28,756 nt of DNA, taken from assembly GCA_016280395.1 (NCBI GenBank), contig JAEEGQ010000162.1:1-28756 (forward strand), given 5' to 3'. Below the pieces are notes generated by a model. That model was not told the origin of the DNA. It worked only from the letters and a program-made list of their open reading frames with translations, and did no database searches. Source of the DNA: Lachnospiraceae bacterium (GTDB lineage: Bacteria > Bacillota > Clostridia > Lachnospirales > Lachnospiraceae). Within the stretch, counting starts at the first letter, position 1. Every line of letters begins with the position of its first letter. The position numbers were made by a program, and so were the translations under genes. Positions 1 through 28,756 of this stretch are shown piece after piece.

Positions 1-1160
1 CGCTTTATTACGGAGTAAACGGTGAAAACACTGTTTTTGCATCCGAACCGAAGAACTTAACGGAACTTGTGGAGGAGATAAAACCGTTTCCGCCGGGGTA
101 TTATTTCAAAAACGGAGAGTTCATCCGTTACAGGGATATGACAAAGGTTGACGCGGTCTGCACGGATGATGTTGATACGATAGGAGAAAACATTAACGGG
201 CTCCTGACCGAAGGTGTAAGGAAACGGCTTGATTCTGATGCGCCGGTAGGCTTCCTCCTTTCAGGAGGCCTTGATTCATCGCTTGTGTGCGGGATCGCAG
301 CGAAAATGTCCGATAAGCCGCTAAAGACTTGGGCGATAGGCATGGATACGGATGCCATCGACCTGAAGTATGCACGTGAGGTTGCGGACTACATCGGCTC
401 CGATCATCATGAGGTGATCATTTCAAGAGATGATGTGATCAATGCACTCGAAACCGTGATAGAACTGCTCGCCACCTACGATATCACAACGATAAGAGCG
501 TCGCTAGGCATGTATCTTGTCTGCAAGGCCATCCATGAGACTTCCGATGTCAGGGTGATCCTTACCGGCGAGATCTCGGATGAGCTGTTCGGCTACAAAT
601 ACACGGACTTTGCACCGGATGCCGCAGAGTTTCAAAAGGAAGCCCAAAAAAGGATCGGAGAGATCCATATGTATGATGTTTTAAGGGCGGACCGATGCAT
701 CAGCTCAAACTCGCTTGAAGCGAGAGTGCCCTTTGGGGATCTTAAGTTTGTGAACTATTGCATGGCTGTGGACCCCGAAAAGAAACTTAACCGCTACGGC
801 ATCGGAAAATACCTTTTAAGGCACGCTTTTGAAAAAGACGGGCTGATACCCGACAGGATCCTGTGGCGTGAAAAAGCAGCCTTCTCGGATGCTGTAGGAC
901 ATTCTTTGAAGGACGATCTCACGGAATACGCCGAAAGCTGCTATACGGATGCGGAATTTGAGGAAGGAATAAAGAAATACGTATTTGCCGCGCCGTTCAC
1001 AAAGGAATCCCTGCTGTACCGGGACATCTTCGAAAAATACTATCCCGGACAGGCAGGAATGGTAAAGGATTTCTGGATGCCGAACAAAAACTGGGAGGGC
1101 TGCAATGTTAATGACCCTTCCGCAAGAGTTCTTTCAAACTACGGCGAAAGCGGCAAATAA
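1..1160 (+). CDS. asnB: Asparagine synthetase (glutamine-hydrolysing), C-terminal synthetase domain. It is 5'-partial, since the reading frame stays open back to the window edge.
   Basis: The PP-loop ATP-pyrophosphatase motif SGGLDSS is present. There is no in-frame stop from nt 3 to 1160, so the ORF-track start at 69 (GTG) is internal. The stop is TAA at 1158-1160. Confidence 0.85.
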   Translation, partial: LYYGVNGENTVFASEPKNLTELVEEIKPFPPGYYFKNGEFIRYRDMTKVDAVCTDDVDTIGENINGLLTEGVRKRLDSDAPVGFLLSGGLDSSLVCGIAAKMSDKPLKTWAIGMDTDAIDLKYAREVADYIGSDHHEVIISRDDVINALETVIELLATYDITTIRASLGMYLVCKAIHETSDVRVILTGEISDELFGYKYTDFAPDAAEFQKEAQKRIGEIHMYDVLRADRCISSNSLEARVPFGDLKFVNYCMAVDPEKKLNRYGIGKYLLRHAFEKDGLIPDRILWREKAAFSDAVGHSLKDDLTEYAESCYTDAEFEEGIKKYVFAAPFTKESLLYRDIFEKYYPGQAGMVKDFWMPNKNWEGCNVNDPSARVLSNYGESGK

Positions 1161-1166
1161 ACTTCT

Positions 1167-1209
1167 GAGACAAAGGCGTCTCTGATCTAAGGGGTCAGAG
1201 ACGCTTTTT
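1167..1209 (+). terminator. Intrinsic terminator with an overlapping small hairpin, a candidate attenuator in front of glnN.
   Basis: The stem is gcgtctctga (1176-1185) paired with tcagagacgc (1195-1204), followed by TTTTT. A mutually exclusive 5-bp hairpin gagac-AAAGGC-gtctc (1167-1182) shares the stem's 5' arm. The glnN RBS follows 12 nt later and no promoter is evident. Confidence 0.55.
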
Positions 1210-1234
1210 ATAAAAAAACAAGGAGAAAACGACT

Positions 1235-3334
1235 ATGGAAAAAAAGACTGTACCGGAGCTGTTCGGATCAAAAGTGTTTGATGACAGGGTAATGAAGGCA
1301 AGACTAAACGACAAGGTATACAACTCACTGAAAAAGACTATAGATGAAAATGCCGATCTTGATGAAAAGGTGGCAGAGGCTGTAGCAAAGGAAATGAAGG
1401 CGTGGGCTGTAGAGAACGGTGCCACACATTTTACCCACTGGTTCCAGCCGCTTACCGGCATTACCGCTGAAAAGCACGACAGCTTCATCTCACCTTCACC
1501 CGACGGCGGTGTGATAATGGAGTTTTCAGGCAAGGAACTCATAAAAGGCGAGCCTGATGCATCTTCCTTCCCTTCGGGCGGTCTTCGCGCAACATTCGAG
1601 GCAAGAGGCTATACGGCCTGGGATCCTACATCCTACGCATTTATCAAGGATCATACCCTTTGCATACCGACAGCGTTCTGCTCTTACGGCGGTGACGCTC
1701 TTGATAAAAAGACACCGCTCCTGCGTTCGATGCAGGCCCTTGACAAGCAGGCAAAGAGGATTCTTAAGCTGTTCGGCAAGGAAGTAAAATATGTCCGCAC
1801 AAGTGTCGGTCCCGAGCAGGAGTATTTCCTTATCGACGAGAAGATGTATGAACAGAGGCCGGACCTTAAATATACGGGCCGCACGCTTTTCGGGGCCATG
1901 CCTCCAAAGGGCCAGGAGCTTGACGATCATTACTTTGGAGCCATCAAGCCGAGAGTAACGGCATTTATGGAAGAGCTGAACGAAGAGCTCTGGAAGCTTG
2001 GGATACTTGCAAAAACGGAGCATAACGAGGTCGCTCCGGCGCAGCATGAGCTTGCACCGATCTTCTCAACCACAAACGTTGCCACGGACAAGAACCAGCT
2101 TACCATGGAGATAATGCAGAAGGTTGCAAGAAAGCACGGAATGGTATGCCTGCTCCATGAGAAACCTTTTGCAGGTGTTAACGGTTCCGGTAAGCACAAC
2201 AACTGGTCCATGGCCACAAACGAAGGCGTAAACCTTTTGTCACCGGGCGAGACTCCTCATGAAAATGCACAGTTCCTGCTTTTCCTTTGTGCGGTCATCA
2301 AGGCCGTTGACGATTATCAGGATCTGCTGAGGCTTTCGGTTGCCACGGCCGGAAACGACCACAGGCTCGGAGCAAACGAGGCACCGCCCGCCATCATATC
2401 CATGTTCCTTGGCGATGAGCTGACAGCCATCCTCGACGCTATCAAGAACGATACCCCTTATGTGGGCAAAGAAAAGGAAGTACTGAAGCTTGGAGTACAT
2501 GTCCTGCCAAGATTCTCACGGGATACCACCGACAGGAACAGGACATCGCCTTTTGCTTTCACCGGGAATAAATTTGAGTTCAGATCCCTCGGTTCATCAA
2601 ACAGCATCGCCTGCTGCAACATCATGCTCAATGCTGCCGTTGCGGAAAGCCTTAAGATCTTTGCCGAAAGGCTCGAAGGCGCAAAGAACTTTGATGATGA
2701 GCTCCACGCCCTGATAAAGGAGACCATAAGAGATCATGAGAGGATACTCTTTAACGGCAACGGTTACACGGATGCCTGGGTAAAGGAAGCCACCGAAGTG
2801 AGGGGCCTTTCCAACTACAAGACGACTCCCGACGCAATGCCGCATCTTCTCGACAAGAAGAACATGGACATGCTCATGGCCCACAAGGTGTTCACTGAAA
2901 CCGAGCTTAAATCCAGATGCGAGATCATGCTCGAGAACTATTGCAAGACAGTGAGCATTGAAGCGCACACCATGGTGGATATGGTAAGAAAGAGCTATCT
3001 GCCGGCCATTGAAGGCTACCTTTACAACCTTGCAAAGACCACGTCTCTTATGAAGTCGGTAAGCAGCAATGTCAAATGCAATTACGAGATATCAACGATG
3101 GAACGCCTTTCGGAGCTTACGGATTACATCCTTGAGCGCGTAAAGGATCTCGAAAAGGCGCTTGAGGAGCTTAAGAGCTTTGACAGTGTTCTAAAGACGT
3201 CAGAGTTTATCAGGGACGATCTTATCCCGAAGATGGAACATTTAAGGAAACATGTAGATGAGGCAGAGATGCTTTCGAGCGAGGAATGCTGGCCGTTCCC
3301 GAGCTACGGTAAATTACTTTTCAGTGTTTATTAA
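1235..3334 (+). CDS. glnN: Glutamine synthetase type III (GSIII).
   Basis: 699 aa is typical GSIII size. The N-terminus has the form ...[15 protein letters not shown]..., characteristic of Bacteroides and Ruminococcus GSIII. The RBS is AAGGAG at 1220-1225. Confidence 0.85.
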
Positions 3335-3348
3335 AACGTGATACAAAG

Positions 3349-3390
3349 TCATCCCACAACGGCGTGGAACTGTTGCGGGGTGGCTTCTTT
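3349..3390 (+). terminator. Intrinsic terminator or attenuator between glnN and amt.
   Basis: A stem of about 12 bp (tcatcccacaac paired with gttgcggggtgg, one mismatch and two G-U pairs) is followed by cttcTTTTTT. A nested small hairpin ccac-AACGGC-gtgg lies at 3354-3367. The RBS AGGAGG follows directly. Confidence 0.5.
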
Positions 3391-3407
3391 TTTAGGAGGA
3401 TAAAGTT

Positions 3408-5189
3408 ATGACAGAAGAGATCATGAAGTTATTTGAAGGCCTTGACGGCGAGATTTTTGCGGTGTGGTTCCTTATCGGAGCGGCCCTGGTGTTCTGGATG
3501 CAGGCCGGCTTTGCGATGTGCGAAGCGGGTTTTACAAGGGCAAAGAACTCCGGAAACATCATTATGAAAAACCTTATGGATTTCTGTATCGGTACCGTGA
3601 TGTGGTTTATCTGCGGCGCTTCGCTGATGCTCGGGAAAAACGTTCTCGGCGGCTTTTCCGGCAGCATAAACTTTGATGTTTTCACCAAATACGGTGATTT
3701 CGATTATTCCATGTTTGTATTCAACCTTGTGTTCTGCGCAACGACAGCTACAATAGTTTCGGGTTCCATGGCTGAGAGGACGAAATTTTCAAGCTATTGC
3801 GTCTATTCTGCAGTGATCTCGGCTGTTATCTATCCGATCGAGGCACACTGGACCTGGGGCGGCGGATTCCTTGCCGACTGGGGATTCCACGATTATGCGG
3901 GGTCCAACTGTATCCACATGGTAGGCGGTATCTGTGCATTTATCGGCGCATGGATGCTTGGACCGCGCATCGGCAAGTTTGAGCGCGACAGCAAAGGCAA
4001 AGTAACAAAAGTAAACGCATTTCCCGGTCACAACCTTGTGATCGCGGCTCTGGGCGTGTTCATCCTGTGGCTCGGCTGGTACGGCTTCAACGGTGCTGCC
4101 GCAACGGATGTTGCTACACTCGGTTCCGTTTTCCTTACAACAACCGTTGCTCCTGCCGTTGCCACTGTTGTCTGTATGATATTTACCTGGGTAAAATACG
4201 GAAAACCCGATGTTTCCATGTGCCTCAACGCCTCACTTGCAGGTCTTGTCGCGATCACCGCGCCATGTGACGTGACGGATTGCGCAGGCTCAGCGATCAT
4301 CGGTGCCGTAGCCGGACTCCTCGTGGTCTTCGGTGTCTGGTTCAACGACAATGTAACCCATGTGGATGACCCCGTTGGTGCCGTTGCGGTACATATGCTC
4401 AACGGTATCTGGGGTACGGTTGCTGTAGGTCTCTTTGCTACGGACACAGCTCCGGGATTTGCGCTTGCGGGGATTGAAAAAGGCCTTTTCTACGGAGGCG
4501 GTGTAAAGCAGCTCGGACTGCAGTTTGCCGGCATGGGTATCACTGCGGCATGGACCGTTGTTACCATTCTTATCGCATTCTTCATCATCAAAAAGACTAT
4601 CGGGCTCAGGGTATCCGAAGAAGAGGAGATCACGGGTCTTGACGCTACGGAACACGGGCTTCCTTCAGCTTACGCAGGCTTTTCGATCATGGATATTTCC
4701 AACACCATGACCATGAGCGTAAACGAAAATACAAACCTCGGAACGGATTCTTACGCCGACGCATCGAAGGCACAGAAGATGGCAGCGGTACCTGTCGTAA
4801 GAGCGGATGAGGGGATACCGAAAGACTTCTCCACAGGCATGTCAAAGGTTGTCATCATCGCAAAGCTTTCAAGATATGAAGTCTTAAAACGTGCCATGAA
4901 CGATCTTGGTGTAACAGGCATGACCGTTACCCAGGTTATGGGCTGCGGCGTCCAGAAAGGCGCCGGTGAGAAATACCGCGGAGTTGAGATCGACGCAACG
5001 CTGCTTCCGAAAGTCAAACTTGAAGTGGTTGTCAGCGAGATCCCTGTGGACGCTGTTATTGAAGCCGCCAAGAAGGCACTTTATACCGGACACATCGGCG
5101 ATGGCAAGATATTCGTATACCCTGTCAGCAGAGTCGTTAAGATCCGCACGGGTGAAGAGAATGCCGCCGCTCTGCAGGATGTGGAATGA
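3408..5189 (+). CDS. amt: Ammonium transporter (Amt/MEP family) fused in frame to a C-terminal P-II (GlnB/GlnK-type) nitrogen regulatory domain.
   Basis: The N-terminal about 440 aa are a polytopic membrane protein of Amt type. The last about 115 aa (MSKVVIIAKL...GVQKGAGEKYRGVEIDATLLPKVKLEVVV...GDGKIFV) are a canonical P-II fold with a T-loop Tyr. There is no stop or internal RBS between the two domains. Confidence 0.85.
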   Translation: MTEEIMKLFEGLDGEIFAVWFLIGAALVFWMQAGFAMCEAGFTRAKNSGNIIMKNLMDFCIGTVMWFICGASLMLGKNVLGGFSGSINFDVFTKYGDFDYSMFVFNLVFCATTATIVSGSMAERTKFSSYCVYSAVISAVIYPIEAHWTWGGGFLADWGFHDYAGSNCIHMVGGICAFIGAWMLGPRIGKFERDSKGKVTKVNAFPGHNLVIAALGVFILWLGWYGFNGAAATDVATLGSVFLTTTVAPAVATVVCMIFTWVKYGKPDVSMCLNASLAGLVAITAPCDVTDCAGSAIIGAVAGLLVVFGVWFNDNVTHVDDPVGAVAVHMLNGIWGTVAVGLFATDTAPGFALAGIEKGLFYGGGVKQLGLQFAGMGITAAWTVVTILIAFFIIKKTIGLRVSEEEEITGLDATEHGLPSAYAGFSIMDISNTMTMSVNENTNLGTDSYADASKAQKMAAVPVVRADEGIPKDFSTGMSKVVIIAKLSRYEVLKRAMNDLGVTGMTVTQVMGCGVQKGAGEKYRGVEIDATLLPKVKLEVVVSEIPVDAVIEAAKKALYTGHIGDGKIFVYPVSRVVKIRTGEENAAALQDVE

Positions 5190-5203
5190 ACAGAAAAAAA
5201 TGC

Positions 5204-5232
5204 TTGACATTCTGTTGCGATAGAGCTATCAT
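5204..5232 (+). promoter_or_regulatory. Sigma-A type promoter for gltBD.
   Basis: TTGACA lies at 5204-5209, a 17-nt spacer follows, and TATCAT lies at 5227-5232. An inverted repeat AACAGAA (5189-5195) and TTCTGTT (5210-5216) flanks the -35 box. Confidence 0.5.
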
Positions 5233-5240
5233 CACAGAAT

Positions 5241-5323
5241 AAAGGCAAAGGCGTCTTGGATGAGTCCAAGGCGCCCTTTTTTTAGGCAAAGGCGCCACGT
5301 TTGGTCGTGGTGTCTCTTTTTTT
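5241..5323 (+). promoter_or_regulatory. gltB leader with three AAAGGC hexamers and two tandem intrinsic-terminator hairpins. It is a candidate transcription-attenuation leader.
   Basis: AAAGGC occurs at 5241, 5247 and 5288. Terminator 1 is ggcgtcttgg-atgagt-ccaaggcgcc followed by T7 (5250-5283). Terminator 2 is gcgccacg-tttggt-cgtggtgt followed by ctcT7 (5292-5323). The gltB RBS GGAGG is at 5342-5346. Confidence 0.55.
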
Positions 5324-5352
5324 AGGATATCTGAGTCGTATGGAGGTAAGTG

Positions 5353-8300
5353 ATGTCGGGACTTTTTAAAACCATTGCGGAAAAAGGGCTGTATTCGGAC
5401 AGCTTTGAACATGATAACTGCGGTATCGGAGCCATCATAGATATTGAGGGCAGGGCCAGCCACGGCATAGTCTGCGATGCGTTATCCATAGTTGAAAACC
5501 TTGAACACAGGGCCGGGAAGGATGCAGACGGTAAGGTGGGGGACGGCGTCGGAATCCTGACCCAGATCCCTCACAGATTCTTTGTAAAGAAGCTCGCCGA
5601 ACAGGGGGTGACACTCGGCGGACCGCGCTCCTACGGTGTCGGCATGTTCTTTTTCCCTGCAAAGGACCTTGATATGCGCCAGGCAAGGTCTTTGTTTGAG
5701 ATCATAACAGGGAAGGCGGGCCTTAAGATACTTGCATGGCGGAAGGTGGATTCCGCGCCGGAAGTGCTCGGTGAAAAAGCAAGGAACTGTATGCCGGGGA
5801 TCTGTCAGGTGTTTATAGAACGTCCTTCACGTGCCAAGACCGATCTTGATTTTGACCGTATGCTCTACGTGATAAGACGCGAATTTGAACAGAGCTGTGT
5901 AAATACCTATGTTCCTTCGCTTTCCTGCAGAACGATAGTGTACAAGGGCATGTTCCTTGTGGGACAGCTGCGGTCTTTTTACAGGGACCTTGAGGATGAG
6001 GACTATGAGTCCGCTATAGCCATGGTCCACTCACGCTTCTCAACAAATACCGAACCAAGCTGGAACCGTGCGCATCCTAACCGCCTTCTTGTGCATAACG
6101 GCGAGATAAATACCATAAAGGGCAATGCCGACAAGATGCTCGCGAGGGAAGAGACCATGCATACCGCGGCCTTCAGCGATGAGGATATGACAAAGGTGCT
6201 TCCTGTGATACACATGAGCGGTTCGGATTCCGCAATGCTTGACAACACCCTTGAATTCCTGCTCATGAGCGGTCTTGATCTTCCGCTTGCGGCTATGATA
6301 CTTGTCCCGGAACCCTGGTCGCACAACGAAACGCTTTCAGCGGAGGAACGGGACTTTTACCAGTATTACGCGACCATGATGGAGCCCTGGGACGGACCGG
6401 CATCGATCCTTTTCTCCGACGGCGACTCCATGGGTGCGATCCTTGACCGCAACGGTCTTAGACCTTCAAGGTATCTTGTGACGGACGACGGCAGGCTTAT
6501 CCTGTCCTCCGAGGCGGGTGTACTGCCTGTGGACGAAAAGCATATCATCAAAAAAGAACGCCTTCATCCGGGTAAGATCCTTCTTGCGGACACTAAAACA
6601 AAGCGGATATATTACGACGAAGAATTAAAGGAAAAGTATGCCCTGTCAAGCCCTTACGGCGAGTGGCTTGACAGCAATCTTCTTGCCTTAAGGGAGCTTA
6701 AGATACCTAACAAAAAAGTGACTGAGCTTTCCGGAGACTACAGAAAAAAACTTCAGAAGGCATTCGGCTATACCTGGGAGGATTACCGCGACGGAATACG
6801 CAGCATGGCGCTCACGGGGGCCGAACAGATAGGCTCGATGGGCGTGGATACGCCGCTTGCTGTGCTGTCTGACAGTTACCAGCCGCTGTTTTATTATTTT
6901 AAGCAGCAGTTTGCCCAGGTGACAAATCCGCCGATAGATGCACAGCGTGAAGAAATAGTTACCTCAAGGACGGTCTATCTTGGGAAAAACGGAAACCTGC
7001 TTCAGGAAAAGCCCGAAAACTGCCATGTATTAAAGATCAACAATCCGATCCTCACGGATCTCGATCTCCTTAAGATCGAAAACATGAAGCATGAGGGCTT
7101 TACGGTCGCAAAGATTTCGACTCTCTTTTATAAGAGCACGCCCATGAAACGTGTGCTCAAGCAGCTTTTCATAGAGGTTGACAAGGCCTACAGGAACGGC
7201 GCGAATATCCTGATCCTTTCGGACCGGGGCATGGACGAGAACCATGTTGCGATCCCCTCGCTCCTTGCGGTTGCCGCCGTTCACAGACATCTTGTTGATA
7301 CAAGAAAATGCACTGCCATGTCGCTGATCCTTGAATCAGGCGAACCAAGGCAGGTACACCATTTCGCAACTCTCCTCGGATACGGCGCTTCGGCGGTAAA
7401 TCCGTATCTTGCGCATGCCTCGATAATGGAGCTTATCGAGGACGGCCTTCTTGACAAGGATTATTATGCCGCAGTGCAGGATTACGATAATGCGATCCTG
7501 TTCGGGATAGTAAAGATCGCTTCAAAGATGGGCATTTCCACGATACAGTCCTATCAGGGCAGCAAGATGTTTGAAGCCGTGGGGATATCATCTGAAGTGA
7601 CTGACGAGTATTTTACAGGCACTGTAAGCCGTATCGGCGGCATCACCCTGGATGATATCGGAAGAGCGACCGACGAACAGCACAGCAGGGCCTTCGATCC
7701 CCTTGGACTTGCGGCAGACACGGAGCTTAAGGCTTTTGGACGACACAAGGAGAGGAGCGGGGGCGAAAGCCACAGATATAACCCGGAGACCATACATGCG
7801 CTCCAGGCAGCAACACGTGAAGGTGATTATGCGAAATTCAAACAATACACAAAGCTTGCAGATACCGAAAAAACGGGATATTTAAGGTCTCTTCTGGATC
7901 TTGTGCCGGAAGGCCCGGAAGTGCCGCTTGAAGAAGTTGAGCCGGAAGAGGAGATAGTAAAAAGGTTCAAGACCGGTGCCATGTCTTACGGTTCCATATC
8001 GCAGGAAGCTCACGAAACGCTTGCTGTCGCAATGAACCGCCTGCACGGAAAGTCCAACAGCGGTGAAGGCGGTGAAAGTGACGAAAGACTTAGTACCGGG
8101 GAATACGAAAATGAGAAAAATTCCGCTATAAAGCAGGTTGCGAGCGGACGTTTCGGTGTTACCGGGAAATATCTTGTAAGCGCAAAGGAACTCCAGATCA
8201 AGATGGCGCAGGGCGCAAAGCCCGGTGAAGGCGGTCATCTGCCGGGAAAGAAGGTGTACCCGTGGATAGCAAAGACAAGGCACTCCACACCCGGTGTGAG

Positions 8301-9906
8301 CCTTATCTCTCCGCCGCCTCATCATGATATTTATTCCATAGAGGATCTGGCACAGCTTATCTATGATCTGAAAAATGCGAATAAAAACGCAAGGATCTCG
8401 GTAAAACTCGTATCCGAGGCAGGAGTCGGGACTGTGGCCGCAGGTGTTGCAAAGGCCGGAGCTGGAGTTATCCTCATCTCGGGATATGATGGCGGAACCG
8501 GAGCGGCGCCGCTCTCATCCATACATAATGCCGGACTCCCGTGGGAAATGGGTCTTGCCGAGACACACCAGACGCTTGTTGCAAACGGTCTCAGGAACCG
8601 TGTCGTTATCGAGACGGACGGAAAGCTCATGACCGGCAGGGATGTGGCTATAGCTGCAATCCTCGGAGCGGAGGAGTTCGGTTTTGCAACGGCACCGCTT
8701 GTAACAATGGGCTGTGTGATGATGCGTGTATGCCAGTCGGATACATGTCCTATGGGCATAGCCACCCAGAATCCGGAATTAAGAAAGCGCTTCAGGGGTA
8801 AGCCCGAATATGTGGAAAACTTCATGCGCTTTATCGCAAGGGAATTAAGAGAGATCATGGCCAAACTGGGCGTTAGGAGCATCAATGAGCTGGTTGGGCG
8901 CACAGATCTCCTGAAGGTAAAGGATTCTGCAGGAAACGCAGCTAAGCTGAACCTTTCAAGGATACTTCCTTCCATCGGGGGATTACACGGCAGCAAGGCC
9001 ATATTCGATCCTTCAAGAAGCTTTGATTTCAAGCTTGACAAGACGCCTGATGAAAGTGTGCTCCTTGCTTCAAAGGCGGTCAGAAAGTCGCTTGAAAAAG
9101 GCGAAAAAAGCAGTATCAGGATAAATGTGAAGAATACAGACAGGACCTTCGGAACGCTCCTTGGCGCGGAAATAACAAGGCGGTATCCGGACGGACTTGA
9201 AACGGACACGATAACGGTGGATTGTCTGGGTGCCGGAGGACAGAGCTTTGGCGCGTTCATTCCAAAGGGGTTAAGGCTCGATCTTACCGGTGAGAGCAAC
9301 GATTATTTCGGGAAAGGGCTTTCGGGCGGTACTCTTGTTGTTAAAGCGCCAAAGGAAGCAAAGTACGATCCGTCAAAGAACATCATCATAGGCAATGTCG
9401 CACTGTACGGGGCAACATCCGGAAAGGCTTTTGTGGCGGGAATGGCTGGCGAGCGTTTCGCAATAAGGAATTCCGGCGCAAGGGCTGTTGTCGAAGGTGT
9501 CGGAGAGCACGGCTGCGAATATATGACAGGCGGCTGCGTTGTTATCCTCGGACCGACCGGAAAGAATTTTGCGGCCGGTATGAGCGGCGGGGTAGCATAT
9601 GTTCTTGACGAAGAAAATAAGCTCTATAAAAACCTGAACAAGCAGCTTGTTACCATGGAGAATGTGGAAAACAGGAATGACAGGGAGGAATTAAAGAAGC
9701 TTATCGAGGAGCATGTCGCATCCACAGGTTCCGCTAAGGGTAAAGCGATCCTTGAAGCTTTTGACTCTTATGTTGACCACTTCAAAAAGATAATCCCCAC
9801 GGATTACAAGGAAATGCTCAGGCTTATACTTATGAACGAGGAAAACGGGCTTGACGGTGAAACGGCAAAGATCGAGGCATTTAAGACTTTCGTCGGAGGT
9901 GTGTGA
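5353..9906 (+). CDS. gltB: Glutamate synthase large subunit.
   Basis: The protein is about 1517 aa. It has an N-terminal Ntn amidotransferase Cys, FMN and Fe-S central and C-terminal domains, and a G-rich C-terminal repeat region. The start ATG at 5353 lies 6 nt after GGAGG. Confidence 0.92.
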   Translation: MSGLFKTIAEKGLYSDSFEHDNCGIGAIIDIEGRASHGIVCDALSIVENLEHRAGKDADGKVGDGVGILTQIPHRFFVKKLAEQGVTLGGPRSYGVGMFFFPAKDLDMRQARSLFEIITGKAGLKILAWRKVDSAPEVLGEKARNCMPGICQVFIERPSRAKTDLDFDRMLYVIRREFEQSCVNTYVPSLSCRTIVYKGMFLVGQLRSFYRDLEDEDYESAIAMVHSRFSTNTEPSWNRAHPNRLLVHNGEINTIKGNADKMLAREETMHTAAFSDEDMTKVLPVIHMSGSDSAMLDNTLEFLLMSGLDLPLAAMILVPEPWSHNETLSAEERDFYQYYATMMEPWDGPASILFSDGDSMGAILDRNGLRPSRYLVTDDGRLILSSEAGVLPVDEKHIIKKERLHPGKILLADTKTKRIYYDEELKEKYALSSPYGEWLDSNLLALRELKIPNKKVTELSGDYRKKLQKAFGYTWEDYRDGIRSMALTGAEQIGSMGVDTPLAVLSDSYQPLFYYFKQQFAQVTNPPIDAQREEIVTSRTVYLGKNGNLLQEKPENCHVLKINNPILTDLDLLKIENMKHEGFTVAKISTLFYKSTPMKRVLKQLFIEVDKAYRNGANILILSDRGMDENHVAIPSLLAVAAVHRHLVDTRKCTAMSLILESGEPRQVHHFATLLGYGASAVNPYLAHASIMELIEDGLLDKDYYAAVQDYDNAILFGIVKIASKMGISTIQSYQGSKMFEAVGISSEVTDEYFTGTVSRIGGITLDDIGRATDEQHSRAFDPLGLAADTELKAFGRHKERSGGESHRYNPETIHALQAATREGDYAKFKQYTKLADTEKTGYLRSLLDLVPEGPEVPLEEVEPEEEIVKRFKTGAMSYGSISQEAHETLAVAMNRLHGKSNSGEGGESDERLSTGEYENEKNSAIKQVASGRFGVTGKYLVSAKELQIKMAQGAKPGEGGHLPGKKVYPWIAKTRHSTPGVSLISPPPHHDIYSIEDLAQLIYDLKNANKNARISVKLVSEAGVGTVAAGVAKAGAGVILISGYDGGTGAAPLSSIHNAGLPWEMGLAETHQTLVANGLRNRVVIETDGKLMTGRDVAIAAILGAEEFGFATAPLVTMGCVMMRVCQSDTCPMGIATQNPELRKRFRGKPEYVENFMRFIARELREIMAKLGVRSINELVGRTDLLKVKDSAGNAAKLNLSRILPSIGGLHGSKAIFDPSRSFDFKLDKTPDESVLLASKAVRKSLEKGEKSSIRINVKNTDRTFGTLLGAEITRRYPDGLETDTITVDCLGAGGQSFGAFIPKGLRLDLTGESNDYFGKGLSGGTLVVKAPKEAKYDPSKNIIIGNVALYGATSGKAFVAGMAGERFAIRNSGARAVVEGVGEHGCEYMTGGCVVILGPTGKNFAAGMSGGVAYVLDEENKLYKNLNKQLVTMENVENRNDREELKKLIEEHVASTGSAKGKAILEAFDSYVDHFKKIIPTDYKEMLRLILMNEENGLDGETAKIEAFKTFVGGV

Positions 9907-11393
9907 TGGGAAAGACAACAGGTTTTCTCGAGTATGACAGAGTGCAGGGAGAGGTAAGACCTGCAAAAGAACGTATAAAGGATTTTAAGGAATTTCATGG
10001 GAAGCTGTCCTTCGAGGAGCAGAGAAAACAGGCGGCAAGATGCATGGACTGCGGCGTGCCCTACTGCCAGGCCGGGAAGATGATAGCGGGGATGGCCTCC
10101 GGATGCCCGCTGCAAAATCTTGTGCCTGAGACAAATGATCTTGTGTATCTCGGAAAGCTTGAAAAAGCTTATGAAAGACTCAGTATTACACACCCGTTCC
10201 CGGAGTTTACGAGCAGGGTGTGCCCGGCTCTTTGTGAAGCGGCCTGCACCTGCGGCGTGAACGGGGAGCCCGTGTCCACAAAGGAAAACGAAAAGACGAT
10301 AATCGAATATGCCTTTGAGCACGGGCTTACAAAAGAGGCGCCGCCTGCAGTAAGGACAGGGAAAAGGGTGGCTGTTGTGGGCAGCGGGCCGGCAGGGCTT
10401 TCTGCAGCCCAGACACTGAACCGCAGGGGACACGAAGTGACTGTCTACGAAAGAAAGGACAGGATCGGAGGTCTCTTAAGGTATGGAATCCCGAATATGA
10501 AACTTGACAAGTCTGTGATCGACAGACGCGTAAAACTGATGGAGGAGGCCGGCGTCCGTTTTATATGTAATGCGGATGTCGGAAAAGACACTGCCGTTTC
10601 CGAATTACTCGACACATACGACAGCGTCATTCTGGCATGCGGAGCATCGAATCCGAGAAATATCGATGCTCCGGGCCGTGACGCGAAGGGGATACGGTTT
10701 GCGGTGGATTTCCTTTCCGAAGTCACAAAAAAGCTTCTTGATTCGGATTTTAAGGATGTGCCGTATGAGCTTGCAAAGGGAAAGGATGTTGTCGTTATAG
10801 GCGGCGGAGATACGGGGAATGACTGTGTTGGAACCTGTATCAGGCTTGGAGCGAAGAGCGTAAAGCAGATTGAGATGATGCCAAAGCCTCCGGCAGAGAG
10901 GACCGCTTCAAACCCGTGGCCCGAGTGGCCGAAGGTCTTAAAGACAGATTACGGCCAGGAGGAGGCAATAGAGGTTTTTGGCTCCGATCCGCGCATTTAC
11001 AAGACCACGGTCAGCGAATTTGTTAAGGATAAAAAGGGAGCGCTTAAGGAACTGGTGCTGATCTCACTTGAACCGCACCGGGATGAAAAGACGGGGCGGA
11101 CAGTGATGAAGCCGGTTGAAGGCAGCGAGACCAGGATACCGGCGCAGCTTGTTCTCATAGCGGCAGGGTTCCTTGGGAGCGAGGCTTATGTTACCGAAGG
11201 GTTCGGCGTGGAAGTTGACGGGAGGACCAATGTTTCGACAAAACCCGGCAGCTATGCGTCATCACGGGAAAAAGTCTATACGGCGGGAGATATGCACAGA
11301 GGACAGTCTCTTGTTGTCTGGGCCATTGCTGAGGGCAGAAGATGTGCCCGTGAGGTGGACCGTGATCTGATGGGATACAGCAATATCGATTAA
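9906..11393 (+). CDS. gltD: Glutamate synthase small (NADPH-dependent) subunit.
   Basis: The protein has an Fe-S cysteine cluster (CMDCGVPYCQ) and the FAD/NAD dinucleotide motif VAVVGSGPAGLSAA. Its ATG overlaps the gltB TGA (TGATG), which indicates translational coupling. GGAGG lies 7 nt upstream. Confidence 0.9.
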   Translation: MGKTTGFLEYDRVQGEVRPAKERIKDFKEFHGKLSFEEQRKQAARCMDCGVPYCQAGKMIAGMASGCPLQNLVPETNDLVYLGKLEKAYERLSITHPFPEFTSRVCPALCEAACTCGVNGEPVSTKENEKTIIEYAFEHGLTKEAPPAVRTGKRVAVVGSGPAGLSAAQTLNRRGHEVTVYERKDRIGGLLRYGIPNMKLDKSVIDRRVKLMEEAGVRFICNADVGKDTAVSELLDTYDSVILACGASNPRNIDAPGRDAKGIRFAVDFLSEVTKKLLDSDFKDVPYELAKGKDVVVIGGGDTGNDCVGTCIRLGAKSVKQIEMMPKPPAERTASNPWPEWPKVLKTDYGQEEAIEVFGSDPRIYKTTVSEFVKDKKGALKELVLISLEPHRDEKTGRTVMKPVEGSETRIPAQLVLIAAGFLGSEAYVTEGFGVEVDGRTNVSTKPGSYASSREKVYTAGDMHRGQSLVVWAIAEGRRCAREVDRDLMGYSNID

Positions 11394-13037
<1,644 letters not shown>

Positions 13038-13052
13038 GATAAAGGTTTGGTT

Positions 13053-14168
13053 ATGAAGTCAGACAGAAAATTGGTTTTGGAAGACGGCACCGGGTTTGTG
13101 GGAACGGGCTTTGCGAGCCGGAAGGATACAGTGTGCGAGGTGGTCTTTAACACCTCGCTCACAGGCTATCAGGAGATAGTTTCGGATCCTTCGTACACAG
13201 ACCAGGGAGTGGTAATGTCTTACCCGCTGATAGGAAATTACGGGATTAACAGTGACGACCATGAAAGCAGGCTTATTGCGCCTGCCGCGCTTATAGTGCG
13301 AGACATATGTGATGCTCCTTCGAATTTCAGGTCGGAAAAGACACTTTGCGATCTTCTTCTTGAAGCAGACATACCGGGACTTGCGGGCGTGGACACAAGG
13401 CGCCTGGTAAGGAGCATAAGGGATACGGGAACAAGGCGTGCGCTGCTCACGGATATCGATATGCCGGTGAGTAAGGCGGTGGAGATCATTAAGAACTCGC
13501 CTGTGAGGCATGATGCCGTTAAGCGCGTAAGCTGTGCCGTAAGACAGTACTATCCGGCCGCGGAGGCCCGTTTTCACGTGGTTGCGATAGATTGCGGCAT
13601 GAAGACCAACATTGTCAGGATGCTGAATGCTTACGGCTGCAGTGTGACTGTTGTCCCATATGATACGGACGCTATCCGGATATTAAGCCTTTCGCCCGAT
13701 GGCCTGTTTATATCTAACGGGCCCGGAGATCCCGAGGATGTCCCGGAAGTAATAGAAACCTTAAGAGCATTGAGGGGGAAGCTTCCGATGTTCGGGATAT
13801 GTCTCGGACACCAGCTTATAGCACTGGCGTACGGTGCGAGGACTTATAAGCTTAAGTTCGGGCACAGGGGCGGAAATCATCCCGTGAAGGATCTGCTGAC
13901 AGGAAAGATCGGGATGACATCCCAGAACCACAGCTATGCTGTAAAGGAAGACAGCCTTGAGGGAACGGGCCTTAAGGTGTCGCATATAAATCTGCTCGAC
14001 AACACGGTGGAAGGGCTGTACTCAACGGAGGATCCGGTATTCTCGGTGCAGTATCACCCTGAAAGCGCTCCGGGTCCGCATGATGAGTGCGGATTGTTTG
14101 AAAAGTTTACAGAGCTTATGGGGAAATGTGCCCGGAACGGAGGCAGCAAAGATGCCAAAAAGAACTGA
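13053..14168 (+). CDS. carA: Carbamoyl-phosphate synthase small (glutaminase) subunit.
   Basis: The N-terminus ...LVLEDGT.F.G..F and the GATase motif GICLGHQ (catalytic Cys) are present. The ATG at 13053 is preferred over TTG at 13047. The gene overlaps the carB start by 17 nt. Confidence 0.88.
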
Positions 14169-17100
14169 CATAAAGAAAGTCCTTGTTATAGGCTCGGGAC
14201 CGATAGTCATCGGTCAGGCGGCGGAGTTTGACTATGCCGGGACACAGGCCTGTCTGGCATTAAAGGAAGAAGGGTACGAGGTGGTGCTGGCGAACTCTAA
14301 TCCCGCTACAATCATGACCGACCATGCCATAGCTGACAAGGTTTATATGGAGCCGCTCACGATAGAATATCTTGCAAGGATCTGCCGCTACGAGAGGCCT
14401 GATGCGCTGGTGCCGGGACTTGGAGGCCAGACGGGGCTTAACCTTTCATTGCAGCTTGCGGACAAGGGCGTGCTGAAAGAGTGCGGGATAGAGCTGCTCG
14501 GAACAGATGCAGAGGGCATAAGGCGCGCAGAGGACCGCGAGCTTTTCAAGGAACTCTGCGAGGAGCTCGGAGAGCCCGTGGTGCCCTCAAAGATCACTAC
14601 AAGTGTGGAGGAAGGCCTTGAGGCTGCGGCAGAGATAGGGTACCCTGTGTGCCTTAGGCCCGCATTTACGCTTGGCGGTACGGGGGGCGGCTTTGCGGGA
14701 AACGACGAAGAGATGCGCGAGAAAATGAAGCTGGCGCTGGAAATATCGCCTGTAAGCCAGGTGCTTGTGGAAAAGAGCATAAAAGGTTACAAAGAGATAG
14801 AGTACGAGGTGATGCGGGATGCCTGCGACACCGCCATCACAGTCTGCAACATGGAAAACCTCGACCCTGTCGGGATCCACACAGGCGACAGTATAGTGGT
14901 AGCGCCGAGCCAGACGCTGACAAATAAAGAATATCAGATGCTGAGGGACAGCGCTCTTAAGATCATCAGGGCCCTTAAAGTGAAGGGGGGCTGTAATGTG
15001 CAGTTCGCACTTGATCCGTATTCTTTTGCATATTATGTGATAGAGGTTAATCCAAGGGTTTCAAGGTCATCGGCTCTTGCGTCAAAGGCCACAGGGTATC
15101 CGATCGCAAGAGTCTCCGCAAAGATCGCGGTGGGGATGAACCTCGACGAGATCAGGCTTGCCAACACTCCCGCATGCTTCGAGCCGGCACTCGACTATGT
15201 TGTGACCAAGATACCGCGGTTTCCGTTCGACAAATTTACGGAGGCTTCAAATGTGCTTTCGACACAGATGAAGGCTACGGGCGAGACCATGAGTATAGGG
15301 CGTACTTTTGAGGAAAGCCTGCTTAAAGCCATAAGGTCTTTAGAGGACGGAAAAAACCATATCCATCTTGAAAAGTTTGATGTGAAGAGCCTTTCGGATA
15401 AGCCTGAACCTGAAAACAGGAAGGAAGCAGTCGAAAAACTGCTCAAGTACATTGAAGAAGGCACGGATGACAGGATATATGCCATTTCCGAGCTGATGTG
15501 GCTGGGCACCGGGCCGCGGGAGATCTGTAAAAGAACAGGGATAGACCCGTTTTTCCTCGATAAGATAGGCAACATCGTGAATTTTGAAGTGAAGATCGAA
15601 AGAGAAGCGAAGGCGACGAAGAACATAACCCGTGATCTTCTGTTCGAGGCCAAACGCATGGGTTTTTCGGACTCTTATATCGCAGAGCTTGCAGGGTGCA
15701 CGGAGGATGAAATCTTTGATCTCAGAAAAAAATATGGTATCAGACCGGTTTATAAGATGATAGATACATGCGCCGGCGAGTTTGAGAGCTACGTACCGTA
15801 TTTCTATTCGACTTATGAGGAAGAGAACGAATCTGTTGTTTCCGGCCGTAAGAAGGTCATAGTGCTGGGCTCGGGGCCGATCAGGATAGGACAGGGCGTT
15901 GAATTTGATTATTCCACGGTTCATGCTGTTAAAACTATTCAGGATATGGGCTATGAGGCCATCGTTATAAACAATAATCCGGAAACGGTATCTACCGATT
16001 ATACTACGGCGGATAAGCTGTATTTTGAGCCTCTGACCAAAGAAGATATATGTAACATCATTGAACTTGAAAATCCGGAAGGCGTTATCACGAGCCTTGG
16101 CGGACAGACTGCGGTAAACCTTGCAGAACCGCTCGAAAAGCGTGGTGTAAGGATCCTGGGGACCGGGACAAAGGCTATTTTTAAGGCTGAGGACCGGGAC
16201 GCTTTTGAAAATGTCCTTATAGAACAGGGAATACCGCATCCCGAGGGTGTCGCTGTGACAACGGTTGAAGAAGGCATAAGCGCTGCGGCAGGGATCGGGT
16301 ATCCGGTGCTCGTTCGCCCGAGTTTTGTTCTTGGGGGCAGGGCGATGGAGATCGTTGCAAACGAAAAGATGCTCGTAAAATACCTTTCAAACGCTGTGGC
16401 CGTGGACAAAGACCATCCGGTACTGATCGACAGGTATATATCGGGGAAAGAGGTAGAAGTTGACGCGGTCTGCGATGGTACGGAGGTTTTTCTGCCGGGA
16501 ATAATGGAGCTTGTTGAACGGACAGGCGTCCATTCCGGTGACAGCTTCAGTATATATCCGCCTTTTTCGCTGTCTGAAAAGGTGAAGGAAACCATAACGG
16601 AATATACGCGCAAGCTTGGCCTCGGACTTGGCATAAAGGGCCTTTTCAATATACAGTTCATAGTTGATAAGAATGATGATGTCTATATCATCGAAGTCAA
16701 CCCGAGGGCCTCAAGGAGCGTGCCTTTTCTCTCAAAGTCGGCGGGGATCCCGCTTGTGGATATAGCAGTAAGGGTAATGCTCGGGGAATCCCTCGCTGCG
16801 CAGGGATATAATGTGGGATTGCCGGAGAACGGGCAGATGTGGTATGTTAAGGCGCCGGCATTCTCGTTTGCAAAGCTCGGAGGCATGGATGCTTACCTTT
16901 CGCCGGAGATGAAGTCCACCGGAGAGGCAATAGGCTATGATAAGAGCCTTAAAAGAGCTTTATATAAGGCTTTGAAAGCCTCCGGTGTGAAGATCAGGGA
17001 ATATGGGACGGTGATCGTGACACTTGCTGACGAGGACAAAGATGAGGCGCTGCCGCTCGTGCGACGGTTTTATGAGCTTGGGTTCAATATCCAGGCTACG

Positions 17101-17379
17101 ATCGGGACCGGCCTGTTCCTGAAGGAACATGGGATAAGGACAAGGATCCTCGGTAAGATAAGCGAAGGCAGCAGCGATATACCGGACTCTATACGGAGCG
17201 GGTATGTAAGCTATATAGTCAATACAAGAGCCATACTGTCGGGAGTGCATTACAGCGATGGTGCCGATATCAGAAAGTGCGCCATCAGGAACGGAGTGAC
17301 CATGTTCACCTCCCTCGATACGGTAAGGATACTGCTTGATGTGCTTGAGGATATCATGCCCGGGATAGCCGCGATATGA
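14152..17379 (+). CDS. carB: Carbamoyl-phosphate synthase large subunit.
   Basis: The N-terminus [30 protein letters not shown] is typical. The protein is about 1075 aa with duplicated ATP-grasp halves. The start is chosen at the ATG after GGAGG (14138-14142). The ORF-track start at 14080 is an extension. Confidence 0.92.
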
Positions 17380-17428
17380 GGTCTTCGATCCTGCCGGCTT
17401 TGATTCTTTGATTCTTTTTCTTTTTTTG

Positions 17429-17457
17429 TTGACTGTTGGCTTTTTTAAGTTTATCAT
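17429..17457 (+). promoter_or_regulatory. Sigma-A type promoter for purA.
   Basis: TTGACT is at 17429-17434, a 17-nt spacer follows, and TATCAT is at 17452-17457. A T-rich tract with the direct repeat tttgattc x2 lies just upstream. Confidence 0.45.
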
Positions 17458-17509
17458 ATAGGGGCATGCGGAAATTCGTATCCGTAAATACTCTTATGTG
17501 GAGGAAGAT

Positions 17510-18784
17510 ATGGTTAAGGCAGTTGTCGGCGCTAACTGGGGCGACGAGGGAAAAGGCAAGATAACGGACATGCTTGCGCAGGACGCTGATATCGTTATAA
17601 GGTTTCAGGGCGGTGCCAATGCAGGGCATACTATCGTGAACAAATACGGAAAGTTCGCGCTTCATACTCTTCCGTCCGGAGTTTTTTACGACCATGTCAC
17701 AAATATAATCGGCAACGGTGTTGCTCTTAATATCCCGAAGGTAATGGATGAGATCAAAGGGATCGTGGACAGGGGCGTTCCGATGCCTAAGCTTAAGATA
17801 TCCAACAGGGCACAGATCGTTATGCCTTATCATATCCTTTTCGATCAGTATGAGGAGGAGCGCCTTGGCGGGAAGTCCTTCGGCTCGACCAAATCAGGTA
17901 TCGCCCCGTTCTATTCCGATAAATACGCAAAGATCGGCTTTCAGGTGAGCGAACTCTTTGACGAGGATACCCTGAAAGATAAGGTACAGAGCGTGCTCGC
18001 GGTGAAGAACATCCTGCTTGAGAATCTTTATCATAAGCCCGCCATCGACCCCGCAGAGCTTCTTGAAACTCTTCATGGCTACAGGGATATGGTGGCTCCT
18101 TACGTTGCGGATGTTTCCAAATTTCTCTGGGATGCCGAAAAAGAGGGGAAGATCATTCTTCTTGAGGGCCAGCTTGGTACGCTTAAGGATCCGGATCACG
18201 GAATCTACCCGATGGTGACTTCTTCTTCGACACTTGCGGCTTACGGCGCTATTGGCGCAGGGATACCGCCTTATGCCATCAAACAGGTTGTTACGGTTTG
18301 CAAGGCATATTCTTCGGCTGTCGGAGCAGGTGCTTTCGTTTCCGAGATCTTCGGCGATGAGGCAGATGAACTCAGACGTCGCGGAGGAGACGGCGGTGAA
18401 TACGGCGCAACCACAGGCAGACCCCGCAGAATGGGCTGGTTTGATTGTGTTGCGTCAAAATACGGCTGCAGGCTTCAGGGCACAACAGATGTAGCTTTCA
18501 CGGTCCTTGACGTTCTGGGATATCTTGACGAGATCCCTGTCTGCACAGGATATGAGATAAACGGAAAGGTTACAGATGAATTTCCCGTTACCGTCGAACT
18601 TGAGAAGGCTAAACCCGTGCTTGAGACACTTCCCGGCTGGAAGTGCGACATCCGCGGAATAAAGAAATACGAAGATCTTCCTGAAAACTGCAGGAACTAT
18701 ATCGAATTCATCGAAAAGAGGATCGGCTTCCCCATCACCATGATAAGCAACGGTCCTTCGAGGGATGATATCATTTACAGGTAA
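17510..18784 (+). CDS. purA: Adenylosuccinate synthetase.
   Basis: The GANWGDEGKGK P-loop-like motif is present. The protein is about 424 aa. The start ATG at 17510 lies 6 nt after GGAGG. The ORF-track start at 17498 is an extension. Confidence 0.9.
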   Translation: MVKAVVGANWGDEGKGKITDMLAQDADIVIRFQGGANAGHTIVNKYGKFALHTLPSGVFYDHVTNIIGNGVALNIPKVMDEIKGIVDRGVPMPKLKISNRAQIVMPYHILFDQYEEERLGGKSFGSTKSGIAPFYSDKYAKIGFQVSELFDEDTLKDKVQSVLAVKNILLENLYHKPAIDPAELLETLHGYRDMVAPYVADVSKFLWDAEKEGKIILLEGQLGTLKDPDHGIYPMVTSSSTLAAYGAIGAGIPPYAIKQVVTVCKAYSSAVGAGAFVSEIFGDEADELRRRGGDGGEYGATTGRPRRMGWFDCVASKYGCRLQGTTDVAFTVLDVLGYLDEIPVCTGYEINGKVTDEFPVTVELEKAKPVLETLPGWKCDIRGIKKYEDLPENCRNYIEFIEKRIGFPITMISNGPSRDDIIYR

Positions 18785-18796
18785 ATATACTATTTT

Positions 18797-18832
18797 GAAA
18801 GTATCGCTTTTTGCGGTACTTTCGTGCTTTTA
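18797..18832 (+). terminator. Hairpin downstream of purA, a probable terminator.
   Basis: An 11-bp stem (gaaagtatcgc paired with gcggtactttc) has loop TTTTT, followed by gtgcTTTTa. Confidence 0.45.
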
Positions 18833-18864
18833 CAGTATTCCAAAAAGTGAACGGAGACAGATAT

Positions 18865-20511
18865 ATGAACAGACCAAAGGAACTGATCCTTGTCATAGAT
18901 TTCGGAGGCCAGTACAACCAGCTTGTGGCAAGGCGCGTGCGTGAGTGCAATGTGTATTGCGAGATCTATTCCTACAGGACGCCGCTTGAAAAGCTGCTTG
19001 CGATGAAGCCTGCGGGCTTTATACTTACGGGAGGCCCCGCAAGCTGCTATGAGGAGGGGGCTGCCACCTGCGCGCCCGCGCTGTTTGAGTCCGGCGTGCC
19101 GGTACTCGGATTATGCTACGGAGCCCAGCTCATGAGCTATGTGCTCGGCGGAAATGTTGAGCGCGCAAGTATGCGTGAATACGGTAAAACAGAGGTTGAG
19201 ATCGATACGACATCGGCACTTTTTGCGGGAGTTTCCCCAAAAACAACCTGCTGGATGAGCCATTTTGATTATATCTCGAGGCTTGCTCCCGGTTTCAGGG
19301 CAACGGCACACACGGCCAACTGCCCCGTTGCTGCCGCAGAGGATGCTGCACGCGGGCTTTACGCGATCCAGTTCCACCCGGAAGTCCTCCATACACCGGA
19401 GGGCTCTAAGATGCTCTATAACTTCGTACGCGGCATCTGCGGATGCAGCGGCGACTGGAAAATGGACACATTTGTGCAGGATTCGATAAAAGCGCTTCGC
19501 GAGAAGATAGGGGACGGCAGAGTGCTGCTGGCTCTTTCCGGAGGTGTGGATTCCTCTGTTGCGGCCGCGCTCCTTTCGAAGGCTGTCGGCAACCAGCTGA
19601 CCTGTGTGTTCGTAGATCACGGCCTGCTGCGCAAAAACGAAGGCGATGAAGTCGAGGCTGTATTCGGACCTTCCGGCAATTTCAAACTGAATTTCGTGCG
19701 CGTGAACGCGCAGGAGAGGTATTACGCAAAGCTTGCGGGCGTCGAGGAGCCGGAGCACAAGCGAAAGATCATAGGCGAAGAGTTCATCCGCGTCTTCGAG
19801 GAAGAAGCGAAAAAGATTGGAGCAGTGGACTTCCTCGCCCAGGGCACTATTTATCCTGATGTTGTGGAGTCCGGCCTCGGCGGCGAATCCGCCGTGATCA
19901 AATCGCACCACAATGTGGGTGGTCTGCCGGATTTCGTGGATTTCAAGGAGATTGTAGAGCCTTTAAGGAACCTGTTCAAGGATGAGGTCAGAAAGGCAGG
20001 GCTTGCGCTCGGGCTTTCAAGGGACCTTGTGTTCAGGCAGCCCTTCCCGGGGCCCGGACTCGGGGTGCGTATCGTTGGTGAAGTGACTGCAGAAAAAGTC
20101 AGGATAGTTCAGGATGCGGACGCCATTTACCGCGAAGAGATCGCAAAGGCTGCGGAGGCGTGGAGGAAGAACCACGTGTCTTGCGTGGAAGGAACGATCA
20201 TAAACGAGAACGGAGAAAAAGAGTGTCATCGCAACGGTGAGAACGAGAACCCGCCGTGGATGCCCGACCAGTATTTTGCAGCCCTCACAAATGTTCGTTC
20301 TGTAGGTGTTATGGGAGATGAGCGTACCTACGATTACGCTGTCTGCCTGCGCGCCGTAAAGACCATAGATTTCATGACTGCAGAGGCGGCACAGATCCCG
20401 TTTGAGGTGCTCCAGACAGTAATGAGCAGGATAATAAACGAGGTGAGGGGCATAAACAGGGTATTCTACGATTTGACAAGCAAACCACCGGGAACGATAG
20501 AACTTGAATAA
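18865..20511 (+). CDS. guaA: GMP synthase (glutamine-hydrolysing).
   Basis: A class-I GATase domain (LGLCYGAQ) and the ATP-PPase PP-loop SGGVDSS are present. The C-terminus has the form ...GTIELE. The start ATG at 18865 follows GGAGA. The ORF-track start at 18811 is an extension. Confidence 0.9.
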
Positions 20512-20570
20512 TTAACGAAGTCTGAAGAATGCTGTATTTATGCGGTTTATAAAGATTTCAAAAAGCGATT

Positions 20571-20598
20571 TGATAACAAAATGATAACACTTGATAAC
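20571..20598. repeat. Three tandem direct repeats of TGATAAC at helical spacing (11 and 10 bp).
   Basis: TGATAAC occurs at 20571, 20582 and 20592. The site lies 60-87 nt past the guaA stop, at the start of the AT-rich region. Confidence 0.5.
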
Positions 20599-20660
20599 TG
20601 AGCATTATTTATGAGTAATGCAATAGGTTAGCAGGTGAGGTTTCAGCAAAGACTAAAAAA

Positions 20661-20705
20661 GGTCTTGTTAAGCTAATGAATAGCTTAGCAAGGCCTTTTC
20701 TTTTT
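20661..20705. terminator. Bidirectional intrinsic terminator between guaA (+) and the XRE regulator gene (-).
   Basis: A 14-bp stem (ggtcttgttaagct paired with agcttagcaaggcc, two mismatches) has a T-run on both strands (plus ttttcttttt, minus tttttt). Confidence 0.55.
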
Positions 20706-20743
20706 GCCCATATGTTAGCCGGTTGAAACCATTTATAGGCGAT

Positions 20744-21244
20744 TTAGTCAAATAAATCCTGTGGAGGAACTTTTGCAAAGTGCGTATGAGTTGTCTGACC
20801 GACAGTTGGATAGTGATATCTCCAAGCATCATATTCATCCTGGGTGATCTGACCGGATCTGAGTGCTTCGGACTTATCCATCCAATCCATCAGCATGTCA
20901 TAAAACAGCATGCTGTCAGGGTGATTCCTTAAATCAAGATAAAGCTGTGGCTGTCCGTCTTCTGCCTTTTCAATCTTGAGACCGTAGCGATCTTCAATAG
21001 CGAAGAGGGTATGAATAAGCCCTGTGAAAGAATCGATATTGGGAACCTTCAGGGCATCGGGTTTAACGTCAAAAAGCTCAGCCATAGCCTGAACAAGATT
21101 ATCCTTTGGAACACGGTTTTCGCTCTCATATTGAGCCATACGGACATCGGCAGATTTTTCATCAAAGCCGATCTGAGTACCTACATATTTTTGTGTCATT
21201 CTGCGTTTACTACGGAAGAAATGGATTCGTTCTCCTATTGCCAT
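20744..21244 (-). CDS. XRE-family helix-turn-helix transcriptional regulator with a C-terminal domain of about 100 aa and unknown function.
   Basis: The N-terminus MAIGERIHFFRSKRRMTQKYVGTQIG... is a typical HTH_3. The RBS AAAGGAG lies 8 nt upstream of the ATG at 21244. The ORF-track start at 21412 is an extension. Confidence 0.6.
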   Translation of the reverse strand: MAIGERIHFFRSKRRMTQKYVGTQIGFDEKSADVRMAQYESENRVPKDNLVQAMAELFDVKPDALKVPNIDSFTGLIHTLFAIEDRYGLKIEKAEDGQPQLYLDLRNHPDSMLFYDMLMDWMDKSEALRSGQITQDEYDAWRYHYPTVGQTTHTHFAKVPPQDLFD

Positions 21245-21502
21245 AGTGAGGGCTCCTTTCGCTTGATTGAACGGAAATATAACAGATTTCTTCGAAATTC
21301 TGATATCTTTAGGAAATTTAGAGAATGGTGGTTTAAGTTTCGTGGACTTGAGAAAACAAAAACTAGTATTTACGAGCGACTTAAGGAAGCGCAAAAGCTT
21401 GCAGATGAGCATAATGCGCAGTGTAAGAGTTAGCTTAAGAAAAAAAGGAACATGGATTGGAGAGATAGAGAATACAAAACACCGGAACTAAATATCATAG
21501 AA

Positions 21503-21540
21503 AGCAAAGGCTAGTACCAATATTGGGAATAGCCTTTGCT
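21503..21540. repeat. Perfect 11-bp inverted repeat with a nested palindrome. It is either an orphan terminator-like hairpin or a protein-binding site.
   Basis: agcaaaggcta (21503-21513) pairs with tagcctttgct (21530-21540). The loop contains the palindrome ccaatattgg. tattttct follows. Confidence 0.5.
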
Positions 21541-21707
21541 TATTTTCTAGGAAATTTTTTGGATTTTGTGGTTCATATTAGGGATGTACCAAAACATCAT
21601 AATACTTGTAAATTATAAATATAATAAGACCATGTGTTGTAATTACAGAATCATATGATATACTTTCAATAGAGTTTGAAAATGAAAAGAATTCGGAGGG
21701 GGTTATA

Positions 21708-22688
21708 ATGGCTTTTTGCAAATATTGTGGAGAAAAAATAGAGAATAATGCTAAGTTTTGTTCTTCTTGTGGTAAAGCAATAGAACCAAATGAAAAAGAT
21801 ACAAATCAAAAAACTCGAGAAGAAAAAATGAAGAAAAATAAATGTCCAAATTGCGGAGAAATAATGGACGCATTTGAAGTAAAGTGTCCTTCTTGCGGCT
21901 TCGAAATAAGAGATATTGATGCAGCAGAGTCAATAAGAAATTTATCAAAAATAACACAAGAAATTGAAAATACAAGAGAAAATGCTAATCCAATTATTTC
22001 AATGTTTACAGATGGGTTAGTGGTTGGAAAAACTGATTCAAAGATTGTTAGTGTAATTCAAAATACTCCGATCCCTAATACAGTTGAGGATATTGTAGAA
22101 TTTATGATTATAGCATCATCTAATATTAATCCGGCTGCATACGCTAATTTAGGAGTAACTTCGTATGGTGTTGCATCACAGGGTGAAAAGGCGAAATCTA
22201 GAGCTTGGGAGTCCAAATTAAACCAAGCCTATAATAAAGCTAAATTATCCTTTAAAGATGAGGAGCAGTTTGAACAAATACAAAGGATTTATGACGAAAC
22301 ACATGATAAAATCCGTCAAGCGCAAAAAGAATCTAAAAAAGCATATAGTCACATAATGCGAAGCTCACTTTTTATGTTAGTTTTGATGTTTGCGTTTTTG
22401 ATTATACTTGCTGTTGTTTTGAGTATAAGAGATGAAAAAATGATTGATAATGGTGCAATTTGCCCAAGCTACAGTTCGCGTGAATTTAAAGGAATGCAAT
22501 ATGAAGATGTAACAAATATATTAGAAAAGGATGGTTTTACTAATATAGTAACAAAAGGTAGTAAAGGAACTATCATGGATGGATTAGATTCCGGAGAAGT
22601 AATAAAGGTAACTATAGACGGTACTTATTGCACAAAGGGGTCATATGAGGAACCTGATGCGCCAGTTTTAATTGAGTATAAAAAATAG
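21708..22688 (+). CDS. Double zinc-ribbon, single-pass membrane protein with a small C-terminal extracytoplasmic alpha/beta domain (PASTA-like by eye).
   Basis: Two CxxC...CxxC pairs are present (CKYCG...CSSCG and CPNCG...CPSCG). There is one hydrophobic helix (LFMLVLMFAFLIILAVVL). GGAGG is at 21695-21699. The promoter is probably TTGTAA with extended -10 TGATATACT at about 21636-21671. Confidence 0.7.
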   Translation: MAFCKYCGEKIENNAKFCSSCGKAIEPNEKDTNQKTREEKMKKNKCPNCGEIMDAFEVKCPSCGFEIRDIDAAESIRNLSKITQEIENTRENANPIISMFTDGLVVGKTDSKIVSVIQNTPIPNTVEDIVEFMIIASSNINPAAYANLGVTSYGVASQGEKAKSRAWESKLNQAYNKAKLSFKDEEQFEQIQRIYDETHDKIRQAQKESKKAYSHIMRSSLFMLVLMFAFLIILAVVLSIRDEKMIDNGAICPSYSSREFKGMQYEDVTNILEKDGFTNIVTKGSKGTIMDGLDSGEVIKVTIDGTYCTKGSYEEPDAPVLIEYKK

Positions 22689-22943
22689 TGTATTTGGGCA
22701 TGTTCATTGGATTAGGGATGTTAAGTTATTTGATGCTTCTGATAAGTGTTTGTGGTTTATAAGCTTACAGTTATGCTGATATATGGAATGTGTGATGAAC
22801 CAAATGTGAGATGAAATTGATAAATATCCGCAAAAAGTTGCGAATATTTTATGAATTCATGCGAAAAATATTGAATTACTCAAGTGATATGCATAACATT
22901 ATTCTAAATGTATTTTGATTTATTCAATGTAAGGAAGAAAGTG

Positions 22944-23153
22944 ATGGGAATAAGTTACAAAAAAATATGGTTGTTACTAATTGAAAAAGATATTTCTCCA
23001 GCAACATTAAGAAAAGATTTAAATATCGCAACGGGGACAATGACTAAACTACGAAAGAATGAAGAGGTTGCATTGTCTGGATTACTTCGGATATGTAGCT
23101 ATCTGGAATGTAATATAGGTGATATTTGTGATGCTATACCTATAGCTGATTAA
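22944..23153 (+). CDS. Small Cro/C1-type (XRE) HTH DNA-binding protein.
   Basis: The sequence ...ISPATLRKDLNIATGTMTKLRKNEEV... is typical of HTH_26 proteins of about 70 aa. AAGGAAG lies upstream. The ATG at 22944 is preferred over the ORF-track start at 22908. Confidence 0.65.
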   Translation: MGISYKKIWLLLIEKDISPATLRKDLNIATGTMTKLRKNEEVALSGLLRICSYLECNIGDICDAIPIAD

Positions 23154-23193
23154 CTTTAATAGATACTTAATATGTATTTTCGGAGGTATTTTT

Positions 23194-24567
23194 ATGGGCT
23201 TATTTGGAAAAAAGAAAACAAGAGGGTTTATGGATGTCATAAGATGTGATGAGCCTTCATATCTTGTCTGGAAATGGCATCCCGTGGGTTGCCAAGAAGG
23301 AAAAAATAAACGAGAAAATGAAATAAGATGGGGTTCTTCTTTACGTGTAAAAGATGGTGAGGTTGCTGTTTTTGTTTATAAGCAGAAGGATGGAACTGTA
23401 CAGGATTTTATAGAAGGTCCTTTTGATGAAACAATAAAGACAAAAAATCTTCCAGTCCTAATAAATCTAATGGGGGCGTTATATGATGGAAGTTCTCCAT
23501 TTCAAGCTGAAATTTATTTTATTAATCTGGCAAAGATTATACAAGTTAAATTTGGTGTGCCTTATTTTGACGTGTATGATCCTAGATTCTCAGATTTTGG
23601 TGTCCCAGTAGCTGTTCGTGGAACAATAAGTTTTCAAATCAAGGATTATAGAGAGTTTATAAAATTACATAGATTAGGTACATTTAGATTAGAAGATTTC
23701 CAAAATCAAATAAGAGATGTAGTTGTTAGATATGTGAAGGATACTGTAACGAATATTCCAGCTGCAAATGATATCCCGCTAATTCAAATAGAAACAAAAA
23801 CTTCGTTAATAAATGATTCTGTTGAGTTAGATATAAAGGAACGATTACAAGAAGATTTTGGAGTAATAGTTTCAGGAGTTGATATTGGAGCAATAGAAAT
23901 TGATAAATCTAGCGAAGGATATATTAAATTATTATCAGTTACTAGAGATGTTGATAGTGCAATAATATCTGCTCAAAAGGAAGCTAACGTAAAGAACATC
24001 CATGATATGCAACGTATTAATGTTGAAAATTATGAGGAAAGTCTGAGAGTACAGCGTGAAGAAGGGCAATACTCAATGCATAAGGGAACACAGTCTCAGA
24101 ATTTTGCAGCTTATCAAGTTGAAGCTCAAACACAGGTAGGGGTTGCAGGTGCTGAAGCACTAGGTCATATGGGTGAAAATGGAGCTGGCAATATTAGCCT
24201 AGGTGATGGAGGGGGAACTGGATTGAATCCAGCGTCCATGATGGCAGCTATGGCTGTTGGAGGAGCTGTTGGACAAAACCTAGCAGGTACTATGAACAAT
24301 ATGTTAGGAAATGCTCCACAACCATCTAATGGTATTGCTCCGCCACCACTACCAAAAGAATCATTCTTTGTGGCCGTCGCTGGTAAACAGGAAGGACCTT
24401 TTACATTAGATGTACTTTTACAGATGAAAAACAGTGGGACATTTACTTCAGAACAACTAGTATGGCAAGCTGGTATGGAAAATTGGACAAAAGCATCTGA
24501 GGTACAAGCCTTGAAGAGTATGTTCGATATTGATAAAGGAATAACTCCACCACCTATTCCGCAATAA
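23194..24567 (+). CDS. SPFH/band-7 family protein with a low-complexity Gly/Ala linker and a C-terminal GYF-like (DUF4339-type) domain.
   Basis: The N-terminus MGLFGKKKTRGFMDVIRCDEPSYLVWKWHP resembles COG4260 / B. subtilis YdjI-like SPFH proteins (recalled from memory). The C-terminal FFVAVAGKQEGPFTLDVLLQMKNSGTFTSEQLVWQAGMENWTKASEV has the W..G..W GYF-like signature. GGAGG lies upstream. Confidence 0.75.
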   Translation: MGLFGKKKTRGFMDVIRCDEPSYLVWKWHPVGCQEGKNKRENEIRWGSSLRVKDGEVAVFVYKQKDGTVQDFIEGPFDETIKTKNLPVLINLMGALYDGSSPFQAEIYFINLAKIIQVKFGVPYFDVYDPRFSDFGVPVAVRGTISFQIKDYREFIKLHRLGTFRLEDFQNQIRDVVVRYVKDTVTNIPAANDIPLIQIETKTSLINDSVELDIKERLQEDFGVIVSGVDIGAIEIDKSSEGYIKLLSVTRDVDSAIISAQKEANVKNIHDMQRINVENYEESLRVQREEGQYSMHKGTQSQNFAAYQVEAQTQVGVAGAEALGHMGENGAGNISLGDGGGTGLNPASMMAAMAVGGAVGQNLAGTMNNMLGNAPQPSNGIAPPPLPKESFFVAVAGKQEGPFTLDVLLQMKNSGTFTSEQLVWQAGMENWTKASEVQALKSMFDIDKGITPPPIPQ

Positions 24568-24685
24568 ATCTATGATTTTATATTGATTCTAAAATATCTA
24601 AAAACAGAATATTAGAATCAAAAACAGTGAGAAAATTTATAAAAAATGCATATTTACCACTATTCGCAATGGTATAAATCATTAC

Positions 24686-24822
24686 TAAGAATCGTGTGGG
24701 TTGTAGAACAGTAGGTTTTGGTCGTGTTGCTACAATCATCGAGTAATAACGAGCGAACAGCCCAACCCAAATAGTAAAATCAAGGCTTCCGAGGAATTCC
24801 TCGAGAGCCTTTTTTTATCTTT
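24686..24822 (+). ncRNA. Candidate small RNA of about 130 nt with its own promoter and terminator.
   Basis: An extended -10 TGgTATAAA lies at 24670-24678. A 7-bp closing stem (tgggttg 24697-24703 paired with caaccca 24763-24769) encloses an internal 10-bp hairpin (24701-24735). A strong terminator follows at 24784-24816. No ORF is present. Confidence 0.3.
24784..24816 (+). terminator. Intrinsic terminator.
   Basis: An 11-bp stem (ggcttccgagg paired with cctcgagagcc, one mismatch) has loop AATT, followed by T7. Confidence 0.6.
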
Positions 24823-24872
24823 TATAATATAGTATTAGTGTAAAAAAATTCGTAATGATTCTAATTTAATTC

Positions 24873-24907
24873 TATTTATATAAATAATGACTTTTCACAT
24901 ATAGTGA
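24873..24907 (-). terminator. Perfect 15-bp stem hairpin, the probable terminator of the minus-strand two-gene operon.
   Basis: ataatgacttttcac pairs with gtgaaaagtcattat around loop atata. It lies 14 nt downstream of the 24921 stop on the minus strand. Confidence 0.55.
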
Positions 24908-24920
24908 AAAGTCATTATAA

Positions 24921-25121
24921 TTACCATTTCTTTATTTGTTTTATATCTTCTGCTCGTTGTGGATCGTGATGATATTGTAGTTTCAATTTTACTGTTTCAA
25001 CTATCTCGCTACGAGCTACATCATCTAATTGATAAAAGGATGTTAGTAAATTGTCTACATCTGGCATAGCATTTTTCCATAAAGCATCATAAGAGGTTGA
25101 ATAGAATACTGCAGATATCAT
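24921..25121 (-). CDS. Hypothetical small protein (66 aa), translationally coupled to the upstream HTH gene.
   Basis: An ATGA start/stop overlap lies at 25118-25121. Confidence 0.5.
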   Translation of the reverse strand: MISAVFYSTSYDALWKNAMPDVDNLLTSFYQLDDVARSEIVETVKLKLQYHHDPQRAEDIKQIKKW

Positions 25122-25345
25122 TTTACTCTTGAAGAATCTAACATATCTTTCTTATCATGGAATGTCATGTAAATTTCATCCTCTTTTAATTCACCAGAAA
25201 AAGGAATAGCTGAACATATCTCATTAACATCTATCTCTAATTCATTAGCAATTCGTAAGGCGTAGTCAAATCTTATATTTGTTTCTTTTTGAATAATTGA
25301 ATATAAAGTAGATGCGCTTATACCTGAGGCTTTTGCAACCGGCAT
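25118..25345 (-). CDS. XRE-type HTH regulator. Its N-terminal helix appears to be encoded in another frame (25321-25398), so the gene is possibly frameshifted.
   Basis: The sequence ...KASGISASTLYSIIQKETNIRFDYALRIANELEIDVNEI is an HTH helix 2-3 plus tail. The alternative frame from the ATG at 25398 gives MGDEKRLNEIIDAKGTNI (a helix-1-like peptide) and stops after 26 codons. Confidence 0.5.
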   Translation of the reverse strand: MPVAKASGISASTLYSIIQKETNIRFDYALRIANELEIDVNEICSAIPFSGELKEDEIYMTFHDKKDMLDSSRVK

Positions 25346-25436
25346 ATATTTGTGCCTTTAGCGTCTATTATTTCATTTAATCTTTTCTCATCACCCATAC
25401 ATACAATCTCACTTCTTGATTTATTGAATTAATCAT

Positions 25437-25560
25437 AACATATTTACGAAAAACATAAAGTGAAAAAATACAAAAAATAAAAATAATTTATGAAATTCGT
25501 AAAAATAGTACTTACAAAAATAATAGCAAATGATATATTGAATTTACGAAGTTCGTAAAT
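25437..25560. promoter_or_regulatory. Divergent promoter region with repeated TTTACGAA/TTCGTAAA half-sites, including a perfect 19-bp palindrome. These are candidate operators.
   Basis: ATTTACGAA is at 25443-25451. TTCGTAAAAA is at 25496-25505. The palindrome ATTTACGAAgTTCGTAAAT is at 25542-25560, 35 nt upstream of the 25595 start. Confidence 0.5.
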
Positions 25561-25594
25561 CTAGAAATTATGTACATAGTAAAAGGAGATAAAT

Positions 25595-25972
25595 ATGAAA
25601 TCACATTACATAAGAGATTCAATGATAGCCGATTTGATTCAGCAAGGATATGCAAGAAAAGCTGAATATGGAGTTGGATGGGACACAGTGGATATTAATG
25701 ATGTTGTATCTGTTGTTGCCCCTGGTGCAAAACCAGTTGTGGTTGGGGGTAAGATAATTTACTATAGTGCTGACGGAACTAAGGCAGTTGTCGCTGATGT
25801 TAGTGGATATTTGCGAGTACAAGATTTAACTAAAAAAACCAGAAAACGACAGTACTTAGACCAATTTGGTGACGACGCATATAATGTAGTTGAGAGCAAC
25901 GGAAAAAAACGAGGTAGAAGTAAGTCGGAGTTTCAGAAGGCGACTCATTATATGATTAAAAAGAGAATGTGA
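25595..25972 (+). CDS. Hypothetical basic protein (125 aa).
   Basis: The RBS AAAGGAG lies 7 nt upstream. The C-terminus is Lys/Arg-rich (KKRGRSKSEFQKATHYMIKKRM). I recognise no motif. Confidence 0.6.
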   Translation: MKSHYIRDSMIADLIQQGYARKAEYGVGWDTVDINDVVSVVAPGAKPVVVGGKIIYYSADGTKAVVADVSGYLRVQDLTKKTRKRQYLDQFGDDAYNVVESNGKKRGRSKSEFQKATHYMIKKRM

Positions 25973-25981
25973 GGTGAGTAA

Positions 25982-26341
25982 ATGTTTGTATATTATATGA
26001 ATGTTCCATTAAATAAAATAGGGATAGAAGAATTTGAAGGTTATGATGAAGAAATGTCAAATGTTAAGACATTTGAACTTACTCAAGAGGAGTATGATAT
26101 TTTAAGACAACCTAAAGGCTTATTTCAAGAGTTTGACGAAAGATTCGGAACAATAATTGATGTCTGCGAAGAAGAGCGAATCGTTAATGAAAATTTGAAG
26201 GAGGCATTACAGTCTGCTAATAAAATGTTAAATAAGCAAAAAAATGACATTGCAGAAAAAGCTATTAAAAAAGTTATAGACTCTTTGGAATGTGCTATCC
26301 AGGCGGGAACTTTTTGGGAAATAGATATTTATTTGGAGTAA
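25982..26341 (+). CDS. Hypothetical acidic protein (119 aa).
   Basis: The RBS is GAGGTGAG. The gene starts 10 nt after the preceding stop. The protein is very Glu/Asp-rich. Confidence 0.55.
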   Translation: MFVYYMNVPLNKIGIEEFEGYDEEMSNVKTFELTQEEYDILRQPKGLFQEFDERFGTIIDVCEEERIVNENLKEALQSANKMLNKQKNDIAEKAIKKVIDSLECAIQAGTFWEIDIYLE

Positions 26342-26345
26342 TGCC

Positions 26346-26708
26346 ATGAGTAAATATATTTATCAAAAATTTCTTCTTAACTGTAATTATGAAGACATAA
26401 ATATAAATGACTTCCCTGTTTTTGAGGGTGATGTTAAATGCATACTGGATTATCGCTGCGACTATTGCTTGTTTGATATAAATAAAACATTAATACGAAA
26501 AATAAGTATTGCAGATATCGACGAACAAGTGGATACAGAAGAGGATTGGAATCAATTATTAAAACGGTTAAAAGAATTTGATGTTATTGTTCTCTATGAT
26601 TACCTCGTCAATTCAGCTAATCCGATTATTCAAAGTTATCGTGAAGCAACTTTAAAAGCCTATTTGTATCGATTTCAAAAAAATGAAATAAAAATATGTC
26701 TTGCATAA
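26346..26708 (+). CDS. Hypothetical acidic Cys-containing protein (120 aa).
   Basis: The gene starts 5 nt after the preceding stop with GGAG upstream. It has five Cys, including CxxC (CDYC). Confidence 0.55.
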   Translation: MSKYIYQKFLLNCNYEDININDFPVFEGDVKCILDYRCDYCLFDINKTLIRKISIADIDEQVDTEEDWNQLLKRLKEFDVIVLYDYLVNSANPIIQSYREATLKAYLYRFQKNEIKICLA

Positions 26709-26719
26709 ACGATATAGTT

Positions 26720-26752
26720 ATAGTATCACGATGATACGCCTCGTGATACTAT
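26720..26752. repeat. Perfect 12-bp inverted repeat with TGATACG direct repeats.
   Basis: atagtatcacga (26720-26731) pairs with tcgtgatactat (26741-26752). TGATACG occurs at 26732-26738 and 26754-26760. Confidence 0.5.
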
Positions 26753-26787
26753 TATGATACGATTTCTTCGAAAAGCACAAAAAATAC

Positions 26788-26828
26788 AAGGCAATTCGCA
26801 GAGTTTCTGCGGGTTGCCTTTTTTATTG
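26788..26828 (+). terminator. Intrinsic terminator for the three-gene small-protein cassette.
   Basis: A composite stem (aaggcaa...cgcag / ctgcg...ttgcctt) is followed by TTTTTaTT. Confidence 0.6.
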
Positions 26829-26958
26829 TCGCGTTTGTTGTTGCAATATGGTTGAAAAAAGTACTGGTGGAGTACTGTTTGATGAAAATTCAAACCACAC
26901 ATTGCGTGTTCACACACTGAGTGATATAATAAAGAAAACGCAATGCGAGGAGGATGTT

Positions 26959-27201
26959 ATGGATACTGCAAAGGTGATAAGAGAACTACGTGAGAGTGTA
27001 AATATGAATCGAAAAGAGTTTTCGAAACATACGGGGATTCCGGTAAGGACGTTAGAAGACTGGGAAGCAGGCCGTCGTACCCCTCCGGAGTATATTCCGC
27101 GTTTGTTGGCATATCAGCTGAAATATGAGGAATTGATTGGGAAAGGTGTCAAATATGGAGGGGCAAGTGGCGAAAACGGAGCAGATTCAGATAATGGATA
27201 A
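26959..27201 (+). CDS. XRE-family HTH protein (80 aa).
   Basis: The sequence ...ELRESVNMNRKEFSKHTGIPVRTLEDWEAGRRTPPEY... is typical of the family. GAGGAGG lies 5 nt upstream of the ATG at 26959. The ORF-track start at 26848 is an extension. Confidence 0.7.
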   Translation: MDTAKVIRELRESVNMNRKEFSKHTGIPVRTLEDWEAGRRTPPEYIPRLLAYQLKYEELIGKGVKYGGASGENGADSDNG

Positions 27202-28099
27202 TATATCGTTGAAAGTGGAAACTATAGATATTAGGAGTCAAATTCATATCGTACGTGGGAAGCAGGTTATGTTGGATAGTGATCTTGCTATGTTATACAA
27301 GGTCGAAACAGGAGCTCTGAACCGTGCGGTTAAGCGTAATAAGAAACGATTTCCTGAAGACTTTTGTTTCCAACTGTCGGAGGAAGAGTTTTTGAGATGC
27401 CAAAATGGCATCTCAAAGGATAATGACCCAGATGGACGCGGCGGCAGACGATATATGCCGTATGCTTTTACGGAGCAGGGAATATCGATGCTTTCTGCTA
27501 TACTTCGAAGCGATGTAGCAATTAATGTCAGCATAGGTATTATGAGAGCATTTGTGGAAATGCGGAAATTCCTTGCAACAAACTCTCTGATACTGAATCG
27601 CGTCGAAGAATTGGAAGTTAAACAACTGGAATATCAGAAAAGTACCGATGAGAGATTTGATAGGGTGTTTCAGTATATCGAAGATCATGCCGAATCGGAG
27701 CAGAAGATCTTCTTTGACGGGCAGATCTATGATGCGTTTAGTTTGATTACAACTATTATACAGAAGGCCAAAAGTGATATTGTATTGATTGATGGATATG
27801 TGGATGTGAACACGCTGAACATTTTGGCGAAGAAGAATACCGGTGTTGATGTTACAATTTTTACATATGCCAGCGCACCGCTTACGAAAAAAGATGTGGA
27901 GATTTTTAATGCGCAGTATCCGACACTGACTGTTAAAAAGACACAGGTATTTCATGATAGATTTATTATACTGGATGGGAAGACGGTTTATCATATAGGG
28001 GCTTCTATTAAGGATGCCGGCAAGAAGTGTTTTGGTATTTCACTGATAAATGATTCGAGCATTGTGTTAGATATACTGAATAGATTGAAAACGATTTAA
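27194..28099 (+). CDS. ORF6N plus ORF6C domain protein (phage antirepressor-like / KilAC-type).
   Basis: The N-terminal IHIVRGKQVMLDSDLAMLYKVETGALNRAVKRNKKRFPEDFCFQLSEEEF matches the ORF6N signature as I recall it. The C-terminal half resembles ORF6C. An ATGGATAA start/stop overlap with the preceding HTH gene favours the 27194 start. Alternative starts are 27155 and 27137. Confidence 0.7.
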   Translation: MDNISLKVETIDIRSQIHIVRGKQVMLDSDLAMLYKVETGALNRAVKRNKKRFPEDFCFQLSEEEFLRCQNGISKDNDPDGRGGRRYMPYAFTEQGISMLSAILRSDVAINVSIGIMRAFVEMRKFLATNSLILNRVEELEVKQLEYQKSTDERFDRVFQYIEDHAESEQKIFFDGQIYDAFSLITTIIQKAKSDIVLIDGYVDVNTLNILAKKNTGVDVTIFTYASAPLTKKDVEIFNAQYPTLTVKKTQVFHDRFIILDGKTVYHIGASIKDAGKKCFGISLINDSSIVLDILNRLKTI

Positions 28100-28135
28100 A
28101 ATAAAGTGAAGAGATATGGTAAAGAGGTGCCACAG

Positions 28136-28400
28136 ATGGAAGATTTTTCAATAAATGAGATGCAGGAAATGCAAAGAGATTTACAGGAAAAGTATAAGGA
28201 AAAATGGGAACTCATTGGCCCCGAGACAGGAAAAAACAAACTTCTTTGGATGGTGGGAGAGATTGGAGAAGTTATATGTTGATAAATTCGAAAAAAACAT
28301 GAAAAGGTGGTAAATCATAGAGGGGGATAAAAATGTCAGAGGAGAAGGCAAAAACAAGAAGAAGACGTAGAACTATAAAAAAGAGAAGTGTAGTGGATAG
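28136..28400 (+). pseudogene. Possible decayed MazG-like NTP-pyrophosphohydrolase remnant.
   Basis: A 49-codon ORF MEDFSINEMQEMQRDLQEKYKEKWELIGPETGKNKLLWMVGEIGEVIC matches the first helix-loop of MazG/YpjD-like proteins (...LLW...EIGEV). Past two stops the same frame reads ...IRKKHEKVVNHRGG, which is YpjD-like (VNHR), and then breaks down. Confidence 0.3.
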
Positions 28401-28592
28401 TGCCGTTAGAAACGCTGTAAATTACCAAAAGATGATTCTCAGCTTAAACATATTTTCGTAAAGCAAGAGGTCATTTAGAGGATTCGCCAGAGAACAGACA
28501 AAAGATACTGGAATTGGCGAATGATTCTAAATGCTATGGCGGGAAAGATAGAAGAGGGCTTGACTGGTATTACAGGATTTTGGAGATGTAAA

Positions 28593-28756
28593 ATGAACGA
28601 ATTTGAGTTGTATATAATGATGTTTTTTTGGATAGATAATTATTATGCAGACTCTACCGATGACAGAATCAATAATTTGATAGGAGAAATGAATCCTTTT
28701 TTGTGGCAAGATATAGGTTCCGCTGATCCGGCGTATTATGATGAGTTTTGCCGATA
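28593..28756 (+). CDS. Hypothetical protein, 3'-partial because it runs off the window. An alternative in-frame start is 28521.
   Basis: The ORF is open to the window end. GGAG lies 8 nt before the ATG at 28593. The protein begins MNEFELYIMMFFWIDNYYADSTDDRINNLIGEM.... Confidence 0.3.
   Translation, partial: MNEFELYIMMFFWIDNYYADSTDDRINNLIGEMNPFLWQDIGSADPAYYDEFCR

Follow-up and report, generated by a model that had tools for sequence, protein, structure and literature searches.

A single gene from a gut or rumen Lachnospiraceae bacterium, lying in a stretch of 28,756 nt that was analysed as a whole (the window), encodes an ammonium channel of the Amt family and a P-II signal protein as one polypeptide. 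Judged by comparative sequence evidence, this fusion is real, vertically maintained, deep and broad, and we consider it probable, though by no means assured, that it serves as an ammonium uptake channel with its own tethered P-II regulator acting as an autoinhibitory plug that is opened by ligands. The gene (3408-5189; like all features below on the plus strand) starts with ATG and comprises 593 codons and a stop. The first-pass annotation had claimed one uninterrupted frame here, which was borne out by the ORF listing and by the presence of both Pfam domains, with no in-frame stop. AGGAGG, read from the sequence as the Shine-Dalgarno element (3394-3399), lies 8 nt 5' of the ATG. The Amt/AmtB-type ammonium channel domain (3462-4661, residues 19-418) was recognized by Pfam, NCBIfam, alignment to 2NS1_A, AF2 and Foldseek, and the conserved cytoplasmic C-terminal region of this module (...IGLRVSEEEEITGLDATEHGLPSAYAG; 4593-4679, residues 396-424) was placed by the 2NS1_A alignment. 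The inter-domain linker (4680-4838, residues 425-477), the P-II (GlnB/GlnK-type) domain (4839-5174, residues 478-589, equal to GlnK residues 1-112) and a C-terminal QDVE extension of four residues past the usual P-II end (5175-5186), conserved in the fused family, complete the protein. The Pfam match to Ammonium_transp spanned residues 19-418 (E 4e-117) and that to P-II residues 478-583 (E 6e-24), each covering its whole profile. The description of an Amt domain, a linker of about 40 aa and a complete P-II domain thus held for the two domains, but not for the linker, which measures 53-59 aa depending on the boundaries taken.

The fused architecture was shared by every close relative listed. 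All of the 120 nearest database proteins listed (85-100% identity, from many independent assemblies) and a further 120 proteins listed by profile search carried both Pfam domains in a single chain of ~580-600 aa; the close homologues among these matches were not separate amtB and glnK genes. The exact 593-aa sequence was found on two other contigs from independent assemblies of different projects. Relatives were encoded in at least 598 species-representative genomes, and single-stretch matches over the full length were obtained in this search at identities as low as 34%. Each of the best 80 of these at least 598 loci was one open frame with both domains, isolate genomes included, and cultured Butyrivibrio and Oribacterium were among them; these 80 loci and the present 593-aa protein form the 81-species set referred to below. 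Isolates that carry the fusion include Butyrivibrio sp. NC2007, AE3009 and FCS014 and Oribacterium WCC10. Fused proteins extended to 31-40% identity in Oscillospiraceae, Ca. Limiplasma, Synergistaceae and Trichococcus, and those in an alignment of diverse members had 31-57% identity. Between a genuine fusion lineage and an artefact, the two possibilities left by the first-pass annotation, the fused homologues, the single frames and the identical protein on further contigs favour the genuine lineage. P0124 and P0129, two close relatives that looked 'Amt-only' and ended in a long tail, were rejected as a separate architecture because their tails are out-of-frame junk.

The Amt module scored 391.7 bits with PF00909 (cut-off 23.2; profile positions 1-396 of 399) and 406.9 bits with NCBIfam TIGR00836 'amt' (cut-off 343.3). 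The E. coli-type AmtB equivalog NF007947 gave 187.4 bits (cut-off 657), and by these profile scores the 593-aa protein is a member of the Amt family and not an AmtB equivalog. Alignment to 2NS1_A recovered the pore residues F107, W148, D160, H168, F215 and H318 (E. coli AmtB numbering), all invariant in 81/81 species; position 219, Ser in E. coli, is Ala in all 81. AF2 monomer predictions were poor with a shallow alignment (pLDDT 65) and reached pLDDT 84 with a later one, giving eleven long helices with pLDDT >90 in the Amt domain. An eleven-helix topology with a cytoplasmic C-terminus has precedent (PMC10433425). The best Foldseek matches were 6EU6, 8QJ3 and 8QJ4, and target TM-scores to 6EU6, 2B2F and 2NS1_A were 0.89-0.94. 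The C-terminal region of the module, equivalent to the part of AmtB that contacts and binds GlnK in the E. coli complex (PMC3831643, PMC10433425), had a mean consensus frequency of 0.83 across the 81 species. The N1/N2 signature defined for ammonium receptors (PMC11152129), QX6EX15NX2D[F/T]X54-60TX2[S/T], was fully matched by Q32, E39, N55, D58, F59, T115 and S118, and by 81/81 members of the clade; among the controls, Ks-Amt5 and Sd-Amt1 matched it and E. coli AmtB and Af-Amt1 did not.

The P-II module likewise appeared complete. PF00543 gave 84.7 bits (cut-off 25; profile positions 1-102 of 102), and 112 residues aligned without gaps to both B. subtilis GlnK (4R25) and E. coli GlnK (2NS1_B). 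The proteobacterial GlnB/GlnK equivalogs NF008111 and NF007946 stayed below their cut-offs (104.7 vs 202 and 103.1 vs 181 bits). These gapless alignments gave a T-loop (4947-5003, residues 514-532, GlnK 37-55) of canonical length with Gln39, Tyr46, Arg47 and Ile at position 51; Arg524 corresponds to GlnK R47 at the T-loop apex. The ligand residues G37, Q39, K58, G87, G89, K90 and R103 were present, and R101 was replaced by Lys. Across the 81 species, G37, Y46, R47, G87, G89, K90 and R103 were invariant and Q39 and K58 were kept in 79, and R47, Q39, K58 and K90 were invariant in 19/19 diverse fused proteins. By these residues the P-II domain is functionally intact, with ligand binding predicted. 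Position 51, which we take to be the uridylylation site of proteobacterial P-II, is M, V, L or I across the 81 species and never Tyr, so GlnD-type uridylylation control is excluded. The T-loop with a Tyr described by the first-pass annotation therefore exists, but that Tyr, in 'EKYRGVE', is Tyr46 (E. coli numbering) and not the modification site, and its GDGKIF motif is no separate C-terminal element but the B-loop motif itself (G87-K90). The QDVE tail had a mean consensus frequency of 0.96 across the 81 species, and an ALQD-like tail was present in distant fused members too.

The linker comprises ~53 aa if its start is set just past the conserved Amt C-terminal region and ~59 aa between the Pfam boundaries, its commonest residues being Ser (6), Ala (6), Asp (5), Thr (5), Met (4) and Asn (4). 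Its length was confined to 45-65 aa (median 49) in the 81 species and to 34-60 aa in 18 distant fused proteins, which gives 34-65 aa over 100 fused proteins (the 81-species set and the 19 of the diverse set, with the present protein counted in both). AF2 predicted it to be disordered (pLDDT <50 for residues 420-444 and 458-471). The clade nevertheless conserves motifs within it (FSIMDxSNTMTMxxNENTxLG ... Y..AS...K.AAV.VV), and per-position conservation was higher in its N-terminal half than a passive tether would require. With an estimated rms end-to-end distance of ~46-51 Å and a contour of ~160-190 Å, the linker is by estimate long enough for both docked and undocked states.

The neighbourhood of the gene is one of ammonium assimilation. 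A glutamine synthetase type III (GS-III) gene (1235-3334; Pfam GSIII_N, Gln-synt_C and Gln-synt_C-ter) lies directly upstream, and the glutamate synthase genes gltB (5350-9906) and gltD (9903-11393), recognized by Pfam, lie downstream, so that the fused gene is flanked on both sides by the GS-GOGAT pathway. GS-III was the immediate same-strand upstream neighbour in ~25 of the 80 related loci, and gltBD, asnB and pyrG were also found near the fused gene in relatives. The leader of the fused gene (3346-3393) contains a terminator-like stem (3346-3386; -23 kcal/mol, z = -4.1) and a U-run (3387-3393) abutting the RBS. Mutually exclusive with this terminator is a hairpin with an A1/G4 hexaloop, CCAC-AACGGC-GTGG (3354-3367), a candidate ANTAR-target antiterminator. 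In the GS-III leader (1167-1208), a hairpin GAGAC-AAAGGC-GTCTC (1167-1182) overlaps a terminator (1172-1208; -25 kcal/mol). The gltB leader (5204-5315), 3' of the fused gene, has a promoter-like TTGACA-17-TATCAT (5204-5232) and two hexaloop-hairpin/terminator units, the first with a hairpin at 5242-5257 and a terminator at 5250-5275, the second with a hairpin at 5285-5296 and a terminator at 5290-5315. All four hexaloop hairpins overlap a terminator and conform to the mini-hairpin that defines ANTAR targets, namely at least 3 bp and a hexaloop with A at 1 and G at 4 (PMC3369931); such targets have been reported 5' of P-II, ammonium transporter and glutamate/glutamine synthase genes (PMC3369931). 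Tandem hexaloop hairpins occurred only in the gltB leader, and the dual P1 + P2 layout was not clear at every site. Of 79 species, 57 had such a hexaloop-hairpin feature 5' of the orthologue; shuffled sequences gave 3.8 ± 1.7. The fused gene thus sits behind a candidate ANTAR-type attenuator common to GS-III and gltB. Rfam, at gathering and permissive thresholds, returned nothing credible on the leaders, and no ANTAR-domain gene was found among the ORFs scanned in the window.

Comparison with known systems defined what is shared and what differs. The E. coli AmtB-GlnK system (2NS1, 2NUU; glnK-amtB operon) has the same two modules at 1:1 stoichiometry, with the Amt pore residues, the Amt C-terminal region, the T-loop length, the Arg47 tip and the ATP/2-oxoglutarate ligands Q39, K58, G87-K90 and R103 in common. 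In the present protein, by contrast, the ~53-aa linker ties the two modules together covalently, with Amt ahead of P-II; position 51 is Ile, R38 is Val, R101 is Lys and AmtB S219 is Ala; the N1/N2 signature is present, and a signal peptide-like extension at the N-terminus is lacking. The closest solved P-II by sequence is that of B. subtilis NrgA (AmtB)/NrgB (GlnK; 4R25, 4RX6; E ~1e-31), which shares the Cys36, Ile51 and Tyr94 pattern of Firmicutes-type P-II that is regulated by ligands and not covalently modified; there, however, transporter and P-II are separate, whereas the linker and the QDVE tail are additions here. Among solved Amt modules, the sensors Ks-Amt5 (6EU6) and Sd-Amt1 (8QJ3, 8QJ4) come closest in sequence and fold; they also combine an Amt core, a C-terminal cytoplasmic module on a flexible connection and the full N1/N2 signature (PMC5764959, PMC11152129), but their fused module is a histidine kinase or a HAMP-GGDEF enzyme and ours is a non-enzymatic P-II. 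LacS, with its C-terminal IIA-Glc-like domain, and CBS-domain transporters follow the same principle, a trans-acting regulator fused C-terminally to the transporter that it controls (PMC10710835), but belong to another transporter family and differ in regulatory domain and signal. The GS-III, amt-PII and gltB leaders compare with those of ANTAR-regulated nitrogen operons (EutV, NasR, AmiR type) in their terminator-competing A1/G4 hexaloop hairpins; the canonical P1 + P2 layout is not clear at each site.

In unfused systems, amtB and glnK are normally separate and co-transcribed, as the first-pass annotation correctly stated, and their products form a 1:1 GlnK3:AmtB3 complex (PMC10433425). The Arg47 apex enters the pore exit, and the R47 triangle grows from 31 to 46 Å with MgATP and 2-oxoglutarate, Q39 ligating Mg (PMC3198391). 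We infer that the Amt-P-II protein would trimerise and that its three tethered P-II domains would form a P-II trimer beneath the Amt trimer, in the same 3:3 arrangement as unfused AmtB-GlnK. Under nitrogen sufficiency, with 2-oxoglutarate low and P-II in its ADP-bound form, the T-loops would extend and Arg47 (Arg524) would plug every pore exit on the cytoplasmic side. Under nitrogen limitation, MgATP and 2-oxoglutarate would bind at the Gln39/Lys58/Gly87-Lys90/Arg103 site, and the ligand-bound T-loops would splay and could not insert, so that the channel would conduct with P-II still tethered. No covalent modification step is proposed because position 51 is not Tyr, and the regulation would be of the B. 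subtilis GlnK type. The fused gene would be expressed with the GS-III/GOGAT assimilation genes behind its terminator/antiterminator leader of putative ANTAR-target type. The earlier statement that fusion tethers the regulator permanently at 1:1 stands as far as the tether goes; a permanent block is not implied, because unfused systems relieve the block through a change of T-loop geometry driven by ligands (PMC3198391).

Some of the evidence runs counter to the plug model: the Amt module carries the N1/N2 receptor signature and its closest solved relatives are non-transporting ammonium receptors, distant fused relatives have degenerate pores, and the N-terminal half of the linker is over-conserved for a passive tether. 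The same observations point to a receptor or 'transceptor', an unlikely reading in which sensing of external NH4+ would be the main task of the Amt module. The lateral N1/N2 site would do the sensing, as it does in Ks-Amt5 and Sd-Amt1, and a conformational change would pass through the conserved linker to P-II as the output module; P-II would then combine external ammonium with internal 2-oxoglutarate/ATP/ADP and act on partners beyond its own channel. The full signature throughout the clade and the sensor Amts as best matches by sequence and structure agree with this, and so do the conserved linker motifs. The nearest P-II-less relatives are joined to MCP, HAMP or PAS-SpoIIE signalling outputs, and several distant fused relatives lack the twin-His or Trp148 and retain intact P-II with invariant residues, so the architecture can persist without a canonical pore. 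However, the signature alone does not discriminate receptor from transporter, because it occurs in 29.6% of Amt/Rh sequences, proven plant AMT1 transporters among them (PMC11152129), and it is uncoupled from P-II fusion family-wide: of the P-II-fused representatives of at least 400 aa, 3 match it and 26 do not. The invariance of all canonical pore residues in the clade, the embedding of the gene in GS-III/GOGAT assimilation operons, the lack of a catalytic output in P-II and the strict conservation of the pore-plugging Arg47 also argue against a receptor. A bifunctional transceptor, which we regard as rather improbable, would relay N1/N2 ammonium occupancy through the N-terminal half of the linker to the P-II trimer, where external nitrogen and 2-oxoglutarate/energy status would be combined and passed on, for example to a reader of the hexaloop attenuators shared by GS-III, amt-PII and gltB; the fused relatives with degenerate pores would be its pure-sensor end.

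B. subtilis GlnK recruits TnrA to the membrane via AmtB. The fusion could in the same manner be mainly a membrane-anchored hub, holding P-II at the membrane to sequester or release nitrogen regulators or enzymes, such as a TnrA/GlnR-type factor, GS-III or the leader antiterminator, with channel plugging secondary. That the closest solved P-II is this TnrA recruiter speaks for a hub, as do the QDVE tail and the linker motifs, whose conservation has no explained function. Within ±6 kb, no stand-alone P-II gene was found in the 80 related loci, and if these genomes have no P-II gene elsewhere, the fused P-II would be the sole one. Self-plugging accounts most simply for the conserved Arg47 and the conserved Amt C-terminal region, and we hold the hub to be improbable as the main function. 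An extra P-II match in one of the loci (L070) was rejected as a free P-II gene, being a truncated fragment.

It is very doubtful that two proteins arise from this gene, with free P-II released through internal initiation at Met478 or proteolytic cleavage of the linker. The first P-II codon is ATG here, and the predicted disorder of the linker would make it protease-accessible. At codon 478, however, 51 of the 81 species have ATH (Ile), which makes an internal start unlikely, and a start codon with an SD-like 4-mer occurred in only 5 of the 81. The asserted absence of an internal RBS before the P-II Met was confirmed, as the sole purine-rich run, GAGGGG, lies >20 nt upstream and no SD stands at the proper spacing. 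Internal initiation was rejected as a source of free P-II on the codon 478 evidence, and the narrow length range and the conservation of the linker argue for a role as tether. There is practically no chance that a frameshift or a lost stop merged adjacent amt and glnK genes: assembly errors do occur, as frameshifted copies of the fused gene in metagenome-derived protein sets testify (e.g. P0124, P0129), but such frameshifts break the fusion and do not make one, and an assembly or sequencing artefact is refuted by the identical protein on three contigs of different projects, by fusion in 240/240 listed matches, by 80/80 single-frame best loci with isolates among them, and by a ~50-aa linker of conserved sequence in place of the would-be intergenic region.

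The plug model bears on a textbook example, since AmtB-GlnK is the classic channel gated by a soluble signalling protein and a natural single-chain form of it is common in rumen and gut Clostridia living on ammonia. If gating is as predicted, the fused form would need neither dissociation nor covalent modification. For cryo-EM and electrophysiology, the protein provides a complex of locked stoichiometry that can be studied in defined states of nucleotide and 2-oxoglutarate. With a receptor-type N1/N2 site in its Amt module, it is also relevant to an old debate, namely whether Amt proteins act as sensors in addition to transporting. Our literature searches turned up no experiments on transport, gating or ligand binding by a natural Amt-P-II fusion, and two recent reviews (PMC10433425, PMC10710835) make no mention of one. 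The only literature trace found was in Marsh et al. 2013, who listed AmtB-GlnK among complexes with STRING genomic evidence of fusion. The architecture is already catalogued in databases and is widespread in gut anaerobes. Annotation there calls the fused proteins just 'ammonium transporter' (once 'P-II family nitrogen regulator' or 'adenylate cyclase'), and under such names gut and rumen censuses of P-II and of amtB-glnK pairs will miscount them.

Window 3408..5189 (+) contained an ORF of 593 codons with an ATG start, zero in-frame stops and an AGGAGG ribosome site 8 nt 5' of the ATG. Pfam assigned a complete Ammonium_transp domain (PF00909, residues 19-418, E 4e-117) and a complete P-II domain (PF00543, residues 478-583, E 6e-24) to its product, which also passed NCBIfam TIGR00836 'amt' (406.9 bits, cut-off 343.3). 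The single uninterrupted Amt and P-II frame described in the first-pass annotation was therefore right in substance, as judged by ORF scan, Pfam and NCBIfam.

That annotation had allowed for either a genuine fusion lineage or a frameshift or assembly artefact. The identical 593-aa protein was found on two other contigs from separate projects, one of them a JGI metagenome and the other an NCBI MAG, and on both a glutamine synthetase (GS) gene again preceded the fused gene. All 120 best database matches listed (85-100% identity; from NCBI, ENA, JGI and Logan, mostly Lachnospiraceae MAGs) carried PF00909 and PF00543 in one chain of ~590-603 aa, and the 120 further matches listed in a profile search, from Acutalibacteraceae, Intestinimonas, Lachnospira and other Clostridia, were all fused. 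At least 598 stretches in a species-representative genome collection encoded a relative; each of the best 80 was one unbroken frame with both domain signatures, cultured isolates included (Butyrivibrio sp. NC2007, YAB3001, AE3009 and FCS014; Oribacterium sp. WCC10; Lachnospiraceae bacterium JC7 and AC3007). Full-length single-stretch matches (proteins of ~535-600 aa) extended down to 34% identity in a library clustered at 50% identity. An alignment of diverse representatives (A1) covered 31-57% identity, and distant fused proteins came from Oscillospiraceae, Ca. Limiplasma, Synergistaceae and Trichococcus alkaliphilus. The identical copies, the database matches and the best 80 representative loci show that orthologues are likewise fused; they establish the Amt-P-II fusion as real and dispose of the artefact.

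Two close relatives that seemed to lack the fusion (P0124 and P0129) were frameshifted copies with Arg/His/Gly/Pro-rich junk tails, and such copies of the fused gene exist in public protein sets. Annotation of the intact fused proteins was inconsistent: besides 'ammonium transporter', the names 'P-II family nitrogen regulator' and 'adenylate cyclase' were in use. One related locus (L070) also encoded, at 10860-11135, an N-terminally truncated P-II fragment of 91 aa ending in the fusion-type ALQDVE tail; lying ~3 kb 3' of the intact fused gene and adjoining unrelated AT-rich ORFs, it is probably the remnant of a second fused copy.

Both the 593-aa sequence itself and hundreds of relatives had already been deposited publicly with the two Pfam domains annotated. 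Marsh et al. 2013, drawing on STRING, listed AmtB-GlnK as one of the complexes with subunits that occur fused elsewhere. Our literature search, in which coverage of subscription-journal reviews was thin and a mention may exist, found no paper characterising a fused protein or discussing its regulation. The fusion is genuine and, within its clade, unremarkable; its architecture is catalogued yet uncharacterised. Of more interest are secondary traits, namely the conservation of the linker, the N1/N2 signature, the relatives with degenerate pores and the attenuator regulon shared by several genes.

We compared both halves with E. coli AmtB and GlnK, whose numbering is used for the pore and P-II sites, and with the 80 best species-representative relatives (81 species with the window protein). 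Aligned with AmtB of the 2NS1 complex, the Amt half kept D160, H168, H318, W148, F107 and F215 and retained the cytoplasmic C-terminal region (…GLRVSEEEEITGLDATEHGLPSAY), while S219 was replaced by Ala; these six residues and Ala219 were invariant across the 81 species. The P-II half aligned without gaps to E. coli GlnK and to B. subtilis GlnK (best match, E ~1e-31), to whose type it belongs. G37, Q39, Y46, R47, K58, G87, G89, K90 and R103 were conserved across the 81 species, Q39 and K58 in 79 of them, with R101 as Lys and R38 as Val or Ile, and R47, Q39, K58 and K90 were invariant across 19 diverse fused proteins. The T-loop Tyr noted in the first reading is indeed present in 'EKYRGVE' as Tyr46, but position 51, the uridylylation site of proteobacterial P-II, is Ile in the window protein and M, V, L or I, never Tyr, across the 81 species. 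'GDGKIF', previously placed as a C-terminal element, is the B-loop itself. At family level the protein belongs with Amt and P-II. It is not an equivalog of E. coli AmtB, GlnB or GlnK, since it fell below all NCBIfam equivalog cut-offs for them and lacks Tyr51. A four-residue tail, QDVE, past the usual P-II end (window 5175-5186) was strongly conserved in the clade.

No solved structure has both Amt and P-II domains in one chain. The AF2 monomer model (mean pLDDT 84, pTM 0.75) gave 11 long helices at pLDDT >90 and a P-II fold at 71-88, with low T-loop confidence, as expected of a flexible loop. The linker was predicted to be disordered, residues 420-444 and 458-471 having pLDDT <50. It is longer than the ~40 aa first estimated, at ~53 aa (425-477) if counted from where the conserved Amt C-terminal region stops and ~59 aa between Pfam boundaries. 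It measured 45-65 aa (median 49) in the 81 species, and the 18 distant fused proteins had linkers of 34-60 aa. This linker is a constrained tether. Within the Lachnospiraceae-type clade, F425, N439-E-N-T442 and L444-G445 were near-invariant in its N-terminal half, and the linker's median identity to the window protein was 0.60, lower than that of the Amt domain (0.77) or P-II (0.81; 81 species). The clade motifs were not found in the distant fused proteins of alignment A1. A further near-invariant stretch of the clade linker (window 4680-4838) read A-A-V-x-V. A denatured-chain estimate gave an rms end-to-end distance of ~46-51 Å and a contour of ~160-190 Å. Judging from P-II fold topology, the P-II N-terminus would lie on the face opposite the T-loops, so for the T-loops to reach the pore the linker would need to leave the membrane face and pass round the P-II body, a path of ~50 Å. 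Such a route would explain the lower bound on its length, none of the fused proteins examined having fewer than 34 aa.

In unfused systems, GlnK3 sits on AmtB3 at 1:1 with the cytoplasmic vestibules filled by T-loops (PMC10433425), and the inserting residue is Arg47 at the T-loop apex (PMC3198391). Binding of MgATP and 2-oxoglutarate, in which Gln39 ligates the Mg, forces the T-loops apart: the R47 triangle widens from 31 to 46 Å and the loops can no longer insert (PMC3198391). The fused protein conserves all the residues needed for this ligand switch and has no modification site, which best supports a reading of P-II as a tethered autoinhibitory plug. The mechanism type would be that of AmtB-GlnK, but in one chain. 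The plug would be closed in the ADP/low-2-OG state and the channel open in the MgATP/2-OG state, with P-II attached in both. Gating would then be relieved by a change in T-loop geometry and not by the regulator leaving, which would answer the earlier question of how a tethered regulator releases its channel. The tether would fix a stoichiometry that is 1:1 in the native complex anyway and raise the local concentration. Free P-II made from an internal start is not a conserved feature: codon 478, the first of P-II, was ATG in 30/81 species and Ile (ATH) in 51/81, and a start codon there with a Shine-Dalgarno-like 4-mer occurred in only 5/81.

It is unlikely that the Amt module is instead an ammonium receptor or transceptor, though several features point that way. 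The signature QX6EX15NX2D[F/T]X54-60TX2[S/T] (N1/N2), a proposed mark of ammonium receptors (Pflueger et al. 2024, PMC11152129), was complete in the fused protein (Q32, E39, N55, D58, F59, T115 and S118; window 3501-3761) and present in 81/81 clade members, Ks-Amt5 and Sd-Amt1, and absent from E. coli AmtB and Af-Amt1. However, 29.6% of Amt/Rh sequences carry it, proven plant AMT1 transporters included (PMC11152129), and among representatives of ≥400 aa it was uncoupled from P-II fusion family-wide, 3 P-II-fused proteins matching and 26 not. Foldseek placed the sensor Amts 6EU6, 8QJ4 and 8QJ3 on top, followed by Af-Amt1 and E. coli AmtB, and the Amt half falls in the same subclass as these sensors. 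The nearest relatives without P-II (44-51% identity) had MCP, HAMP-MCP or PAS-SpoIIE outputs fused instead, PAS-SpoIIE being a phosphatase output; five such proteins (P0171, P0190, P0197, P0235 and P0188), three with the signature, would be candidate ammonium chemoreceptors or sensors. Among the 18 distant fused representatives, one or both twin-His residues were lost in 7 and Trp148 in 11, with P-II residues intact in all. A pure sensor is nonetheless hard to square with the invariance of all pore residues across the 81 species and the embedding of the gene in assimilation operons. In twelve A1 proteins of 31-49% identity (P0126, P0133, P0143, P0154, P0174, P0175, P0180, P0185, P0199, P0209, P0227 and P0248; Oscillospiraceae, Ca. 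Limiplasma and Synergistaceae among them), twin-His and/or Trp148 and Phe-gate residues were lost, while D160 and the P-II T-loop and ligand residues were invariant, which suggests that the Amt part of these lineages is no longer a canonical channel.

The fused gene lies in an array of ~20 kb on one strand (window 69-20511, +) whose members assimilate nitrogen or depend on glutamine, all of them linked to ammonium or glutamine nitrogen: asnB (69-1160), GS type III (GS-III, 1235-3334), the fused gene (3408-5189), gltB (5350-9906) and gltD (9903-11393), followed by pyrG, carA, carB, purA and guaA. GS-III was the immediate same-strand upstream neighbour in ~25/80 related loci, where gltBD, asnB or pyrG were also frequent neighbours. 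This 'nitrogen donor' supercluster is unusually long, and parts of it recur in relatives (L083 and L084).

Three leaders in the array, those of GS-III (1167-1208, +), the fused gene (3346-3393, +) and gltB (5242-5315, +), pair a hexaloop mini-hairpin with a competing intrinsic terminator. Each terminator was strong (-16 to -25 kcal/mol, z -3.8 to -6.6), and its 5' arm overlapped the small hairpin, whose hexaloop was A-A-N-G-G/C-N (A1/G4). These were the only hairpin-plus-T-run sites in the window (3 versus 0.37 ± 0.64 expected). The hexaloop feature lay 5' of the orthologue in 57/79 species, most commonly as AAAGGC, whereas shuffles gave 3.8 ± 1.7 and the opposite strand 2. Genes for P-II, ammonium transporters and glutamate/glutamine synthases have been reported to carry ANTAR antiterminator targets upstream (PMC3369931). 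The leaders fit the published ANTAR-target definition (PMC3369931) and are candidate targets of this type; of the dual-hairpin layout, two hexaloop hairpins in tandem were seen in the gltB leader only. Rfam gave zero matches for the leaders, and neither an ANTAR protein gene nor a tRNA gene is encoded within the window.

Beyond the array, GC content fell abruptly from ~50% to ~32% at window ~20700-27200. Its ORFs encode small HTH proteins of the Cro/C1 type, a double zinc-ribbon protein, an SPFH/Band-7 and GYF_2 protein and an ORF6N-domain protein, and three other small ORFs lacked Pfam matches. The segment resembles an island gained by horizontal transfer or what remains of a mobile element.

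Follow-up and report, generated by a model that had tools for sequence, protein, structure and literature searches.

Tandem hexaloop attenuators of probable ANTAR type in the gltB leader of a Lachnospiraceae nitrogen gene cluster

ANTAR proteins read RNA hairpins with six-nucleotide loops (hexaloops) through an adenine at loop position 1 (A1) and a guanine at loop position 4 (G4) (PMC3369931, PMC8934654). In the structure of EutV bound to RNA, G4 is flipped out onto a tyrosine, and a single hexaloop has been identified as the minimal ANTAR binding motif (PMC8934654). The sites lie mostly upstream of nitrogen genes, including those for P-II, amt and glutamate/glutamine synthase (PMC3369931), and in their canonical form they consist of two hairpins, P1 and P2, followed by one terminator, with a linker of 5-12 nt in the eut system. 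Among the Clostridia, the REC-ANTAR protein NitR is reported to control glnA-nitR as well as gltAB in both Clostridium saccharobutylicum and C. acetobutylicum, antiterminating GS/GOGAT genes under nitrogen limitation (Stutz et al. 2007, as cited in PMC6316151 and PMC4676874).

Two further classes of leader element provide points of comparison for the locus described below. Tandem T-boxes and tandem riboswitches place two sensor-terminator units in series, giving multiplicative repression and a sharper response; these sense a ligand or tRNA, however, whereas here one protein would read both units. TRAP binds 9-11 GAG/UAG repeats, and HutP two sets of three UAG. With TRAP, HutP and PyrR the present locus would share the principle that a protein acting on a 5' leader decides whether terminator or antiterminator forms, but those proteins bind spaced-triplet arrays or, for PyrR, a specific loop, whereas the element here is a stem arm with its loop.

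The window (the whole stretch of DNA analysed, 28,756 nt from a Lachnospiraceae bacterium) carries, as identified using Pfam, an asnB gene truncated by the window start, glnN, an Amt-PII fusion gene (amt-PII), gltB, gltD, pyrG, carA, carB, purA and guaA, a cluster devoted to assimilating nitrogen and using glutamine. The product of glnN is a type III glutamine synthetase (GS), the main GS in the window, and nearly all GltB relatives with 68-81% identity belong to Lachnospiraceae of the rumen and gut, which points to such an organism as the source of the window. Like the published ANTAR targets (EutV/eut, NasR/nasF, AmiR/amiE; PMC3369931, PMC8934654), the gltB leader presents an A1/G4 hexaloop on a short stem that is conserved as a structure, a hairpin that excludes an overlapping terminator, and sister sites within the same operon or regulon upstream of genes for nitrogen metabolism. 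It differs from the canonical sites in three respects: the family to which it belongs consists mostly of single hairpins that start within a few nucleotides of the 5' end, the gltB leader itself has two hairpins 27 nt apart with two terminators, and the loop consensus is narrower (AANGGY, closed by a C-G pair). We consider it probable that this leader comprises two tandem, self-contained ANTAR (NitR-like) transcription attenuators arranged in series.

Anatomy of the gltB leader and its sister sites

The gap of 160 nt between amt-PII (3408-5189, with its stop codon at 5187-5189) and gltB holds a promoter, two hexaloop hairpins and a ribosome-binding site (RBS) (Table 1). The promoter is the best promoter-like site within 4000-6500, a scan that yielded none other between the terminators and gltB, and an A-tract (5194-5200) lies upstream of its -35 box. 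Homologous promoters occur at the equivalent position in related loci, for example TTGACA-17-TATCAT in L003 (L numbers designate the related loci throughout). Transcription is predicted to start at about 5238-5240. This agrees with the start at about 5239 put forward, together with the same promoter, in an earlier sequence-only reading of this DNA, and the 9 nt that separate the end of the -10 hexamer from the hairpin of unit 1 (hairpin 1 with its terminator) fall within the 5-13 nt typical of the family.

The same reading had pointed to a palindrome around the -35 box. The palindrome AACAGAA/TTCTGTT is real (5189-5195 and 5210-5216), and is accompanied by a third copy at 5234-5239 and by a 15-nt 80% palindrome at 5209-5240, but ACAGAA/TTCTGT is found in only 3 of 55 related promoters, so that comparative support for it is absent. 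We therefore treat it as a chance or lineage-specific feature rather than as an operator.

Table 1 Features of the gltB leader, the sister leaders and the adjoining genes. Energies of the two hexaloop hairpins are those of each hairpin alone; transcription start and termination points are predictions.
Feature	Position	Strand	Description
glnN leader attenuator	1167-1209	+	hairpin GAGAC-AAAGGC-GUCUC 1167-1182 (loop 1172-1177); terminator 1176-1204, -20.6 kcal/mol (ViennaRNA); T5 1205-1209
amt-PII leader attenuator	3346-3393	+	hairpin CCAC-AACGGC-GUGG 3354-3367 (loop 3358-3363); terminator ~3346-3386, -22.4 kcal/mol (ViennaRNA); T6 3388-3393
Sigma-70-type promoter	5204-5232	+	TTGACA-17-TATCAT; 11/12 consensus positions
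Hexaloop hairpin 1 (antiterminator 1)	5242-5257	+	AAGGC 5242-5246, loop AAAGGC 5247-5252, GUCUU 5253-5257; 5-bp stem; -2.6 kcal/mol
Intrinsic terminator 1 (predicted)	5250-5283	+	GGCGUCUUGGA / UGAG / UCCAAGGCGCC, then C + U7; 11 pairs in 5250-5275, tetraloop UGAG; T7 5277-5283; -18.4 kcal/mol
Hexaloop hairpin 2 (antiterminator 2)	5285-5296	+	GGC, loop AAAGGC 5288-5293, GCC; 3-bp stem; -2.8 kcal/mol
Intrinsic terminator 2 (predicted)	5290-5323	+	AGGCGCCACG / UUUGGU / CGUGGUGUCU, then C + U7; 10 pairs in 5290-5315, hexaloop UUUGGU; T7 5317-5323; -15.7 kcal/mol
RBS	5342-5346	+	GGAGG, read from sequence
gltB start codon	5350 or 5353	+	GTG 5350 or, more likely, in-frame ATG 5353; read from sequence
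gltB	5350-9906	+	Pfam: GATase_2, Glu_syn_central, Glu_synthase, GXGXG
gltD	9903-11393	+	Pfam match and ORF coordinates
gltBD, proposed regulated genes	5350-11393	+	pyrG, carA and carB directly downstream, gapless

Three copies of AAAGGC are present in the leader (5241-5246, 5247-5252 and 5288-5293). The first forms most of the 5' arm of hairpin 1 and the second is the hexaloop of that hairpin. The sequences AGGCAAAGGCG and CTTTTTTTAGG are both exact repeats, with spacings of 41 and 40 nt, and the stems that lie between them are wholly different. Both of the larger predicted hairpins are G+C-rich stem-loops followed by a U-tract, as intrinsic terminators are, and had been recognised before with stems of 10 and 8 bp, counts slightly lower than the 11 and 10 pairs found here. 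That AAAGGC occurs before each terminator had also been seen, and the copies are indeed there, but they do more than precede: in both terminators the stem opens with three pairs supplied by the GGC of AAAGGC, the 5' arm of terminator 1 being made up of hairpin 1's 3' arm together with positions 4-6 of its loop, and that of terminator 2 overlapping the loop and the 3' arm of hairpin 2.

The leader as a whole (5236-5352) folds at -42 kcal/mol, compared with -28.6 +/- 3.2 kcal/mol for shuffled sequences (z = -4.2; 0/200 shuffles as good). In constrained folds hairpin 1 and terminator 1 proved mutually exclusive, and forcing both hexaloop hairpins abolished both terminators (-18.5 versus -36.5 kcal/mol). 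Because the hexaloop hairpins are far weaker than the terminators, and because forcing them removes the terminators, termination would be the default state and read-through would require a factor that clamps the hexaloop. The earlier proposals that this is an antitermination-controlled leader and that folding would find terminator and antiterminator structures incompatible are supported by the energies and the constrained folds.

Both of the other leaders in the cluster carry the same type of element. In the amt-PII leader a long terminator contains the hexaloop hairpin in its 5' arm and loop. The terminators of the glnN and amt-PII leaders escaped the built-in scan, and ViennaRNA folds reveal both. 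A search for AANGGY hexaloop hairpins with 4 bp or more in the stem and a T-run behind them returned three matches in the window, compared with 0.44 in shuffles, and these three, together with the 3-bp unit at 5285-5296, are exactly the sites in the glnN, amt and gltB leaders. No P1 hairpin is recognisable in the window's glnN and amt leaders.

A covariance model (R1) built solely from sites of other species, with the window excluded, placed the same four leader sites as its four top matches in the window. The best was gltB unit 1 (5239-5264; 26.3 bits, E = 5e-5), followed by the glnN leader (1164-1189; 25.3 bits, E = 1e-4), the amt-PII leader (3350-3375; 13.7 bits, E = 0.17) and, in fourth rank, gltB unit 2 (11.2 bits, E = 0.85), a match that is not significant alone. 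Individual hairpins recur in related loci: hairpin 1 is identical in an amt leader (L023) and near-identical in a glnN leader (L007), the second unit GGC-AAAGGC-GCC is identical in a gltB leader (L014), and the CCAC/GUGG variant also precedes amt-PII in L001, L002, L003, L005, L021 and L024, with UCCAC/GUGGA in L032.

A recurrent module in related Lachnospiraceae

Eighty related Lachnospiraceae loci were scanned for a hexaloop hairpin followed by a T-run, yielding 121 matches, 98 of them just upstream of nitrogen genes on the correct strand. The genes downstream were glnN (29), gltB (29, a few of these being false matches within coding sequence), amt-PII (23), asnB (7), pyrG (7), a GS-like gene (6), gltD (6) and carA (1), and most other matches precede purF, NADP-glutamate dehydrogenase (gdhA) or LL-diaminopimelate aminotransferase genes.

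Stem covariation was assessed at 99 sites that had been chosen for having a stem. Here 82% of cells pair, compared with 62% in shuffles, and the covariation score is 0.66, compared with 0.23 in shuffles (0/500 as high) and 0.09-0.22 in slid-partner controls; one stem pair position is AU at 45 sites, GC at 34 and CG at 15. A check free of stem selection compared AANGGY motifs that have a T-run and lie <=300 nt upstream of nitrogen genes with all AANGGY motifs in the loci, and found at least four flanking pairs in 63% of the former versus 4% of the latter. The stems vary by gene and lineage (for example GAAGC/GCUUC, UUGAC/GUCAA, AAGAC/GUCUU, AAAGC/GCUUU, CCAC/GUGG and ACGC/GCGU) with complementarity kept throughout. 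When the scan was repeated with the loop left free, the most frequent loops were AAAGGC (44), AATGGC (15) and AAGGGC (11), with any loop outside AANGGY occurring five times at most, and the only enriched hexaloops were AAAGGC, AATGGC, AAGGGC, AAGGGT, AAAGGT and AACGGC. A C-G pair closes the hexaloop in 97 of the 99 sites. On this comparative sequence evidence, the module is a real, conserved RNA structure.

The conserved hairpin is tied in position both to a terminator and to a promoter. Of 102 sites, 97 have as their minimum-energy fold a hairpin ending <=3 nt from the T-run; the terminator includes G4 of the loop and overlaps the 3' arm at 91 of the 102, and starts at loop position 3-5 at 77. 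A promoter could be recognised at 57 sites, and at 39 of these only 5-13 nt (mode 11) separate the end of the -10 hexamer from the hairpin. At these sites a P1 hairpin could not fit, because the RNA would start only a few nucleotides before the hexaloop hairpin, and a search at 120 sites for an upstream P1 (loop ANNGNN; minimum stem length 3, 4 or 5 bp; maximum distance 40, 60 or 90 nt) showed no enrichment over shuffles (15 observed, 13 expected). Matches to AGCT-ACGGNA-AGCT before amt, considered as candidate P1 hairpins, were set aside as conserved C-terminal coding sequence of glnN and not RNA elements. Only a subset of the related gltB leaders is longer, with a convincing P1. The dual-hairpin requirement published for EutV thus appears, on the sequences compared, to be without a counterpart at most sites of the family.

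A tandem pair of terminators in a 5' leader had struck the sequence-only reading as unusual. The arrangement is uncommon, yet it has parallels: nine leaders carry complete units in tandem, every unit ending in a separate terminator, with inter-hairpin gaps of 27-124 nt, the window's being the shortest.

Probable ANTAR identity, candidate regulator and competing readings

The assignment to the ANTAR class is carried by what the computation found: the anatomy of the sequence, the exclusion between folds, conservation and covariation at about 100 sites, the placement of these sites ahead of nitrogen genes, and linkage to ANTAR genes in relatives. Measured against the definition of Ramesh (PMC3369931), the loops are hexaloops with A1 and G4 (AAAGGC at three window sites and AACGGC at one), the stems are at least 3 bp long and conserved as structure (5 and 3 bp at gltB), and hairpin and terminator overlap with exclusion between the two folds, as seen at 91 of 102 sites and in the constrained folds of the window. 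The definition also includes a tandem P1-P2 arrangement, and the gltB leader does have two hairpins, yet each comes with its own terminator. Counting against the assignment are the missing enrichment of P1 across the family, the lack of an ANTAR gene in the window by tblastn, the lack of an Rfam model to score against, and the 3-bp stem of unit 2 with its non-significant model match. As for the targets, the module precedes glnN, amt-PII and gltB in the window, as one would look for in a NitR regulon.

A candidate regulator is found in the relatives. In L002 a 194-aa REC-ANTAR protein (Pfam ANTAR, 3.7e-11), which resembles Rv1626 (2.4e-9) and AmiR (3.4e-5) in the PDB, is encoded between amt-PII and gltB, adjoining a gene for a 404-aa divergent GS-like protein. 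A GS-like/ANTAR pair is also present <=8 kb from gltB in L004, L009, L010, L024, L025, L067 and L071, making at least eight loci in total. The module itself occurs in the leader of the pair's GS-like gene in L002, L004, L067 and L071, and likewise before the GS-like genes of L063 and L076. A tblastn search of the 28.7-kb window with the ANTAR and GS-like proteins of L002 gave zero matches, and we infer from the relatives that a protein of this kind would bind the leader here. The likeness to the NitR system covers a host of the class Clostridia, GS/GOGAT targets and a REC-ANTAR gene beside a GS-type gene, and the GS-like/ANTAR operon of the relatives, which itself bears the module, mirrors glnA-nitR. 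The differences from NitR are that the window is without the GS-like/ANTAR pair and has a type III enzyme (glnN) as its main GS, and that the regulon in relatives is wider, taking in asnB, amt-PII, pyrG, purF, gdhA and the LL-diaminopimelate aminotransferase gene.

The alternative that survives best, though we judge it unlikely, retains the ANTAR protein and differs on the architecture. The leader would then be one canonical dual-hexaloop site in which hairpin 1 serves as the P1 recruiter and hairpin 2 as a P2 that blocks terminator 2, terminator 1 being secondary within the 27-nt linker, and an ANTAR dimer, bound first at P1, would pass on to P2. A successive-binding model of this type has been published (PMC8934654), and formally the leader fits the definition of Ramesh, which asks for a pair of A1/G4 hexaloop hairpins with stems of 3 bp or more and a linker of variable length between them (PMC3369931). 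However, at eutP a linker of 3 or 14 nt is enough to abolish induction (PMC3369931), and terminator 1 is of full strength, with U7, and stronger than terminator 2. In eight gltB leaders of relatives (L006, L010, L011, L013, L016, L019, L021 and L027) a further hexaloop hairpin does lie 15-64 nt ahead of the one linked to the terminator, spacings of about 28-30 nt being frequent among them and close to the 27 nt of the window, but in the other tandem leaders the units are 45-124 nt apart and do not share a terminator, and most family sites have one hairpin only, beginning 0-6 nt from the 5' end. It is moreover unit 1, and not unit 2, that matches the family model (26.3 versus 11.2 bits).

A reader of another kind, whether a multimer of the TRAP/HutP/PyrR type, the GS-like protein or a PII domain, is in our view very improbable. 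The sequence-only reading had taken the AAAGGC copies as tandem repeats for such a multimer and had preferred it to an ANTAR dimer. This preference is the wrong way round, because the conserved part is a single AANGGY hexaloop with the published ANTAR determinants A1 and G4. The 5' copy of AAAGGC is a stem arm, replaced in relatives by covarying arms (GAAGC, UUGAC, AAGAC, CCAC and others) that are always complementary to the 3' arm, and a spaced-triplet array is absent, the leader having two UAG triplets and no GAG/UAG run. A dedicated reader is conceivable to the extent that AANGGY with a C-G closing pair (97 of 99 sites) is stricter than the generic A1/G4 rule and that the window contains no ANTAR gene by tblastn; a REC-ANTAR gene is nevertheless found inside the same gene clusters in relatives and shares the module with them.

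Lower still do we rate a plain, constitutive double terminator that ends the asnB-glnN-amt transcript, with a fortuitous or weak promoter and no regulation. The terminators lie 61-134 nt past the amt-PII stop codon and would also halt read-through from upstream, but a promoter matching 11 of 12 consensus positions sits between that stop codon and the terminators, with no other before gltB. About 40 transcription units begin with a homologous module of promoter, hairpin and terminator in which the spacing from -10 hexamer to hairpin is fixed, and the conserved hexaloop with its covarying antiterminator stem would be left without a role.

Searched against Rfam 15, the whole window gave zero matches at gathering score, the glutamine riboswitch included, and at E up to 10 the interval 5150-5400 gave only sub-threshold, unrelated matches at chance level; Rfam has no model for an element of this kind to score against. 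Least credible of all is a sensor for glutamine or some other nitrogen metabolite, in the form of a small-molecule riboswitch or a leader-peptide attenuator. The gene context would suit a glutamine sensor, but the Rfam result speaks against it, as do a conserved part that is a 16-nt hairpin, too small for a ligand pocket, and the lack of any ORF in the leader.

Proposed mechanism and meaning for the regulon

The reading we prefer, that of two self-contained ANTAR attenuators in series, would work as follows. Transcription would start at about 5239, and the unaided RNA would fold terminator 1 and then, for any polymerase that escapes, terminator 2, so that the default would be off, twice over. 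As each terminator's 5' arm begins inside the AAAGGC hexaloop of a weak 3-5 bp hairpin, an activated ANTAR-domain antiterminator that binds the hexaloop would hold the small hairpin closed and block the terminator, letting RNA polymerase enter gltBD-pyrG-carAB. The regulator would be a REC-ANTAR protein like that encoded beside the GS-like gene in the related clusters. By analogy with NitR of Clostridium, induction would presumably be by nitrogen limitation. The same module may gate glnN and amt-PII, which would make the whole cluster one nitrogen-assimilation regulon.

The two units might in addition communicate. With hairpin 1 formed, the freed 3' arm of terminator 1 (GGCGCC, 5270-5275) could pair with the start of terminator 2 (GGCGCC, 5291-5296), and one binding event could then defeat both terminators. 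Co-transcriptional folds in which hairpin 1 is forced do show such a relay hairpin (5270-5296, -10.5 kcal/mol), but at full length terminator 2 wins. The relay is speculation: in these modelled folds it is kinetically possible and disfavoured at equilibrium.

Both the ANTAR mechanism and its link with nitrogen genes were already known. What is new is the architecture, in which single hexaloop units lie at the 5' end of the transcript and are doubled at gltB. We put forward tentatively, as a proposal that may well prove wrong in part or whole, that rumen and gut Lachnospiraceae run their entire nitrogen-assimilation regulon through single-hexaloop ANTAR attenuators at 5' ends, that P1 is dispensable in this regulon, and that units are stacked at gltB for tighter control, possibly with a relay between them. 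If this is true, the P1 hairpin held to be necessary for co-transcriptional antitermination by ANTAR proteins would be dispensable in nature. The roughly 100 covarying single-hexaloop sites would form a natural test set for the model in which P1 recruits the protein during transcription by RNA polymerase, and the module is also present in cultured relatives, namely Butyrivibrio sp. MC2013, the Lachnospiraceae bacteria C6A11 and YSB2008, and Lachnospira multipara LB2003. For the organism itself, an uncultured rumen Lachnospiraceae, one RNA module repeated at every gene boundary of the cluster would explain how GS III, the Amt-PII transporter, GOGAT and the glutamine-consuming enzymes downstream are coordinated.

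RNA structure and promoter repeats at the gltB leader

In the window's gltB leader, terminator 1 ends and terminator 2 begins with the self-complementary sequence GGCGCC. We found that, with hairpin 1 held closed, the two copies can pair to form a hairpin (5270-5296, -10.5 kcal/mol), making this pairing a possible RNA relay that links the two units of the leader. Among related Lachnospiraceae loci (designated by L numbers), some gltB leaders possess an upstream hexaloop hairpin (P1); this hairpin often has a long stem of 5-9 bp with a U-rich stretch after it, and may itself act as a weak terminator or pause site.

Three ACAGAA copies, one of them as the reverse complement, also lie around the gltB promoter (within 5189-5240), and an 80% palindrome of 15 nt (5209-5223/5226-5240) covers the promoter spacer and the -10 box. 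At the related locus L003, the -35 box is bracketed by TTCTGA-N15-TCAGAA. The ACAGAA hexamer was not enriched in related promoters (3/55), and the copies at the gltB promoter reflect either chance or a lineage-specific operator.

A candidate sensor protein and the Amt-PII fusion

At every locus where we identified the 404-aa GS-like protein, its partner was a REC-ANTAR gene. With a score of 249 bits, the GS-like protein falls short of the GlnA equivalog cut-off (429). In the receiver domain of the REC-ANTAR protein, the acidic pair normally present at the N-terminus is missing (the sequence there being VLIVSASGQ). By analogy with AmiC for AmiR and NasS for NasT, the GS-like protein may serve as the sensor partner of a pseudo-receiver ANTAR protein. 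The window itself encodes a single 593-aa protein in which an ammonium transporter is fused to a PII (GlnK-like) domain, a fusion also present in relatives such as L002.

Positions of features in the window and at related loci
Feature	Locus	Position	Remark
amt-PII fusion gene	window	3408-5189	
ACAGAA copy 1	window	5190-5195	
ACAGAA copy 2	window	5211-5216	reverse complement
ACAGAA copy 3	window	5234-5239	
Promoter-like site TTGACT-17-TATCAT	window	17429-17457	separate, ahead of purA and guaA
GS-like/REC-ANTAR gene pair	L002	6178-7992	also L004, L009, L010, L024, L025, L067, L071
P1 hairpins in gltB leaders	L016; L011; L010; L006	1027-1050; 7721-7740; 2394-2415; 172-187	
Hexaloop-terminator module sites	L017; L079; L005; L071; L024; L029; L030	7906; 15447 and 14094; 10845; 2419; 6542; 5948; 6272	ahead of NADP-glutamate dehydrogenase, LL-diaminopimelate aminotransferase or purF genes

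Genes downstream of the attenuators and breadth of the regulon

Downstream of the nitrogen attenuators lies a long series of glutamine- and aspartate-consuming biosynthetic genes (5350-20511), within which gltB, gltD, pyrG, carA and carB are tightly packed, either overlapping or 0-9 nt apart; purA and guaA are preceded by a separate promoter-like site. Gene content shifts in character across the window's 3' third (20744-28099), which encodes a weak HTH protein (minus strand), a protein with a double zinc ribbon, an SPFH/Band-7 protein that carries a GYF_2 domain, and a protein with an ORF6N domain, and may be the remnant of a mobile element or prophage.

In other species, pyrG, carA and purF have hexaloop attenuators of their own. 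Since the hexaloop-terminator module also lies upstream of genes for NADP-glutamate dehydrogenase, LL-diaminopimelate aminotransferase and amidophosphoribosyltransferase (purF) in relatives, the regulon in related Lachnospiraceae is wider than GS/GOGAT.

Follow-up and report, generated by a model that had tools for sequence, protein, structure and literature searches.

A mobile three-gene cassette combining an exchangeable zinc-ribbon membrane protein with an SPFH-GYF protein, tentatively assigned to envelope surveillance or protection

The stretch of DNA analysed here (the window; 28,756 nucleotides from a Lachnospiraceae bacterium, contig JAEEGQ010000162.1) contains three co-directional genes, which encode a zinc-ribbon (ZnR) membrane protein, a small helix-turn-helix (HTH) regulator and an SPFH protein ending in a GYF domain. 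The genes and the signals around them are as follows.

21637..21664 (+): promoter-like site of the ZnR gene, TTGTAA / 16 nt / TG-TATACT, a consensus match only
about 21695-21702: ribosome-binding site of the ZnR gene, GGAGGGGG, downstream of the promoter-like site
21708..22688 (+): ZnR membrane receptor, 326 aa, predicted N-in / C-out
22828..22843 (no strand): operator-like palindrome, CCGCAAAAAGTTGCGA, 16 bp, 27 nt upstream of the -35 box
22871..22899 (+): putative promoter of the HTH-SPFH operon, -35 TTGAAT (22871-22876), 17-nt spacer, -10 TAACAT (22894-22899), as read from the sequence
22944..23153 (+): Cro/C1-type HTH regulator, 69 aa, HTH_26, VanU-like
23194..24567 (+): predicted cytosolic SPFH-GYF scaffold, 457 aa
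24784..24816 (+): intrinsic-terminator-like hairpin, GGCTTCCGAGG...CCTCGAGAGCC followed by seven T, inverted repeat I1

A first-pass annotation of this DNA had given the three open reading frames and the gaps between them, 255 nt from ZnR to HTH and 40 nt from HTH to SPFH, exactly as we find them. The ORF listing of the window places the ZnR gene at 21708-22688 (+, 326 aa), the SPFH gene at 23194-24567 (+, 457 aa) and the HTH frame at full length at 22908-23153 (+, 81 aa). The ATG at 22944 is most likely the true HTH start, giving 69 aa, because it has an AAGGAAG ribosome-binding site and homologues measure 69-76 aa. Homologous loci have TTGACA-N17-TATAAT at the position equivalent to the putative operon promoter. 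The ZnR gene has a promoter-like site of its own, which implies that in the window it would be transcribed apart from the HTH-controlled promoter; its position outside that operon counts against the explanation that we favour below. The terminator-like hairpin region (24770-24830; RNAfold energy -20.6 kcal/mol) likely ends the HTH-SPFH transcript and would also serve the convergent minus-strand genes. GC content is 0.51 for the core (1-20511) but drops to 0.32-0.37 across the module and to 0.35 across the island, and the module is cargo of an integrative element at guaA. This drop, together with the defence candidate PDC-S05 that PADLOC detects 2.5 kb downstream of the module, bears out the location proposed earlier, in an AT-rich island beside a candidate defence gene.

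All domains first read from the sequence, namely double zinc ribbon, Cro-like HTH, SPFH and GYF, were recovered in the Pfam check. The ZnR protein matches Zn_Ribbon_1 (5.9e-11) and DZR (1e-7) and begins with two CxxC...CxxC zinc ribbons (aa 4-21 and 46-63), followed by a predicted cytosolic helical bundle (aa 72-181) and a single strong hydrophobic transmembrane helix (aa 222-240, nt 22371-22427; hydropathy 3.16). An AlphaFold2 (AF2) model (pLDDT 87.9) contains the two ribbons, the bundle, a long helix of which the transmembrane segment is a part, and the small α/β extracytoplasmic domain that had been described before. That description can be refined: the ectodomain (aa 257-325, nt 22476-22682) has a PASTA-like fold, with a Pfam PASTA score below threshold (E = 0.02). 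The HTH protein matches HTH_26 (1.3e-16) and the NCBIfam model VanU (8e-19, under that model's cut-off).

The SPFH-GYF protein combines Band_7_1 (PF13421; 7.3e-25, aa 39-238, nt 23308-23907, 88.3 bits against a gathering cut-off of 24) with GYF_2 (1.4e-14, aa 392-440, nt 24367-24513, 54 bits against 25.8). Between them AF2 places a long helix (aa 241-328) and a conserved Gly/Ala/Met-rich helix (aa 346-371, nt 24229-24306; hydropathy 1.03). The latter had been taken for a low-complexity linker; its many invariant residues and predicted helicity make it more than that. Proline motifs lie on both sides of the GYF_2 domain, PPPLP (aa 383-387) before it and PPPIP (aa 452-456) at the C-terminus, and P383-P385, P453 and P456 are invariant in alignment A1 of SPFH-GYF homologues. 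No transmembrane segment is found in the protein, the highest 19-residue hydropathy being 1.11. Its AF2 model has low confidence (pLDDT 61), also at the N-terminus; with this low-confidence model, Foldseek matched stomatin, flotillin, HflK/C, prohibitin and QmcA at E 1e-5 to 1e-3, and also the GYF domain of GltJ. Searched against the PDB, the A1 profile found no SPFH chain at E <= 0.01; the family profile reached the GltJ GYF structure 7z3c at 1.5e-7. Judged by its sequence, the protein is a member of a divergent Band_7_1 subfamily of the YdjI/SamI type.

Synteny was compared in 80 species genomes with an SPFH-GYF gene. The ZnR gene adjoins SPFH-GYF directly upstream in 78 of the 80 loci, and an HTH gene is found in 71, always co-directional and upstream of the module, so the three genes are conserved neighbours in other genomes as well. 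With the domains recovered too, the outcomes that the first-pass annotation had named as refuting it on these points did not materialise. The order ZnR-HTH-SPFH reported earlier is true of the window and atypical for the family, where HTH-ZnR-SPFH is usual. That the genes stand together in the island by chance, as the 255-nt gap and the separate ZnR promoter-like site might suggest for the window, is ruled out for practical purposes by these frequencies (78/80 and 71/80) with all else varying: the flanks are otherwise unconserved. They contain recombinases, TnpV and relaxases, with junctions of the guaA or rumA type, and in one locus (L090) the copy sits beside comEC among core genes. Some of the 80 loci have, downstream of the SPFH gene, a protein with one zinc ribbon and three transmembrane helices (DUF6591/DUF4839); about 28 members of its cluster are located downstream, with unrelated short ORFs counted among them. 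The SPFH + GYF_2 architecture occurs in at least 8000 clusters at 90% identity, and relatives are encoded in at least 430 species-representative genomes, yet the family is compact, with 188 clusters at 50% identity (E <= 1e-30). Accessory genes that have spread recently typically show such a combination of abundance and compactness. The three genes are thus a real and widespread mobile cassette of an HTH regulator, a fast-changing ZnR protein and a conserved SPFH protein.

The HTH is the best-conserved component, at about 81% identity (range 72-89% across the 71 of 80 loci). Upstream of it lies the palindrome, with the family consensus TCGCAA-N4-TTGCGA. The site at 22828-22843 is the sole copy in the window; allowing up to two mismatches, palindromes occur in 59 of 72 HTH upstream regions compared with 0.4% of shuffles, and with at most one mismatch 54 of the 55 copies in 1.04 Mb of loci stand just upstream of the module. 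None was found at the four loci without an HTH gene. This strict co-occurrence of palindrome and HTH gene points to autoregulation of the HTH-SPFH operon, presumably through binding of the HTH protein. Measured from the presumed transcription start, the centre of the operator is about 70 nt upstream, and no second proximal site is evident.

The triad also recurs in fused genes, which counts for the SamG/SamI logic favoured below. A Comamonas Band_7_1 protein has a C-terminal HTH_17 and neighbours a TFIIB-type zinc-ribbon protein, a Butyrivibrio Band_7_1 protein ends in DZR, and a further protein (P0386) places a Cys-rich N-terminus before Band_7_1 and GYF_2. In another (P0371), possibly a fragment or else a rare fusion, the coiled-coil/Gly-Ala-Met/GYF tail is joined to a BlaR1-type M56 sensor-protease. 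These fusions, the distant Band_7_1-HTH protein and the BlaR1-type one, could be read as traces of signal transduction, in which ZnR and SPFH-GYF sequester and release the HTH by the logic of PspA-PspF or BlaR-BlaI and the output is transcription of the operon, possibly also of mobile-element genes. The high conservation of the HTH would fit, as would the description of SamI as a brake on SamGH signalling (bioRxiv 10.64898/2026.02.06.704340). However, within 8 kb on either side each locus has one operator copy, always in front of its own operon, and no regulon is visible; moreover, nothing ties the HTH physically to SPFH or ZnR, and the uncertain status of P0371 weakens its testimony. We consider this explanation very unlikely.

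In contrast to its neighbours, the ZnR gene is hypervariable. SPFH-GYF is highly conserved (about 64% identity), and in pairs where SPFH reaches 95% identity ZnR falls to 30-37%. The ZnR cytosolic domain is poorly conserved (about 35% identity) with few invariant residues (R68, P123, A166, W167, K170, Q173 and K177), and the window-type PASTA-like ectodomain occurs in only 8 of 80 related loci, other members having DUF6591, DUF4839 or LRR_5 ectodomains. At the DNA level, the stretch of 90-92% identity begins at the SPFH start codon or no more than about 20 nt from it, next to divergent ZnR genes. In at least one such pair, L061 and L050, near-identical SPFH genes stand beside unrelated ZnR genes and the two MAGs have different genus assignments. 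From these comparisons ZnR is a swappable cassette between a constant HTH and a constant SPFH gene.

This mosaic bears on the idea of an ordinary module for membrane homeostasis or abiotic stress, acting on fluidity or cell-wall synthesis, which hitchhikes on mobile elements while ZnR variation reflects adaptation to the host envelope. PASTA-like and other wall-facing ectodomains would suit such matching, some copies reside among core genes as in the comEC-linked locus, and the architecture parallels SamG and SamI with their fluidity, peptidoglycan, biofilm and motility phenotypes (PMC8581546; bioRxiv 10.64898/2026.02.06.704340). Nevertheless, SPFH genes of 90-92% DNA identity beside unrelated ZnR genes, and the L061/L050 pair across genera, show rapid cassette exchange rather than slow adaptation; the flanks consist mostly of recombinases, mobilisation and defence genes, and the abundance of so compact a family also speaks against it. 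We regard this account as unlikely.

Defence genes accompany the cassette in several ways. In 70%-identical relatives the operon itself contains a PDC-S37/Hhe-like gene, and AbiLi, PtuA, type IV restriction enzymes and retron genes are among the flanking genes. Roughly 20 of 262 flanking genes are defence genes, a raw count without a controlled background, and such genes abound in the cargo regions of mobile elements in any case. In phage genomes the cassette is nearly absent. PADLOC-DB v2 gave no match for HTH or SPFH-GYF, none for the distant SPFH relatives and only spurious zinc-ribbon matches for ZnR, in agreement with the earlier statement that no named defence system can be assigned. The literature searched contained no experiment on the SPFH-GYF/ZnR family and no report of phage protection.

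One defence mechanism to weigh is abortive infection: ZnR would sense phage at the envelope, the Gly/Ala/Met helices of SPFH-GYF, which resemble glycine zippers, would insert, depolarise the membrane and kill the cell, and the HTH would restrain a toxic operon as C proteins do. The helix is moderately hydrophobic with many invariant residues, the operon is predicted to control itself via a palindrome that precedes the -35 box, the sensor-like gene is hypervariable, defence genes adjoin the operon or lie inside it in relatives, and phage genomes hardly ever carry the cassette. On the other hand, the hydropathy of the helix, 1.03, is far under the transmembrane level, we know of no SPFH protein that forms pores, there is no PADLOC match and no sign of toxicity, and SamI, the nearest studied relative, is a scaffold or brake rather than a toxin (bioRxiv 10.64898/2026.02.06.704340). 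Abortive infection thus seems distinctly improbable. Conceivable, though still rather unlikely in our view, is that Gram-positive gut bacteria possess here an immune system of a new, membrane-based class, in which interchangeable ZnR receptors (PASTA-like, LRR, DUF6591/DUF4839) would sense at the cell surface an attack by phage or bacteriocins and signal via a conserved cytosolic patch, a cage of SPFH-GYF would seal, compartmentalise or collapse the membrane, and the HTH would autoregulate.

The explanation we favour, with a probability of roughly 45%, is a self-contained mobile cassette that follows the logic of SamG/SamI (YdjG/YdjI) in envelope surveillance or protection. The 69-aa HTH would bind TCGCAA-N4-TTGCGA upstream of its own promoter and autoregulate the operon. 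ZnR would be a single-pass receptor, with zinc ribbons and bundle in the cytoplasm and an exchangeable ectodomain toward the cell wall, that docks and controls the soluble SPFH-GYF protein. The latter may oligomerise by way of the SPFH domain and the long helix, forming a ring or cage at the inner membrane face, where the Gly/Ala/Met-rich helix and the PPPxP-GYF-PPxP tail could cross-link subunits or recruit a proline-rich partner, and the output would be local surveillance or stabilisation of the envelope. A constant SPFH protein beside a ZnR cytosolic domain of only about 35% identity is awkward for the proposed docking. The function is probably envelope-protective and under conflict-driven selection: travel on integrative elements, rapid receptor swapping and the company of defence genes argue for a biological attack on the envelope, by phage, bacteriocins or wall-active compounds, as the selective agent rather than an abiotic one. 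PspA, the effector arm in Bacillus, is absent here, which also counts against this explanation.

SPFH proteins are universal and their function is poorly understood. To our knowledge, SamI/YdjI is the only studied bacterial member of the soluble SPFH subtype, and it was characterised only recently. The cassette adds a compact, self-regulated three-gene system of the SamI type, abundant in gut Firmicutes and moving between genera, whose evolutionary signature is a constant scaffold and regulator with an exchangeable receptor. It makes the ZnR ligand, the control of SPFH assembly, the partner of a bacterial GYF domain and a role of SPFH proteins against phage or bacteriocins accessible to experiment. 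If the immune-system proposal were true, SPFH proteins would gain a direct immune role, and a widespread, previously unlisted system would be present in the human and animal gut microbiome.

Parts of the cassette resemble known systems. The pairing of SPFH/Band 7 with GYF was listed by Balaji and Aravind in 2007 in their paper on the RAGNYA fold, which also noted that proline-rich segments flank bacterial GYF domains and that transmembrane proteins are encoded nearby; that paper gives the architecture alone and has no description of the three-gene module, operator palindrome, mobility or hypervariable ZnR (PMC2034487). In GltJ of Myxococcus gliding (PDB 7z3c), a ZnR-linker-GYF switch, a homologous GYF_2 domain that binds a proline-rich sequence likewise forms a cytoplasmic interaction pair with a zinc ribbon on a membrane receptor (PMC11135422). 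In the cassette, however, zinc ribbon and GYF reside on two proteins, GYF is fused to an SPFH scaffold, and the partners MglA, MglB and AglZ are missing, as is any link to motility. With HflK/C-FtsH, QmcA-YbbJ, other SPFH-NfeD pairs and flotillins it shares the SPFH fold and the long wall-forming helix, so that an oligomeric scaffold might be expected; it differs from classical SPFH operons in having no transmembrane anchor or hairpin and no NfeD or protease partner. As with the controller (C) proteins of restriction-modification systems and their C-boxes, a small HTH leads an operon on mobile DNA and a palindromic operator closely precedes the promoter. Yet the 69-aa HTH is not recognised by the Control_protein model of PADLOC, and the distance of the operator from the presumed start and its single site set the cassette apart. 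Unlike the PASTA sensors PknB, StkP and PrkC, ZnR has no kinase domain.

By analogy, the closest known system is PspA-SamGHI (YdjGHI) of B. subtilis, and the comparison with YdjG and YdjI drawn in the first-pass annotation is apt in light of the literature (PMC8581546; bioRxiv 10.64898/2026.02.06.704340). There, YdjI requires YdjG/H for membrane recruitment and SamI restrains SamGH signalling, with phenotypes of SamG and SamI in membrane fluidity, localisation of peptidoglycan synthesis, biofilm and motility (PMC8581546; bioRxiv 10.64898/2026.02.06.704340), and SamI has a similar low-complexity region (bioRxiv 10.64898/2026.02.06.704340). In both systems an SPFH gene adjoins a membrane protein with an N-terminal zinc ribbon, a likeness at the level of the ribbon, the Band_7_1 protein lacks a transmembrane segment, and there is a link to the state of cell wall and envelope (PMC8581546; PMC9239133; bioRxiv 10.64898/2026.02.06.704340). 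No match in our search carried the name YdjG. PspA, YdjH and NfeD are absent, as had been pointed out: the window contains neither PspA nor a gene for a SamH-like second integral membrane partner, and the 25 commonest families of neighbours to each side do not include PspA. Further differences concern the SPFH tail, a GYF_2 domain with PPPxP flanks in the cassette and a C-terminal zinc finger in SamI, and the control, by its own Cro-like HTH and operator here and by sigma-W in Bacillus. Finally, in contrast to PspA-SamGHI, the cassette is mobile and its ZnR gene hypervariable.

The genes for a double zinc-ribbon membrane protein (ZnR), a small Cro-like regulator (HTH) and a Band_7_1 plus GYF_2 protein (SPFH-GYF) lie co-directionally in the window, precisely where the first-pass annotation had placed them. 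Together with their putative control elements they are arranged as follows:

21708-22688, + strand: ZnR reading frame, 326 aa
22828-22843: operator-like palindrome CCGCAAAAAGTTGCGA, the sole copy in the window, 27 nt before TTGAAT
22908-23153, + strand: longest HTH reading frame, 81 aa
23194-24567, + strand: SPFH-GYF reading frame, 457 aa
24784-24816: strong hairpin with a T-run, found as inverted repeat, in sequence and by RNA folding; probably the end of the transcript

Judging from the sequence, the true HTH start is almost certainly the ATG at 22944, giving a product of 69 aa, because an AAGGAAG ribosome-binding site is found there and homologues measure 69-76 aa. It follows that the intergenic gaps are 255 and 40 nt, which reproduces the spacing claimed before. 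All domains then proposed are backed by Pfam, namely Zn_Ribbon_1 (5.9e-11) and DZR (1e-7) in ZnR, HTH_26 (1.3e-16) in the regulator, and Band_7_1 (7.3e-25, residues 39-238) and GYF_2 (1.4e-14, residues 392-440) in SPFH-GYF. Overall, the observation is confirmed and its interpretation partly supported.

The first-pass annotation had named neighbour conservation as a test, and the three genes are indeed kept together across genomes. A first SPFH+GYF_2 search yielded at least 8000 clusters at 90% identity, and most clusters among the matches listed are 65-70% identical to the query over the full length; clustering at 50% leaves 188 clusters at E <= 1e-30, a compact family. In a survey with a single genome for each species at least 430 relatives were found, from which 80 loci were kept for analysis, sampled from Clostridia, Bacilli, Streptococcus equinus, Gardnerella, Actinomyces, Peptoniphilus and Sedimentibacter. 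Strains in culture that carry the module include Streptococcus equinus ATCC 9812 (L039), Gemmiger gallinarum DSM 109015 (L083), Gardnerella DNF00502 (L051) and, without an HTH gene, Ruminococcus flavefaciens YAD2003 (L016). A ZnR-family gene stands directly upstream of the SPFH gene in 78/80 loci, and a small co-directional HTH gene is found upstream in 71/80. Among the nine loci without a detected HTH, four have short upstream sequence (850-2037 nt), L059 has no SPFH ORF call, so that its upstream span is undefined, and four genuinely lack the gene. No other gene is conserved around the module in the 80 loci; serine recombinases come next in frequency (16 loci), ahead of tyrosine integrases (13), TnpV (12), guaA (5) and primase-like genes (5). 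Set beside these counts, a chance association of the three genes is barely credible.

Gene order is less fixed. The typical arrangement is HTH-ZnR-SPFH and that of the window ZnR-HTH-SPFH; in the closest relatives, P0002 (83% identical) and P0003 (70%), the HTH gene is immediately ahead of SPFH as in the window, and in P0003 loci the ZnR gene lies downstream instead. In about 28 of the 80 loci, a count that includes some shorter, unrelated ORFs, a further zinc-ribbon-cluster member begins within a few nt of the SPFH stop (for example L083 9317-11428 and L021 9384-11501). Many of these proteins are 630-705 aa long, combine a single zinc ribbon and three TM helices with ectodomains of the DUF6591 plus DUF4839 type, and might be a second membrane partner like SamH (YdjH) of B. 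subtilis; the downstream gene is absent from the window. Separately, about eight loci (L018 5453-5905 and similar) carry a 150-aa protein without Pfam match inserted between the HTH and ZnR genes, and the ZnR can there be short (210 aa) and devoid of a TM helix.

The three genes have evolved very unevenly. Median identity to the window is about 81% for HTH, 64% for SPFH-GYF and 35% for the cytosolic part of ZnR, and the window-type ZnR ectodomain is common to only 8/80 loci. Where two loci encode SPFH proteins that are 85-95% identical, their ZnR proteins share a median of 16.5% global identity. The loci L018 and L034, for instance, share 95.5% SPFH identity and 37% ZnR identity over 211 residues (210 versus 549 aa), and L024 and L042 share 94.7% and 30%, respectively. 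At the DNA level, identity of 90-92% starts at the SPFH start codon or within about 20 nt of it, and the ZnR gene upstream shows little or no similarity; in one such pair, L061 and L050, the MAGs are classified as Ruminococcus and Porcipelethomonas. This divergence beside a near-identical SPFH, in protein and DNA alike, argues that the ZnR gene is an exchangeable cassette that diversifies fast, set between a regulator and a scaffold that both stay constant.

The AF2 model of ZnR is confident (pLDDT 87.9) and shows two zinc ribbons with CxxC motifs at residues 4, 18, 46 and 60, then a bundle of helices (residues 72-181), one long membrane-crossing helix and, at residues 257-325, an alpha/beta ectodomain; one strong TM helix is located at residues 222-240. 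Across 50 homologues the eight cysteines, R68, P123, A166, W167, K170, Q173 and K177 are invariant. Of these, W167, K170, Q173 and K177 fall with helical spacing on a single helix (158-181), and we predict that these four residues form an interaction surface. Other family members have one to five TM helices or none, and their C-terminal domains are very different, comprising DUF6591, LRR_5 or long regions without family.

SPFH-GYF is modelled less well (pLDDT 61), and hydropathy analysis found no TM helix in it. Foldseek comparisons against PDB structures matched the SPFH domain and its helix to stomatin, flotillin, HflK/C, prohibitin and QmcA, and the GYF domain to GltJ, GIGYF and Smy2; a profile search likewise matched the GltJ GYF structure at 1.5e-7. 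The GltJ domain binds a proline-rich sequence (PMC11135422), and in the SPFH protein alignment invariant proline motifs occur ahead of the GYF domain (PPP) and at the C-terminus (PPxP). In the window the corresponding peptides are PPPLP and PPPIP, which are candidate GYF ligands, as is a PIPN motif in ZnR. This architecture with its proline-rich flanks was already noted in 2007 by Balaji and Aravind (PMC2034487). The Gly/Ala/Met segment (residues 346-371) described earlier as a linker is present, but it is hardly a mere linker, being predicted as helical with many invariant positions in the same alignment. Such a helix could serve a suicidal abortive-infection effector, a reading that we regard as rather unlikely. 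As a side observation, one homologue (P0011) has a 34-residue tandem duplication within the SPFH domain (DFAVPVAVRGT...FIKLHRL, alignment columns 141-174).

Natural fusions offer a further view of these parts. A distant Band_7_1 protein on the Comamonas odontotermitis plasmid NZ_CP083452.1 (locus L088, 3905-6385) bears a C-terminal HTH_17 and is followed by the gene for a TFIIB-type zinc-ribbon protein, on a Butyrivibrio plasmid a double zinc ribbon forms the C-terminus of a Band_7_1 protein, and P0386 combines a Cys-rich N-terminus with Band_7_1 and GYF_2. These fusions support the view that SPFH, zinc ribbon and HTH are functionally coupled. The coiled-coil/Gly-Ala-Met/GYF tail is also joined to a BlaR1-type Peptidase_M56 sensor (P0371, 390 aa) and to an OB-fold domain (P0395, 397 aa), and is therefore a modular, portable unit. 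A small gene annotated as a glycine zipper domain adjoins at L088.

Aligned HTH upstream regions share the palindrome TCGCAA-N4-TTGCGA ahead of a good TTGACA-N17-TATAAT promoter, most commonly 28 nt from the -35 box. With at most two mismatches it occurs in 59/72 of these regions versus 0.4% of shuffled sequences, and the fetched loci (1.04 Mb) contain 55 sites with at most one mismatch, 54 of them immediately ahead of the module. In the four loci that lack the HTH gene, no near-perfect palindrome precedes the module. The palindromic half-sites of TCGCAAGAAGTTGCGA are thus a candidate DNA target of the 69-aa HTH, and position and co-occurrence make a cognate regulator-operator pair, and with it an autoregulated operon, the obvious reading. 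Visual inspection of the HTH upstream regions found no consistent second half-site beside the -35 box, and the number of operator mismatches was uncorrelated with HTH identity to the window (Spearman rho -0.06), a check that is uninformative. A signalling device with the HTH as its output is a further reading; with 54 of 55 sites located at the module itself, we consider it improbable.

In the window, the left 20.5 kb carry a cluster of core genes for nitrogen and nucleotide metabolism (asnB, glnA type III, amt-PII, gltBD, pyrG, carAB, purA, guaA) with a GC content of 0.51, which drops to about 0.35 past guaA; the module therefore sits in an island adjoining the guaA 3' end. A search of the window revealed no att-like repeats of the guaA end in direct orientation; the island's far boundary lies past the contig, and no tRNA gene was found at the border. 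Across loci the SPFH gene has no uniform GC offset from its flanks, so the GC case for recent transfer is limited to this window.

The island holds several further features:

20744-21412, - strand: XRE-type HTH protein immediately past guaA at the border, probably 163-166 aa from an internal MAIGER start, with weak matches to the PADLOC Control_protein model and RstR-type repressors
21502-21541: palindrome with 20-nt arms between the border XRE HTH and ZnR genes
about 24878-24908: perfect 13-bp inverted repeat AATGACTTTTCAC...GTGAAAAGTCATT, just beyond the stop codon of the following pair
24921-25345, - strand: 75-aa HTH_3 protein and 66-aa protein of unknown family, overlapping by 4 nt, toxin-antitoxin-like in arrangement and convergent with the SPFH gene
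25595-26708, + strand: three close-packed small ORFs (125, 119 and 120 aa), the putative toxin-like cassette of the first-pass annotation, for which Pfam, NCBIfam, PADLOC and PHROGs gave no significant family
26848-27201, + strand: 117-aa HTH_3 protein overlapping the start of the next gene
27137-28099, + strand: 320-aa ORF6N/anti-repressor-like protein, 2.5 kb downstream of the module, matching the PADLOC single-gene defence candidate PDC-S05 (2e-125)

Elsewhere the module rides integrative elements or forms a minimal cassette next to what remains of a recombinase. A phage gene was considered and rejected, with a single metagenomic hit in 50,697 phage records and 2 of 2.9 million IMG/VR contigs carrying it, as was a typical plasmid gene, the plasmid search giving only distant Band_7_1 relatives. 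Scans of PADLOC, NCBIfam and PHROGs returned no named system for the three proteins, and no PADLOC model matched any of them. In P0003-type relatives the operon includes, between SPFH and ZnR, a 1252-aa helicase-nuclease (DUF4011/AAA_11/AAA_12/MTES_1575) that matches PDC-S37 (2e-173) and Hhe (1e-93). The 262 genes flanking the 80 loci include AbiLi, PARIS/Septu-type ATPases, type I and type IV restriction enzymes, a retron, AbiD, PDC-S01, PDC-S22 and several methyltransferases; this neighbourhood is suggestive of a defence link, as an uncontrolled tally. Among the 70%-identical relatives, locus L085 (4842-10984; also L086 and L087) has the order HTH, SPFH-GYF, helicase-nuclease and a 780-aa ZnR with LRR_5 repeats, with ParA, ParB and an integrase close by.

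A plain membrane-homeostasis module that hitchhikes on mobile elements would share this mobility; given a median ZnR identity of 16.5% beside SPFH proteins that are 85-95% identical, we hold it to be a possible but doubtful account, if the least doubtful of the alternatives. The pattern of evolution suggests that biological attack is what selects for the cassette. We tentatively favour an autoregulated envelope-surveillance or protection cassette, with a probability of roughly 45%, in which the ZnR receptor would dock and control an SPFH-GYF assembly on the cytoplasmic side of the membrane. Main weaknesses of this favoured reading are the poor conservation of the ZnR cytosolic domain beside a constant SPFH and the uncontrolled tally of defence neighbours. 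What emerges is a real, abundant and undescribed mobile form of an SPFH-ZnR system, whose operator is newly recognised and whose receptor cassette is hypervariable; the literature searched, including a metagenomic defence screen, gave no study of the module.

Of the systems studied so far, B. subtilis pspA-samGHI (ydjGHI) comes closest; in it, SamI reaches the membrane only with the membrane proteins SamG, which has a zinc ribbon, and SamH; SamI recruits PspA and restrains SamGH signalling, and in stressed cells lacking SamG or SamH, cell-wall synthesis is no longer properly localised (PMC8581546; PMC9239133; bioRxiv 10.64898/2026.02.06.704340). Similarly, the window module pairs a soluble SPFH protein with a zinc-ribbon membrane protein. 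However, it has neither PspA, SamH nor a zinc finger on its SPFH protein, and instead features a GYF domain, a dedicated HTH with operator, mobility and a hypervariable receptor. For these reasons we do not count it among the SamGHI systems: it is a mobile system akin to SamGHI and distinct from it.
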